Positions 1 through 35,501 of a stretch of 35,501 nucleotides of DNA are shown here, piece after piece. Location of the stretch: positions 1-35,501 of the forward strand of contig CAZXZL010000005.1 in NCBI GenBank assembly GCA_964645415.1, given 5' to 3'. Made by a program: the position numbers and the translations under genes. How positions within the stretch are numbered: the first letter of the stretch is position 1; each line of letters opens with the position of its first letter. The notes under the pieces are model-generated. The model saw only the letters and a list, made by a program, of their open reading frames with translations, was not told the DNA's origin and ran no database searches. The stretch comes from an uncultured Methanosarcinales archaeon. Its GTDB lineage: Archaea; Nanobdellota; Nanobdellia; Woesearchaeales; CAZXZL01.

Positions 1-269
1 CATTAAGTGAATGGTATGATCAATATAATAAGTATCATAAATCTGATGAAATTAACTTTGATGGTGGAGATGATGTTTTAGAAAAGATTGAAGATGAATA
101 TGGTTGTGACAGTAAAATTGATGGAATTACAAAAAGTTTTAATGATTGGTGGTTTAACTTAAGAAAAAGTAATACTGAAAATGTAGTAAGATTAAATATA
201 GAAGCAGAAACAAAAGACCTATTAAATAAAAAAGTAAGTGAATTATCTGAGTTTATAAATGATATTTAG
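1..269 (+). CDS. Phosphohexomutase (phosphomannomutase/phosphoglucomutase family), C-terminal fragment; 5' end lies outside the window
   Basis: Not in the ORF track because there is no start in the window. Manual translation of frame 3 up to TAG at 267-269 gives ...DGITKSFNDWWFNLRKSNTENVVRLNIEAETKDLLNKKVSELSEFINDI. The W-F-N-x-R-x-S-N-T-E-x-x-x-R-L-N-x-E stretch matches the domain-4 phosphate-binding loop of alpha-D-phosphohexomutases. Confidence 0.7.
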   Translation, partial: LSEWYDQYNKYHKSDEINFDGGDDVLEKIEDEYGCDSKIDGITKSFNDWWFNLRKSNTENVVRLNIEAETKDLLNKKVSELSEFINDI

Positions 270-323
270 GTTAAAACCTAAATAATTCGGTTGTTTTATA
301 TAATAAAAGAGGGTTGTTTTTTT

Positions 324-872
324 ATGAAAAATCGTATTGTTTTGGATTATGAAACAATTAAGGCTTTATCTTATGATACAAGACTTGAAATATTAAAAGT
401 ATTATCTGAAAGAAATTTAACATTATCTGAGATTTCAGAAGAATTAGATTTAAAACCAGCAACAATAAAAGAACATTTAAAGAAATTACTTAATTCTGAT
501 CTAATTTCAAAAGAAGATACAGATAGAAAATGGAAATATTATAGTCTTACAAAAAAAGGAAAAAAAGTTGTTGGAAAAAAAGAATTCAATGTTAAATTTA
601 TGTTATTTATAAGTTCTATTATCTCAGCAGCATTTGGTTTTTTATTTGTAAGAGAAACTTTTAATTTTTTATCAGAACCAAAAGAACAAGCAACAAGAAC
701 AATGGTTCAGGAGACAGCAGATGATGTTTTAGCTGAATCTGTTGCAGAAGTAGGAATTCAGTTTCCGTGGATTTATTTTGTTTTATTTATAATTTCTTTA
801 CTAATTTTAGGTTCTTTAATAGGTTATAAAATATTTAAGGTGAAAAGAAATGAAAAATTTAAAATGGATTAA
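324..872 (+). CDS. ArsR-family winged-helix regulator with C-terminal transmembrane segments (membrane-tethered)
   Basis: The N-terminus LDYETIKALSYDTRLEILKVLSERNLTLSEISEELDLKPATIKEHLKKLLNSDLI is a typical ArsR/SmtB HTH. Two hydrophobic stretches follow (FMLFISSIISAAFGFLFV and WIYFVLFIISLLILGSLIGY). The track starts at TTG 291. ATG 324, preceded by aaaagaggg, is the more likely start. Confidence 0.75.
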   Translation: MKNRIVLDYETIKALSYDTRLEILKVLSERNLTLSEISEELDLKPATIKEHLKKLLNSDLISKEDTDRKWKYYSLTKKGKKVVGKKEFNVKFMLFISSIISAAFGFLFVRETFNFLSEPKEQATRTMVQETADDVLAESVAEVGIQFPWIYFVLFIISLLILGSLIGYKIFKVKRNEKFKMD

Positions 873-1605
873 CTTTGGACTAGTATTGATTGTTTTAGTA
901 GTTTTTTTAATTGGTATTGGATCTCCAAATATACCTCAAGATGCGGTATATGAGATTGTTGATGGTACTAATACAAATGTAATGCAGTTAAGAGATACTG
1001 CTGAAACTGAAGTTGAACCAAATGAAGTAAAAGTTAACTTAAGAATTGTAACAAGAGATGAAGATCATCAAAGCGCAGTTGATGAAAATACTGAGATAAA
1101 TAATGAGATAATTAATTATTTTGAAGATGATTATGAAGTTGTTTCTGAAAGCTATCGTGTTTCTGAATGGACTGATAGAGATCCTGAAACAAGAGAGATA
1201 AATGTGTTAGGATATGAGGTTTATAACACAATCAGTATTAAATCTGAAGATATTGAAAAAGCAGGAGAAATAACATCTAAAGCTTTTGATTTAGGTGCAC
1301 ACGAAGTGCAATCAATTGATTATAGAATTGATGATGAAAAAAGAAGAGAGATTCAAGATGAATTGACAAATGAAGCAATTAAAGCAATTAAAGAAAGAGC
1401 AGAAAATATTGCACAAGTAAGTGGTGTTGATATAACAGGAATTGTTGAAATTTCTCCAGACTCTTGGGATTATTCACCTGTTACAATGAGAAGTGAAGAA
1501 GTTCAAATGGAGATGGCTGATGCTAGTACTTATCAAGAACCAGATTTTTCTCCAGGTGAAGAAAAAGTTTCAACATCTGTTTCAATTACTTTTAGAATAA
1601 AATAA
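850..1605 (+). CDS. SIMPL/DUF541-like secreted or membrane-anchored protein
   Basis: It has an N-terminal TM/signal segment (WINFGLVLIVLVVFLIGIG). The C-terminal part (ELTNEAIKAIKERAENIAQVSGVDITGIVEIS) resembles the SIMPL/DUF541 family. The SD taaggtga sits 6 nt upstream of the ATG. The gene overlaps the upstream ArsR gene by 23 nt. Confidence 0.6.
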   Translation: MKNLKWINFGLVLIVLVVFLIGIGSPNIPQDAVYEIVDGTNTNVMQLRDTAETEVEPNEVKVNLRIVTRDEDHQSAVDENTEINNEIINYFEDDYEVVSESYRVSEWTDRDPETREINVLGYEVYNTISIKSEDIEKAGEITSKAFDLGAHEVQSIDYRIDDEKRREIQDELTNEAIKAIKERAENIAQVSGVDITGIVEISPDSWDYSPVTMRSEEVQMEMADASTYQEPDFSPGEEKVSTSVSITFRIK

Positions 1606-1627
1606 TTTTTTTCTTTTTTTTTCTTTT
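1606..1627 (+). terminator. Oligo-T archaeal-type terminator
   Basis: The tract tttttttctttttttttctttt lies immediately after the TAA of the SIMPL gene. The same T-run/C/T-run pattern recurs after three other genes. Confidence 0.5.
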
Positions 1628-1740
1628 AAATTTATTATATTTCTACTAATTCTATTAATTTTAAAATTAAATTTAGAAAAACTATGTCTTTTGTAATTTT
1701 TATCTTTATTTTCATTAGTCAGTAACAACAAATCAAAATA

Positions 1741-1748
1741 TTTATAAA
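1741..1748 (+). promoter_or_regulatory. TATA-box-like element (aatatTTTATAAAat) upstream of the 1794 gene
   Basis: It matches the window-wide AA(C/T)ATTTATA(A/T)A motif and lies 46 nt upstream of the ATG, with agagg (SD-like) between them. Confidence 0.4.
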
Positions 1749-1793
1749 ATATAATTTTTTTCTTTATATAACAACTATCTTAGAGGTTTTATT

Positions 1794-2831
1794 ATGATAT
1801 TTAAAAAAAATAAATTAAAAAATGAAAACATAGAAAAAATAGCAAGAAACTTCTCTGCTGCTATTGCTAATGATATTAATTATGATCATGATGAATTTAA
1901 AAATTTTATAAGTAATACTGAAAACCTTGAAAGATTTACTAATAAGTATATTGTTGATTTAATTGAAAGCAAGGATGAAAAAAAACTTAATGATTATTTA
2001 GAAAAAACTTCTGAGTTAAATGATTATATTTCTAATACAATAAAGAAAGGAGGAAAAGTAAATGATTTCTTTTATAATCACTTTTATGAATCATTAAAAT
2101 CTAAAGTAAGTCATGAATATAGTAATAAAAAAGATTTTTTTAAAAAAATAGCAAGAGTTTCCTTAGGATTAGGAGATAATAAAAATAAACTTGATATAAT
2201 TTCTAATGATAAAGAAAGTTTAGAAGTAATGGTTGAATCAGCAATTACTGGAGATATGGTTGATGATTCAAAAATCTTTTTTAATAATAAATATAGTCGT
2301 GATTTAAAACATTTAGGTAAGTTAGCAAGAAATAATTCTTTTTATGATTTATCAATGGATTCTTATGAGTATTTAAATAATAGAAAGGAATCTGAAAAAA
2401 CTTTAAAATCTTGTATTAATGAATATTTAAGAAAGAAGAATTCTAATAAATTAAAACAAAAGTCACTTAACTTAGCAGATAGATATTATCAATTATCAAA
2501 AGATTTAGATAATTTATCAAAAGAATCATTTGATTTTTTTGAAGATGTATCAAAAATAGGAGATGATGGAATGAAGTATTTAGATAGTATCTTAGGTGAA
2601 ATGTTTAATGATTCAAACATTGAAACTAAAAGTAAGATAAAAGCAATTCATAAATATGCAGATATTTGTCTAAAAGATAGAGAATATATAGAAAAAAATG
2701 AATATCTCTCAAAAGCAAATAATTGGTTATTAACAGCTAAAAACAATTTAGATGATACTGATAAAAATAAGTACTTTTCAAAACTAAAAAACAAAATTAA
2801 TAATATTAGTACTTATTTTAATTCTAGTTAA
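1794..2831 (+). CDS. Hypothetical K/N/D-rich protein (345 aa), partner gene upstream of family-P member 1
   Basis: A 345-codon ORF in stop-rich AT-rich DNA is unlikely to be spurious. I recognise no motif, TM segment or signal peptide. Confidence 0.7.
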   Translation: MIFKKNKLKNENIEKIARNFSAAIANDINYDHDEFKNFISNTENLERFTNKYIVDLIESKDEKKLNDYLEKTSELNDYISNTIKKGGKVNDFFYNHFYESLKSKVSHEYSNKKDFFKKIARVSLGLGDNKNKLDIISNDKESLEVMVESAITGDMVDDSKIFFNNKYSRDLKHLGKLARNNSFYDLSMDSYEYLNNRKESEKTLKSCINEYLRKKNSNKLKQKSLNLADRYYQLSKDLDNLSKESFDFFEDVSKIGDDGMKYLDSILGEMFNDSNIETKSKIKAIHKYADICLKDREYIEKNEYLSKANNWLLTAKNNLDDTDKNKYFSKLKNKINNISTYFNSS

Positions 2832-2865
2832 TTAAGAACTTTACTTTATTTTTAAGGTGATTTAA

Positions 2866-3576
2866 ATGAAAACTATTGAAAATTATAATGAAATTAAACC
2901 TGCAGGAAATACGAAAGTTGCTAATGAATATAAAAATTTAGATGAATTAAGATCTCATCTTTATGACTTATCTTCTGATTTAGAGAATGAATTAAAAGAT
3001 AAAAAAACAATTTATGATAATAAAAGGATTGAAGCTTTAAGAAAACCATTTAAACTTGAGTTAATGAATATTATTTTAACAGAAGATTATGATTTATCTA
3101 AAAAAGATGATGTTGAAAAACACGTAATTTGTTATAATCAAATACCTAGATTAGACTCAGGTGATAGTTATGATTCTTTATTTGATATTTTAAAAAATGA
3201 TTTAGATAGATATATCAAAGATGATATTAAAGAAAAATATCATTATCTAAAAAGTGATCTAAAAGAGAATTATGATTTAAAGTTAAATGATGATTCTATT
3301 TTTTACTTTCTAAATGTTAAATCTAATGATGTAGAAAAAAAGAGTTATGATAGAAAAGGAGAAGAATTTATTGAAAGATGGGGACTTCCAGTATCAATAA
3401 ATGGAAATAATACTAAATTTGATAGGTTTTATATCGTTGATGAAGGATTTAAAATTATTTATGATAAAAACAATCTACATACATTTAGAGGATATTCAAA
3501 AGAATGTTTAGAGGATTTCATCAAAAATGGAAAAGATTTAAAAATTGATTCTTGTAAATATAATATCAAAAATTAA
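2866..3576 (+). CDS. Family-P paralog 1 (unknown function)
   Basis: It shares with the five other ORFs the N-terminal G-x-(N/D)-T...L-x-E-(I/L)-x-x-(Y/H)-L-x-x-(I/L)-S-x-x-L-E block, the K-R-I-x-x-L-(K/R)-K-P block, and the C-terminal GLPV...FY(I/L)...G.K(I)..D... block. The SD ttaaggtgat precedes the ATG. Confidence 0.8.
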   Translation: MKTIENYNEIKPAGNTKVANEYKNLDELRSHLYDLSSDLENELKDKKTIYDNKRIEALRKPFKLELMNIILTEDYDLSKKDDVEKHVICYNQIPRLDSGDSYDSLFDILKNDLDRYIKDDIKEKYHYLKSDLKENYDLKLNDDSIFYFLNVKSNDVEKKSYDRKGEEFIERWGLPVSINGNNTKFDRFYIVDEGFKIIYDKNNLHTFRGYSKECLEDFIKNGKDLKIDSCKYNIKN

Positions 3577-3590
3577 TTTTTTAGATTAAA

Positions 3591-4391
3591 ATGGAATATA
3601 AAGAAGGAAATTTAGGGGATATTGATACATATTCAAATGATGATTTAAATGAATTATATCAAAGCTTAAAAAAGAATGAATTAGATATTGAAATGATTAG
3701 GAAGAAATTTTATTATACAATGATAAAAGATTCTAAATCATTAGATGATATTGTTCAAAATTATAGTGAAAATGATATAAAAAAAACTGAAAAAAAGTAT
3801 CAGAATATGATTGATTCTTTCAATTATAACCCTTCTTTTAAAAACTATTATGAAGATAATTCCTTTAATTATTTTATAAATAATAAAGGTAAAAATCACT
3901 CTAAAAAATTAAATTATAAAGGTTATAATTATAGAAATAAGTTGTATCTGAAATTTTCTGAAAAAGATATTATTGAAAAGACAGAAGACTATTCTAAATT
4001 CATTGAAAAATTATATCAAAATTTATTTGAAAATGAAGTAATAGATAAAGGTAAAATTACACATCATTTTTTTAATTCTCCTACAAGGTCTTATTGTAAA
4101 AATAAAGACGTTATGATTTTTTATTTTAACTCTGAGAATAAAAATCACTTCCAAGAATTTAATGATATATATAATGAATTAACTAATGATGTTGAACTTA
4201 ATCCAAAAGTTAAATTTAGAGAGATTGGAAGAGATGTAGAAACATCATATAATAATTTAATGTCTATTTGGATGTCAAATAAATATATATCTGAAGAAGA
4301 GAATATTAATTCAAAAGAAGATTTTAGAGATTTTTTTAAAAAGACAATTAATAAATATCGTGAGGTTATCTTAAATAAGAAGTGGGTTTAA
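3591..4391 (+). CDS. Hypothetical K/N-rich protein (266 aa), partner gene upstream of family-P member 2
   Basis: It is a long ORF with no TM segment or signal peptide and no confidently recognised domain. Its stop is 1 nt from the start of the next gene. Confidence 0.7.
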   Translation: MEYKEGNLGDIDTYSNDDLNELYQSLKKNELDIEMIRKKFYYTMIKDSKSLDDIVQNYSENDIKKTEKKYQNMIDSFNYNPSFKNYYEDNSFNYFINNKGKNHSKKLNYKGYNYRNKLYLKFSEKDIIEKTEDYSKFIEKLYQNLFENEVIDKGKITHHFFNSPTRSYCKNKDVMIFYFNSENKNHFQEFNDIYNELTNDVELNPKVKFREIGRDVETSYNNLMSIWMSNKYISEEENINSKEDFRDFFKKTINKYREVILNKKWV

Positions 4392-4392
4392 G

Positions 4393-5124
4393 ATGAAGTT
4401 ATACAAAGATATTTATGGTTTAGAACCTGGTTCAAATACTTTTATCTGTGGTGAATTCGATTCAATAAATATGATTAAAGATTATCTTGATCAAATATCA
4501 TTTAAATTAGAAAATGTATTAGGTAATAACCTTTCTAACTATGATAGAAAAAGAATAAATTTCATGAAAAAACCATTTCATAAAGACTTATATCAAATAA
4601 TTCGTGATGAAAAGATTTATGAAAATGAAGATGAAGTGAGAATAGATAGATATTCAAATATTATTTTAAATCAAGAAAAATATGATGAGTTATTTGAACG
4701 TTTAAACTCATCTTTAGATGAAAAAATTAAAGAAAAAGTTTTTGAAAGATATAATGAAATTAATGATTCAATAAAAAATAATTACTCTTTTAAAATAGAT
4801 GAAGATAATATTTATTATAAATTAAAAACTCATTTAAATAGTAGTTCATATTATCTAAAAGAATCATATTTTGAAGATTATGCATTACCAGTTAATTTAG
4901 ATTCTAATAATTTGAAAAAATTTTATTTAAATCCAAAAGGTAATAAGTATTTACATGATCAATCAGGTTCAATATTATTTAAAAATAAATCAGTTGATGG
5001 TTTAAAGGATTTAATGAAGAATGGAACAAAAATAAAAGATATTTCTTTAAAAAGTAGTATTGTTCCAGAAGTAACTCTTAAATCTAATAAGTATAGTTCT
5101 ATATATGATTATGAATTACTTTAA
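4393..5124 (+). CDS. Family-P paralog 2 (unknown function)
   Basis: The blocks GSNTFICGEFDSINMIKDYLDQISFKLE, YDRKRINFMKKP and LPVNLDSNNLKKFYLNPKGNKYLHDQSGSILFKNKSVDGLKDLMKNGTKI align with paralog 3 at about 50% identity in the C-terminal block. Confidence 0.8.
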   Translation: MKLYKDIYGLEPGSNTFICGEFDSINMIKDYLDQISFKLENVLGNNLSNYDRKRINFMKKPFHKDLYQIIRDEKIYENEDEVRIDRYSNIILNQEKYDELFERLNSSLDEKIKEKVFERYNEINDSIKNNYSFKIDEDNIYYKLKTHLNSSSYYLKESYFEDYALPVNLDSNNLKKFYLNPKGNKYLHDQSGSILFKNKSVDGLKDLMKNGTKIKDISLKSSIVPEVTLKSNKYSSIYDYELL

Positions 5125-5139
5125 TATCTAATTATATTC

Positions 5140-5275
5140 AGATACACCTAAAGAAAACATCTACGTTTTTTTCTAAAGAATGTATCTACGTTTTTTAGCT
5201 AAAGGTTTGCTCTACTCAAAAAAATCTAATTAAAATATCAGGATTTCTTAATATTCTAAATCAGCAGATTTATTC
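5140..5275. repeat. Partial, inverted copy of the dispersed intergenic repeat plus an AAATC-agca-GATTT palindrome
   Basis: The sequence tgtatctacgttttttagctaaagg (5181-5205) is the reverse complement of the cctttagctaaaacgaatacat-type motif seen at 27271/27322/35276. There is a direct repeat atctacgttttt at 5159 and 5184. The 14-mer aaatcagcagattt at 5258-5271 is identical to 15033-15046. Confidence 0.5.
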
Positions 5276-5374
5276 AAATAACATAAAAACATTACAAAAC
5301 AGAAATCCTTTCAATAATGAGTAATAGAAAAAACATATAAATAATATAAATCTTAAAAATAATATTGAGTAAAT

Positions 5375-6607
5375 ATGGTAGAATTAATGTGTCCCGCAGG
5401 GGATATGAAATCATTACAAGCAGCAATTAAAGCAGGTGCCGATTCTGTTTATTTTGGAGTAGGAGATTTAAACATGAGAGCTCGTGCTGCTAAATTTTCA
5501 AATGAAGACCTAAAAAAGATTGTTAAGATATGTAAATCTAATGATGTGAAATCTTATTTAACCTTAAATACAGTAATGTATGATGAAGAGATTGAAGATA
5601 TGAAGAAAATATGTGACAGAGTAAAAAAACTTGGTGTGAGTGCTATAATTGCATCAGATATCTCTGTAATAAAGTATGCAAATTCTATAGACCTTGAAGT
5701 TCATATGTCAACACAAGCAAATATTTCAAATTATGAAGCAGTAAAATTTTATTCAAAATTTGCCGATGTAATTGTATTAGCAAGAGAACTTTCATTAAAT
5801 CAAATAAAAAATATTACTGATAAGATAAAGGAAAATAACTTATGTGGTCCAAATGGTAACTTAATTCAAATTGAAGTTTTTGTTCATGGTGCATTATGTG
5901 TTGCTATTTCAGGAAAATGTTATATGAGCTTGGCTCAATATAATGAATCCGCAAATAGAGGAAAATGTCTTCAAAGTTGTAGAAGAAAATATAAAGTATA
6001 TGACGATGAAACAGGAAAAGAATTGAAAATTGAAAATAACTATGTAATGTCTCCTAGTGATTTATGTACAATAGGTATGATTGATAAACTTATAGAATCA
6101 GGTGTTAATGTTTTTAAAATTGAAGGAAGAGCAAGAGGTCCAAATTATGTTCATACTGTTGTAAGTACCTACAAAAAAGCAATTAACTCTTATTTTAATA
6201 AAAATTATTCTAAATCAAAAATAAAAAAATGGAAAAAAGATTTAAGAAGTGTTTTTAACCGTGGTTTTTGGGAAAATGGTTATTATCAAGGAAAAAAACT
6301 TGGTGAATGGTCTGGAGAATATGGTAGTAAAGCAACTACAAAAAAAGTACAATTAGGAAAAGTACTAAATTATTTTAAAAAACCAAAAATTGCATATATT
6401 GAGATATATTCTAATGAAGTATCTATTGGTGACAAATTATTTGTTACTGGAAATAAAACTGGTTCTGTTTATCAAAAAGTTGAAAGTATATATAATAATG
6501 ATGAAAAACCGATTAAAAAAGCAAATAAAGGAACTAAAGTGACAATCCCTATTAATGAGACTGTAAGAAAGAATGATGAAGTTTATAAAATAATAAAAAA
6601 AGAATGA
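5375..6607 (+). CDS. Peptidase U32 family protein
   Basis: The N-terminus ELMCPAGDMKSLQAAIKAGADSVYFG is typical. EVFVHGALCVAISGKCYMS matches the U32 signature E-x-F-x2-G-[SA]-[LIVM]-C-x4-G-x-C-x-[LIVM]-S. FKIEGRARGPNYV is also present. Confidence 0.9.
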   Translation: MVELMCPAGDMKSLQAAIKAGADSVYFGVGDLNMRARAAKFSNEDLKKIVKICKSNDVKSYLTLNTVMYDEEIEDMKKICDRVKKLGVSAIIASDISVIKYANSIDLEVHMSTQANISNYEAVKFYSKFADVIVLARELSLNQIKNITDKIKENNLCGPNGNLIQIEVFVHGALCVAISGKCYMSLAQYNESANRGKCLQSCRRKYKVYDDETGKELKIENNYVMSPSDLCTIGMIDKLIESGVNVFKIEGRARGPNYVHTVVSTYKKAINSYFNKNYSKSKIKKWKKDLRSVFNRGFWENGYYQGKKLGEWSGEYGSKATTKKVQLGKVLNYFKKPKIAYIEIYSNEVSIGDKLFVTGNKTGSVYQKVESIYNNDEKPIKKANKGTKVTIPINETVRKNDEVYKIIKKE

Positions 6608-6645
6608 TTATTTTAACTACTTAATAATGAGTATTAATCTAAATA

Positions 6646-6653
6646 TTTATATA
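6646..6653 (+). promoter_or_regulatory. TATA-box-like element (aatatTTTATATAta) upstream of family-P paralog 3
   Basis: It matches the shared AA(C/T)ATTTATA motif and lies about 37 nt upstream of ATG 6690. Confidence 0.4.
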
Positions 6654-6689
6654 TAACAAATACCATAGTCAAATAATAAGTTGATAAAC

Positions 6690-7394
6690 ATGGAAATGTT
6701 AAAAGGAAAATACGGATTTTATTATGGTGGTGACACTTTTTTAAGAGGTAAATTTTCTAATTTAAATGAAATTAAAGATTATTTAGATCATGTTTCAACA
6801 GACCTTAAAAAAAGTGACATGATTATTAATTTATCTGAAAATTATGATGATTTGTTTAGTAGCTTAAAAAAACCTCTCTTAAAGAAAATATTTCGTAACT
6901 CTGATAAATTTCTGAATAGTTTCTTTGAAAATTCATTTGATGATGTTGAAACTTTTTTAATCTCAGAAGAAGATTATGATTTACTTTATAAAAACACTAG
7001 TCAAAATTTATATGATAAAGTTTATAATGATATTAAATCCCATTATGATAAAATTAATGATAAACTAAAAAAAGAGTATTCAATGATTTTAAATGATGAT
7101 GAAATTTATTACTCTTTTGATATTAAATTTAATGATTATTCAGATATTTCCTTTAAAGAAAGATTAGGTTTTCCAGTTCTTTTAAACTCTATTGATTATG
7201 ATGAATTTTATCTTATTGAAAAAGGAGATAAAATTGTTCATGATGATAATGGTTCTATCTTATTTAAAGATAAAACAACAAGTGGTTTAGAAGATTTAAT
7301 TAAATTTGGTTCTAAAATAAGTAAGATTAACTCAAAAAAAGATAATCATTTGTCTAAAGAATATGTTGAAGGTATTGATTATATCTCAATCTGA
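6690..7394 (+). CDS. Family-P paralog 3 (unknown function)
   Basis: It contains GGDTFLRGKFSNLNEIKDYLDHVSTDLK, SLKKP and GFPVLLNSIDYDEFYLIEKGDKIVHDDNGSILFKDKTTSGLEDLIKFGSKI. The track starts at TTG 6681. ATG 6690 or 6696 is more likely. Confidence 0.8.
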   Translation: MEMLKGKYGFYYGGDTFLRGKFSNLNEIKDYLDHVSTDLKKSDMIINLSENYDDLFSSLKKPLLKKIFRNSDKFLNSFFENSFDDVETFLISEEDYDLLYKNTSQNLYDKVYNDIKSHYDKINDKLKKEYSMILNDDEIYYSFDIKFNDYSDISFKERLGFPVLLNSIDYDEFYLIEKGDKIVHDDNGSILFKDKTTSGLEDLIKFGSKISKINSKKDNHLSKEYVEGIDYISI

Positions 7395-7454
7395 TTTTAT
7401 TTCTTACCACAATAAATAAATAACATGATTTTTTTAAGAAGTTGGTGTTTAATA

Positions 7455-7898
7455 ATGACTGTTAAAAAAGGAGATAAAGTAAAAGTTGAATATACTGGTA
7501 AATTGGATGATGGTAGTGTCTTTGATTCTTCAAAACATGGTGATCATTCACATCCACTTGAATTCGAAGTAGGTTCTGGTATGGTTATAAAAGGTTTTGA
7601 TGAAGCTGTTATTGGAATGAAAGAAGGAGAAGAAAAAGAGTTTTCTGTAGAGCCAGAAGAAGCTTATGGTGAGAGAAATCCTGAATTAATTAAAAAAGTT
7701 CCAAGAGAACATCTTCCTGATGATCAAGAACCAGAAGTTGGTATGAATTTAATGATTGAAACTCCTGAAGGTCAAAAATTTCCTTCTAAAATTGTTGAGA
7801 TGGACGAAGAAAATTTAACTGTTGATCTTAATCATCCACTTGCTGGAAAAAATCTTAACTTTGAAATCAAAGTTGTTGATATTGAAAGTGAAGATTAA
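7455..7898 (+). CDS. FKBP-type peptidyl-prolyl cis-trans isomerase (short archaeal/SlyD-like, with IF insert)
   Basis: The motifs are KGDKVKVEYTGKLDDGSVFDSS, FEVGSGMVIKGFDEAVIGMKEGEEKEF and DLNHPLAGKNLNFEIKVVDI. ATG 7455 follows ggtg, whereas the track start at 7425 adds an unlikely leader. Confidence 0.9.
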   Translation: MTVKKGDKVKVEYTGKLDDGSVFDSSKHGDHSHPLEFEVGSGMVIKGFDEAVIGMKEGEEKEFSVEPEEAYGERNPELIKKVPREHLPDDQEPEVGMNLMIETPEGQKFPSKIVEMDEENLTVDLNHPLAGKNLNFEIKVVDIESED

Positions 7899-7924
7899 TT
7901 TTTTCTTTTTTCTTTTTTTATTTT
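7899..7924. terminator. Oligo-T tract between convergent genes
   Basis: The tract ttttttcttttttctttttttatttta follows the FKBP stop directly and abuts the stop of the minus-strand gene at 7923. Confidence 0.45.
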
Positions 7925-8981
7925 ATGTTAATGAAAAGAACTTTTTTGTAATTTCTCTATAACTTTTATTACTAATTAAATTATTAGCTATCTTAAAATC
8001 ATTTTCATCATCAACATCAAAACCAAATTCAGGTGGTGTTCTTGAAATACTAAAAGAAACTTTATTATCTAATAGTTTATTTTGAACTAATTCTTCTAAA
8101 TTAGATATATCTATTGAATAATTAATATTTCCTTTTAAAATAATATTACCTAATAATAACCTTCTTAGAAAACTTGATTTTAATAAAGAAAATGTTAATA
8201 ACTCTAATAAATTTGAAGGATAATTTTCTTTTATTTTGTTATCATCTTGAATAATTTTACAAATTTTTTCATAATTTTTACTATCATTAAATACTCTTTT
8301 CATAGAACTTAGTTCATCAAATTTTCTTTCTAACTCGTTTATATTATTATAAACATTTTTATTGATTATTACTGTATTGCCAAAAGCAAGCTTTGGATTA
8401 CTTCTTTTATATTTTGAATTATTATCTTTGAAATTAATTCCAAACTTCTTTTGTTTTTTTATATTTTTATCTTTAAAATATCTATTATAAAAAAGGTTCA
8501 TTTCATTTAAATCAGTCATTCCAAAAATAATATCTTTATTGTAATTTTTCTTTATAGATTTATTATAAAATTCATCAATATCACTAGAATTAATACTTGG
8601 TATATCTCCAGTAAATATAATAGTTCTCTTTTCATAATTATTTGAATATACTTCATTTATTGATTGTTTTAGATTATTTGATAATGAATTTCCTTTCTGT
8701 TCTAAAATATTTACATTATAATCTAGATTTTTTAACTTGTTTTTATCACCTATAACAAAGATATTATTTTCATCAATAATTTCAGAATTAACTATTGACT
8801 CAAGAGTATTTTCTAATATTGTTTTATCATTATTAAGATATCGAGATAATTTGTTATCACTATATAAAAATGATGTTTCATATTTTTTATTCATCTTTAA
8901 TTTATCTCTAATCTCTTCTTTTTTATATTCATCCTTATTTTCTCCAGCTAAAACAATTGAATATATCTTATTACTTTGCAT
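7923..8981 (-). CDS. Hypothetical protein with a possible MobA-like nucleotidyltransferase (GT-A-like) N-terminal fold
   Basis: YSIVLAGENKDE resembles the (I/V)-(I/L)-L-A-G-G loop but lacks the second Gly. IIFTGDIPSINSSDIDEF resembles the gD-x-P-l acidic motif of the NTP_transf_3 family. This is weak, by-eye evidence only. Confidence 0.35.
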   Translation of the reverse strand: MQSNKIYSIVLAGENKDEYKKEEIRDKLKMNKKYETSFLYSDNKLSRYLNNDKTILENTLESIVNSEIIDENNIFVIGDKNKLKNLDYNVNILEQKGNSLSNNLKQSINEVYSNNYEKRTIIFTGDIPSINSSDIDEFYNKSIKKNYNKDIIFGMTDLNEMNLFYNRYFKDKNIKKQKKFGINFKDNNSKYKRSNPKLAFGNTVIINKNVYNNINELERKFDELSSMKRVFNDSKNYEKICKIIQDDNKIKENYPSNLLELLTFSLLKSSFLRRLLLGNIILKGNINYSIDISNLEELVQNKLLDNKVSFSISRTPPEFGFDVDDENDFKIANNLISNKSYREITKKFFSLT

Positions 8982-9120
8982 TATTTAAATAAAAATATTT
9001 TATTATATAACTTTTTTCAAATTTTTTTAGTTATTGTATTTTCTAATTTACTATTTATTAAAAATAACTAATCTCAAAAATAATTAAATTTATGACTATA
9101 AAATAATTAAAATAATAACA

Positions 9121-9128
9121 TTTATATA
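9121..9128 (+). promoter_or_regulatory. TATA-box-like element (aacaTTTATATAtt) upstream of the family-P tandem array
   Basis: It matches the shared motif and lies 31 nt upstream of the 9159 start. Confidence 0.4.
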
Positions 9129-9158
9129 TTATTAAAATAAGTTTATCACATATATAAG

Positions 9159-9827
9159 GTGATTAAGCTGAAAAAAATTAAAGAAAAGATAAATCCTGTT
9201 AATAATGGTTCTACTTTTATTTCTGGTATTTACAATGATTTAAATGAATTCTCTTCATATTTGAATGATATCTCTTCTAAAATAGAAGATAAAAATAATG
9301 TTAAATATCCTAATTATAACAAAAAAAGAGTAAGTAAATTAAAAAAACCTTCATTAAATAATATTATTAATTATTCAAAAAATGAAGAAAATATTGATTC
9401 GTTAGAAGAAATTTTAGATGAAAAAAAGTCTGATGAGTTTATGAGTAATCTTAGAAAAAGAGTTAAAGAGGAATTTAACTTGATTTCTGAAATTATTAAA
9501 AAAGATTACTTAATTTCCTTAAATCAGGATAATTTTTATGCATCAGTTGATATTATATATAATGATTTATATTTTGAAAATATTCGATCTATTGAAAATT
9601 ATGGTCTTTTATTAGATTTTAAAAGTAGTGATAATATTGATAAACTTATACTTTTAGAAAATGGGAATAAAAAAGTTTACAAAGATAATTATTCAATTGT
9701 TTTTAAAAATAAAACTGATTTAGGTTTAATTGATTTAATGGAAAAAGGTATTTGGATTGAAGATGAAACTTCAGAAGAAGATAATAATTCAAAGTATAGA
9801 CTTAAAAAAGATTATTCTTTAAGGTAG
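9159..9827 (+). CDS. Family-P paralog 4 (unknown function)
   Basis: It contains NNGSTFISGIYNDLNEFSSYLNDISSKIE, YNKKRVSKLKKP and LILLENGNKKVYKDNYSIVFKNKTDLGLIDLMEKGIWI. The start is uncertain because GTG 9159 lies inside an aaggtgat SD-like string. Confidence 0.75.
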   Translation: MIKLKKIKEKINPVNNGSTFISGIYNDLNEFSSYLNDISSKIEDKNNVKYPNYNKKRVSKLKKPSLNNIINYSKNEENIDSLEEILDEKKSDEFMSNLRKRVKEEFNLISEIIKKDYLISLNQDNFYASVDIIYNDLYFENIRSIENYGLLLDFKSSDNIDKLILLENGNKKVYKDNYSIVFKNKTDLGLIDLMEKGIWIEDETSEEDNNSKYRLKKDYSLR

Positions 9828-9832
9828 ATAGA

Positions 9833-10402
9833 ATGGAAGAAACAGTTAAGTTGTTTGAAAAAAAAAGTAACGGATTTTTAGATTTAACAATTAAGTCAGA
9901 TAATTTAGAAACATTAATATCAAAACTTAATGAGTATTCTGATGAGATAAAAAATAATTCTAGCTTATCATCTGAATTTGATAAAAAGAAGGTTAAAACC
10001 TTAAAAAAATTCAAATCTTTAATGGAATTTAATTATTCAATGGCTTACATGAGGGCCAAAGATCTTGATGATAACATAAAGAATGAATTTTCTTTATCAA
10101 AACCATATGGTTATTATTATTCAATTTTTGCAGGAGAATCTAAATTAAAAAGATCAAATGATTTTATAATAAATGAATATATTGGTGCTTGTATTGATGT
10201 TAAAGAAAATTCAGAATTTGATAAGATATTTGTTACTGATAAAAATTATAAGATTATTGAAGAGGATATTACATTAAATAAGTTTATTTTAAAAAATAAA
10301 TCAAGTAAAGCTGTGAATAATCTATTAAAAAGAGGTATTGAATTTGTAAACTCATGTTATAATGAAGATTATGAATTAAATAAAGACTTTTCCTATTTTT
10401 AA
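9833..10402 (+). CDS. Family-P paralog 5 (divergent, 189 aa)
   Basis: It contains FLDLTIKSDNLETLISKLNEYSDEIK, FDKKKVKTLKKF and FVTDKNYKIIEEDITLNKFILKNKSSKAVNNLLKRGIEF. It starts 5 nt after the stop of paralog 4. Confidence 0.7.
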   Translation: MEETVKLFEKKSNGFLDLTIKSDNLETLISKLNEYSDEIKNNSSLSSEFDKKKVKTLKKFKSLMEFNYSMAYMRAKDLDDNIKNEFSLSKPYGYYYSIFAGESKLKRSNDFIINEYIGACIDVKENSEFDKIFVTDKNYKIIEEDITLNKFILKNKSSKAVNNLLKRGIEFVNSCYNEDYELNKDFSYF

Positions 10403-10404
10403 AA

Positions 10405-11016
10405 ATGAGATTAAAAAATAACTATTGTAATTTGGAAGATATCTCTGAGATCTTTGTTTCAGGAATATTCAAAGATTTTAGTGAGATAAATAATTTTCTT
10501 GAAAGTTATGTGAAAAAAATAGAATCAAAAGATAAAAGTAATTATTTAAATGAAGATGATAATTTTAAATTATTAAAAAAAACTTCTTTTTCAATAGATG
10601 ACTTAGTTTCTTTAAATTATAGTTTTAATTTAATTGATGATGATTTAATTAATAATTATAATTTATCAAAAGATATTTCAAATTTATATTACTCTTTTTA
10701 TTTTTACAAAAATAATGATTCCCATTTAGTTGGTACAAAATATGATGAAAGAATAGGTATGAAAATTATCGTTGGTAAGGGTTACATAAATGAATTTTAT
10801 ATTGATAATTATCGAAACTTTATTCTTGATAAAAATGGTAAACAACTTGTTTTTAAAAACAATTCAAAAGAAGCTTTAGAAGATATTATTAACTTTGGAT
10901 TTGATGTTAAAAATAAAGTATCTTTTTTGGGTGATATTATTCCAAAAGAAAAATATAATTATTATGAAGATTACTTTATTCTTAATTGTAAAAGAGAAAA
11001 TATTAAACTAATCTAA
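10405..11016 (+). CDS. Family-P paralog 6 (divergent, 203 aa)
   Basis: It contains IFVSGIFKDFSEINNFLESYVKKIE, FKLLKKTS and FYIDNYRNFILDKNGKQLVFKNNSKEALEDIINFGFDV. It starts 2 nt after the stop of paralog 5. Confidence 0.7.
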   Translation: MRLKNNYCNLEDISEIFVSGIFKDFSEINNFLESYVKKIESKDKSNYLNEDDNFKLLKKTSFSIDDLVSLNYSFNLIDDDLINNYNLSKDISNLYYSFYFYKNNDSHLVGTKYDERIGMKIIVGKGYINEFYIDNYRNFILDKNGKQLVFKNNSKEALEDIINFGFDVKNKVSFLGDIIPKEKYNYYEDYFILNCKRENIKLI

Positions 11017-11106
11017 TTTATTTCTAATTATAATTTTCTAAAAAAGTATTATTTACAAACAAAATTTATAAATTAAAAAATAACTTATTATTCAAATTTA
11101 TTTAAA

Positions 11107-11805
11107 ATGAAATATTTAATAATGTCTGATTATCATGGAAGATGTAGTTCACTTGAAGATGTTATAAAATCAGAATCACCAGATAAAATAATTTCTTTAG
11201 GTGATTATCAAACTTCTGAATGTATTAATAAATATTATCAACTAGTCTCTAAATATAATATTAATTCTATTGATGTCTTTGGAAATCATGATTATGTTAT
11301 TTATGAAGGTAATAATATATATTCAAAAACATTTAAACAATTTGGTTCGACTATTAAAGAGCTAATTGATGAATATAGATTTGATAAAACTGCACAAAAA
11401 AACCTTAATCATTTAATTGAAGAATCAGGTATGAAAAAAGAATTTAAAATCAATGATATGAATGTTTTGTGTGTTCATGGTGGTTTAGATGGAGCATTAT
11501 ATGGTTTTCCTCACTGTCCAGAGAGTTTAAGACCTATTTGGTATAGGATAAGATCAATTAATGATTATAGAAAAAATTTTGAAAAAATGAAAGAAAATTA
11601 TTATCATATCATGATAAGAGGACATGATCATAGAAGAAGTTTTAGTTATTTTAGGAGTGATAGTGTTTTATCATTTTCAATAAATGAAGATAGATCATAT
11701 AATATAAATCAAGGTAAAATGAGAATTATAAACCCTGGTGATTTTTTCAGTGGAAAATATGCTATCCTTGAAGATGAAAACTTAAGTTTTAAAAGTTATA
11801 TATAA
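11107..11805 (+). CDS. Calcineurin-like metallophosphoesterase
   Basis: The ordered motifs are SDYHG (D-x-H), LGDY (GD), GNHD, VHGG and RGHDH. Confidence 0.8.
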   Translation: MKYLIMSDYHGRCSSLEDVIKSESPDKIISLGDYQTSECINKYYQLVSKYNINSIDVFGNHDYVIYEGNNIYSKTFKQFGSTIKELIDEYRFDKTAQKNLNHLIEESGMKKEFKINDMNVLCVHGGLDGALYGFPHCPESLRPIWYRIRSINDYRKNFEKMKENYYHIMIRGHDHRRSFSYFRSDSVLSFSINEDRSYNINQGKMRIINPGDFFSGKYAILEDENLSFKSYI

Positions 11806-11822
11806 TTCTTAATTAGGTTAAA

Positions 11823-12479
11823 ATGGAATATAATAAAATAAATAAAGATACTTATAATAAAATTGCAAAAGATTGGGATAAAAAAAGAAGAAATAGTTGG
11901 GATTCAGTTAATAATTTTTTAAAATCATTCAAAAATAAAGATAAATTAAAATTATTAGATGTTGGTTGTGGTACAGGTAGACACTTAAAAACAGCTGTTA
12001 AAAATGGCTTTAAAAAAGAGAATATTGTTGGTTTAGATTGTTCTTCTTCACAACTTAAAATAGTAGAAAAAAAAGGATTCAATACTATTAAATCAGATAT
12101 GCAAAATATTGATTTAGAGAAAAATTCATTTGATGTTATAATCGTTATTGCATCAATTCATCATTTGATTAAAAAGGATGACCAACTAAAATCTTTGAAA
12201 GAAATAAAAAGAATTTTAAAAAAAGATGGAAAGGTTTTAATTTCGTTTTGGAAACCTTCTTCTAATTACGTAAGAAAAAATGTTGACAAAGGAAAATTCA
12301 AATTTATTGATGGAAGAGTTGCAAGAGTTACATACACTCATAATGATAAAATATTTCCAAGATATTATTATTTCTTTGGAATAAATGAATTTTCAAAACT
12401 TGTAAAAAAAATAGGTTTTAAAATTGAAGATGATTTTCAAGAAGGCTCAAATTATTATTTTACTCTAAAAAATGATTAA
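11823..12479 (+). CDS. Class I SAM-dependent methyltransferase
   Basis: Motif I is LLDVGCGTGRH. The post-I acidic residue is in VGLD. IASIHHL and ILKKDGKVLISFW are typical of the Methyltransf_11 type. The substrate cannot be assigned. Confidence 0.8.
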   Translation: MEYNKINKDTYNKIAKDWDKKRRNSWDSVNNFLKSFKNKDKLKLLDVGCGTGRHLKTAVKNGFKKENIVGLDCSSSQLKIVEKKGFNTIKSDMQNIDLEKNSFDVIIVIASIHHLIKKDDQLKSLKEIKRILKKDGKVLISFWKPSSNYVRKNVDKGKFKFIDGRVARVTYTHNDKIFPRYYYFFGINEFSKLVKKIGFKIEDDFQEGSNYYFTLKND

Positions 12480-12533
12480 TTTATTTTATCAATTATAAAA
12501 ATTTTTAAATAATACTTACAGGTAATAAAGTAT

Positions 12534-13010
12534 ATGAAAAAAAATATTACTTCAAAAAATACTTCAATTTCTGAAATAACTCTCAGAAAGTATGAAAGAC
12601 CAATTAATGTAAAAAAAAGAGAGATTATAAGAAAAATCTGTCTTTCTTTAGGTTTACTTCAAGAAGGAGATTCAAGAGATGTTATAGTAGATATATTTAA
12701 AGTATTATTAGATTCTGCTTCAAAAAAAGAATGGTTAACTTCAAAAGAGATTAGAAATAGAGCTTATGATAATAGAAAATCAAATAATTTGAAGATTATT
12801 GGACTTGCTGATTCAAATGTTCGAAGACAATTAAAGAGACTTAAAGATATGATGATAATAGAATCTGAAAAAAATCATTATGCCATTACTGAATTCATGC
12901 CTTTAACAGAATTATTTGAATCAAGAATAAAACCTTTCTTAATTGATCCTACAATAGATAGGTTAAAAAGTTATTTAAAAAAAGGAGATAAAGAATATAA
13001 TTTAAATTAG
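12534..13010 (+). CDS. Putative winged-helix DNA-binding protein
   Basis: WLTSKEIRNRAY...SNVRRQLKRLKDMMIIESEKNHYAIT looks like an HTH recognition helix plus wing. No specific family is recognised. Confidence 0.45.
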   Translation: MKKNITSKNTSISEITLRKYERPINVKKREIIRKICLSLGLLQEGDSRDVIVDIFKVLLDSASKKEWLTSKEIRNRAYDNRKSNNLKIIGLADSNVRRQLKRLKDMMIIESEKNHYAITEFMPLTELFESRIKPFLIDPTIDRLKSYLKKGDKEYNLN

Positions 13011-13011
13011 A

Positions 13012-13335
13012 ATGGCAAGACCAAGAAAAAGTTTAATCAGAGATAGGTTAGTTAATATTTTATATTATCTTAATGAATCTCATGGTTACTTTCTTTGGAA
13101 AATATATAATTCAATTTATAAAAATATCTCATCAAGAGTTGTATATTATCATCTTGATGTTGGTCAAGATATGAAAATATTTGAAATAAAAAAAATAAAA
13201 AAAAGTTCTGGTGATTATAGCTGGGGAAATTCTTCTAAAAATATAATATATAAACTTTCAGAGAATGCTGATCCAAATCCTGAAAGAGGTTTAAAAGAAG
13301 AAATAAAAAAAGCAAAAAAAGATTTGAAAAATTGA
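13012..13335 (+). CDS. Small putative winged-helix protein
   Basis: RDRLVNILYYLNESHGYFLWKIYNSIYKNISSRVVYYHLDVGQDMKIFEIKKI has a wHTH-like pattern. It starts 1 nt after the previous stop, which suggests co-translation. Confidence 0.4.
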   Translation: MARPRKSLIRDRLVNILYYLNESHGYFLWKIYNSIYKNISSRVVYYHLDVGQDMKIFEIKKIKKSSGDYSWGNSSKNIIYKLSENADPNPERGLKEEIKKAKKDLKN

Positions 13336-13339
13336 ATAT

Positions 13340-13882
13340 TTAAAATAAGTTTTTATTTTTTAAAATATAATCCACTCCAGAAACTATAGTTAAAATAACA
13401 ACTAAATAAACTAAGTAATTAACATAAATACTTTCAGGTAATATTAGAATAAATAAGATCGTAATTATTTGACTTACAGTTTTATATTTCCCAAGATTTG
13501 ATGCACTAATTACAACATTATTTGATGCTGCAATCGCTCTAAAACCAGTAATAGAAATTTCTCTAAAGATAATAATTAAAACAGGAATACTTGAAATAAT
13601 ATTTAATTCTATAAAAGAAACAAAAGCAGATATTACTAACATTTTATCAACTATTGGATCTAAGAATTTTCCAAAATCAGTTATCATATCATACTTTCTT
13701 GCAATAACACCATCTACTTTATCAGTTATTGAAGCAAAAGAAAATATAATAAAAGATAAAAAATAATCATTAAGATAAATTAAAACATAAAGGAAAATAG
13801 GGATTAAAAATAATCTTAAAAGAGTAATAATATTTGCAAGATTTGTAAACTTTCTATTTTTACCTAATATTTTTTCAAACAT
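13340..13882 (-). CDS. CDP-alcohol phosphatidyltransferase (archaetidyl head-group synthase, PgsA-like)
   Basis: DKVDGVIARKYDMITDFGKFLDPIVDK matches D-x2-D-G-x2-A-R-x8-G-x3-D-x3-D. It is a multi-pass membrane protein with N-terminal NLANIITLLRL. Confidence 0.9.
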   Translation of the reverse strand: MFEKILGKNRKFTNLANIITLLRLFLIPIFLYVLIYLNDYFLSFIIFSFASITDKVDGVIARKYDMITDFGKFLDPIVDKMLVISAFVSFIELNIISSIPVLIIIFREISITGFRAIAASNNVVISASNLGKYKTVSQIITILFILILPESIYVNYLVYLVVILTIVSGVDYILKNKNLF

Positions 13883-13975
13883 ATAATTTAATTAAAAATT
13901 ATTACTTTAAAATTTTTCCTATTGACTAAATTAATAATAAATATTATATATTTCTAATTAGTTAATACATATATA

Positions 13976-14803
13976 ATGAAATTTAAAAAATTAAATTTTG
14001 GAACAGCAGGAATTCCTAAATCAACTAGAAGAAGAACTTCAATTAATGGAATAAAATCAATAAATCAACTAGGGCTTGATTCAATGGAATTAGAGTTTGT
14101 TAGAGGAGTTAGGATGAAAGAAGAGAAAGCAAAAATAGTAAATGAAACTGCTTATGATAATAATGTTTTATTAACCGTTCATGCACCTTATTATATTAAT
14201 TTAAATGCAAAGGAAAAAGAAAAACGTGAAAGAAGTTTAGAAAGAATAGAAAAAACAGCAAGGATAGGAAATCATGCTGGAGCATATTCAATCACATTCC
14301 ATGCAGCTTATTATTTAAATAAAACAAAAGAAGAAACATATAATACAGTAAAAGAACTTCTCAAAAAATTACAAATTAAATTAAAAAAAGATGGAGTTAA
14401 AATTGATTTAAGACCTGAACTAACAGGGAGTAAAACTCAATTTGGAAACTTAGATGAAATAATTAAACTTTCAAACGAATTAGAATATGTGAAACCTTGT
14501 ATAGATTTTTCACATTATGCTGCAAGATATTCTGGTGAAAAAAATACAAAAAAATCTTTTAGAGAATTATTTGAAAAACTAAAGGAATCAAATTATTTAG
14601 ATGATCTTCACATGCATTTAAGTGGGATTGAATGGGGAGACAAAGGTGAAAAGAATCACTTAAACTTTGATAAAACTAAAGTTAAATGGAAAACAGTTAT
14701 TGAATTATTAAAAGAATATCAAGTAAAAGGAGTAATTGTATGTGAAAGTCCTAATTTAGAAGTAGATGCTAAAAAAATGAAAGATTACTATAATTCAATT
14801 TAA
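13976..14803 (+). CDS. Endonuclease IV-like / xylose-isomerase-like TIM-barrel protein (AP endonuclease family 2)
   Basis: The spacing of metal-ligand motifs in GTAGIP, MELEF, VHAPYYINL, TFHAAYY, RPELTG, IDFSHY and HMHLSG resembles that of Nfo-like proteins. Confidence 0.65.
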   Translation: MKFKKLNFGTAGIPKSTRRRTSINGIKSINQLGLDSMELEFVRGVRMKEEKAKIVNETAYDNNVLLTVHAPYYINLNAKEKEKRERSLERIEKTARIGNHAGAYSITFHAAYYLNKTKEETYNTVKELLKKLQIKLKKDGVKIDLRPELTGSKTQFGNLDEIIKLSNELEYVKPCIDFSHYAARYSGEKNTKKSFRELFEKLKESNYLDDLHMHLSGIEWGDKGEKNHLNFDKTKVKWKTVIELLKEYQVKGVIVCESPNLEVDAKKMKDYYNSI

Positions 14804-14964
14804 TTTTCAAACTAATGTAAAATTTAGTGTTTAAAAATAGTATTCGTGAATCTTAAAAAATTTAGTCAAATAATCATTTTTGTAAATAAATGAAAGATAG
14901 GTAACATTAGATAGTGATATCTCAATATTAAAAGTTTGTCTTAAATTAATCCCTCTTTTCATCT

Positions 14965-15052
14965 AATTAAAGTTTTATCGGAATTTTATACCTTTTTTAT
15001 TTTGTTTTTATTAATTTCTCTTTTTTATAAACAAATCAGCAGATTTTCTACT
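14965..15052. repeat. Weaker partial copy of the dispersed intergenic repeat, with an AAATC-agca-GATTT palindrome
   Basis: The sequence agttttatcggaattttataccttttttattttgtttttattaatttctcttttttataaacaaatcagcagattttctac aligns by eye (about 65%) with 27190-27270. The 14-mer aaatcagcagattt is identical to 5258-5271. Confidence 0.4.
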
Positions 15053-15245
15053 TTAATATATTTTTAATTAAGTATAAAATTCCTCTTTAAATAATGATAA
15101 TAACAATAAGAGTAATAAAAATAGTAAAAAAATTAAAATTAATAATCCTTATAACAAGACTAAAAAATGAAATAAAAACAAATAAAATTTTATAGAAAAG
15201 TTTTTATAATGTGAATTCATAAAATACTATATGATTGGGTTGGGT

Positions 15246-16070
15246 ATGAAGGAGAAAATCAGAAAATCCTTCAAAAAAGTAAAAAGAGACTTTGATAAAG
15301 TTTCTAAATGGATTAAATATCTAAATAGTAAAGTAAACTACCATGATGAAGCAATAGCTAAAATTAACTTATTCATGGAAGAAAACAATAGAGTTATTGC
15401 AAACAAAATAAATTCTTTAGAAGAGAGAATTGAAAATAATGAAAAAGAAAAAAATAGAATCTTAAATCAAATTGAAGATTTAAATAATTCTTTTGATGAA
15501 ATAGAAAATCTCTACAAAGTAATAAAAACTAATTTAAATGAAAGGAAAAGAGTGAACCAAGATCAGTTTGAGAAGTTAGAAAAAATATTAATTAACAGAT
15601 TTAAAAATGTCTTAGATCGTTATGATAAACTAAAAGATGAAATAAAAAGAGATAAAAGAGAATTAACTAAAAAACAATCAAAACTTAAAAAACAGATAGA
15701 AAAAAATCAAAAAACTTTCTTAAATAAACACAAAGAAATCAAAGATAAATTTAATAAAGAAAAAAAATCAAAAAAAATCAAAAGAGAGCCTAAAAAGAAA
15801 AATAGTGAAAAAAAACAGAAACACAAAGAATTAAAAGAAAAAATAACCCCTGCCGAAAAAAGGATAATTGCTCTTCTTGTAAACACTGATAGACCAATGG
15901 AATATAAAGAAATAGCAAATCAACTTGGAGTGAGTCAAGTAACTGTAAGAAGACATATTTCAAGCATAAAAAAGTCTAACTTTCCCATAAAAATAGCTAA
16001 AAATGACTTAAATAGAAATGTAGTTATTTTAACTGATAAAGCTAAAAAAATAATAAAAACATTTGATTAG
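15246..16070 (+). CDS. Coiled-coil protein with C-terminal helix-turn-helix domain
   Basis: About 200 aa are K/E-rich with heptad-like periodicity. They are followed by ITPAEKRIIALLVNTDRPMEYKEIANQLGVSQVTVRRHISSIKK (HTH). ATG 15231 is an alternative start. Confidence 0.6.
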   Translation: MKEKIRKSFKKVKRDFDKVSKWIKYLNSKVNYHDEAIAKINLFMEENNRVIANKINSLEERIENNEKEKNRILNQIEDLNNSFDEIENLYKVIKTNLNERKRVNQDQFEKLEKILINRFKNVLDRYDKLKDEIKRDKRELTKKQSKLKKQIEKNQKTFLNKHKEIKDKFNKEKKSKKIKREPKKKNSEKKQKHKELKEKITPAEKRIIALLVNTDRPMEYKEIANQLGVSQVTVRRHISSIKKSNFPIKIAKNDLNRNVVILTDKAKKIIKTFD

Positions 16071-16132
16071 TTAATTTATTTTTTCTAAATAAAAACAATT
16101 TATCAACTTTTCTTCAATTAAATAAAAACACT

Positions 16133-16678
16133 TTACCAAGGACTATCCTGCATTTTAAAAAAATAACCAATATAATTTGCTAAAATATGTAAAAAAGGAC
16201 TAATAAAAATAATCAAAGCCCAATATAAGATGTTTGGTAAAAATACATAAGAAAAAATCATTGAACCAATAACAAAATCTATTTGATCAAAAGGAAAAAA
16301 TCTTTCTCCTGATTTCATATCTAACCTTCTCTTAAAAAAACTTTCAATTAAATCTCCAAACATAGCTCCAAAACCTAAAGAAAATCCTAATAAGATAATA
16401 CTTACACTTTGATAACTAATAATAGAAATTGAATTAAAAAAACTAAGATTATACAATAAATATTGTAAAAAAACAGTTATTATTCCAAAAACTGTTCCAA
16501 AAAAAATTCCTCTAACAGTTTTAGTTTTACCAAACAAATAATTTCCTTTCCATTTAATTCCAAAATCAATAGGAAAAGATAAAAAATCAACCTTTTTTAC
16601 TAAAACAGGAGTCATATTTGAAATGTAGATTGGAAGAGAAAAATATATTAATTGTAAAAACAGATTAATAATTTCCAT
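16133..16678 (-). CDS. carS: CDP-archaeol synthase (CDP-2,3-bis-O-geranylgeranyl-sn-glycerol synthase, DUF46 family)
   Basis: It is a 181-aa polytopic membrane protein containing LPIYISNMTPVL, FGKTKTVRG, GAMFGDLIESFFKRRL and PFDQIDF, which is the CarS pattern. Confidence 0.8.
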   Translation of the reverse strand: MEIINLFLQLIYFSLPIYISNMTPVLVKKVDFLSFPIDFGIKWKGNYLFGKTKTVRGIFFGTVFGIITVFLQYLLYNLSFFNSISIISYQSVSIILLGFSLGFGAMFGDLIESFFKRRLDMKSGERFFPFDQIDFVIGSMIFSYVFLPNILYWALIIFISPFLHILANYIGYFFKMQDSPW

Positions 16679-16731
16679 ACAAACTCATTTTAAATTAACA
16701 TACTTTTATAATTTACTATTTTTAAGAAATA

Positions 16732-16739
16732 TTTATAAA
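16732..16739 (+). promoter_or_regulatory. TATA-box-like element (aatatTTTATAAAaa) upstream of porin-like gene 1
   Basis: It matches the shared motif. The SD aaaggtgattc lies directly before ATG 16802. Confidence 0.4.
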
Positions 16740-16801
16740 AAACAAATATTACTACTTAATCATAATAAATTTAATGTCTTGATTATAAAAAGGTGATTCA
16801 A

Positions 16802-17782
16802 ATGGAAAAGTATAAAATTTCTGAAAAAGGAAAAAAATACTTAAAGAAAGCTGCAGCATTCGGTGTTGGAGCTGCTTTAATTGCAAGTAGTTATGTTGGT
16901 GGAGTTTTAGCTAATGATGATATTGAAAAACAAGTTAATGAAGAATTAAACAATGAAACAAAAATTACTCAAGAAGTAGATCATGATTTTGATTTCAAGT
17001 TTGATTATAATAGAGTATCTCATGATGACTTTAGAGAGATTTATGATACAACAGGAGAAGGAGTTGATTTTAAATATGATTCATCTAATAAATTTGAAAT
17101 TGATACTAACATCGGCTTTAAAGATAGTGGATTAATTATTGGTGGTAATTATAGTAATAAATCTTTTTCAGGAGATATGATTTATGGAGAAGATAAAAAT
17201 GTTGGTGATTCAAGTAAAAAAGCTTCAATAATACTTGGAAGGTTAGGATATAATATAGATGAAGATACAATTATTCATACAGGTTATGGAAGTATTAGTG
17301 GAGAAAGAATAGCTAATTTTATCGATGATGATAGAGATTATGGTACTGATTTTAATGATTCTATAGTTGAAATTGGATTAAATCATAGTGGTAAATCTGA
17401 TGAGAATAAAATCAACCTTGAATTTATCTTAGATCGTGCAATAAATGATAATAATACAGGAATTAGAGGAAATGTTGATATAGAATCTAATGGAAATAGG
17501 TTTGGAGTTAATTTAGATAATTCTGCAAAATCTGAATACTTAGTTGACCGTTTAATTGATTTTTATGGATTAAGATCAATAAATGTTAATGATGAAAGTA
17601 GTATAAAAAATTCAGAAATAGGATTAAGTTACCAAAATTCATTAGAAGAAGGAATTGATAACATGATAGGATTGATTGGAAGTTTAGAAACAGAAGAAGG
17701 ACTAAATATTGATTTAAGATTAAAAAGGTCTCTAAATTCTGATACAAGTGGATTAAATATTAGTTTTGAATATGATTATTAA
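16802..17782 (+). CDS. Secreted beta-strand-rich (porin-like) protein, family B member 1
   Basis: There is an N-terminal signal/anchor, KKAAAFGVGAALIASSYVGGVLAND. About 260 aa then show alternating hydrophobic/polar strands (FEIDTNIGF, GLIIGGNYS, ASIILGRLGYNI, SIVEIGLNH, KINLEFILD, NRFGVNLDN, SEIGLSYQN, LNIDLRLKR). It ends in GLNISFEYDY, with aromatic or hydrophobic residues at positions -1, -3, -5, -7 and -9. It is homologous to the C-terminal domain of the 19216 gene. The track start 16793 is a GTG inside the SD. Confidence 0.75.
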   Translation: MEKYKISEKGKKYLKKAAAFGVGAALIASSYVGGVLANDDIEKQVNEELNNETKITQEVDHDFDFKFDYNRVSHDDFREIYDTTGEGVDFKYDSSNKFEIDTNIGFKDSGLIIGGNYSNKSFSGDMIYGEDKNVGDSSKKASIILGRLGYNIDEDTIIHTGYGSISGERIANFIDDDRDYGTDFNDSIVEIGLNHSGKSDENKINLEFILDRAINDNNTGIRGNVDIESNGNRFGVNLDNSAKSEYLVDRLIDFYGLRSINVNDESSIKNSEIGLSYQNSLEEGIDNMIGLIGSLETEEGLNIDLRLKRSLNSDTSGLNISFEYDY

Positions 17783-17810
17783 TTCTTTCTTCTTTTTTTT
17801 CTTTTATTTT
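17783..17810 (+). terminator. Oligo-T terminator
   Basis: The tract ttctttcttcttttttttcttttatttt lies directly after the stop codon. Confidence 0.5.
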
Positions 17811-17838
17811 AATTTTAACCTCTATTTCTAAAAAAACA

Positions 17839-17846
17839 TTTATAAA
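17839..17846 (+). promoter_or_regulatory. TATA-box-like element (aacaTTTATAAAtt) upstream of the SLT gene
   Basis: It matches the shared motif. The SD taggtggtt precedes ATG 17890. Confidence 0.4.
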
Positions 17847-17889
17847 TTACTAACTACTACCATTTAAGGGAAAAAATTAGGTGGTTCTA

Positions 17890-19023
<1,134 letters not shown>

Positions 19024-19152
19024 TTAAAAAAAATTACTTATTTTAATTTCTAAAAAAATCATCTTATATAACTAAATTTATTCAATAATTTCATCTTCAT
19101 TTGTTAATTTTAAATAGTTTATTACTATATAATAACAAACTTAATAGAAATA

Positions 19153-19160
19153 TTTATAAA
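19153..19160 (+). promoter_or_regulatory. TATA-box-like element (aatatTTTATAAAag) upstream of porin-like gene 2
   Basis: It matches the shared motif. The SD tagggggtt lies 7 nt before ATG 19216. Confidence 0.4.
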
Positions 19161-19215
19161 AGATATACTACTTACAAGTAATAATTATTTAAGTTTTTAT
19201 TAGGGGGTTATAATA

Positions 19216-20898
19216 ATGTATTTAAAAAATAAAGTTAATAAAATTAAAGAAAAAGGTAAAGATTATATGAAGAAAGCAGGTTATGGTATTGGTGCTTTAG
19301 CTATAGCAGCTTCATTAATGACTGGTAGTGCTGATGCTAGCAACATCAATGATGATTATCAAAATGAAGTTTTAAATGAGATGAATAATCAAAGTGTTCT
19401 TGAGTTAAGTTATGATAGTTTAGATTTAGAAGATAGAGATAATCTTGAAGACGAAATTAATAATGAAAGTAATAGCTATTCTTATAAAGAATCATTAATT
19501 TTAGATGATTTAAGATCAGATAATCTTTCTGCTATTGAACAATATGAAAGTATTGATAAATGGTTAGATGATATGTATCGTGGAAATTTAAAACCAGCAC
19601 ATTATGAACAAGTTATTGGTAATGAAACATGGATAAAACAATTATCAATTATTGATGGTGATGATGTTAGTTATGATGAAATGAAAGATACTCTTCAAAG
19701 TAAATACGATAGAGCATTAAGAAGAGAAAGAAGAGAGAGAGATTTAGATCGAGATGAAAGAGATAGTCCTGAAGTAACAAAATGGAGAGATCTAGATACA
19801 GACGAAATTTTAGAAAGATTAGATGAACTAGATACTGATGAAGATTTAGAAGAAATTGTAGATGATGAAAAAATCGAAAAACCTACACCAGATAAAGTAT
19901 ATGAACCTGACTTAGATGAAGAAAAAGAAGATTATAAAGTAGATGATACATATGAACCTACAGAAGATCCTGATGATGAATATGTTGTTGATACTACTGA
20001 TGATGAAATTGAAGATGATAATGATTATGATCCAATCGAAGAAGATCCTAGTGATTTAGAAGAAATTCTTGATGAAGAAAAAGAAGTAGAAAGAAAATCT
20101 GATATTAATAGAAATTATGTGAGTTTTGAATATGGTCAAAATCAAGGTGCAGGAACTAGCGATATTTATGATACAACTGGTGATGGTGTAACTTTTGAGT
20201 ATGATCAATCAAGTGAAAAAAATATTGAAGTTGGATTTGAAATTCCTGATACTGATTTTAATGTTAGTGGATCATATTTTAGTCGAGATTTAGAAGGAGA
20301 TATGGTTTATGGAATTGATACTGATAATGAGATGGAAGTAGGAGATGCGACTAAAAATCAAACATTACTTTCTCTTGGTGTTGGATATGATTTTGATGAA
20401 AACTTAAATACATCAATTGGAGTAAATAAATATGATGAAGAGAAAATAGCAAACTTTGAAGATGATGATAGAGATTATACATTTGAAGACTCAGATATCA
20501 TCCCAGAAGTAAATGTTAGACAAATTATAGATATTAATGACTCAGATGAACTTGCTTTAGAAGGAACTTTAGATTATTCAACCTCTGATTCAGAATTAGG
20601 TTTTAGATTAGGAGGAGATTATTATTTTGGAGATAATAGAGTTGGATTAGATTTTGATAACACTAAAGTATCAGATAGATTAAATGAAAGAAGTATGAGT
20701 ATTAGTGCTGATAGAACATTTAATGATGATTATAATGTTGGTGTTAGTTATAATAAGTCTTTAGAAGATGATGTTGGAGATAGTATTGGAATTAATGCAA
20801 GTTACACATATGAGGATTTAATGTTAAAATTTGGTGTAGATAGAGGTATTGATGATGATGAACTTGAATCTATACTTGGACTCGAATTAAGTTTTTAA
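19216..20898 (+). CDS. Secreted protein: signal peptide, N-terminal domain, highly acidic linker and C-terminal porin-like beta-rich domain (family B member 2)
   Basis: The signal KKAGYGIGALAIAASLMTGSADASN has an A-x-A-like site. The D/E-rich linker spans about aa 170-295. The C-terminal approx. 260 aa align with the 16802 gene (IYDTTGDGVTFEYD, GDMVYG, EKIANFEDDDRDY, GVSYNKSLEDD). It ends in ESILGLELSF, with a terminal Phe. Confidence 0.8.
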   Translation: MYLKNKVNKIKEKGKDYMKKAGYGIGALAIAASLMTGSADASNINDDYQNEVLNEMNNQSVLELSYDSLDLEDRDNLEDEINNESNSYSYKESLILDDLRSDNLSAIEQYESIDKWLDDMYRGNLKPAHYEQVIGNETWIKQLSIIDGDDVSYDEMKDTLQSKYDRALRRERRERDLDRDERDSPEVTKWRDLDTDEILERLDELDTDEDLEEIVDDEKIEKPTPDKVYEPDLDEEKEDYKVDDTYEPTEDPDDEYVVDTTDDEIEDDNDYDPIEEDPSDLEEILDEEKEVERKSDINRNYVSFEYGQNQGAGTSDIYDTTGDGVTFEYDQSSEKNIEVGFEIPDTDFNVSGSYFSRDLEGDMVYGIDTDNEMEVGDATKNQTLLSLGVGYDFDENLNTSIGVNKYDEEKIANFEDDDRDYTFEDSDIIPEVNVRQIIDINDSDELALEGTLDYSTSDSELGFRLGGDYYFGDNRVGLDFDNTKVSDRLNERSMSISADRTFNDDYNVGVSYNKSLEDDVGDSIGINASYTYEDLMLKFGVDRGIDDDELESILGLELSF

Positions 20899-20957
20899 CT
20901 TGTTTTAATTTTTTATAAAAAGTTTTATTTAGATGTGAGTATATAAATGTTAAAATG
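20806..20957 (+). repeat. Direct repeat copy 1 (last 30 codons of the 19216 gene, its 3' flank and the next start codon)
   Basis: It aligns by eye at about 90% identity with 23802-23957 (acatatgaggatttaatgttaaaatttggtgtagatagaggtattgat...ttaagtttttaacttgttttaattttttataaaaagtttta...). Confidence 0.9.
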
Positions 20958-21380
20958 ATGTTTTATACTCACATGATATTTTCTTCTTTTATTTTTTTCA
21001 TATATTTTTTATTTATAGGAAAAAATTTTGACTTCTCTTTTATTCAAATTTCTTATCTTTTAATTACTGTCTTTTTTTCTTTGTTAAGTGATATTGATTC
21101 TTCTAAATCAAAATTTGGTAGAAAATTTATTTTTTCATTTTTATTTAAACATAGAGGTATATTACATAGTATATATCCATTAATTTTTTTATATCTTATA
21201 AACATATATGCTTTTTTAGGTTACAGTTCCCATTTGATTTTAGATTCACTTACAAAGAAAGGTATAAAACCATTTAATACAAAATTTAAAATTAAAGGAT
21301 TTATAAAAACAGGATCAATTTTTGAAAAAGCAACATTCTTTTGTATATTTCTTGGATTAGTTTATATATTATCTATATAA
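20955..21380 (+). CDS. YdjM/DUF457-like membrane-bound metal-dependent hydrolase
   Basis: It is a polytopic membrane protein with THMIFS, LLSDIDSSKSKFGRK, HRGILHS and SHLILDSLTKKGIKPF. Confidence 0.65.
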   Translation: MMFYTHMIFSSFIFFIYFLFIGKNFDFSFIQISYLLITVFFSLLSDIDSSKSKFGRKFIFSFLFKHRGILHSIYPLIFLYLINIYAFLGYSSHLILDSLTKKGIKPFNTKFKIKGFIKTGSIFEKATFFCIFLGLVYILSI

Positions 21381-21447
21381 AAAATAACTTAAGAAAAAGT
21401 AAAAAATACATAAATAAAAAAGAATACATTTAATAAATTACATTTAG

Positions 21448-21801
21448 TTAAAAATCTTCACTATCTTTTTTGCTATCAAAAAGTTCTTCAACAGATTTTT
21501 TATCCTCTTTAGTTTCATTACTTTTTTTCTTTTTATCAAATTTACTGTAATCTTTATTTTTCATGTTTTTCATGTCTAAGTCTTCAATGAGTTTTGCAAA
21601 AGCTACACTTTCAAGCACTTTTTCTACTTTTATTTTGACTCTTTGACCTTTAACAGCATTTTTTACAAAGATCACAAAACCATCAATCTTAGCGATTCCA
21701 TCACCTTTATCTCCAACATCATTAATCTTCACTTCTAAAACTTCTCCAGCAGTTACAGGCTGTTCTTTCTTACCTTTATTTTTGTTATTTTTTCTATTCA
21801 T
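21448..21801 (-). CDS. TRAM domain protein with K/E-rich tail
   Basis: VTAGEVLEVKINDVGDKGDGIAKIDGFVIFVKNAVKGQRVKIKVEKVLESVAFAKLIE is a canonical stand-alone archaeal TRAM domain. Confidence 0.8.
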   Translation of the reverse strand: MNRKNNKNKGKKEQPVTAGEVLEVKINDVGDKGDGIAKIDGFVIFVKNAVKGQRVKIKVEKVLESVAFAKLIEDLDMKNMKNKDYSKFDKKKKSNETKEDKKSVEELFDSKKDSEDF

Positions 21802-21899
21802 TTCGACTCGACCTTACTAAAAGAAAATCTAAAAAAGTTATATGTTGAAACTTTTTAGAAAATAATCTTATCATTACCATTTTACTTTTATATTAGTAT

Positions 21900-22376
21900 T
21901 TATTTTTTTCGTTTTTTTGATTCTAATAAATCTTTTTTATCTTTTTCATCTAAAACAGGCCTTGCTATTATTGAATCTTCTTTTTCTAAAACAACCCAAT
22001 CATCAAATTTTCTTCTAAGAGTCATTTTAGGTACTTTTGATAAAAGATATGGCCTATTATTTTCATCAAATGTAACTTTAATAAAATATTTATCATGCTC
22101 TTCTTTTAAATCTTTAAGTTTTTTTAAATTTTCATTAAATTTTTTAACACGTTTTTTTTCTTCAATTAAGTTTTCTGGATCAATTTTTTGAAATGGTTTA
22201 ACTAAATTAAAGTTATCAAATTCTGCCCATAAAAAACACTCCCAGTATTCTTTAGGTTTAGGAATTTTTTTTGAATCTTTAGCTAAAAGGTGAACTTTTT
22301 TATTGTAAAAAGCAATTACTGAATCATGCTTTCCTTCACCTTTCTTATTTTTCTTAAACTTAAGTATTATATTCAT
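21900..22376 (-). CDS. Hypothetical basic protein (158 aa)
   Basis: It is a long ORF in AT-rich DNA with no recognised motif. Confidence 0.6.
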   Translation of the reverse strand: MNIILKFKKNKKGEGKHDSVIAFYNKKVHLLAKDSKKIPKPKEYWECFLWAEFDNFNLVKPFQKIDPENLIEEKKRVKKFNENLKKLKDLKEEHDKYFIKVTFDENNRPYLLSKVPKMTLRRKFDDWVVLEKEDSIIARPVLDEKDKKDLLESKKRKK

Positions 22377-22475
22377 ATATATTGAAAATGTTATGTATTT
22401 ATTTAAAGATTATGGTAATATTTTCCATTTTTCATTAAAAGTATTTATAGCTTTGCTTTTATTACATTTTATAAA

Positions 22476-23894
22476 ATGTCTTTAAAAAAGATAATAGATG
22501 ATACTGGTGTAAAAAAAGCTTATATTAGAAATGGTGATATTAAAAAAGAAAATAATATTTTTGATAAAATAAAAAATCTAAACCCATTTAATGATCAACC
22601 TGATATAATATATTCTAATGATCCTATTGAATCAAAAAATTCTATTAAAAGATATTATAATGATAATGAAGTTCACTATAAAAAAAAATCTACTCTTGAA
22701 GGTTTAATAGAATATAATGAATTATCATATGAAAATAAATCAGATAATAAATATGGTTATAAATTAAAAACTCAATTAGATTTACTTAAAAAGTATTATG
22801 AGAACTCAGTATCTGACATTGATTTATCAAACCATACTGATGTACTAAAGAGATTTTATCATCTTAATACATGGAAATCAAGAGTAGAATATATAAACCT
22901 TTTAAAAGATTCAATTCCTGAAAAATTAATTTCTGATATGTATGTGATTATTATGAGTAATAACTATGTTAAGAAAAAGATATTAGATAATGAAAGCATT
23001 TATTCAAATTTAGAAAATATAAAAGATTCAATTAATTTTTATCAACATGAATTAAAAAATTACAATACTTTAGAGATTGTTAATTATTTTAAAAATCGAA
23101 TAAAACATAATTCTAATGATTTAAATATTGATGACTTAGAACTTGAATATAAAAAAGGTTATAATTGGAGTAATTACTTTAAAGAGATAGATAATCTTGA
23201 AATTGATTTTAATGAAAAAAGATTACTTTTTTCAATTTTAGGAGATAATTCATCATTAGAGGGATATTATAATGGAATTAAAAAAAAAGTTGACCAAATA
23301 ATTTCTAAAGAAGGTTCTTTAGAGGAATTAATAGAAGAATTTGAATGTCTAAAGGAAAAAGAAGACATGTCCAATCTTATGGAAGATTACTTAAAAGATT
23401 TAATTAGTTATCATATAGATGGTTTTGATAATGAATATTCTGAAAATAAAGTTAAAAAATATTTTAGTAGTCTAAAAAATAATTTTAAAAATAAGTTAAA
23501 AAGTCTTTCTAATGTTAAAAAAATTAACCCTATAAAAAAACTAAAATCAATATATGATAATAAAAATAAAAGTAATTTATCAAAAAAATATAAATCTACT
23601 AACTCTATTGAAAATAATAATGAAAAAAATAACTTATCTAATAATTTATCAAGTGATAAAAGTAATATTCTAAATGAAGAAATTAAAAAAGATAATTATG
23701 TTTCAGATAAAATTTCTAAAGAGAAAAGTACTTCTTATAATTATGAATCTGAAAATATTTCATATAATGATGATAAATATAATAGTATTAATACAAATCA
23801 TACATATGAAGACTTAATGTTGAGATTTGGTATAGATAGAGGTATTGATTATGATGAACTTGAATCTATACTTGAACTTGAATTAAGTTTTTAA
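22476..23894 (+). CDS. Hypothetical K/N-rich protein (472 aa) with a grafted family-B C-terminal 30-aa strand module
   Basis: It has no signal peptide and the body is unlike family B. The last 30 aa, TYEDLMLRFGIDRGIDYDELESILELELSF, are near-identical to the C-terminus of the 19216 gene, and the nucleotide repeat continues past the stop. Confidence 0.7.
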   Translation: MSLKKIIDDTGVKKAYIRNGDIKKENNIFDKIKNLNPFNDQPDIIYSNDPIESKNSIKRYYNDNEVHYKKKSTLEGLIEYNELSYENKSDNKYGYKLKTQLDLLKKYYENSVSDIDLSNHTDVLKRFYHLNTWKSRVEYINLLKDSIPEKLISDMYVIIMSNNYVKKKILDNESIYSNLENIKDSINFYQHELKNYNTLEIVNYFKNRIKHNSNDLNIDDLELEYKKGYNWSNYFKEIDNLEIDFNEKRLLFSILGDNSSLEGYYNGIKKKVDQIISKEGSLEELIEEFECLKEKEDMSNLMEDYLKDLISYHIDGFDNEYSENKVKKYFSSLKNNFKNKLKSLSNVKKINPIKKLKSIYDNKNKSNLSKKYKSTNSIENNNEKNNLSNNLSSDKSNILNEEIKKDNYVSDKISKEKSTSYNYESENISYNDDKYNSINTNHTYEDLMLRFGIDRGIDYDELESILELELSF

Positions 23895-23957
23895 CTTATT
23901 TTAATTTTTTATAAAAAGTTTTACTTAATTTGAGTATACAAATTTTAAAATAAAATG
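23802..23957 (+). repeat. Direct repeat copy 2
   Basis: See copy 1. Stop codons are 2996 nt apart, and the following ATGs (20955 and 23955) are exactly 3000 nt apart. Confidence 0.9.
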
Positions 23958-24245
23958 AAAAAAGATTTATTTGAAAAGGAATTATTGAAATCTTCTGATC
24001 TTGAAAAAACAATTGAAGAGTATGATTTCTTAAAAATAAATGAAAATTCAGTATCAAATTTTTTAGTATTTGCTGATTATCTAAAAGATATTTATGCATT
24101 TGAAGAATATTTAAAAGATTCCAATAAATCTAATAAAAAAGTTTTTTTATATGGATCAATTATTGCTGCTAAATCATATTTAGTTTATAGACTTGCAAGA
24201 AATTATTTACCAATGATAAGAGATTATCTAACAAATTTATTATGA
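23955..24245 (+). CDS. Hypothetical 96-aa ORF behind the duplicated ydjM-type 5' flank
   Basis: Its ATG occupies the position equivalent to the ydjM-like ATG in repeat copy 1, so it inherits that upstream region. It has a C-terminal hydrophobic helix (VFLYGSIIAAKSYLVY). It overlaps the 3' end of the dph2 relic convergently by 22 nt. Coding status is uncertain. Confidence 0.35.
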   Translation: MKKDLFEKELLKSSDLEKTIEEYDFLKINENSVSNFLVFADYLKDIYAFEEYLKDSNKSNKKVFLYGSIIAAKSYLVYRLARNYLPMIRDYLTNLL

Positions 24246-24487
24246 CCAAAATGTAATATATGATCAAATTCTTTCATACCTAATGGAATATCACATGCAC
24301 CAAAACTAGGTCCTAAGTATAATGCATGATCAATATTATTTTCTTGAAATATATTAGAAATTTTTTTTGAATATGGTTTTAAACCATCTGGAAATTGTAG
24401 TAATACTTTTTTACCTTTATATTTACTTAAATAAATATCGAATTCTAATTTAAGTTCTTTAATCTTGATTTTCATTTTCTGTTTCAA
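24224..24487 (-). pseudogene. dph2: Truncated diphthamide synthase Dph2 (N-terminal approx. 85 aa only)
   Basis: KGKKVLLQFPDGLKPYSKKISNIFQENNIDHALYLGPSFGACDIPLGMKEFDHILHFGHNK matches the N-terminal region of archaeal Dph2 (approx. 330-340 aa), i.e. ..vliQ.PeGL...a..la..le......fl.g....GaCd........d.liHlGHs. The remaining approx. 250 aa are absent. All three minus-strand frames downstream hit stops within about 20 codons. Confidence 0.55.
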
Positions 24488-25388
24488 ATATTAAATTATC
24501 TTGAATTTCATTATATCTTTTCATATATTTTTCAGAATCTCTCATCTTTTTCAATTCTTTTGAAAAACCATATAATTCTTTTAACCATAATAAAATATCA
24601 TCTTCGATATCTTCATTAAAGTTTATTTTAATTTGATCTTCTCTAAATTTAATTTCTCTATTAGCTATCTCTTTTCTTAAATATCTTTTTGATGAGTGAA
24701 TAAACTTATCTATTAATAAGTCAGGTTTTTCAATAGGTAAAGATAATGTTATTTTTGGAAAATCATTAAATTTTACATTAATTTTCATATTTCCTTCTTT
24801 TGGTGCAAATATTGTAACTTCAGATTTTTTTAATTCTATATTAAAACCATTATTTTTTTTATTAATATATGATTTAAACTTCTTAATAGATTTTAAATTT
24901 GGATTATGTTCTTTATTAACTTTCTCATTAATAAAAGATTTTACTTGTCCATTTGGAACAAATATTTTTTCAAAAGAAGACATATCTTTAGAAAAAGTTT
25001 TTAATTTTCCTTTTGTGTTTTCTTCAAAAATTATTGGATTTCTTTGAGGTTCACAATATGCCAATAAGCTTTTATAAACACATCTTTTATTCATATTAGA
25101 AATAGTGTTAGTAATTTTTTTAACACCAATTGTACCTTCAACAAATTCAGAAAAAAATGATGGAAATCCATTTAATTCATCTATTTCAAATGAACTTATT
25201 AATAATATTACTTCTTCATCTAATTTATTTGAAGCATATTTTACAGCTTTTTTAGTAAATATTTTTGGATTATAAGAAAATAATGGTAATTTGAAATCAA
25301 TTAATTCTATATCTATATCATCTATACTTAACTCTTCTTTTAAATATCTACCATATCCTCTATTTTTATCAAATAATAAGAATTTCAT
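24459..25388 (-). CDS. Degenerate HAM1/ITPase-like domain protein with an approx. 130-aa C-terminal extension
   Basis: FEIDELNGFPSFFSEFVEGTIGVKKI and YKSLLAYCEPQRNPIIFEENTKGKL align with the archaeal HAM1 core (..veaLnGfPGtYSkfvqetiG.egi.. / ..viGyc....v.lf.G.vkG.i). The catalytic-type motifs are replaced: T-x-N-x-x-K becomes FDKNRGYG, E-D-S-G becomes ISSF, and S-H-R is absent. Confidence 0.5.
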   Translation of the reverse strand: MKFLLFDKNRGYGRYLKEELSIDDIDIELIDFKLPLFSYNPKIFTKKAVKYASNKLDEEVILLISSFEIDELNGFPSFFSEFVEGTIGVKKITNTISNMNKRCVYKSLLAYCEPQRNPIIFEENTKGKLKTFSKDMSSFEKIFVPNGQVKSFINEKVNKEHNPNLKSIKKFKSYINKKNNGFNIELKKSEVTIFAPKEGNMKINVKFNDFPKITLSLPIEKPDLLIDKFIHSSKRYLRKEIANREIKFREDQIKINFNEDIEDDILLWLKELYGFSKELKKMRDSEKYMKRYNEIQDNLIFETENENQD

Positions 25389-25424
25389 ATATAATTTAAT
25401 TATGGTAGATATAAAAATTTTTTG

Positions 25425-26117
25425 TTAGTGATTTTTTTTAACTTCTAAAAGTTGATTAAGAGCTAAAAAATAGTGTTTTAACTTAACTTTACTATCACCT
25501 TTTTCTTTCCATTTAACAGGTATTTCTTTAATCTTATAACCTTTTTTTCTAGCAATATATAATATTTCAAAATCAAAACCAAATCCATCTATTGTTTGTT
25601 CTTCAAATATATCTAAAACATCTTTTCTAAAAAGTTTAAAACCACATTGTGTATCTTTTAAATTAAGGTGTAGAATTGATTCTACAATGAAATATGATGT
25701 TTTTCCAAGAATTTCTTTTAAAGGTTTTCTTTCTGCTTTAGGAGATACTCTTGATCCGATTACAATATCGTAATTGTCTATAAATTTAATTATTTTTTCA
25801 AATTGATTTAAAGGAGTTGCAAGATCTGCATCCATCATTAAATTAATCTCTCCTTTAGATACATGCATCCCTCTTTTTACTGCATATCCTTTACCTTTAT
25901 TTTTATTATAGGATAGAAGTTTTAAATTATTATAATTAGATTCTTTTTTTATTTTTTTTACAATATCTTCTGTATTATCTTTAGATCCATCATTTACAAT
26001 AATTATCTCGAATTCATCTTTTTCATATAATTTTAGAAAATAATTCCTAGTTTCTTTTATTGTTTTTTCAATTAAATTTTGTTCATTATATGAAGGTATT
26101 ATGATTGATAATTCCAT
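25425..26117 (-). CDS. GT2 glycosyltransferase (dolichyl-phosphate hexosyltransferase-like)
   Basis: The motifs are LSIIIPSYNEQ, EIIIVNDGSKDNT, NKGKGYAVKRG and MMDADLATP (DxD). Confidence 0.85.
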   Translation of the reverse strand: MELSIIIPSYNEQNLIEKTIKETRNYFLKLYEKDEFEIIIVNDGSKDNTEDIVKKIKKESNYNNLKLLSYNKNKGKGYAVKRGMHVSKGEINLMMDADLATPLNQFEKIIKFIDNYDIVIGSRVSPKAERKPLKEILGKTSYFIVESILHLNLKDTQCGFKLFRKDVLDIFEEQTIDGFGFDFEILYIARKKGYKIKEIPVKWKEKGDSKVKLKHYFLALNQLLEVKKNH

Positions 26118-26177
26118 TTTAATATTTCATCTCTTTGTTATTATATTTAATTAAATGCTTTTTAAATTTATTTATTT

Positions 26178-26903
26178 TTAATTAGAAAATATTCTTTTTG
26201 TATTATTTATTATTACTTTTTTCATAGGTTTTTGTTTTATTTTTTCAATTACAGGAATACTTTCTTTGATTCTATGAGGAAAATTTTTTGTTTTATCTGA
26301 AGATAAAAAAGGAGAATCAGTTTCTAAAAGTATTTTATCATCATCAATTAATTTAACTATTCTTTTAAAATGGTCACTTCTTAAAACATTTGTAGGTATA
26401 GAAAAATAATGACCTAATTTTAAAGCTTCTTTTACTAAATTCATATTACCTGAAAAACAATGTAGAATAGAAGATCTTTTTGCATTTTTCTTTAACATCT
26501 TAATTACTTCTTTTTCAGCTTTTCTTGTATGAATAGACATTGGTACATTTAATTCATTTGAAATTTGAATAACTTTTTTAAATACCTCTTTTTGTTTATC
26601 AAAGTTATTATAAGTTTTATCTAAACCAACTTCTCCAATTAATTTTGGATTATTATTTTTTATAAACTTTAAAACATTTTCTTCATTTTTCCATAAAACT
26701 TTTCTTACTTTTGGTGAAGGATAAATACCATATCCTGGCATTAAAACATCTTTATTACTTTCCCATAACTTTTTGACTTTAGAGTTATTATCTCCAGTAC
26801 CAACTACAATAGCTTTGAAATTATTTTCTCTTAATTTTTTTAATGCATAATCTACTTCTTCTTCATTATAATAATCAAAGTGACAATGTGTATCTATTAG
26901 CAT
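26178..26903 (-). CDS. tatD: TatD-family metal-dependent hydrolase/DNase
   Basis: The motifs are MLIDTHCHFD, GEVGLD, SIHTRKA, LHCFSG and ETDSPF. Confidence 0.85.
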   Translation of the reverse strand: MLIDTHCHFDYYNEEEVDYALKKLRENNFKAIVVGTGDNNSKVKKLWESNKDVLMPGYGIYPSPKVRKVLWKNEENVLKFIKNNNPKLIGEVGLDKTYNNFDKQKEVFKKVIQISNELNVPMSIHTRKAEKEVIKMLKKNAKRSSILHCFSGNMNLVKEALKLGHYFSIPTNVLRSDHFKRIVKLIDDDKILLETDSPFLSSDKTKNFPHRIKESIPVIEKIKQKPMKKVIINNTKRIFSN

Positions 26904-27018
26904 TTTAAATATGGTTAAAGTGTCATTATAAAAATACTTTTATTTATTCATTCAATGTTATTCACAATCTTATTTTTATTATTAAATTCATTATGATACT
27001 ACTATTATTTGTATCACT

Positions 27019-27293
27019 TTTAAGTTTCTATTAAATTCTATTTCTTTTTATTTCATTCATATAATTACTTTTTCCTTAGATGATTTGCTCTCAAATTTTA
27101 TCACACTTTTAAATTTGTAATTTAATAAGTTCTATAAATTTTTGATTTTAGTAATTTGATAAGGATGGTACCATATTTCATATGGCACTTTAGTTCCTAT
27201 AAATTTCGATTTCTTTTTGTTTCTATTTTTATTAATATTTTTTTATTTAGATGATTTTGATTTCTAATTTCTTTAGCTGATACGAAGATTATT
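27019..27293 (+). repeat. Dispersed intergenic repeat, locus A (two tandem sub-units, A1 approx. 27019-27110 and A2 27158-27287)
   Basis: It is colinear with 35012-35293. The 24-mer taaattctatttctttttatttca (27032-27055) is identical to 35025-35048. A2 and B2 are both 130 nt and about 75-80% identical by eye. A1 is itself a degraded copy of A2 (…tttctattaaattctatttctttttatttca…ttagatgatttg…). Confidence 0.8.
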
Positions 27294-27453
27294 TTCGAAG
27301 AAGAATGAACGTAGATTATCTCTTTAGCTAAAATGATGATATTATGTTTAAAAATATAACTTAAGTAATCTTGTTTATTTTTATGATTAGATTATTAAAG
27401 TTATTAAAAGAAAAATATATAAGTGATTTTTTTGAATATATAGTGGTGGGTTT

Positions 27454-28371
27454 ATGGGTTTTAGAGGAAAAAACATAATTTCAATTAGAGATTTATCTAA
27501 GAAAGATTTAAAATATATTTTAGATATATCTAAGTCTTTTGAAAAAGAAAGATATAAAACATTACTAGAAGATTCTGTTTTAGCAAGTTTATTCTTTGAA
27601 CCTTCTACAAGAACAAGGTTGAGTTTTGAAAGTGCTATGTCACAATTAGGAGGTAAAGTTATTGGTTTTGATGATTCTGATACTAGTTCTGTGAAAAAGG
27701 GTGAATCATTATCTGATACTATTAAAACTGTTGAAAGGTATAGTGATGTTATTGTTATGAGGAGTCCTATTGAAGGTTCTTCAAGATTGGCATCTGAAGT
27801 TACTGATGTTCCTGTGATTAATGCTGGTGATGGCTCAAACCAACATCCTACACAAACTTTACTAGATTTATATACTATTAAAAGTGTAAAAAAAGAATTT
27901 AATGGTCTAAAGATTGGTTTTATGGGTGATTTAAAATATAGCAGGACAATTCATAGTTTAATTATTGCTTTAAAGTTATGGGATGTAGAAATGTATTTTA
28001 TTTCTGATGACGATCTTCAAATTACTGATGATTATTTAAATGAATTAGATAAAGCAGGAATCACTTATTATAAAACAAGTAAAATATTAGATGTTTCAGA
28101 TAAATTAGATATTCTTTATGCAACAAGAATTCAAAAAGAAAGATTCAGTGATGATATGAGTTATGAACAATATAAGGATTCATACAAAATTAATAAGTCT
28201 TTATTAAAAAAATGTAAGAGTGATATTAAAATTATGCATCCTTTACCAAGAGTAAATGAAATTGATACTAATTTAGATGATACTGAAAATGCTATTTATT
28301 TTGATCAAGCTGAAAATGGTATTATTGTTAGAAAGGCTCTTTTAGCATTAGTTTTGGGGAAGATAAAATGA
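27454..28371 (+). CDS. pyrB: Aspartate carbamoyltransferase catalytic subunit
   Basis: The motifs are FFEPSTRTRLSFE, HPTQ and HPLPRV. Confidence 0.95.
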   Translation: MGFRGKNIISIRDLSKKDLKYILDISKSFEKERYKTLLEDSVLASLFFEPSTRTRLSFESAMSQLGGKVIGFDDSDTSSVKKGESLSDTIKTVERYSDVIVMRSPIEGSSRLASEVTDVPVINAGDGSNQHPTQTLLDLYTIKSVKKEFNGLKIGFMGDLKYSRTIHSLIIALKLWDVEMYFISDDDLQITDDYLNELDKAGITYYKTSKILDVSDKLDILYATRIQKERFSDDMSYEQYKDSYKINKSLLKKCKSDIKIMHPLPRVNEIDTNLDDTENAIYFDQAENGIIVRKALLALVLGKIK

Positions 28372-28823
28372 AAAAAGATAAAAAAATTCCACTAATTAAA
28401 AATGGAAGTGTAATTGATCATATTCCAAGTAAGTTAATTTTTAAAATTATTAAAATTTTGAATCCTAATGATTATAATCATGTTATTAGTATTGGTTTAA
28501 ATTTAGAAAGTAATAAAATTGGAAGTAAAGGAGTAATAAAAATAGATAACAGAACCTTAACTAAAGATGAAGTTAATAAAATTGCTATTTTAGCTCCTAA
28601 TGCGACTTTAAATATTATTAGGGACTATAAAGTTGTTGAAAAAACAAAAGTAAGTTTACCAGATGAACTTAATGGTCTTGTTAAATGTCAGAACCCAAAT
28701 TGTATTACTAATTTTGAAAAAAATCTAGAAACAAATTTTATTGTTATTGAAAAAAATCCAATTGTTATGAAGTGTCATTATTGTGAAAAACATTATAAAA
28801 ATAATGATATTAAAGTTGTTTAA
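28368..28823 (+). CDS. pyrI: Aspartate carbamoyltransferase regulatory subunit
   Basis: IKNGSVIDHIP is present, and the C-terminal Zn domain is CQNPNCIT...CHYCE. A 4-nt ATGA overlap with pyrB indicates translational coupling. Confidence 0.9.
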   Translation: MKKDKKIPLIKNGSVIDHIPSKLIFKIIKILNPNDYNHVISIGLNLESNKIGSKGVIKIDNRTLTKDEVNKIAILAPNATLNIIRDYKVVEKTKVSLPDELNGLVKCQNPNCITNFEKNLETNFIVIEKNPIVMKCHYCEKHYKNNDIKVV

Positions 28824-28834
28824 AAAAAGAAATA

Positions 28835-28906
28835 AGCAGGTGGGGGGACTCGAACCCCCGATCGTTGGGTTGCAGCCAACTGCCTTAGCCGCTTGGCCAC
28901 ACCTGC
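28835..28906 (-). tRNA. tRNA-Cys: tRNA-Cys (anticodon GCA)
   Basis: This is a GC-rich island. The reverse complement GCAGGTG-TG-GCCA-AGCGGCTAA-GGCA-G-GTTGG-CTGCAAC-CCAAC-GATC-GGGGG-TTCGAGT-CCCCC-CACCTGC folds as a cloverleaf. It has a 7-bp acceptor stem, a 5-bp anticodon stem, the loop CU-GCA-AC, a GTTCGAGT T-loop and a U discriminator. CCA is not encoded. Confidence 0.9.
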
Positions 28907-29012
28907 AATCAATAAAGAAATAAAAGCTATATATTTAAAGATTATGATTAATTATAATTAAAAATATAGAAACATTTTAATAAAAACAAAAAAGAATTAT
29001 TATAGATTTAAT

Positions 29013-29753
29013 ATGGTAATAAAATGTATTTATTTTGATTTAGATGATACTTTAATTAATACAACTCAAGTTTTTAAAGAAGAGTTTAAAAAAAGTAATC
29101 TGAAATTTTCTGAAGCTATTAAAAACTCTATTGAAAAATATAAGGATGTACCTTTAAAAAAGATTTATTCAAAGGTTAAAAAAATTAGAACTGAGATTAT
29201 TAAAAAATATGGTTCTAATTATCCAAAACAATTTGATAAAACTTTAACTAAATTAGATATTAAATATAATGAACAGTTAATTTCTGTTGGTGTTACTTCT
29301 TATCATATTGAAAAACATAAACAATTATATTATAATGAAGAGCTTTACAATTATTTGAAAAAAATTTCTAAAAGTTATAAAATTGGAATTTTAAGTGATG
29401 GAATGGCTTTAAAACAATGGGATAAAATTAATTATGTTTTAGGTCATAAACAAGACCTTTTTACAAAAGAAAATGTTATAATTTCTGGAATTTTTGGTAT
29501 AGGTAAAACTTCTGATAAAATTTTTCATGAACTTTTAAGAAGAGAAGATTTTAAACCAAGTGAAATTTTATATGTCGGAGATAAATACGAAAAAGATATT
29601 AAAAGACCAAAAAGATTAGGTTTTAAAACTGCTTTTATGAATAATAAAAATATGAAATCTTATGTTGAAGATACCAAAAAATTAAAACCAAAACCGGATT
29701 TTATTTTAAATTCAATTTATGATTTGGAGGATTGTGATGAGATACGATTTTAG
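29013..29753 (+). CDS. HAD-superfamily hydrolase
   Basis: Motif I is IYFDLDDTLINT (DxDxT), motif II is GILSDG, and motifs III/IV are K...VGDKYEKDI. Confidence 0.8.
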   Translation: MVIKCIYFDLDDTLINTTQVFKEEFKKSNLKFSEAIKNSIEKYKDVPLKKIYSKVKKIRTEIIKKYGSNYPKQFDKTLTKLDIKYNEQLISVGVTSYHIEKHKQLYYNEELYNYLKKISKSYKIGILSDGMALKQWDKINYVLGHKQDLFTKENVIISGIFGIGKTSDKIFHELLRREDFKPSEILYVGDKYEKDIKRPKRLGFKTAFMNNKNMKSYVEDTKKLKPKPDFILNSIYDLEDCDEIRF

Positions 29754-29886
29754 AGATATGACTATTGAAGAAAAAAAGGAATCACCTTTTAAAATGCCTT
29801 TATTACGTATTTTCACAAAAGAAGGTTTTTTTATTGTATATACTCTAATTTTATTACTTTTATGGATTAGGTCAGTTTATTTATAA
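29737..29886 (+). CDS. Possible small membrane protein (49 aa), not in the ORF track
   Basis: ATG 29737 lies 6 nt after ggagg (29726-29730). Manual translation gives MRYDFRDMTIEEKKESPFKMPLLRIFTKEGFFIVYTLILLLLWIRSVYL with one C-terminal TM helix. It overlaps the HAD gene end by 17 nt and the cmk 3' end by 20 nt. Confidence 0.3.
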   Translation: MRYDFRDMTIEEKKESPFKMPLLRIFTKEGFFIVYTLILLLLWIRSVYL

Positions 29887-30391
29887 TTTTATTAACAATT
29901 CTATTTACTGTTTTATCAGATGAATCAATAATAAGATCATAATTTGTTTTTTTTAAGAATTCATAATTATAAAGCCTATTGAATCGTTCATTATCTAATT
30001 TATCTCTTCTTATTAACTCTTTTTTAACTTCTTCAATTGAGTTATAGCTTTCGTTTTTCCTTTTATCGTCGTAAACCCTTTTTGCTCTAATTAAATCGTC
30101 TACATCGATAAATAGACTAAAGTTATTTTTTATGAAATAATTTCCTAATCTACTATCTAAGATAAAATTATCTTTTTTATTTAGAGTTTTTTGATAATCA
30201 TCTATTTTTTTATCAAATGCTTTATCTTTTCCTGCCATTTCATTTACTTTAATAAGTTCTAAGTTATTTTTTTCAGCATAATCTCTATATATTTTACCCA
30301 TTGAAATGTATTCAAAGTTAAGTTTTTTAGCTAATTTTTTTGCAATAGTTGATTTTCCACTTCCTGACTTTCCTGAAATTGTTATTTTCAT
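29867..30391 (-). CDS. cmk: Cytidylate kinase, archaeal type
   Basis: The P-loop is ITISGKSGSGKSTIAKKLA. The size (174 aa) and the ...ISMGKIYRDYA... and ...RRDKLDNERF..YN... regions fit archaeal CMP kinase. A related adenylate-kinase-like NMP kinase cannot be excluded. Confidence 0.7.
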   Translation of the reverse strand: MKITISGKSGSGKSTIAKKLAKKLNFEYISMGKIYRDYAEKNNLELIKVNEMAGKDKAFDKKIDDYQKTLNKKDNFILDSRLGNYFIKNNFSLFIDVDDLIRAKRVYDDKRKNESYNSIEEVKKELIRRDKLDNERFNRLYNYEFLKKTNYDLIIDSSDKTVNRIVNKIINKLT

Positions 30392-30497
30392 ATTGATTAA
30401 TTTTATTAAATTTATTTAAAAATTTCTCTTTACTATTCAATAAAGTAATATTTAATAAGAAAAATATTTTAATAATTACTTCTAAAATAAAAACAAA

Positions 30498-30701
30498 ATG
30501 GAATGTAAAAAAGAAAAAAATTTAGAAAAATGTAATTGTTCTTATCCAGGTTGTCCTAGAAAGGGAATTTGTTGTGATTGTATTAGTTATCATTTAAAAC
30601 AAAGACAGTTACCTGCTTGTGCTTTTCCGGATGATATTGAAAAAACTTATAATCGAAGTTTTGAAAAATTTTCTGAGTTAGTCAATGATGGAAAAATTTA
30701 A
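30498..30701 (+). CDS. Small Cys-rich protein (DUF6485-like)
   Basis: CNCSYPGCPRKGICCDCISYHLKQRQLPACAF is the characteristic Cys pattern of this small cytosolic family. Confidence 0.6.
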   Translation: MECKKEKNLEKCNCSYPGCPRKGICCDCISYHLKQRQLPACAFPDDIEKTYNRSFEKFSELVNDGKI

Positions 30702-30742
30702 CTAATTCAAAACATTTTATTACTAGACAGTAATATTTATTA

Positions 30743-31549
30743 ATGAATATTGATTTTTTTTATAAAATGAAAAATAAACTTAAAGGAAAATTATTTGATT
30801 TATATGAAAATTTTTCTGATTCAGATTATTTACAAGAAAAATTAAAAGAAATGGAAGAAGAAAATCCTTCTAATTCTACAAAAAATCTTTCTTTATATGA
30901 TTTAAAAAAGTTACACGATAGAAATAATTCTTATTCTGTAATTCCTTTAAAATCGAGAAAATCAATATATCCTTCATTAAAAGATAAATATGATTCTTAT
31001 TTAAAAACAATTAAGGATTCTAGTACAAATTATATTATGAGAGATCAATTATCAATCGCTCTTAGAAAATCTCTTTCATTAGATAAAAAAAAATACTTAA
31101 ATTCAATCAATAAAAATTTGAATATTGCATTTAAAGATATTAAAAAAGAAGAACATATCAAATCAGATTCTTTCTTTTATAAAGTTTCAAGAAAAGTATA
31201 TAAAGAAAATAAAGATAAATATGATTTAAAGAAAAGTACTGGTCTTAAAGAAATTGTTAATTGTTTAGCAACTTTTTATAAATATGAAGTAAAAAATTAC
31301 ATTGATAAAGTTGGTTTTGATGAAGATTTAGAGTATTATATTGAAGGACTTTATAAGAAATTAAATAGTGACTTATATTTTACATGTTCAGATGATAATG
31401 TTAAAAAAGAAATTAATTATGAATTAAAAGAAACAATTCATGATTATATTGGAAGATATGATGATAATAATGTAAAAAAAGAAAAAATTGAGTCTGAATT
31501 AACAGAAATTATTATGGATATGTATCATAGTTCTAATATTACTCCTTAA
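30743..31549 (+). CDS. Hypothetical K/N-rich protein (268 aa)
   Basis: It is a long ORF with no recognised motif. Confidence 0.6.
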   Translation: MNIDFFYKMKNKLKGKLFDLYENFSDSDYLQEKLKEMEEENPSNSTKNLSLYDLKKLHDRNNSYSVIPLKSRKSIYPSLKDKYDSYLKTIKDSSTNYIMRDQLSIALRKSLSLDKKKYLNSINKNLNIAFKDIKKEEHIKSDSFFYKVSRKVYKENKDKYDLKKSTGLKEIVNCLATFYKYEVKNYIDKVGFDEDLEYYIEGLYKKLNSDLYFTCSDDNVKKEINYELKETIHDYIGRYDDNNVKKEKIESELTEIIMDMYHSSNITP

Positions 31550-31623
31550 AACTTTTATCTTTCTTATTTTTCTTATAATCTATAATTTTTAATTATTAAC
31601 AATTTTCTTTTATATTAGAATAT

Positions 31624-31680
31624 TTGTTGACTTTAAATCAACAACCATAAATTTTATAAAAAATAACTATTTGACTTTAA
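31624..31680 (+). promoter_or_regulatory. hsp20 promoter region: inverted repeat TTGTTGA-N7-TCAACAA, TATA box, and direct repeat TTGACTTTAA x2
   Basis: The inverted repeat is ttgttga (31624-31630) / tcaacaa (31638-31644). The sequence ttgactttaa occurs at 31627-31636 and again at 31671-31680, flanking ttttataaaa (31652-31661). Confidence 0.45.
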
Positions 31681-31698
31681 GTAAACGAGGTGATTAAA

Positions 31699-32154
31699 AT
31701 GACAAGACTACCAGATGAATTTTTTGGATTTGATGAGGATTTTTTTGATATGTTTGAAAATATGATGAGACCTTTAAGAAAGAGAAGAAGAAATAGAAGT
31801 AATTTAGACATTAATAGAGATTACATGAGACCAAGAATTGATGTTTATGAAGAAGATAATAGTTACATTGTAAAATGTGATTTACCTGGCGTTAATAAAG
31901 AGGATATCGATTTAAATGTAAATGAAAATGAAATTGAAATTAAAGTAAAAAGAAATGATGAAGCAGAATACAAGGATAAAAAGAAAGGATTTCATAGGAT
32001 TGAAAGAAAATCTTTTGGATTTTATAGAAAATTACCTATGCCTGAAGAGATAAACCCAGAAGAAACTACAGCAAAGTACAATAAAGGGGTTTTAGAAATT
32101 ATTGCACCAAAGAAAAACGGTGATTCTTCAAAAACAAAAATTGATATTAAATAG
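31699..32154 (+). CDS. hsp20: Small heat-shock protein (Hsp20/alpha-crystallin family)
   Basis: The alpha-crystallin domain is RPRIDVYEEDNSYIVKCDLPGVNKEDIDLNVNENEIEIKV...FYRKLPMPEEINPEETTAKYNKGVLEIIAPK. ATG 31699 follows the SD gaggtgat, and the track GTG at 31690 lies inside that SD. Confidence 0.9.
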   Translation: MTRLPDEFFGFDEDFFDMFENMMRPLRKRRRNRSNLDINRDYMRPRIDVYEEDNSYIVKCDLPGVNKEDIDLNVNENEIEIKVKRNDEAEYKDKKKGFHRIERKSFGFYRKLPMPEEINPEETTAKYNKGVLEIIAPKKNGDSSKTKIDIK

Positions 32155-32155
32155 G

Positions 32156-32180
32156 TTTTTTTTCTTTTTCTTTTTTTATT
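32156..32180 (+). terminator. Oligo-T terminator
   Basis: The tract ttttttttctttttctttttttattt starts 2 nt after the hsp20 stop. Confidence 0.5.
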
Positions 32181-32219
32181 TAACAAGTTTTTTAAATAAA
32201 TTGATGTTTAAATTAATTA

Positions 32220-32918
32220 ATGATAGCTTTAGAAATTTCACAACATTGGTTTCATGGAAAAGATTTATTCATAGATTTTTTTAGTTTATTTGTTTTAATT
32301 ATATTAACCTTCTTTTCTTTAAGAACTTTTAAGTTTACTAAATTAGATAAGTTCAAAAATTTATCAGTGGGTTTTTTAATGTTATCTTTTTCTTTCCTTT
32401 TTAAGATATTTACTAATTTTACCGTTTATTATAAAGAAGTTATTGAAAGAAGTTTTGGAGGAGCAATTATCAGTCTTGCTACATGGCAATCAATTAATCT
32501 TTTTGATATTTCTCATACTTTGTATCATATATCAGGTTTAATTGGTGTTTTAATTATATATTTTGTATATTCTGAGGAAGTAAAGAAATCAACAAAAATT
32601 CTTGTTACATATTTAGTATTTCTTTTATGTTTTTTAAGTTTTCATAATTATTATGTTTTTCATTTAGTAAGTTTTATCTTTTTTATTTTACTATCTAACT
32701 TTTATTTTGATAAATATATTAGAAATGAAAATAAAAATACTTATCTTTTATTTTTATCTTTTTTAATGATTTCAATTAGTCAAGTTTCCTTTATTTTTGT
32801 AGGTTTTGATAACTTACTTTATGTAATTGGAAAAATAATTCAATTGATTGGATTTATTATTATACTTTTAGTAATTCTAAGAATACAAGGTGTTTTGTTT
32901 GGGAAAGAGAAGAAGTAA
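32220..32918 (+). CDS. Polytopic membrane protein, unknown function
   Basis: It has about 6-7 hydrophobic helices (e.g. FFSLFVLIILTFFSL, LVFLLCFLSF, IIQLIGFIIILLVIL) and no recognised motif. Confidence 0.65.
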   Translation: MIALEISQHWFHGKDLFIDFFSLFVLIILTFFSLRTFKFTKLDKFKNLSVGFLMLSFSFLFKIFTNFTVYYKEVIERSFGGAIISLATWQSINLFDISHTLYHISGLIGVLIIYFVYSEEVKKSTKILVTYLVFLLCFLSFHNYYVFHLVSFIFFILLSNFYFDKYIRNENKNTYLLFLSFLMISISQVSFIFVGFDNLLYVIGKIIQLIGFIIILLVILRIQGVLFGKEKK

Positions 32919-33171
32919 GTTGGAGATCATAATGGATATGCTTGATGCTGTTATGAAGAAATCAGGTGAAATTAAACCAACACATCTTATGTATAAAGCA
33001 AATTTATCTTATAATCAAATGCAATCATATTTAGAAAAATTAGTAGATAAAGAATTTGTAATTGAGTTAGAAAAAGATGATCGCAAGTATATTGGAATTA
33101 CTGATAAAGGTAGAAAATATGCTGTTAAATTAAAAGAAACACAAGAGTTTAAAGATGCTTTTGGATTATAA
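32890..33171 (+). CDS. Small archaeal winged-helix protein (HTH_45/COG3432-like)
   Basis: RRSKLEIIMDMLDAVMKKSGEIKPTHLMYKANLSYNQMQSYLEKLVDKEFVIE...YIGITDKGRKY fits the R-S-x-x-E-I-I...IL...T.imy.anLsy.q...Yl..L family pattern. The start is uncertain. GTG 32890 keeps the conserved first helix, while ATG 32932 has a ggaga SD. Confidence 0.6.
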   Translation: MFCLGKRRSKLEIIMDMLDAVMKKSGEIKPTHLMYKANLSYNQMQSYLEKLVDKEFVIELEKDDRKYIGITDKGRKYAVKLKETQEFKDAFGL

Positions 33172-33179
33172 TTAATTAA

Positions 33180-33875
33180 TTATATCAAGGTTTTAAGTTC
33201 TTTCTTTATTTTATTATAATTTTTAAATTTTCTTTCATCATTTTTAAAACTTGGAGTGTGTGCATTTTTTCTTAAACCATTATTGAATTTATGCTTTTTA
33301 TGAAGTAGTTCATGATACATTATAAAATCTAAATAATTTCTTTTATTATTTCCTTTTAAAACCGTATTTAATGTGATTGTATCTGTTGAGTATTCATAGT
33401 AACCAAGTGTTGTTTTTAATCTTTTAGACCACTTTATATTTGGCATATCCATTTTATCTTTAAAATAATCATGATTAACTCTTTTAAATGATTCTTTTAA
33501 TTCTTTATCTATGTTTTTAACTTCTTTTTTATTATATTCACCAACTCTTTTAATAAAATTATAATAAATCTCTTCTTCATTAGTTAATTTATTAAAATTT
33601 TCATTAATACGCTTTTTAGCATTTTCTAGAAATTTAATCTTCTTTACAATTTTTCTAAACAAGATTCTAATAATTCCTATTTTAATAGGATTACCAACTT
33701 TTTTAAATTTATCACTTAGTTTTATTTTTAATAATTTTGACTTAGAGTTATATTCGATATTTCCATTATAACTTTTAAATCTTTTTGAGAATACAAGTTT
33801 ATAGTTCATATAATTAATTTCATTTTTATTTAGAAATTTACTTAAAGATTTTTTTATAATTTGCTGAGATTTCAT
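33180..33875 (-). CDS. DUF45/YgjP-like zinc metallohydrolase
   Basis: The C-terminal FIMYHELLHKKHKFNNGLRKNAHTPSFKNDE contains H-E-x-x-H followed by an H-(T/S)-P-x-F-type element, as in YgjP/DUF45 proteins. Confidence 0.6.
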   Translation of the reverse strand: MKSQQIIKKSLSKFLNKNEINYMNYKLVFSKRFKSYNGNIEYNSKSKLLKIKLSDKFKKVGNPIKIGIIRILFRKIVKKIKFLENAKKRINENFNKLTNEEEIYYNFIKRVGEYNKKEVKNIDKELKESFKRVNHDYFKDKMDMPNIKWSKRLKTTLGYYEYSTDTITLNTVLKGNNKRNYLDFIMYHELLHKKHKFNNGLRKNAHTPSFKNDERKFKNYNKIKKELKTLI

Positions 33876-33887
33876 CTTAATTAAAAA

Positions 33888-34979
33888 TTACATGTGTAAT
33901 TCGTATCTTAAAATAGCTCCTACTTTAAAGTTTTTAAATCTCATACCCTCTTTAGTTCTATCAGAAACAATTTGAACTTCAGTACTATAATCTTTTGACT
34001 TTTTGTGGATCTCATCAATAAATTCATCATCTAATGATTCTAGTACAAGTATTTTTTCACAAGCACCCATTTCAAGTGCTTTTTTAACTTCTTTTTTACC
34101 ATATGTAACATAATTAGGATTTTTAGCAAGTTTTCTAAAAAATTCTTCCATATGAACTCTTTCTTTAACTAACTCTTGATTTTCTAATATATCATCACTT
34201 AAATTAACTAATTCTTGTAAACCATCTTCACCACAATTTGATAGATCTTTTTTAGCAATTACTTTTTCTTTAATTTCTGTTGGTAAGTAATCTCCTTCAA
34301 AAAATTTATATTTTGTTGGACCAGGACCGCCTAATAAAACTCCTTCAATTTCTTTTTTACCTAAAAAAGCTTTTTTTACAGATTCTGCTACTTTTTTAAA
34401 GAAATTTTTAATTAAATTTTGTCTAATCCTTGCAAATCTTTGTGCGGATTGTCCTCCTGCTTTTGTTTTTCCTGGAACAGGAGAGAATAATGTTTTTAAT
34501 AATTTTATACTTTTTCCATGTAATTCACCAATTGCTGCTTCTCTTCTATCAAGTACTATTAATGCAAAAGTACTATCTGCTGTTAGCATTTCTTTAAGTG
34601 GTTCTAAAACAAATTCTTTATCACATCTATAAATTTTAGTATTTAGTGGAATTGGTGGAACAACACTCCAAACTTTTACATCAGATTTTCCTTCTCTCTC
34701 AGCAACATTTCCTGAAAAAATAGCAAGACCATTTTCAGGAGTTTTTTCCATCATTTTTAATTGTTGTGTCATCTTTTCAAGAGCATCAGAAACATTTTTT
34801 CTTGTAGTAGTTGATTTAATGTTTGTTGCTGTTCCTTTCTCTTGAAATAAGTGTTCAATAATCCTATGTAATTTATAACCTGCAGGAATATAAACAGAAA
34901 CTAATTCAGTATTTCTACCTCTATATTCATCAAGTTCCTTAATAGTCCTTTTAAGTCGAAACTTTTGATAATCATCCAT
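33888..34979 (-). CDS. prf1: Peptide chain release factor aRF1
   Basis: The motifs are GTATNIKS (NIKS), AGGQSAQRFARIR (GGQ), N-terminal RGRNTELVSVYIP and C-terminal GAILRY. At 363 aa it is shorter than typical aRF1 but has all three domain landmarks. Confidence 0.95.
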   Translation of the reverse strand: MDDYQKFRLKRTIKELDEYRGRNTELVSVYIPAGYKLHRIIEHLFQEKGTATNIKSTTTRKNVSDALEKMTQQLKMMEKTPENGLAIFSGNVAEREGKSDVKVWSVVPPIPLNTKIYRCDKEFVLEPLKEMLTADSTFALIVLDRREAAIGELHGKSIKLLKTLFSPVPGKTKAGGQSAQRFARIRQNLIKNFFKKVAESVKKAFLGKKEIEGVLLGGPGPTKYKFFEGDYLPTEIKEKVIAKKDLSNCGEDGLQELVNLSDDILENQELVKERVHMEEFFRKLAKNPNYVTYGKKEVKKALEMGACEKILVLESLDDEFIDEIHKKSKDYSTEVQIVSDRTKEGMRFKNFKVGAILRYELHM

Positions 34980-35011
34980 ACTATAATGAAAAGTACTTTT
35001 GTTTAAATATT

Positions 35012-35293
35012 TGTTGAATTTTTATAAATTCTATTTCTTTTTATTTCAATTTTTATCAATTACTAAAAACAAAGTTTTTAGAATAATTAAAAGTGTAACT
35101 TTTAAAACCAAAAAAAAAGTAAATTTTTTTGAGTATAGAAAAGCTATGCTTTTCGTATAAATTGGTAAGGATGGTACTATACTTTGTATAGCACGGTAGT
35201 TTCTATTAAATTTTATTTCTTTTTGTTTCTTTTTCCATTAGTATTTTTTTTCTTAGATGATTTTGATTTCTACTTCCTTTAGCTAAAACGAAT
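35012..35293 (+). repeat. Dispersed intergenic repeat, locus B (sub-units B1 approx. 35012-35110 and B2 35164-35293)
   Basis: See locus A. It has the same order and orientation and includes the covarying hairpin at 35174-35194. Confidence 0.8.
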
Positions 35294-35348
35294 ACATATT
35301 ACTAAACTAAAGTTTAGAACTTATTAAATTAAAAATTTAAAAGTGACT

Positions 35349-35490
35349 AAAATCAAAGATTTTCTAACTATTGAAAATAAAGTTTTCAAAGCGAAGAAAA
35401 ACAAAGAGTTTTTTATGTTGTTTAAATCAAAGATTTAAAAGGTTAGTGAAATCAAAAGATTTCTCACCTTGAAAAAAACAAAGTTTTTTT
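35349..35490. repeat. Array of mini-palindromes (AAAATC-AAA-GATTTT and AAAAC-AAA-GTTTT types)
   Basis: The units are aaaatcaaagatttt 35349-35363, aaaataaagtttt 35374-35386, aaaaacaaagagttttt approx. 35396-35413, aaatcaaagattt 35424-35436, gaaatcaaaagatttc 35448-35463 and aaaaaaacaaagttttttt 35472-35490. Upstream there are also aaaacaaagtttt 35066-35078 and aaaagtgtaactttt 35089-35103. Confidence 0.7.
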
Positions 35491-35501
35491 CTTAGTTTCG
35501 A

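Follow-up and report, generated by a model that had tools for sequence, protein, structure and literature searches.

The six open reading frames lying between positions 2,866 and 11,016 of the window (the whole stretch of DNA analysed, 35,501 nucleotides) represent a genuine lineage-restricted orphan family, limited to a small clade of DPANN archaea of the Woesearchaeota type. Its members are soluble alpha/beta proteins, most of them acidic. The family diversified anciently by local duplication into at least six orthologous groups, which have since been under purifying selection. Our best inference on function, made with low confidence, is that the paralogs may be non-catalytic subunits binding one another or a common partner. 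The host is a DPANN-type archaeon with a very AT-rich genome: aRF1 is encoded within the window and NMD3 upstream on the parent contig, and the relatives are labelled Candidatus Woesearchaeota.

All six frames, proposed in the first-pass annotation as paralogs on the + strand, were recovered at the positions given in Table 1 and were homologous by BLASTP, HMM and hhalign comparison. The automatic ORF listing starts F3 at a TTG at 6681; the start at 6690 is favoured because the orthologue on contig L001 begins with MEMLKG. A Shine-Dalgarno-like motif, GGTGAT, is present upstream of F1. No seventh copy was detected with the family HMM among the 111 ORFs of the window.

Table 1. Genes of the family and two lineage-specific neighbours in the window
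Gene	Position	Strand	Product (aa)	Remarks
F1	2866-3576	+	236	From the ORF listing
F2	4393-5124	+	243	Most central member; chosen for the AlphaFold2 model
F3	6690-7394	+	234	Flanked by U32 peptidase and FKBP genes
F4	9159-9827	+	222	GTG start; first gene of the F4-F5-F6 tricistron
F5	9833-10402	+	189	Short, most divergent member; starts 5 nt past the F4 stop
F6	10405-11016	+	203	Short form; starts 2 nt past the F5 stop
1794 protein	1794-2831	+	345	Lineage-specific; precedes F1 both in the window and in L021
3591 protein	3591-4391	+	266	Lineage-specific; between F1 and F2; not a family member

The family proteins are 184-247 aa long and most have a pI of 4.5-6.5. As noted in the first-pass annotation, domain searches and hydropathy analysis found neither a signal peptide nor a TM segment nor a recognisable catalytic domain (the top 19-residue Kyte-Doolittle value among the members was 0.86), and the domain searches revealed no catalytic motif or cofactor-binding signature. 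Four sequence blocks had been described as common to all six. The family relationship stands, but F5 and F6 are short forms missing about 40-60 residues between the basic and central blocks, and F6 additionally lacks the K-R...L-K-K-P basic block. F1 stops directly after the K-Y motif, without the C-terminal D-Y-x-x-x strand that is found at a constant distance from the C-terminus in all groups but the F1 orthologues.

The window has a GC content of only 19-26 % and the HMMER bias terms were large (about 30-40 bits), as would be expected if the likeness were a K/N/D-rich compositional artefact or if some of the ORFs were not genes. This explanation has already been refuted and has practically no probability left. 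In BLASTP with composition-based statistics the pairs among F1, F2, F3 and F4 gave E-values of 1e-13 to 1e-30 (5e-23 for F1 and F2), with the exception of F1/F4 (about 5e-4); F6 matched F2 at 1e-5, and F5 had no BLASTP match to the other five paralogs. Leave-one-out HMMs recovered F1-F4 at 1e-25 to 1e-35 and F6 at 2e-10. With filters off, F5 scored 24.6 bits against the family HMM, co-linear across both halves, whereas the best other window ORF reached 6.5 bits and the best of 500 shuffles of F5 only 3.4 bits; for F6 the scores were 47.9 bits for the real sequence and 2.3 bits for the best shuffle. The F5 orthologue group aligned by hhalign with the other 13 sequences over 177 co-linear columns (probability 98.7 %, E 1.8e-16). 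An effect of AT-rich composition is excluded because members from genomes of 37-40 % GC (P0008, P0011 and P0014) match the family just as well. In addition, dN/dS is below 0.3, and, with stops making up about 10 % of random codons as computed from the composition, open frames of 189 codons or more are very unlikely to arise by chance. On sequence comparison the homology of all six ORFs is thus confirmed.

The search with the family profile identified 15 true members among 1.84 billion representative proteins, coming from a few Woesearchaeota-type MAGs. The family sequences had no match in Pfam, NCBIfam, PHROG, PADLOC or the PDB, and phage, plasmid and viral contigs yielded no member.

Identity among the six paralogs in the multiple alignment was 17-35 %, lower than the 25-50 % estimated at first by eye. 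The view that they are old, maintained duplicates and not a recent amplification was borne out. In the NJ tree six old orthologous groups were seen, and each window paralog except F2 clustered with orthologues from other genomes. The repeat detectable at the DNA level was limited to the conserved C-terminal block (74-75 % identity). F1 has orthologues in L001_191 (47 %) and in a frameshifted L021 copy (45-51 % over two fragments). The F3 orthologue, L001:2706-3419, occupies the equivalent position and is 49 % identical by BLASTP and 50 % in the multiple alignment; F3 is missing between the U32 and FKBP genes in L005 and L021. The subfamily of F4 has the widest distribution, with orthologues P0010/L015, L005_3841, P0008 (40 % GC) and P0011 (37 % GC). 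F5 corresponds to P0016 and P0018 (40 % identity) and F6 to L005_5176 (40 %) and P0014 (31 %). F2 had no orthologue in the sampled relatives and no remnant in L001 or L021. For the closest genome pair dN/dS was 0.29 for F4 and 0.20 for F5 versus 0.10 for the U32 and 0.07 for the FKBP gene. Orthologues of the family share 33-50 % identity in comparison to 55-85 % for adjoining genes, and dN of the family is about two to six times that of the surrounding housekeeping genes.

Mapping of the neighbourhood in relatives placed the family genes between conserved housekeeping genes. The order F4-F5-F6 is conserved in three low-GC genomes, with F4-F5 and F5-F6 gaps of 5 and 2 nt in the window, 33 and 3 nt in L005, and 33 and 22 nt in L015. 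The F proteins of these genomes are merely 33-41 % identical and the surroundings of the tricistron have been reshuffled: the Metallophos gene was moved, an HD gene inserted, and the presence of F3 and F2 varies. In the two relatives a basic F5 (pI 8.5) accompanies acidic F4 and F6 proteins. Genes of the F4 and F6 types are dispersed singletons in the 37-40 % GC genomes; therefore operon linkage is not universal.

The layout had suggested an array of the immunity or antitoxin type, with copies paired with upstream genes. Under such a scheme every paralog would counteract a toxin of its own, and F1 and F2 would have the 1794 and 3591 proteins as their cognate toxins. The family does resemble polymorphic-toxin immunity arrays and type II antitoxins in that its proteins are small, soluble, acidic, fast-evolving, lineage-specific and encoded in tandem, with some presence/absence variation. 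Only 1 nt separates the 3591 stop from the F2 start, and the two genes, present here, are missing at that site in two relatives without remnants, like a two-gene cassette. The pairing, however, is not conserved. The 1794 protein has orthologues of 48.5 % (L019) and 51 % (L021) identity; in the third low-GC genome the 1794-like gene is on contig L019 and F1 on L001, contigs assumed to adjoin. The sole homologue of the 3591 protein, P0020 (32 % identity), precedes the 1794-like gene on L019, so that the order in this relative, if L019 and L001 are joined as inferred, is 3591-like, 1794-like, S26-like peptidase and F1; thus the two partners lie beside each other and not each beside an F gene. 3591 is absent from L021, and its location and occurrence differ from genome to genome. 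The 1794 and 3591 proteins are unrelated to one another and to the F family (1794 had a negative score against the family HMM), carry no toxin, nuclease, secretion or other domain, and 1794 had no PDB match; the AlphaFold2 model of 3591 was unreliable (pLDDT 52.6). Any functional link of the 1794 protein is putative at most. Moreover, F3-F6 have no candidate toxin neighbour, the family lacks a DNA-binding antitoxin domain, and there was no PADLOC or known immunity-family match, the lone hint being YezG-like (E 0.06, 1/16 members). Since the subfamilies also keep stable orthologues at conserved sites between housekeeping genes, and none turned up on phage, plasmid or viral contigs, we regard an immunity or antitoxin role as very unlikely.

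The AlphaFold2 model of F2 was confident and compact, with pLDDT 88.5, pTM 0.85 and five concordant models. In the predicted topology an N-terminal beta-hairpin is followed by 4-5 helices, an antiparallel sheet of five strands and a single helix; the C-terminal tail, K-Y-x4-D-Y-x3, docks as an additional strand. Conserved, chiefly aromatic or acidic, positions include Y131, E161, D206 (each 16/17), G211, Y234 (17/17) and D239 in F2 numbering. Foldseek with this model found nothing significant in the PDB (best E 0.72) or BFVD (best E 0.2).

The top PDB match was nevertheless the human COMMD ring 8p0w_A, and 8f2r_B and the bacterial COMMD-like 9q6a_A were in the top 17, the three alignments covering 167-182 columns. 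COMMD proteins are of comparable size (about 190-250 aa) and share the order of helices, sheet and helix; COMMD-like proteins are known from archaea, and in eukaryotes the COMMD proteins are duplication-diversified paralogous subunits of one hetero-oligomer (PMC13392464). The family could accordingly be imagined as divergent COMMD-like proteins, with a helical N-domain and a sheet/helix C-domain forming rings by sheet augmentation, here as a heteromeric set. We find this extremely doubtful: the matches had E 0.72-4.9, probability 0.01-0.04, TM 0.12-0.13 and rmsd >22 Å, the family profile aligned with human COMMD1 at an hhalign probability of 0.1 %, and no member matched the Pfam COMM domain. 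The N-terminal beta-hairpin, five strands and docking tail of the family also differ from the all-alpha HN domain and three-stranded COMM sheet, and prokaryotes normally have a single COMMD-like gene (PMC13392464).

The main rival is a small-molecule-binding or enzymatic family, in which Y131, E161, D206 and Y234 would line a pocket between the curved antiparallel sheet and the helices, with a different ligand or substrate for each paralog; in one version it would be a cytosolic lipid/isoprenoid carrier in an organism dependent on its host for lipids. The handful of positions common to all groups are indeed polar or aromatic, and the invariant Glu and near-invariant Asp and two Tyr at about 20 % paralog identity would fit an active or ligand site and an interface equally well. 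Like the lipocalin, LolA-VioE and helix-grip binders, the proteins are soluble and combine an antiparallel sheet with helices packed against it, and the weak Foldseek matches were rich in beta-barrels and half-barrels that bind hydrophobic ligands (Plasmodium lipocalin, VioE, acetoacetate decarboxylase, Orpheovirus lipocalin); all of these, however, had E >3 and TM <=0.2, at noise level, and no sequence matched any enzyme or ligand-binding family. Family members have lipid/isoprenoid genes only a few genes away in four separate contexts: the window, L005 and L021 have CDP-alcohol phosphatidyltransferase, and there are CTP_transf_1-like (L006), polyprenyl synthase (L014) and PMT_2 (L013) genes elsewhere. 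In a small genome, though, membrane and lipid genes are near almost everything, and the orthologue identity would be unusually low for enzymes, so that a ligand-binding or catalytic role seems unlikely.

We therefore return to cooperating binding subunits as a tentative explanation. A hetero-oligomer of F4, F5 and F6 is suggested because their order and short gaps persist despite the divergence and the reshuffled surroundings, and a gene order kept over this much divergence is reportedly an established predictor of physical interaction (Dandekar et al. 1998). The opposite charge of F5 in the two relatives, the loss of the D-Y strand in F1 orthologues alone, and the lack of a catalytic or cofactor-binding signature point the same way. 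The dispersed singletons of the 37-40 % GC genomes argue against it, and the tricistron order may reflect simple inheritance among three fairly close genomes. As a functional analogy only, prefoldin alpha/beta, proteasome alpha/beta, Sm/Lsm and CCT are likewise old same-fold paralogs with stable orthologues, and the present paralogs are similarly kept adjacent and, judging from the gene layout of F4-F5-F6, in part co-transcribed. Those core machines change far more slowly in sequence than the family, whose assembly is putative, and they have no homology to it. The earlier idea of a diversified adaptor family may hold and is close to this explanation. F4, F5 and F6 would be produced from a single transcript with tight spacing, probably as parts of one hetero-oligomer, F1-F3 would be additional specialised subunits or alternative adaptors of a like kind, and the conserved aromatic and acidic positions, together with the C-terminal tail of fixed length, would help to pack the subunits or to recognise a partner common to them.

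The six plus-strand ORFs described in the first-pass annotation, here called F1 (2866-3576), F2 (4393-5124), F3 (6690-7394), F4 (9159-9827), F5 (9833-10402) and F6 (10405-11016), were all present in the window and, as judged by sequence comparison, the family is real and all six ORFs belong to it. In BLASTP with composition-based statistics F1, F2, F3 and F4 matched one another with E values of 1e-13 to 1e-30, the exception being the F1/F4 pair (approximately 5e-4), and F6 matched F2 at 1e-5. F5 gave no BLASTP match. Leave-one-out HMMs gave E values of 1e-25 to 1e-35 for F1-F4 and 2e-10 for F6, and with the filters off F5 scored 24.6 bits, its match falling into two co-linear segments, as against 6.5 bits for the top-scoring unrelated window ORF and 3.4 bits for the best of 500 F5 shuffles. 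Alignment of a three-orthologue F5 profile to a profile of 13 other members by hhalign gave a probability of 98.7 % and an E value of 1.8e-16 over 177 columns. Members from genomes of 37-40 % GC matched as strongly as the AT-rich ones. The BLASTP, leave-one-out HMM, hhalign and shuffling results bear out the proposal of one paralogous family; the identity between the paralogs, put earlier at 25-50 %, was measured at 17-35 %. The proteins are mostly acidic, the absence of a TM segment from them was confirmed, and F5 and F6 are short forms in which the 40-60 residues after the basic block of the family are missing.

A profile search covering all 1.84 billion representative proteins gave 16 matches: the six window proteins, nine true relatives and one spurious match, thus 15 true members. 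The spurious match, the repetitive 1032-aa protein P0017, was rejected as a member. Few members were recovered by word-indexed homologue searches. Genomic contexts were obtained for most, not all, of the true members. The family occupies the window-equivalent region in three low-GC genomes. F1, F3, F4, F5 and the start of F6 were found on contigs L001, L015 and L019, assumed to represent one genome on account of their shared sample of origin and identical GC content, and GCA_048623255.1 (contigs L021 and L016, also L005 and L017) carries F1, F4, F5 and F6 and, elsewhere, a seventh type. This seventh subfamily, P0009 (245 aa; L016:1214-2713, L017:2357-3856), is 38-40 % identical to F1 and is encoded directly 5′ of a Metallophos gene, whose orthologue in the window (11107-11805, 53 % identical) comes after F6. 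The genomes of 37-40 % GC (L006-L009, L013, L014, L018) carry single dispersed genes of the F4 or F6 type. Upstream of the gene for the F4-type P0008 a 268-aa protein is encoded (L006:8378-9184, L018:381-1187) with approximately ten tandem repeats, each of approximately 10 residues, of the pattern xxFSGxxSxx and a pentapeptide-repeat-like look; it is unrelated to the product of the 3591 gene (3591..4391, +) located between F1 and F2. In a U32-anchored scan of GTDB genomes no family member was present within 10 kb of the U32 gene in three more distant Woesearchaeota-labelled MAGs. The family was not found in viral contigs by scanning or in phages and plasmids by tblastn, and a metagenome scan recovered only the organism encoding P0008, already known.

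The archaeal markers aRF1 (window 33888-34979, minus strand) and NMD3 and the closest named relatives, MAGs labelled Candidatus Woesearchaeota, identify the host as a DPANN-type archaeon, one whose genome is extremely AT-rich. The window has 19-26 % GC throughout, which is extreme for an archaeon, and is part of the 75-kb metagenomic contig ena:ERZ27266011:k141_839883, on which NMD3 is encoded upstream. The GC content of related contigs is 21-26 % and that of the more distant family-bearing genomes 37-40 %. The window yielded a single RNA gene, tRNA-Cys (GCA) at 28835-28906 on the minus strand. A second lineage-specific family is encoded at 16793-17782, 19216-20898 and 22476-23894. Its 472-aa protein shares 78 % identity over the final 36 residues with the C-terminus of its 560-aa D/E-rich protein, which starts with a hydrophobic, signal-like segment that the 472-aa protein does not have; the 329-aa protein also has a hydrophobic, signal-like N-terminus and an apparently similar beta-rich C-terminal end. 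A literature search found no paper on the sample or the assembly accessions.

An NJ tree resolved F1, F3, F4, F5 and F6 as orthologous groups, in each of which the window protein is joined by proteins from other genomes, and F2 stood alone as the sister of F3. Since the window proteins group with those of other genomes, the duplications are older than the split of these genomes. The DNA flanking the copies showed neither repeats nor signatures of mobile elements, and the sole similarity between copies at the DNA level was the conserved C-terminal block (74-75 %). The F proteins of the window are 33-50 % identical to those of the relatives, in comparison to 78-80 % for the interleaved U32 gene product, 83-85 % for FKBP, 79 % for p158, 66 % for p107, 61 % for the methyltransferase, 59 % for the CDP-alcohol phosphatidyltransferase and 55 % for the CofC-like protein. 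The dN/dS ratio (Nei-Gojobori) was 0.29 for F4 and 0.20 for F5 versus 0.10 for U32 and 0.07 for FKBP; these values come from the closest genome pair only (L015/L005), as window-versus-relative dS was near saturation, and dS is probably underestimated in DNA so biased in composition. By these sequence-based measures the family is under purifying selection and yet fast-evolving, and the earlier view of the copies as old, maintained duplicates was upheld by this selection and by the orthologous groups in the tree. Gene turnover was also seen: F2 and 3591 are present in the window genome only and F3 is missing from GCA_048623255.1, no remnants being left at the sites of loss or absence in either case. 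The F1 orthologue of the latter assembly (JBMCBV010000009.1, L021:4261-4991) is split into ORFs of 64 and 169 aa by a frameshift around the conserved L-K-K-P motif, which could mean that the gene is a pseudogene, that the frameshift is programmed or that the sequencing or assembly was in error. In the three low-GC genomes, as on the 38 % GC contig L014, a family member is found 1-4 genes from the U32-family peptidase gene (window 5375-6607; also L001, L005, L014 and L021), a proximity that may stem from inherited synteny and not from a functional link.

An AlphaFold2 model of F2 was built on an alignment of 16 sequences and reached a mean pLDDT of 88.5 and a pTM of 0.85, with five concordant models.

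Elements of the predicted F2 structure (residue numbering of F2)
Element	Residues	Remark
N-terminal beta-hairpin	2-22	strands 2-8, 16-22
Helices	25-46, 49-59, 63-73	
Variable insert	~74-93	low confidence; part absent from short forms
Long helix	94-121	followed by a short helix
Five strands within 140-196	140-149, 156-168, 176-179, 185-189, 192-196	
16-residue helix	201-216	
C-terminal docking tail strand	240-242	follows a flexible linker

Residues shared by 13 or more of 17 sequences include L32, Y131, E161, G164, P166, F177, D206, G211, K233, Y234, D239 and Y240. The K-Y-x4-D-Y motif ends 3 residues before the C-terminus except in the window F6, which has a 10-residue extension past the usual end, and in the F1 group, whose sequences terminate after K-Y. 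Foldseek searches with the F2 model gave no match at E ≤0.001, the lowest E value being 0.72 among 350,542 PDB chains and 0.2 in BFVD. No family protein exceeded a curated threshold of Pfam-A, NCBIfam or PHROGs (cut-offs 22-640, best scores 11-16 bits), and no curated-family match was common to more than two of 16 members. Scans of the neighbouring proteins, and of the six family proteins with PADLOC as well, likewise stayed below threshold. PDB sequence and profile searches with the family also gave no match. The results demonstrate a new, multi-paralog and narrowly distributed family of soluble alpha/beta proteins without a detectable relative. Novelty is claimed only for the sequence family and, within the coverage of PDB and BFVD, for the predicted fold.

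The C-terminal COMM domain of COMMD proteins consists of a three-stranded antiparallel sheet followed by an extended helix, and their N-terminal HN domain is all-alpha (PMC13392464). In contrast, the F2 model is predicted to have five strands, the 16-residue helix and the docking tail strand in place of the three-stranded sheet, and to start with a beta-hairpin ahead of its helices. Even at an E value limit of 10 no member matched the Pfam COMM domain, Foldseek against COMMD entries gave E values of 0.72-4.9 and TM scores of 0.12-0.13, and hhalign of the family against human COMMD1, the query sequence of which was checked against PDB 8f2u/8p0w, gave a probability of 0.1 %. A COMMD or COMMD-like identity, having failed all the tests run (strand count, HN domain, Foldseek, Pfam and hhalign), was rejected.

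The genes around F1 and F2 bear on the suggestion that the copies, paired with upstream partners, form an immunity or antitoxin-type array. Toxin-immunity modules contain an adjacent cognate toxin with a recognisable domain, and the pairing is kept across genomes. The product of the 1794 gene upstream of F1 (1794..2831, +; 345 aa) and that of 3591 (266 aa) are lineage-specific, unrelated to one another and to the family, and without a match among PDB sequences. No toxin domain was found in these two or in the product of the minus-strand gene 7923 in Pfam, NCBIfam, PHROGs or PADLOC, and the neighbours of F3-F6 are all housekeeping genes. Both the window and L021 have a 1794-like gene slightly upstream of F1; in the L001/L019 genome L019 carries this gene and L001 carries F1, the two contigs being assumed to adjoin. 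In both relatives the 1794-like gene is followed by an S26-like peptidase gene. The single homologue of 3591, P0020 (32 % identical), is encoded upstream of the 1794-like gene on L019 and not beside an F gene. The gene order is thus 3591-like, 1794-like, peptidase on L019 and 1794-like, peptidase, F1 on L021, where 3591 is absent, so the one-to-one partner layout is limited to the window genome. An AlphaFold2 model of the 3591 product (two-sequence alignment) had a pLDDT of 52.6, too poor for a structure search. PADLOC gave no consistent match among the family, only a noise-level one of F5 to a SAVED-HNH effector model (E 0.005, 13.7 bits), and the only match to a Pfam immunity, antitoxin or DNA-binding antitoxin domain was YezG-like (E 0.061) in one of 16 members. 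With no toxin or other domain in 1794 and 3591, no pairing conserved in L019 and L021 and no known immunity or antitoxin family matched, it is very unlikely that these are immunity or antitoxin-type proteins. The 352-aa product of 7923 (7923-8981) shows weak similarity to CofC/MobA-like nucleotidyltransferases (Pfam E 1.8e-5); the gene is transcribed divergently from the F4-F5-F6 operon. L005 and L021 keep this arrangement, and their copies of the protein show 55 % identity.

In the tentatively preferred reading, the family proteins may be non-catalytic binding modules, and the F paralogs would act jointly in that role. The joint action is suggested mainly by the order and tight spacing of the F4-F5-F6 tricistron, kept in three genomes although the proteins are only 33-41 % identical and the flanking genes are rearranged; the complementary charge of F5 in the relatives and the tail motif missing from F1 are supporting hints. 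The main rival explanation, that the proteins bind a ligand or are enzymes, draws on the polar and aromatic character of the handful of positions that are conserved and on a lipocalin-like and LolA-like resemblance, at noise level only, and appears improbable, less so than a specific form of the joint-action reading. In this form, for which the chances seem slimmer still, the six proteins would share one previously undescribed fold and be subunits of a putative paralog-diversified hetero-oligomer, with an F4-F5-F6 core and exchangeable F1-F3, in a Woesearchaeote of reduced genome. Duplication-driven heteromer complexity is usually met in eukaryotic machines such as COMMD, Sm and CCT, and a hetero-oligomer of these paralogs, if true, would be a prokaryotic case of it.

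DPANN archaea have tiny genomes, a large share of their coding capacity is unannotated and orphan families are common in them. In the present case a single orphan family has long kept five to seven paralogs in a conserved region of approximately 15 kb, and their confidently predicted fold matches nothing in the PDB. A conserved paralog set whose confident fold prediction has no counterpart is well suited to multimer modelling and biochemical study. If the proteins form neither an assembly nor a carrier, they are just another hypothetical-protein family; if they constitute a heteromeric assembly or a carrier of host-derived compounds, they would represent a lineage-specific function in an episymbiont-type archaeon together with a new fold.

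Follow-up and report, generated by a model that had tools for sequence, protein, structure and literature searches.

OMP-type transmembrane beta-barrels are considered a hallmark of diderm bacteria and the organelles that descend from them, and to our knowledge archaea neither make nor assemble such proteins; we also know of no BAM machinery in archaea. A contig of an uncultured archaeon (CAZXZL010000005.1), of which we analysed a stretch of 35,501 nucleotides (the window), carries two paralogous genes, g16793 and g19216 (family B), with C-termini that resemble the signal recognised by that machinery. The first-pass annotation took this likeness, in two proteins only about 30% identical, as a sign that the last strand is under selection. 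The locus thereby raises the question of whether the two proteins are indeed beta-barrels, what their C-terminal pattern stands for, and in whose envelope they would reside. The features discussed are listed in Table 1.

Table 1. Positions of the genes, predicted domains, C-terminal strands and repeat copies discussed in the text (window coordinates).
Feature	Position	Strand	Remarks
CDP-archaeol synthase (CarS)	16133..16678	-	Pfam PF01864, E 9e-36
Family-B paralog 1 (g16793)	16802..17782	+	326 aa from ATG 16802; 329 aa from GTG 16793
Paralog 1, predicted OMP-type beta-barrel domain	from ~16973	+	preceded by an N-terminal leader
Paralog 1, C-terminal strand TSGLNISFEYDY	17744..17779	+	predicted strand 280-288, pLDDT 75-82
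SLT-type lytic transglycosylase	17881..19023	+	377-380 aa; Pfam PF01464
Family-B paralog 2 (g19216)	19216..20898	+	ORF, 560 aa; leader aa 1 to ~41, acidic extension aa ~42-295, predicted barrel domain aa 296-560
Paralog 2, predicted OMP-type beta-barrel domain	20101-20895	+	aa 296-560
Paralog 2, ILGLELSF	20872..20895	+	last eight residues; beta-signal-like motif, predicted last strand 259-264
148-nt direct repeat, source copy	20784..20931	+	89% identity between copies
g22476, chimeric ORF	22476..23894	+	472 aa, Asn/Lys/Ser-rich; no N-terminal leader
148-nt direct repeat, second copy	23780..23927	+	last 36 codons and 3' flank of g22476

The two family-B genes are old paralogs encoded by a Woesearchaeota-like DPANN archaeon. 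The archaeal setting assumed at the outset was borne out by the genes for CarS, aRF1, an ATP-dependent DNA ligase, Kae1 and PyrI on the contig, and the closest CarS relatives are found in Woesearchaeota/Nanoarchaeia MAGs (44-49% identity). The estimated degree of divergence was likewise correct: g19216 and g16793 are 32% identical over 253 aa (E 7e-30), with 45% identity between their N-terminal leaders. Since leader and fold were kept while the paralogs diverged to this extent, a long residence is implied. In g19216 the stretch between leader and C-terminal domain is a very acidic, probably disordered extension; position 20122, at which the first-pass annotation started its feature, is codon 303, where the first strand predicted for the C-terminal domain lies. 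The pI of the g19216 product is 4.05, and the products of g16793, the SLT gene and g19216 are all acidic, against a proteome median pI of 9.06.

The two family-B genes flank the SLT gene and adjoin the gene for CDP-archaeol synthase. The product of the middle gene has a leader like those of the paralogs, a low-complexity stretch of poly-Asn and, at its C-terminus, an SLT domain, which was recognised by PF01464 when the C-terminal 207 aa were searched (33.3 bits vs a cut-off of 21.3) and in which the catalytic motifs IESTFD, GLMQVN and AYNRGP can be read; at full length the protein had no match to Pfam, presumably because of the Asn-rich region. The leaders follow the pattern KK-x-GxG, a hydrophobic stretch and [EQ][KN][EQ][VI]x[EN]E[LM]N, which occurs in these three proteins only among the window ORFs. 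They contain a class III (prepilin-type) motif, KKA/A or KKA/G, and also have long n-regions and AXA-like sites (VLA/ND, ADA/SN) after the hydrophobic stretch, and on these sequence features an ordinary Sec signal appears to fit better than a class III signal. The one SLT relative found, 52% identical to the product of the middle gene, is encoded in a Woesearchaeota MAG, near a contig end, with no barrel gene upstream or within the 558 bp of sequence downstream, which counts against the reading preferred below.

The C-termini are as first described. The g19216 product ends in ESILGLELSF, with Phe at -1 and Leu at -3, -5 and -7, and that of g16793 in GLNISFEYDY, with Tyr at -1 and -3, Phe at -5, Ile at -7 and Leu at -9. 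Among the 44 window ORFs of at least 80 aa, a terminal aromatic residue combined with hydrophobic residues in at least three of the four positions -3, -5, -7 and -9 was found only in g19216, g16793 and g22476, a chimeric ORF further downstream (see below). The published consensus of the BAM beta-signal is zeta-x-G-x-x-[Omega/Phi]-x-[Omega/Phi] (PMC10945584, PMC1634882). With Gly, Phi and the terminal aromatic in register, TSGLNISF of g16793 agrees with it at four of the four specified positions, but four residues short of the C-terminus, where EYDY forms an extension that keeps up the alternation; ILGLELSF of g19216 stands at the extreme C-terminus and agrees at three of four, the polar zeta being replaced by Ile. 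The comparison with the BAM signal thus holds in so far as both tails fit the consensus, but not for the terminal aromatic, which is not positionally conserved between the paralogs: in the pairwise alignment the terminal Phe of g19216 pairs with Phe -5 of g16793, and the conserved block is therefore G-L-x-[LI]-S-F.

The proposed selection acting on the last strand in particular found no support in the paralog alignment. The terminal 8-residue window is identical at 4 of 8 positions (domain mean 33%), and 54 of 271 windows are conserved equally or better; the best-conserved blocks are IANFxDDDRDY and IYDTTGxGVxF. Moreover, the aromatic and alternating-hydrophobic pattern recurs at three internal strand ends of g19216, and a regular expression for the beta-signal, which is a loose motif, gave 4-5 matches per domain vs 0.43 per 100 aa window-wide. 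Signal-like motifs on internal strands have also been described for OmpC. As far as the sequences inform us, the terminal pattern is one that the strands of this domain show in general. As the tails of g19216 and g16793 are homologous, they represent one event and its retention, not two independent occurrences.

With respect to the fold, we consider it likely that the C-terminal approximately 265 aa of both proteins form an OMP-type beta-barrel, distantly porin-like and with 14 strands predicted. The structure models were built on a 2-sequence alignment and are of moderate confidence. For the g19216 domain AF2 predicted an all-beta up-and-down meander of 14 long strands, with short turns alternating with longer loops (pLDDT 78.9, pTM 0.68), and for g16793 it also gave 14 long strands (mean pLDDT 71.3, pTM 0.58; only one of five models above 70). 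According to DSSP, both models have, besides these, an extra strand of 4-5 residues within the first loop. In both paralogs the tail lies in the last predicted strand of this meander, as the first-pass annotation had supposed, and the beta-signal-like C-terminus is most simply taken, on the basis of the models, as the last (seam) strand of the predicted barrel. The seam strands are modelled weakly, i.e. pLDDT ~50-63 in g19216, where they are the least confident part of the model (block means for the last strand of 52 for residues 251-260 and 63 for 261-265), and ~30-40 for the first strand of g16793 (its last strand stands at 75-82), so barrel closure is not established by the models.

Alternatively, the proteins may not be membrane barrels at all but secreted or surface-attached, highly acidic, beta-rich proteins such as adhesins or wall proteins, with a tail like that of any amphipathic final beta-strand and with the AF2 barrel and the Porin_4 match over-interpreted. 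The composition of the domain (25% Asp/Glu, GRAVY -0.6 to -0.7) is in line with this, as are the shallow alignment, the low confidence of four of the five g16793 models and the modest similarity to known barrels (TM-scores just 0.35-0.53, with large rmsd). Similarly, the Pfam Porin_4 match is borderline and confined to one paralog: the isolated g19216 domain scored 28.0 bits (E 2.5e-6), 1 bit over the threshold (GA 27), full-length g19216 scored 22.4 bits and thus fell below it, and g16793 had no Porin_4 match at E <=10 and no Pfam match at all. Nevertheless, we find this alternative unlikely. When both models were compared with the PDB using Foldseek, every match at E <=1e-3 was an outer membrane beta-barrel, with no soluble fold; these included PorV, OmpG and BamA. 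The weaker matches, FadL among them, were alike in kind, and porins were also matched by the g19216 model. The sequence-level matches were also to OMP families throughout (the weak NCBIfam matches being PopA, AcfA and CglE), and no OMP match, Porin_4 included, was obtained with ten reversed or shuffled g19216 controls, which rules out composition as the source of the Porin_4 match. Furthermore, the strands show dyad hydrophobic/polar alternation and aromatic ends, and 14 hairpin-linked strands with a one-sided hydrophobic face would form a barrel too wide to bury that face. Genuine OMPs are also hydrophilic and acidic overall. Against a viral fold library there was no match at E <=1e-3, and the named weak matches were mostly OMP-like.

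Several known barrels come close to the predicted domain. Among the 14-stranded monomeric outer membrane barrels (OmpG, FadL/TodX and PorV of the type 9 secretion system), strand number is the same as in g19216, and long and short connections alternate in the same way; PorV (6h3i_F, 8gl6_F) gave the two lowest Foldseek E-values for the g19216 model, and OmpG 2x9k, FadL 2r89 and TodX 3brz were also among its matches. However, the TM-scores are only 0.38-0.47, there is no sequence similarity, and unlike this group g19216 has no predicted N-terminal plug (hatch). The Gram-negative porins of Porin_4 (PF13609) are the sole curated family that was reached at threshold, by the isolated g19216 domain; the features in common are an all-beta meander, acidic character, strands with aromatic ends and Phe as the C-terminal residue. 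Classical porins, however, are trimers of 16 strands each in the outer membrane of bacteria, whereas here ~14 strands are predicted from an archaeal genome. In addition, PopA of Bdellovibrio (NF053618) gave a weak full-length match (18.5 bits vs a cut-off of 150, E 1.1e-3; domain residues 5-263 to profile positions 56-286), but PopA is a pentamer whose subunits have 16 strands and a helical plug, and nothing of this is predicted for the family-B barrels. The organism that makes this porin-like OMP lives on another cell, and PopA has been reported to enter the prey membrane, and a possible distant relative in the DPANN Altiarchaeales has been mentioned (PMC12228718).

Family B appears to be an orphan family. 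A word-indexed search of 5.8 billion proteins found no relative, and an exhaustive HMMER search of 1.84 billion representatives with a 2-sequence profile returned nothing beyond the paralogs themselves and one repeat protein, P0003, which is a spurious match; the 90% clusters that hold the paralogs are singletons. Two scans of JGI metagenomes yielded at most a spurious match to low-complexity sequence, IMG/VR and (by tblastn) phage records held no relative, a sequence profile search of the PDB gave nothing at E <=10, and among the ORFs of 30 CarS loci from related DPANN archaea nothing scored below E 0.2 against the family profile. As no further member was found, a homolog logo of the C-terminus cannot be built, and a family of two members in one organism provides neither covariation nor a phylogeny that would show a bacterial origin.

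If the archaeon's own envelope were the location of the proteins, no beta-barrel porin would have been known from an archaeal cell before them. They would then insert by themselves, without BAM, and be housed in a second membrane or an outer layer, and the last strand would be selected for closure or self-insertion. The barrels might conceivably insert themselves into an archaeal membrane. Points in favour of the archaeon's own envelope are that in vitro thin bilayers allow OMPs to fold spontaneously, that each of the two proteins has an export leader and a predicted barrel fold, that the G-L-x-[LI]-S-F block was kept despite the low overall identity, and that no Omp85/BamA or POTRA domain was detected in the window ORFs scanned and the Pfam annotations, which cover ~45 kb of the 75-kb contig. 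Still, we judge a residence in the archaeon's own envelope to be quite unlikely. Presence in one organism only, with the family missing from the related CarS loci and the protein representatives searched, is unexpected for a structural envelope component, and an open barrel would harm the only energised membrane. The conservation of the last strand is, as described above, not above background, and peptidoglycan, the target of the neighbouring SLT, is not made by archaea. It also counts against this location that, a preprint abstract names Ignicoccus hospitalis as the only archaeon in which an outer membrane is known (bioRxiv 10.64898/2026.09.08.750209).

That the cluster plays no role in the archaeon, being either a recent passenger of bacterial or mobile-element origin or a chimera of the assembly, is highly improbable, although OMP and SLT folds are bacterial hallmarks and a nearby 148-nt duplication with its chimeric ORF indicates local recombination, because the CarS-B1-SLT-B2 order is kept with 99.97% identity in a second, independent assembly from a different sample (which rules out a chimera), the GC content of the cluster (22-26%) does not stand out from the remainder of the window, neither phage records nor IMG/VR yielded a relative, and archaeal housekeeping genes lie on both sides.

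Our preferred reading is that the three genes constitute an envelope-interaction module of two exported barrel proteins and an SLT with a common leader. The tail pattern G-x-x-Phi-x-Omega would then meet the general needs of an OMP-type barrel, namely for residues that face the lipid, for an aromatic girdle and for a strand that pairs with strand 1, and would probably stem from a bacterial ancestor gene rather than from evolution toward an archaeal BAM. The adjacent peptidoglycan-cleaving SLT with its shared leader points to a bacterial envelope over archaeal self-insertion, and the likeliest use would be on a diderm bacterial partner, in which the SLT would open the peptidoglycan and the barrels would insert into the partner membrane, spontaneously or via the partner's own BAM, and act as a pore or anchor. 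For the reading as a whole, i.e. OMP-type barrels in a module with an SLT, a tail that is the seam strand, and a bacterial partner as the target, we see the case for and against as evenly balanced. Taken by itself, a host-directed function of the module is a tentative suggestion. A still more specific version, in which the barrels carry a retained beta-signal for assembly by the BAM of a diderm host in its outer membrane, or self-insert, with the SLT making the breach, so that OMPs transferred between domains build the pore or anchor of an archaeon-on-bacterium symbiosis, we regard as doubtful and improbable; BAM acts from the periplasmic side, and the route of an archaeal protein to it is thus a difficulty. 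Transfer of OMPs to a foreign membrane nonetheless has precedents, with Neisseria PorB reaching mitochondria and Bdellovibrio PopA the prey membrane (PMC12228718).

The SLT gene provides a further link to known systems. In the portion of the source at hand, extracellular SLT-domain proteins of Pacearchaeota/Woesearchaeota (fam00969) are proposed to target bacterial cell walls, and that portion makes no mention of OMP-type barrel genes beside fam00969 SLT genes (PMC8204110). The middle gene product is like the fam00969 proteins an exported SLT lytic transglycosylase and shares their archaeal clade, but has 377 aa, whereas these are up to 3,000 aa long. Should the preferred reading be correct, it would support the proposal that some Woesearchaeota/Pacearchaeota live on bacteria and not on archaea, which so far is based mainly on SLT domains, and with a long-resident pair of barrels whose leader is also that of an enzyme cleaving peptidoglycan, the evidence for bacterial hosts would be concrete and could be cloned. 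It would also offer a natural test of the role of the beta-signal where the producing cell has no BAM, i.e. intrinsic folding and closure vs recognition by a foreign BAM.

Finally, the tail of g19216 has a second copy in the window. The source copy of the 148-nt direct repeat takes in the final 36-37 codons of g19216 with the stop codon and runs into the intergenic region downstream; in a gapped alignment it reaches ~20950. The chimeric ORF g22476 resembles g19216 in its last 36 aa only. Its tail was rejected as independent conservation, the cause being a recent DNA duplication that runs past the stop codon, and the g22476 protein has neither leader nor barrel. The coding-tail copies differ at 14 nt, 10 of them in amino-acid-changing codons and four silent, and in the beta-signal-like motif of the g22476 copy the Gly has been changed to Glu.

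We report a three-gene module in a DPANN archaeon, two predicted OMP-type (bacterial outer-membrane protein) barrels and an SLT lytic transglycosylase, which is more interesting than the C-terminal tails of the barrel proteins themselves. The SLT domain scores 33.3 bits against PF01464 (cut-off 21.3) and has the motifs ES, GLMQVN and AYNRGP. The two family-B paralogs, B1 (g16793) and B2 (g19216), and the SLT protein have a common leader, KK-x(2-4)-G-x-G and a hydrophobic stretch followed 8-10 residues on by [EQ][KN][EQ][VI]x[EN]E[LM]N, that is present in no further window ORF and might act as a sorting or tethering signal specific to the lineage. Moreover, all three belong to the five most acidic proteins of the window (median pI 9.06); common leader and acidity therefore link the predicted barrels to the peptidoglycan-cleaving enzyme as a single exported set. 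Extracellular SLT proteins are known from Pacearchaeota/Woesearchaeota, with a proposed action on bacterial walls (PMC8204110). Our literature search yielded no description of OMP-type barrels from these lineages, the nearest mention being that of a possible distant relative of PopA in Altiarchaeales (PMC12228718).

Positions and characteristics of the module and its archaeal gene context
Feature	Position	Type or placement	Characteristics
CDP-archaeol synthase (CarS) gene		directly upstream of B1	archaeal
CDP-alcohol phosphatidyltransferase, aRF1, PyrB/PyrI, archaeal-type Hsp20 genes		elsewhere in the window	archaeal
B1 (g16793)	16793/16802-17782	ORF, 329/326 aa	C-terminus GLNISFEYDY
SLT gene	17881-19023	between the two barrel genes	leader, Asn-rich tract, C-terminal SLT lytic transglycosylase domain
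B2 (g19216)	19216-20898	ORF, 560 aa	C-terminus ESILGLELSF
Common leader	16844-16951 (B1), 17908-18018 (SLT), 19270-19386 (B2)		

At the N-terminus of both family-B proteins, a Lys-rich segment precedes a hydrophobic stretch of 17-22 residues, followed by an AXA-like site (VLA|ND, ADA|SN); we read this as a Sec-type leader. AF2 models built on a two-sequence alignment reached a mean pLDDT of 78.9 and a pTM of 0.68 for the B2 domain (aa 296-560; three of five models >70) and 71.3 and 0.58 for mature B1 (one of five >70), and both are all-beta meanders of 14 long strands. In the B2 model the odd connections (14, 7, 5, 4, 10, 7 and 9 residues) are longer than the even ones (5, 2, 4, 2, 3 and 2), which is the loop/turn alternation of classical OMPs. 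All Foldseek matches in the PDB at E <= 1e-3 were outer-membrane barrels, and weaker ones pointed to the same type of structure; among the matches are PorV, BamA, OmpG, Rhodobacter porin, FadL/TodX, TamA, autotransporter beta-domains and VDAC (TM-scores 0.35-0.53), while a viral structure library gave no significant match. The isolated B2 domain matched the Pfam family Porin_4 (28.0 bits, GA 27, E 2.5e-6) and, more weakly, DUF2490 and OMP_b-brl, with weak NCBIfam matches to PopA, AcfA-family OMP and CglE. No such OMP match was obtained with its control versions (one reversed, six globally and three locally shuffled), and B1 alone had no match in the same profile searches. The strands are hydrophobic on one side and have aromatic ends. 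Given the meanders, the Foldseek and profile matches and the strand composition, the C-terminal domains are quite probably OMP-type beta-barrels. Model confidence is lowest at the putative closing seam (pLDDT ~30-55 for the first strand in both, 52-63 and 75-82 for the last strand in B2 and B1, respectively). It is unlikely that the family represents a beta-rich surface protein residing outside a membrane.

The best-conserved family block, IANFxDDDRDY (17303-17341 in B1, 20440-20478 in B2), lies where predicted strand 5 ends and in the third long loop after it, whose position matches that of the constriction loop L3 in classical porins; another block, IYDTTGxGVxFxYD, surrounds the first hairpin. 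The leader and barrel of B2 are separated by ~255 extremely Asp/Glu-rich residues (19339-20100) that are missing from B1 and gave no family match at E <= 10.

The first-pass annotation had pointed to an OMP-style C-terminal beta-signal on both paralogs, which are 32% identical over 253 aa (BLASTP, E 7e-30) and 45% identical over the N-terminal ~50 aa. Its description of the tails is accurate, since the ORFs end as described and, of the 44 ORFs in the window with 80 aa or more, B1, B2 and a third ORF (22476-23894) are the only ones to pair a terminal aromatic with three or more of four hydrophobics at -3/-5/-7/-9. In the pairwise alignment the terminal Phe of B2 is opposite the Phe at -5 of B1; the common block is G-L-x-[LI]-S-F, which B1 extends by EYDY. 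Relative to the consensus signal of the BAM insertion machinery, zeta-x-G-x-x-[Omega/Phi]-x-[Omega/Phi] (PMC10945584), TSGLNISF of B1 agrees at each of the four specified positions, though EYDY comes after it; ILGLELSF of B2 agrees at three of four and forms the true C-terminus.

Its interpretation was supported in part, and several points count against a special status of the C-terminal signal. The terminal eight-residue window has four identities between the paralogs, a value equalled or exceeded in 54 of 271 windows, and the conservation hot spots are IANFxDDDRDY and IYDTTGxGVxF. A stricter pattern (aromatic plus three hydrophobics) recurs at three further strand ends of B2, and the consensus expressed as a regular expression gives 4-5 matches per barrel domain compared with 0.43 per 100 aa window-wide. 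The beta-signal-like pattern characterises the barrel as a whole, in the manner of the internal signals known from OmpC (PMC10945584). Protein-database, metagenome and related-locus searches returned no homologs beyond these two proteins. For these reasons, selection on the last strand in particular is undemonstrated, and this strand is simply kept together with the rest of the fold. At the DNA level, 41 nt encoding the C-terminal NISFEYD of B1 (17734-17774) are 73% identical to those for YVSFEYG in the first strand of the B2 domain (20094-20134); this may be coincidence or a remnant of first/last-strand similarity.

The third ORF ends in ...YEDLMLRFGIDRGIDYDELESILELELSF and shares 78% identity with B2 over the final 36 aa; outside this tail it is unrelated to B2 and devoid of the leader. 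The tail lies in a 148-nt direct repeat (20784-20931 and 23780-23927, 89% identity) composed of the last 36 codons of B2, the stop codon and ~57 nt of downstream intergenic sequence, to about 20950/23950; the intergenic part includes the TATA-like TTTTTTATAAAAAG. Of the 14 nt differences in the coding part, ten fall in codons whose amino acid is altered, among them that of the consensus Gly, which becomes Glu. As judged from the repeat, a segment with the end of a gene and its 3' flank was recently duplicated and grafted onto an unrelated ORF; the tail was ruled out as a third independent signal because the repeat extends through the stop codon into intergenic DNA.

The export leaders, OMP-type fold, SLT domain, common leader, archaeal host genome and orphan status of the family are what the tools show or predict. 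Porin_4-level similarity suggests a probable origin of the barrels from a bacterial OMP gene, and from their 32% identity and ameliorated GC we infer that the two copies are long resident. The most likely role of the barrels would be a joint action with the SLT protein at a diderm bacterial partner's envelope. The terminal motif would then serve intrinsic folding and closure of the barrel; should the protein reach a periplasm, the BAM of the partner might recognise the motif as well. OMPs are known to enter foreign membranes, e.g. Neisseria PorB in mitochondria and Bdellovibrio PopA in the prey membrane (PMC12228718). An endogenous porin of an archaeal outer layer is improbable, somewhat more so than a non-membrane surface protein. 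The whole case consists of predictions for one orphan pair in one uncultured organism; what is new is a predicted OMP-like barrel in a non-bacterial host together with a new sequence family, which would surprise specialists and offers clonable candidates for DPANN-bacterium contact.

The window has a GC content of 19-26%, and beyond it the 75 kb source contig (ENA ERZ27266011) encodes an ATP-dependent DNA ligase and Kae1/TsaD. The nearest CarS relatives among GTDB species representatives are Woesearchaeota/Nanoarchaeia MAGs (44-49% identity), and on sequence grounds the source organism is a DPANN archaeon. A 9.1-kb contig of another sample (ERZ27265998) carries CarS, B1, the SLT gene and the start of B2 in the same order at 99.97% identity, which rules out an assembly artefact for the arrangement, and a foreign or artefactual origin of the cluster is very improbable. 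Across these 9.1 kb the sole difference between the two independent assemblies is one codon in the poly-Asn (AAT) tract of the SLT gene (18190-18260; 377 vs 376 aa).

Five co-oriented genes (2866-3576, 4393-5124, 6681-7394, 9159-9827 and 10405-11016) make up another paralog family; their products, of about 200-240 aa with 24-36% mutual identity, have neither a Pfam or NCBIfam match nor an export leader. Finally, an ORF of 83-87 aa on the reverse strand (24224-24487), overlapping the end of a Ham1-like gene, has a precomputed Pfam match to diphthamide synthase (PF01866); being far below normal Dph2 length, it may be a fragment.

Follow-up and report, generated by a model that had tools for sequence, protein, structure and literature searches.

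A 166-bp direct repeat joins the 3' end and downstream spacer of a barrel-like gene to an unrelated gene in a Woesearchaeota-type archaeon

Non-allelic (ectopic) gene conversion, or short-patch copying from one dispersed site to another in prokaryotic genomes, transfers tracts of about 10^2 bp in one direction, with the donor left unchanged and the recipient site a few kilobases away. Tracts of this kind have sharp edges and match each other far better than the surrounding genes do, and the orthologue of the recipient lacks them. The locus described here shares all of these properties. Classical conversion, however, acts between pre-existing paralogues, whereas the recipient here has no detectable prior homology to the donor and gains a new chimeric gene end. 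Compared with programmed cassette systems, the 166-bp patch looks like a one-off. The locus also resembles the templated insertions attributed to FoSTeS-MMBIR in the direct-orientation copy of a nearby upstream segment, the replacement of local sequence and a possible microhomology (TGTTAAAA), with the differences that the microhomology is deduced from one diverged relative and that the event is known from sequence alone. A further likeness is to chimeric genes formed by partial duplication and to promoter capture: a 3' coding fragment becomes the C-terminus of another gene and a second copy of a promoter-bearing spacer comes to lie ahead of a different gene. In contrast to the usual chimeric genes, the donated fragment comprises 35 residues, three of ~15 barrel strands, and is not a domain that folds or functions by itself. 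Finally, the arrangement recalls integrated elements flanked by attachment sites, where a handful of genes lies between direct repeats and a gene's 3' end extends into one of them.

The locus was analyzed in a stretch of 35,501 nt taken from a metagenome assembly (GCA_964645415.1, CAZXZL010000005.1:1-35501; hereafter the window). The host sequence carries the archaeal marker proteins eRF1, CarS, Dph2 and PyrI, and the host is a Woesearchaeota-type (DPANN) archaeon. A self-BLASTN of the window returned one outstanding direct repeat (table 1) with a spacing of 2,996 nt and 89.2% identity over 166 columns (17 mismatches and 1 one-base gap, E = 1.3e-56). Of the 3-kb unit, only this tract is present twice in the window and the 9.5 kb past its end. 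The coding part of the repeat corresponds to I526-F560 of the 560-aa protein and to I438-F472 of the 472-aa protein and carries 12 mismatches in 108 nt (4 synonymous, and 8 nucleotide changes over 7 nonsynonymous codons), and the 58 nt of non-coding sequence differ by 5 mismatches and 1 gap; identity is 89-90% in the coding and the spacer part alike. The longest perfect runs between them are 25, 24, 18 and 17 nt. The dN/dS within the tail is ~0.5, a value from only 12 changes that cannot tell neutrality from weak constraint. Both boundaries are sharp, with the flanks at background identity: on the left the drop occurs within the coding region of both genes, and on the right it lies 0-3 nt ahead of the downstream ATGs at 20955 and 23955. 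The first-pass annotation had described a direct repeat of about 90% identity followed by two ATGs exactly 3000 nt apart, and both descriptions are accurate, as is the account of four genes bracketed by the repeats (based on ORFs and profile matches) and of a repeat identity far above the protein identity of the family-B paralogues (89.2% versus 32% over 253 residues). The coordinates given there (20806-20957 and 23802-23957) do fall on the repeat with the left end ~15 nt short, and the shared gene end, counted as 30 codons, comprises 35.

Table 1. Positions of the genes, repeat copies and spacer at the locus, counted from the first nucleotide of the window.
Feature	Position	Strand	Description
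Donor gene, 560-aa family-B protein	19216..20898	+	ORF; Sec-type signal peptide, acidic linker, C-terminal all-beta outer-membrane-barrel-like domain
Repeat copy 1 (source)	20791..20956	+	Last 35 codons and stop of the 560-aa gene, entire 56-nt spacer to the ydjM ATG
Copy-1 spacer	20899..20954	+	Oligo-T runs (likely archaeal terminator), predicted TATA box TTTATAA at 20912-20918
ydjM-like membrane hydrolase gene, 3' of copy 1	20955..21380	+	Pfam YdjM, E = 8.7e-17
TRAM-domain RNA chaperone-like gene, between the repeats	21448..21801	-	Pfam TRAM, E = 1.2e-14
158-aa conserved hypothetical gene, between the repeats	21900..22376	-	77% identical to a partial syntenic orthologue in the relative
Recipient gene, 472-aa K/N-rich protein	22476..23894	+	Residues 438-472 are the grafted family-B tail
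Repeat copy 2 (graft)	23787..23951	+	Last 35 codons, stop, oligo-T stretch and predicted TATA box ahead of the 96-aa gene
96-aa conserved hypothetical gene	23955..24245	+	Preceded by the copied ydjM spacer; 96-aa orthologue (54%) at the same place in the relative
83-87-aa ORF, N-terminal ~60 positions of Dph2	24224..24487	-	TIGR03682 positions 3-64 of 308, E = 2.6e-15

The two family-B paralogues (329 aa and 560 aa) are 32% identical over 253 residues and their alignment extends through the C-terminus. In the AF2 model of the 560-aa protein (15 strands, pLDDT 74, pTM 0.59, with an input alignment of 2 sequences) the repeat tail forms the last three strands of the beta-domain. The 472-aa protein matches the 560-aa protein in its last 36 residues only (78% identity, E = 3e-14) and shows no similarity to it elsewhere. 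Since the paralogues align through the tail, the modeled beta-domain includes the tail and the 472-aa protein is otherwise unlike family B, the direction of copying was from the 560-aa gene to the 472-aa gene. The recipient protein has no signal peptide and no Pfam, PDB, PHROG or PADLOC match, and its AF2 model is uninformative (pLDDT 37); residues 1-330 are conserved in a related genome (see below) and residues from about 330 to 437 are of low complexity. The earlier proposal that a family-B tail, together with its 3' flank, had been grafted onto an unrelated protein without signal peptide is borne out by these comparisons, and in annotation the C-terminus of the 472-aa protein is no basis for placing the protein in the barrel family.

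Which copy is ancestral, a question raised in the first-pass annotation, was addressed by a comparison with one relative, the MAG GCA_048623255.1. The contigs of this genome break inside the homologues of the 560-aa and 158-aa genes, and any ydjM-TRAM part as well as the 560/ydjM junction would fall in the break. The upstream contig is syntenic with the window up to the 560-aa homologue. The downstream contig (contig 81) encodes, in the order and orientations found in the window, the 158-aa protein (77% identity), a 508-aa protein (39% identity to residues 1-330 of the 472-aa protein), the 96-aa protein (54%), the Dph2 fragment (63%; 83 aa with the same stop), Ham1 (62%), GT2, TatD and PyrB. 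The agreement between the genomes identifies this order as ancestral and the 96-aa gene as conserved, and the ORF was thus mistaken for a new one in the first description. Annotation should treat both the 96-aa ORF and the Dph2 fragment of 83 aa as conserved genes; the latter, in convergent orientation to the 96-aa gene, marks the right-hand flank of the ancestral arrangement.

On either side of copy 2 the sequence has an orthologous, contiguous counterpart in the relative, whose recipient junction lacks the tract. The 508-aa protein matches residues 1-330 of the 472-aa protein only and ends in unrelated tandem repeats ('...RKETPFQF'), and neither a family-B-tail-like peptide nor repeat-like DNA is present on the two contigs of the relative. 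The region of the 472/96 junction, including the spacer, is not alignable between the genomes and the spacer of the relative is unrelated. At the right edge, the start of the 96-aa gene in the relative reads TGTTAAAAATGA and the start of ydjM in the window reads TGTTAAAATGA, which gives a possible 8-9-nt microhomology (TGTTAAAA) as read from one diverged relative; the left edge is of low complexity and not alignable. The view of the 3-kb segment as an insertion or as a four-gene segmental duplication conflicts with the gene order shared with the relative and with the finding that only 166 bp are present twice.

Between the two genomes, orthologous coding DNA reaches only 68-81% identity; the copies of the repeat, at 89-90%, therefore indicate that the copying took place after the split from the relative. 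With two taxa, it is this identity argument that would decide between a gain here and a loss in the relative, and an ongoing exchange by gene conversion would make old copies look young. Over 7,360 nt, a contig from a second sample is 100% identical at this locus, and the arrangement is the same in each of the public contigs that encode the 472-aa or the 96-aa protein (5/5). The description of the event as recent holds in so far as it is younger than the divergence of the paralogues and the split from the relative; it does not hold in the sense of a very young event, as the copies have diverged by 11% and the samples agree in a fixed, base-identical arrangement. The divergence of 11% could reflect a donor from a diverged strain.

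It is likely that a single ectopic copying of ~166 bp, from the 560/ydjM junction to the 472/96 junction and later than the split from the nearest sampled relative, produced copy 2, with the tail as a likely passenger. The segment would have been copied in the same orientation to a site 3 kb downstream, either as a non-allelic gene-conversion patch or by a replication template switch that used microhomology. No pre-existing homology to the donor is demonstrable at the recipient site, and homology-driven conversion is unproven. The patch would have overwritten the low-complexity, fast-evolving 3' end of the 472-aa gene together with the native spacer, and brought with it the last three predicted beta-strands of the family-B barrel domain, a stop codon, the oligo-T runs and the putative TATA box. 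The right edge stops exactly at the 96-aa start codon, presumably because a longer patch would have ruined that gene. The four genes between the copies would have been in place all along, as part of neither a mobile nor an inserted segment. Under this scenario a single short copying yields a chimeric protein end and a swapped neighbor promoter, a clean but ordinary piece of genome patchwork and a well-resolved natural example in the DPANN/Woesearchaeota, a lineage in which mechanisms of genome plasticity are scarcely documented.

The consequences for the two downstream genes depend on the spacer. The TTTATAA motif lies 43-46 nt upstream of the ydjM start in copy 1 and at 23908-23914 in copy 2; counted from the start codon, the motif of the spacer stands at -46/-47. 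The motif TTTATA[AT] occurs at -65 to -30 in 13 out of 42 genes, compared with ~0.05 expected per 36-nt coding stretch. Judged by the position of these motifs, the spacer is a predicted promoter and terminator; the 472-aa gene would thereby end in a borrowed 35-residue tail followed by a terminator, and the 96-aa gene is probably transcribed now from the copied ydjM promoter.

The tail of the 472-aa protein is most likely tolerated as a passenger. Alternatively, the patch may have the same origin and have been kept because it is useful, either by giving the 472-aa protein a function or by co-regulating ydjM and the 96-aa gene through the shared spacer, which is considered rather unlikely. Candidate functions of the tail would be docking onto, or strand complementation of, the family-B barrel, or a role as a C-terminal recognition signal. 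The reading frame, the stop codon and the alternating hydrophobic pattern persist despite the 11% divergence, of the 11 codons that changed, 4 did so synonymously, and several of the replacements are conservative (K/R, V/I, S/N, A/T); however, the survival of an open frame through 12 changes in 35 codons is unremarkable and the D->Y, G->E and Y->H replacements are non-conservative. The TATA box and the oligo-T runs are intact in both copies, copy 2 has a 13-bp inverted repeat around the TATA box (RNA z = -3.4, compared with 0.15 in copy 1) and no sampled contig departs from the arrangement. Against a retained function stand the missing signal peptide, which would place the tail in another compartment than a secreted barrel, the relative that does well without the tail and the low-confidence model of the recipient. 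A stronger version is distinctly improbable: the tail, with its aromatic C-terminus, would serve as a portable module for recognition or strand complementation and link the 472-aa protein to the barrel proteins, and ydjM and the 96-aa gene would share their control through the copied spacer. If true, this would be a case of an archaeon shuffling a beta-signal-like module from one gene to another.

The 166 bp could also be what is left of a tandem duplication that took in the entire 3-kb unit (tail, spacer, ydjM, TRAM, the 158-aa gene and the body of the 472-aa gene) if an illegitimate deletion then removed the stretch from the second ydjM ATG to the 96-aa ATG. The direct orientation and a spacing equal to the unit length fit this scenario; the duplication would have its junction at the left edge of copy 2, and the right edge falls where ydjM would begin. 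It requires, however, two separate illegitimate events, the second of which ended exactly at the 96-aa start codon, and the 3' end native to the 472-aa gene must have been lost too. The window contains no trace of another ydjM, TRAM, 158-aa gene or 472-aa body, and tandem duplications normally collapse through homologous recombination, which restores the original state. This origin is accordingly judged unlikely.

It is very improbable that the 166-bp copies are attachment-site repeats of an integrated or excisable 3-kb element whose loop-out would proceed by site-specific or homologous recombination. Direct repeats enclose a discrete set of four genes, and identical runs of up to 25 nt make a loop-out physically possible and could allow rare recombination. 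A search of the bracketed segment and its surroundings against Pfam, NCBIfam, PHROGs, PADLOC and RNA families gave no integrase, recombinase, transposase, phage, defence or RNA-family signal; the protein searches identified YdjM, TRAM and three proteins without significant family match. The TRAM gene also matches NCBIfam PyTRAM (E = 1.3e-21, 76.1 bits, under the curated cut-off of 85). Unlike the cargo of attachment-site-flanked elements, ydjM and TRAM resemble housekeeping genes and the 158-aa and 472-aa genes are syntenic in the relative, where the repeat is missing. The repeats are only 89% identical and a deletion-type junction between them is present in none of the five contigs. The 3-kb block should not be annotated as mobile.

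That copy 2 is an artefact, created by a chimeric join or by a misplaced strain variant of the 560/ydjM junction in what is a metagenome assembly (contig names of the megahit k141 type), is extremely improbable, since the copies differ at least every 25 nt, which makes k-mers of 141 nt copy-specific throughout, the independently assembled contig of the second sample is identical, all five contigs agree, contigs break at other repeats and none breaks here, and both flanks of copy 2 match contiguous sequence of the relative.

The donor protein itself belongs to an orphan family. No family-B homologue was found among 1.84 billion representatives, and the matches of family-B proteins to Pfam Porin_4 (560-aa protein, 22.4 bits, cut-off 27) and NCBIfam PopA (15.7 bits, cut-off 150) are below the cut-offs. 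All of the top 50 Foldseek matches of the model in the PDB are outer-membrane beta-barrels (TM 0.29-0.51, E = 5e-4 or weaker). Family B resembles the bacterial barrels with an aromatic C-terminal 'beta-signal' strand (porins, FadL and the BamA barrel) in its C-domain, predicted to be all-beta with alternating hydrophobic residues, in the signal peptide ahead of this domain and in the ...LSF at its end. It differs from them in sequence matches that stay under the cut-offs, in TM-scores of only 0.35-0.5 and in a host that is an archaeon with no known outer membrane or BAM machinery. An orphan family resembling outer-membrane barrels in an archaeon is more intriguing biology than the repeat locus that it adjoins.

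Comparison of the window against itself recovered a single dominant direct repeat, the two copies of which are 89.2% identical across 166 alignment columns, with mismatches at 17 of them and a single gap of 1 nt (E 1.3e-56). The repeat had been correctly described in the first-pass annotation, with coordinates that hold except at the left edge, which left it ~15 nt too short. Copy 1 covers the junction between the genes of a 560-aa and a ydjM-like protein (560/ydjM) and copy 2 the junction between a 472-aa and a 96-aa ORF (472/96). Of the 108 coding nt in the repeat, 12 differ between the copies (4 synonymous changes, and 8 nt in 7 nonsynonymous codons); the 58-nt spacer part differs at 5 positions and has 1 gap. 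The longest perfectly matching stretches are 25, 24, 18, and 17 nt. The 472-aa and 560-aa proteins have only their last 36 residues in common (78% identity), and the 560-aa protein and its 329-aa paralog (family B) show 32% identity in an alignment that reaches the C-terminus.

Coordinates of the repeat copies and associated features in the window and in other contigs
Feature	Location	Strand	Remarks
Copy 1	20791-20956		Last 35 codons (I526-F560) and stop of 560-aa gene (19216-20898), entire 56-nt spacer
ATG of ydjM-like gene	20955		Right limit of copy 1 spacer
Copy 2	23787-23951		Last 35 codons (I438-F472) and stop of 472-aa ORF (22476-23894), spacer
ATG of 96-aa ORF	23955		Copy 2 spacer stops 3 nt before
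Family-B genes	16793-17782; 19216-20898
Dph2-like ORF, 83-87 aa	24224-24487 (-); L008 3905-4156		TIGR03682 positions 3-64/308
PyrB, TatD, GT2, Ham1-like (313 aa)	L008
83-aa Dph2 N-terminal fragment	L008		63% identity to window counterpart
96-aa ORF	L008		54% identity to window 96-aa ORF
508-aa ORF	L008 4504-6030	-	Ortholog of 472-aa protein
Start of 158-aa ORF	L008		77% identity
Second repeat family	26983-27286; 35019-35345; 15153-15198; L013 1810-2192

The last 35 residues of the 560-aa protein (the tail) are native to family B. The alignment between the 329-aa paralog and the 560-aa protein includes the tail. In the AlphaFold2 prediction for the C-domain of the 560-aa protein (2-sequence alignment, pLDDT 74, pTM 0.59), which contains 15 antiparallel strands in a run, the tail accounts for nearly all of the last three strands. 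The 472-aa protein lacks a hydrophobic N-terminus and has no family-B similarity beyond the tail. Because the tail belongs to family B and the 472-aa protein is otherwise unlike that family, the 560/ydjM junction was the source of a contiguous patch, including the spacer, that was copied into the 472/96 junction, which supports the earlier reading of a grafted C-terminus. A word-indexed search for homologs of the 472-aa protein returned only the protein itself, the candidates being saturated by K/N-rich words, and its ortholog was reached through synteny only. A PDB sequence search with a profile of the 472-aa protein and this ortholog gave no match, and a single-sequence AlphaFold2 prediction of the 472-aa protein was unusable (pLDDT 37).

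The Ham1-like neighbor has one homolog (62% identity), found in the MAG GCA_048623255.1. A genome contig scan with the Ham1-like protein gave no match, and a scan with PyrB found the Woesearchaeota chromosome OY970338.1, which was dropped as a comparison locus since its synteny is confined to pyrBI. Two contigs of the MAG were compared with the window. The 6.5-kb contig L008 displays the same gene order and orientations, and contig L003 is syntenic with the upstream part and ends inside a homolog of the 560-aa gene (56% identity). Similarity of the 508-aa ortholog in L008 to the 472-aa protein is limited to residues 1-330 (39% identity); the C-terminal part of the ortholog is of low complexity, lacks the family-B tail and has the last residues “...RKETPFQF”. 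No tail peptide and no repeat DNA could be detected in L003 or L008. The shared gene order, together with this lack of tail and repeat DNA, shows that the order is ancestral and that the 166-bp patch is the sole derived feature at the locus. The conserved genes thus include the 96-aa ORF and the Dph2 fragment, neither of which is a by-product of the copying event; the first-pass annotation had taken the former for a new ORF and had considered an inserted or duplicated 3-kb segment, and neither proposal is supported.

At the DNA level, the window and the relative can be aligned on both sides of the junction (68% and 72% identity) but not across 23294-24053, the interval that contains copy 2. 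Since identity between the copies stays at 89-90% even in the spacer and the junction region including the spacer cannot be aligned between the genomes, the copying post-dates the split from the relative, unless the copies undergo homogenization. The 508-aa protein ends in three near-identical ~34-residue tandem repeats (…NLNSKINSDFYTVDKRYRKETPYDNLKSK…), so that in both lineages the C-terminus of the gene is a hotspot for structural change.

The window is part of the 75-kb ENA metagenome contig ERZ27266011 k141_839883, which has a GC content of ~22% and is archaeal based on its genes for eRF1, CDP-archaeol synthase, PyrB/PyrI, a TRAM protein, and a Dph2-type fragment; its nearest database relative is a MAG that NCBI lists as Candidatus Woesearchaeota. 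Window positions 19898-27257 recur with 100% identity in a contig from a second sample (ERZ27265998), and the arrangement is identical in all five public contigs that contain either the 472-aa or the 96-aa protein. Since the assembler used k = 141 and the copies never match for more than 25 nt in a row, collapse or chimerism of the repeat is very unlikely. A search for deletion-variant contigs, in which the 560-aa gene is fused to the 96-aa gene, found none, and a metagenome contig scan with a 22-mer common to both copies returned three matches, all chance or unrelated (contigs with other gene content and a GC of 29-46%). Over 21.4 kb, the window and the public copy of the 75-kb contig differ solely by a 1-nt poly-T length change at 32163-32171.

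The simplest account would be a single ectopic copying event, either as a gene-conversion patch that formed while a break in the plastic 3′ part of the 472-aa gene was repaired, or as a replication template switch to the site 3 kb upstream and back again. Possible microhomology for the return is found between the start of the 96-aa gene in the relative (...TGTTAAAAATGA) and the ydjM start in the window (...TGTTAAAATGA). A tandem duplication of the 3-kb unit with subsequent loss of almost all of the second copy would yield the same product but requires two illegitimate events, and no remnant was seen in the self-comparison of the window. An att-flanked mobile element bracketed by the repeats is not supported, as the repeats are imperfect, the cargo is syntenic in the relative and no recombinase, phage or defense signal was found. 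The ectopic copying is a new example of an already known type of event, in which a short ectopic duplication makes a gene end chimeric and swaps a promoter.

Within the spacer, runs of T4-T6 immediately follow the stop codon, and the motif TTTATAA is located at 20912-20918 and 23908-23914, 46-47 nt upstream of the following start codons. TTTATA[AT] occurs at -65 to -30 in 13 out of 42 genes of the window (expected ~0.05 per 36 nt of coding sequence), and the spacer motif fits an archaeal TATA box. Based on the T runs and this motif, the patch probably provides the 472-aa gene with a terminator and the 96-aa gene with a copy of the ydjM promoter. Rfam searches (at the gathering threshold, and at E ≤ 1 for 20600-24300) identified no RNA family, and a promoter and terminator scan with bacterial models, which are not relevant to an archaeon, remained at background level. 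Copy 2 contains a 13-bp inverted repeat (23876-23888/23922-23934), brought about by spacer changes, that spans the stop codon and the putative TATA box (RNA fold z = -3.4), whereas the equivalent positions of copy 1 (20880-20892/20926-20939) pair far more weakly (z = 0.15); part of the substitutions that separate the copies reinforce the pairing in copy 2. The tail in copy 2 retains its reading frame and alternating hydrophobic pattern. In our view it is probably a tolerated passenger, since three barrel strands have no obvious role on a protein that lacks a signal peptide.

The Dph2 fragment covers only the first ~60 positions of Dph2, overlaps the Ham1-like gene upstream at the end of the latter and ends in ...HFGHNKF[VI]R in both genomes. 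A fresh truncation by the copying event was rejected because the 83-aa ORF is also present in the relative, and the fragment is a conserved mini-gene rather than a fresh pseudogene. The Ham1/ITPase-like protein (24459-25388, minus strand) carries a ~130-residue C-terminal extension without a family match, which is kept in the relative (313 aa, 62% identity).

Family-B proteins consist of a Sec-type signal peptide (…AAS.MTGSADA|S), a very acidic linker, and a ~265-residue C-domain with a predicted 15-strand antiparallel beta structure. Their porin-like label finds only partial support: sequence scores lie under the cut-offs (Pfam Porin_4, 22.4 bits; NCBIfam PopA, 15.7 bits), and the 50 best PDB matches of the 560-aa C-domain model, all of them bacterial outer-membrane barrels, reach TM-scores of just 0.29-0.51. 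A profile of the C-domain searched against 1.84 billion representative proteins found no member beyond the two in the window, and a literature search on beta-barrels in DPANN and Woesearchaeota returned nothing pertinent. Family B is an orphan family with a barrel-like prediction, which is curious in a Woesearchaeota-type archaeon and a separate matter from the repeat.

The 380-aa protein encoded between the family-B genes (17881-19023) contains a signal peptide, long poly-N tracts, and the motif “ESTFDE…DYGLMQVNE”, which we take to resemble the catalytic motif of lytic transglycosylases; it has no Pfam match and no PDB sequence match. The 380-aa gene and the 329-aa paralog have no counterpart in the corresponding stretch of L003, which contains two unrelated ORFs of 254 and 127 aa. 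Another intergenic repeat family, unrelated to the first repeat (~135-200 nt, copies 76-93% identical, short hairpin GGTACCATA…TATGGCAC), is present in at least four copies, one of them past the window end, and the public contig L002 terminates inside one.

Follow-up and report, generated by a model that had tools for sequence, protein, structure and literature searches.

A dispersed, mosaic and polar non-coding repeat in the long intergenic spacers of a DPANN archaeon

DPANN archaea have small, tightly packed genomes, and to our knowledge almost nothing has been learned of their transcription control or of any non-coding repeats in them. What, then, is the sequence that recurs in two long intergenic spacers of one such genome, between tatD and pyrB and upstream of aRF1? 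A preliminary description of this DNA proposed a single colinear element of about 275 bp and offered a small-RNA gene family, a MITE-like relic and a shared regulatory module as candidate explanations. The window, by which we mean the whole stretch of 35,501 nucleotides that was analysed, has a GC content of about 22%, and position x in it is position x + 3403 on the 75-kb contig k141_839883 (ENA ERZ27266011). Together with 3.4 kb to its left (L289) and about 20 kb to its right (L095 and L282, two assemblies, with one strain near-identical), it makes up a surveyed region of about 58 kb. The host is a DPANN archaeon (Woese/Pacearchaeota-like), and the two loci in the window are two members of a repeat family. 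The relatives of its aRF1 are all from Woesearchaeota, Pacearchaeota or Nanoarchaeota MAGs, at no more than 59% identity except for one at 81%. Precomputed Pfam hits agree with the gene names tatD, pyrB/pyrI and aRF1 given earlier. The sole Rfam/ARAGORN match in the window is a tRNA-Cys (GCA) at 28835–28906 on the minus strand, with 65% G+C in sharp contrast to the 22% background.

It is worth considering at the outset whether the resemblance between the two spacers is simply that expected of low-complexity, AT-rich DNA. The spacers align without a gap over 135 nt at 82% identity (27152–27286 with 35158–35292), in agreement with the common sub-unit of about 130 nt reported previously, and the 24-mer said to be identical at both loci is so (27032–27055 and 35025–35048). 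In an all-against-all BLAST comparison of 37 spacers, this pair matched over 119 nt at 83% identity with 77.8 bits; the real matches reached 77.8 and 289 bits, against a maximum of 40.1 bits in ten shuffles of all spacers. The 12-mer TAAGGATGGTAC and the 20-mer TTAGATGATTTTGATTTCTA each occur exactly at just the two loci, with 0.07 matches to the latter expected by chance. What speaks for a chance origin is the GC content of about 22%, the ability of shuffled spacers to match at up to 40 bits, and the failure of a leave-out profile, described below, to find the weaker copies. Against it stand the scores of the real matches, the absence of the composite core from the shuffles and the compensatory nature of the changes in the hairpin. 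Chance is refuted for the main copies, and we allow it next to no probability. Further copies were found and their identity is well above chance, matters on which the preliminary description let its repeat stand or fall; a real repeat family is therefore supported. The features of the two loci, and of two weaker members elsewhere in the window, are as follows.

26990–27100, minus strand: degenerate tandem unit c1up, with a hairpin GTGATAC...GTATCAT (27000–27020), an A-rich box that includes the 24-mer (27032–27055) and TTAGATGA (27076–27083); recognised by direct repeats in a register of 169–171 nt, and the fifth unit of the alignment.
27104–27134, no strand assigned: module b, 31 nt, found inverted at 35315–35345 (97% complementary) and also in the ligase spacer.
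27152–27286, minus strand: unit c1 (tatD-distal), aligned with four other units; on the minus strand it reads TTCGT, GCTAAAG and TCATCTAA boxes, A-rich BRE/TATA-like box, stem-loop, CATCCTTATCAA.
27168–27188, minus strand: copy h1 of stem-loop H1, GTGCCATAT-GAA-ATATGGTAC, identified by pairing, covariation and RNAalifold.
27247–27288, plus strand: three-box core TTAGATGA-N15-CTTTAGC-N4-ACGAAGA, identified by the composite pattern; the AT skew flips here.
35025–35048, minus strand: the 24-mer, consisting of the A-rich box and AATTTA, 45–52 nt upstream of the aRF1 ATG and 100% identical to 27032–27055.
35032–35201, minus strand: module C, which matches 170 nt of the spacer upstream of the DNA ligase gene at 96.5% identity; it holds H1, four perfect hairpins (35138–35154, 35112–35130, 35087–35105 and 35063–35081), the proximal A-rich/TATA box and a homopolymer run of 10 T as read on the minus strand.
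35158–35292, minus strand: unit c2, upstream of aRF1, identified by alignment to c1 and the other units.
35174–35194, minus strand: copy h2 of stem-loop H1, GTGCTATAC-AAA-GTATAGTAC; the closing C is an A in strain L282.
35253–35294, plus strand: three-box core TTAGATGA-N15-CTTTAGC-N4-ACGAATA, identified by the composite pattern.
35302–35501, no strand assigned: distal array of eight perfect hairpins of 6–9 bp at a spacing of about 24 nt, which includes module b and extends to about 35545, past the window end.
5159–5236, plus strand: probable degenerate member with ATCTACGT twice, TTTAGCTAAAGG and AAATCTAA, in the spacer 5125–5374 upstream of the peptidase U32 gene at 5375.
14841–15198, plus strand: probable degenerate inverted member with TATTCGT (14841–14847), TCATCTAA (14959–14966) and an A-rich/TATA box (15164–15198).

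When five units are aligned on the minus strand of the window, a common anatomy emerges. The unit is about 135–150 nt long and, read on the strand of the downstream gene, consists of TATTCGT-type repeats, GCTAAAG, TCATCTAA, an A-rich BRE/TATA-like box, a 9-bp stem-loop and CATCCTWAYCAA. More exactly, the minus-strand order is (A/C)TTCGT, GCTAAAG, AAATCAYCTAAG, the A-rich tract GAAAYAAAAAGAAAT, the TATA-like T(T/A)AT(A/G)G(G/A)AA, the stem-loop GTGCCATAY-loop-RTATGGTAC and then (C/T/A)ATCCT(T/A)A(T/C)CAA, with CATCCTTAYCAA as the sequence 3′ of the stem-loop in the general unit. As read from the sequences, a T run follows 53–59 nt 3′ of the stem-loop in four of the five units; in two units (GTTATGGG and TATTATGG) the TATA-like box next to the stem-loop is degenerate. 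The unit is non-coding. No ORF is conserved between copies or strains; a 53-aa ORF at 34999–35160 is frameshifted by a homopolymer indel between strains and copies, and the mini-ORFs that start at the ATG inside TTAGATGA are unrelated in sequence and length, with CTTTAGC and ACGAAT falling in differing frames across copies.

The stem-loop, H1, is the part of the unit with the clearest signs of structure, and the hairpin that had been noticed within the sub-unit is present at both loci (27168–27188 and 35174–35194). Every one of the 36 cells is paired across the four strong copies, and three pairs are changed on both sides, each in a different copy, compensatory changes that are drawn from just four or five copies; template-switch mutation could be an alternative keeper of perfect palindromes and could mimic such change. 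The third pair is G.U in every copy and would be an A/C mismatch on the other strand, and the H1 helix is therefore complete on the minus strand only. The informative strand is thus the opposite of the one used in the preliminary description. RNAalifold finds H1 to be the sole conserved helix in the unit on either strand, and the folding of the tatD copy is no better than that of shuffles (z = +0.2). Copies of H1 lie 169–247 nt apart.

The arrangement of these parts differs from that first proposed, in that no single colinear 275-bp element exists; the repeat is instead a mosaic whose modules vary in order and orientation. The internal tandem duplication attributed to both loci is clear in the tatD–pyrB spacer, where a period of 169–171 nt relates 27019–27053 to 27188–27222 (80%) and, as a second match in register, 27062–27086 to 27233–27257 (80%), and where a degraded upstream sub-unit can be recognised, its degenerate hairpin lying at 27000–27020. 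It is only partial in the aRF1 spacer, where the duplication amounts to a 28-nt box (35025–35052 and 35207–35234, 86%) and the remainder of the supposed upstream copy is a different module, a hairpin array common to the ligase spacer. Two independent Logan contigs (L097 and L098) end at window position 35061, about 30 nt inside the module common to the ligase spacer, the behaviour expected when a k-mer assembly runs into a repeat; the 170-nt repeat thus breaks k-mer or short-read assemblies. A 10-nt palindrome, TTTAGCTAAA, occurs at window positions 5194, 22278, 27323 and 35278, four times against 0.18 expected, and three of the four occurrences are in repeat-family spacers.

With the two loci included, family modules occur in at least seven spacers within the surveyed 58 kb, about one per 8 kb. 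Of the eight spacers in this region that exceed 200 nt, six carry them, and they account for most of the unusually long spacers. The third strong copy, the 170-nt match to module C, is in the spacer upstream of the DNA ligase gene about 7.7 kb past the window, and this spacer also holds a second stem-loop copy and an inverted module b. To the left of the window, the MscS–PGM spacer (L289 2131–2385) has a 41-nt box at 93% and a fifth stem-loop, and the contig start (L289 1–183) has TATTCGT, TCATCTAA and a 9-bp hairpin. Two weak partial copies had also been pointed out within the window. The inverted one at 5140–5275 is upheld by short motifs, TTAGATTT-N19-CTTTAGC-N5-ACGTAGA followed by a second ACGTAGA. 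At the other, 14965–15052, the spacer 14804–15230 does carry family boxes, with TTAGATGA on the minus strand at 14966–14959 and a 35-nt box at 15164–15198 that is 89% complementary to 35200–35234 and lies 33 nt upstream of the HTH gene at 15231, and the orientation is inverted rather than colinear. A profile built without the copies in 5125–5374 and 14804–15230 recovered neither, so that their assignment comes down to the short motifs; we regard both spacers as probable, not proven, members of the family.

Other repeated or unusual sequences were seen in the same region. A 148-nt direct repeat (89%) at window positions 20784–20931 and 23780–23927 covers the 3′ ends of two large Pfam-less proteins (19216–20898 and 22476–23894) and spans the promoter regions of the following small genes (20955 and 23955); the arrangement looks like the duplication of a gene pair. 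Four Pfam-less proteins of about 200–240 aa (4393–5124, 6681–7394, 9159–9827 and 10405–11016) form an apparent local paralogue family, their C-terminal DNA being 72–75% identical at 4968–5024, 7253–7309, 9692–9748 and 10852–10898. A divergent spacer of 569 nt beyond the window (L282 20664–21232), also long in the relative MAG (476 nt), carries no family modules; it has a G+C-richer patch and a repeated 20-mer common to the neighbouring spacer, and may harbour a structured RNA. On the sense strand of an FKBP-like gene (L282 8300–8327), likewise beyond the window, a 28-nt match to the TCATCTAA region (96%) was rejected as a family copy: it falls in a Lys/Ser-rich low-complexity tail and is probably a compositional coincidence.

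Two of the spacers also contain hairpins in numbers far beyond expectation. Counting as perfect any hairpin with a stem of at least 6 bp and a loop of 3–5 nt, the aRF1 spacer has 15, about 24 nt apart, against 3.0 ± 1.5 expected, and the ligase spacer has nine against 1.6; they are the sole hairpin outliers among 600-nt windows across 55 kb, with the aRF1 spacer at the top, and the tatD–pyrB spacer shows no hairpin enrichment. Such arrays invite the suggestion that the family acts as DNA, as an array of protein-binding sites that might serve as an operator or upstream activating region, as chromatin-protein sites, or as a partition or origin-like site, with a protein reading the boxes and palindromes in the double-stranded DNA. 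The regular spacing of the 15 short palindromes in the aRF1 spacer would suit this, as would the ACGAATA motifs of a relative, which recur every 20–22 bp or about two helical turns, the two inverted cores that flank the spacer interior in relative L286, and the position of the units immediately upstream of core promoters. It is harder to reconcile with the palindromes themselves, which differ in sequence yet pair perfectly, one hairpin changing both arms complementarily, and which therefore fit a folded strand better than the recognition sequence of one protein. The motif spacing is also not constant between copies, and the presence of seven sites in 58 kb with no Orc1/Cdc6 nearby speaks against origins. 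On balance we find a binding array improbable.

It is informative to examine the orientation of the family in light of the genes around it. The strand on which H1 has its G.U pair is the gene strand in six of six spacers between co-directional genes (one-sided binomial p = 0.016), five of them in this genome (L289 2131–2385; window 5125–5374, 14804–15230 and 34980–35560; and the TsaD–ligase spacer) and the sixth the ligase–epimerase spacer of a relative. The AT skew reverses at the TTAGATGA box in every instance; on the strand leading outward from the core each arm is rich in A, like the coding strands of the genome.

An independent small RNA on the plus strand, the strand used in the preliminary description, could be imagined to start near TTAGATGA, to take in CTTTAGC and the ACGAAKA repeats and to end at the T run that comes next. 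Such an RNA would be served by a TATA-like box 9–16 nt before TTAGATGA in the window copies and in relatives, by an arm downstream of that box which is A-rich and free of any run of five or more T for about 125–150 nt, and by the fact that TTAGATGAAGGCGAA is the best-conserved stretch in relatives. It would also run head-on into the 3′ end of a gene in four of nine instances, its arm has no conserved structure, the stem-loop has its A/C mismatch in every copy on that strand, and the sequence upstream of the TATA is T-rich, unlike the A-rich BRE of this genome. We think a plus-strand RNA very doubtful, and both it and a binding array are less likely than the two readings that follow.

The reading that we favour, tentatively and at somewhat under an even chance, is that this polar, modular repeat is a promoter-plus-stem-loop cassette or short non-coding RNA unit that has spread by duplication or gene conversion. 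Each unit would be transcribed in the direction of the downstream gene, the upstream boxes acting as promoter-upstream sites, and would give a short non-coding RNA or an upstream leader whose stem-loop is kept by selection; duplication or gene conversion would both spread and homogenise the family. This reading is suggested by the polarity, by the strand-specific compensatory helix and by A-rich TATA-like boxes that resemble the promoter consensus of the genome. That consensus, AAAAATTTATAAAT, lies 35–65 nt before the ATG, as learned from 44 other genes of the genome. With the resulting matrix, the A-rich TATA-like box after TCATCTAA in unit c1 scores 8.5, and most TATA-like boxes of the family score below 7. 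Against a cassette, the start predicted from the TATA-like box proximal to the stem-loop would fall inside the stem-loop.

The cassette would lie upstream of the conserved promoters of the genes themselves and be distinct from them, and comparison with relatives is consistent with this. In two relatives whose PyrB is 94% and 83% identical, the tatD–pyrB spacer is also long (601 and 748 nt). About 45 nt at each end is conserved across species, one end holding the tatD TATA region and the other the pyrB TATA together with a GGTGG ribosome-binding site, and the interior is unrelated even where PyrB is 94% identical. Judged by this conservation, the repeat is not needed as the tatD or pyrB promoter, because the predicted promoters sit in the conserved ends and the interior is replaced.

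How far, then, does the family extend? Related forms of the three-box core are kept by the two nearest relatives only. The composite pattern has two matches in the window and none in shuffles. The ordered core TTAGATGA-N10-25-CTTTAGC-N3-8-ACGAAKA, a pattern defined from the two window copies, has two matches in the MAG of the 83% relative (L283, GCA_048623255.1) and occurs nowhere else among 288 loci beyond that MAG and this genome, again with none in shuffles. Both that MAG and the 94% relative have related cores, TTAGATGAAGGCGAA and so on, followed by ACGAATA repeats, which are spaced 20–22 nt apart in the MAG of the 83% relative. With nhmmer, a core profile gave no significant match in 80 other DPANN loci (about 0.8 Mb) or in a more distant pyrB locus. 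A profile made from the relatives only did not recover the window copies, and the link across species is therefore one of three ordered boxes, synteny and the skew switch. Searches of public genome contigs for the exact 20-mer returned only chance bacterial matches, and a degenerate hairpin pattern in genome, metagenome and viral contigs gave no AT-rich archaeal locus and no palindromic interior; the family is therefore either absent from those collections or too diverged for an exact-pattern search.

The same comparisons show rapid change. Copies within the genome are 82–96% alike, and the same spacer in a sister species keeps short boxes only. The TsaD–ligase gap is 24 nt in GCA_048623255.1 and 490 nt here, so the ligase copy is absent there, and that MAG has a dispersed 60-nt hairpin module of its own; no clean junction separates the filled from the empty TsaD–ligase site, since the whole spacer differs. 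The region upstream of aRF1 in the closest relative keeps just a 22-nt palindrome. In its tatD–pyrB spacer (L285 2249–2425), that relative has its own 55-nt tandem repeat, two copies with 92% matches, rich in TAAACGAAT. Over 9.6 kb, the assemblies L282 and L095 differ in four places, all within the 581-nt aRF1 spacer and one of them in the pair that closes the stem-loop. The window differs from two other assemblies of this genome at 35110, 35174, 35248 and 35446 (and 32156), nearly all in the aRF1 spacer; there the differences are an indel in a homopolymer, the closing-pair change and two SNPs, with the flanking genes identical over several kb. One strain has an extra stretch of about 42 nt in the TsaD–ligase spacer (L282 9632–9673), which duplicates the ACTAAAGTTTAGAA palindrome module. 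The replaced tatD–pyrB interior, the missing ligase copy and the confinement of the four L282–L095 differences to the aRF1 spacer all fit weak constraint. Taken together, the family is a dispersed, mosaic, polar, non-coding intergenic repeat of a small clade, with fast turnover between genomes.

A repeat with these habits may have no host function at all, and a selfish, non-autonomous element like REP/BIME, BOX or MITE is the main rival to a cassette. A recombinase or transposase encoded elsewhere would recognise its hairpin and boxes, and its copies would decay after inserting into AT-rich spacers or converting them. Turnover, presence or absence and strain variation would be explained equally well by either reading. 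The contrast between high identity within the genome and turnover between species suits a selfish element, as do the varying presence at orthologous sites, the mosaic modules in both orientations, the concentration of the 42-nt indel and of SNPs between strains in repeat spacers, and the different dispersed module owned by a relative. The conserved hairpin mismatch, moreover, resembles the strand-specific hairpins of IS200/IS605 and REP. An inverted-repeat search of the three strong spacers found no terminal inverted repeats where units or modules end, the two ends of the 135-nt unit lack complementarity, and no direct repeats flank the units, so that the hallmarks of a MITE, one of the candidates first offered, were looked for and not found. 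Nor is there a transposase, Y1/RAYT, integrase or reverse transcriptase among the Pfam hits in about 58 kb. The agreement of orientation with the downstream gene in six of six spacers, together with the boxes kept at tatD–pyrB in three species, suggests selection. A selfish repeat seems to us possible, if on the doubtful side.

If the cassette is read more ambitiously, the units would constitute a new clade-specific family of non-coding RNAs (about 125–140 nt) or of promoter-upstream transcripts, with the hairpin arrays as a new cis element. We consider this proposal unlikely. The RNA would have conserved boxes of its own upstream, a stem-loop at the 5′ end and, in single-stranded form, the conserved stretch CAUCCUUAYCAA. 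This stretch is similar to the pyrimidine-rich 3′ tail of 16S rRNA and might base-pair with the purine-rich regions that bind ribosomes; the arrays of perfect hairpins with a 24-nt period might act, for example, as transcription insulators in compact DPANN genomes. Were the family transcribed, it would give a first means of approaching the small RNAs or promoter architecture of this lineage; were it selfish, even reduced genomes of the episymbiont type would be seen to tolerate fast-evolving repeats.

Several known classes of elements can be set aside. Only the tRNA-Cys reached an Rfam gathering score in the window, and in a permissive scan of three spacers the best E values were 1.5–4.2, far below gathering scores; one of these matches, to snoZ103 (E = 4.2), had 15.9 bits where the gathering score is 44. 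C/D box sRNAs have a C box RUGAUGA, a D box CUGA and C′/D′ boxes within about 50–60 nt; here the first box is UAGAUGA, and CUGA is present in copy 1 only, copy 2 having CUAA. CRISPR arrays have identical repeats and unique spacers of constant length; the hairpins here differ in sequence and follow no regular repeat–spacer pattern. Archaeal origins have ORB repeats that flank an unwinding region, usually by orc1/cdc6, and number one to few per genome; here seven loci lie within 58 kb, the genes next to them encode no Orc1/Cdc6 domain, and the cumulative GC skew does not reverse within the window. In DGRs the repeats differ at template adenines only, the variable repeat lies in a gene and a reverse transcriptase is nearby; the mismatches here are of all kinds, both copies are intergenic and no reverse transcriptase was found. 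No bacterial-type intrinsic terminators were found either. Archaeal small-RNA genes belong among the nearer comparisons. Such a gene has a promoter of its own, a defined 3′ end, conserved structure and a transcript that can be detected; the repeat shares a possible promoter box, a compensatory stem-loop, a conserved single-stranded stretch and a T run, and it differs in having no Rfam family, one helix only and rapid turnover between species.

Mobile and modular repeats come closer. At the ends of IS200/IS605 elements, as in REP/RAYT systems, an imperfect palindrome whose mismatch is conserved stands beside a conserved single-stranded motif, and only one strand is read; the conserved hairpin mismatch and flanking motif described here are likewise strand-specific. 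Unlike those of IS200/IS605, the hairpins stand in direct rather than inverted pairs, their orientation follows transcription and not replication, and no Y1 transposase or TnpB gene is near them. BOX elements are modular stem-loop repeats of Streptococcus pneumoniae. Like these and the enterobacterial BIMEs, the repeat is dispersed, non-coding and intergenic, is built of modules that include stem-loops and vary in number, order and orientation, and is similar within a genome and lineage-specific.

MITEs carry terminal inverted repeats of about 4–30 bp at their ends, and those described from archaea come from Sulfolobus, haloarchaea and few others, none from DPANN (PMC10969869). The family has MITE-like traits, in that its units are 135–170 nt long and thus below 500 bp, multi-copy, AT-rich and intergenic, in seven spacers in about 58 kb; terminal inverted repeats and target-site duplications were not found. 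Correia elements and other promoter-bearing MITEs are shorter than 500 bp, AT-rich, multi-copy and mostly just upstream of genes (PMC10969869). The repeat resembles the Correia elements of Neisseria in being short, AT-rich and upstream of genes, with promoter-like sequence and stem-loops, and differs in lacking their defining terminal inverted repeats and target-site duplications. REPs are G+C-rich stem-loops present in hundreds of copies (PMC3184786); the stems here are A/T-rich, and no gene of the RAYT (Y1 transposase) type, which in those systems is flanked by REPs, was seen in the 58 kb examined. The mosaic structure of REP/BIME is matched, with H1 occurring five times with its conserved G.T and modules b and C varying in order and orientation. 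Thus the definitions of MITE, REP/BIME, C/D box RNA, CRISPR, DGR and origin each disagree with the repeat in at least one tested feature. Repeats of the BOX/BIME type have been reported to affect nearby expression (PMC3184786, PMC10969869). The repeat described here differs from them in being archaeal and extremely AT-rich, in bearing an archaeal BRE/TATA-like box, and in its fixed polarity and its place upstream of gene starts, where those repeats lie between convergent genes or in 3′ regions. By analogy, nonetheless, its closest counterparts are the pneumococcal BOX elements, the enterobacterial BIMEs and the promoter-bearing Correia elements (PMC3184786, PMC10969869).
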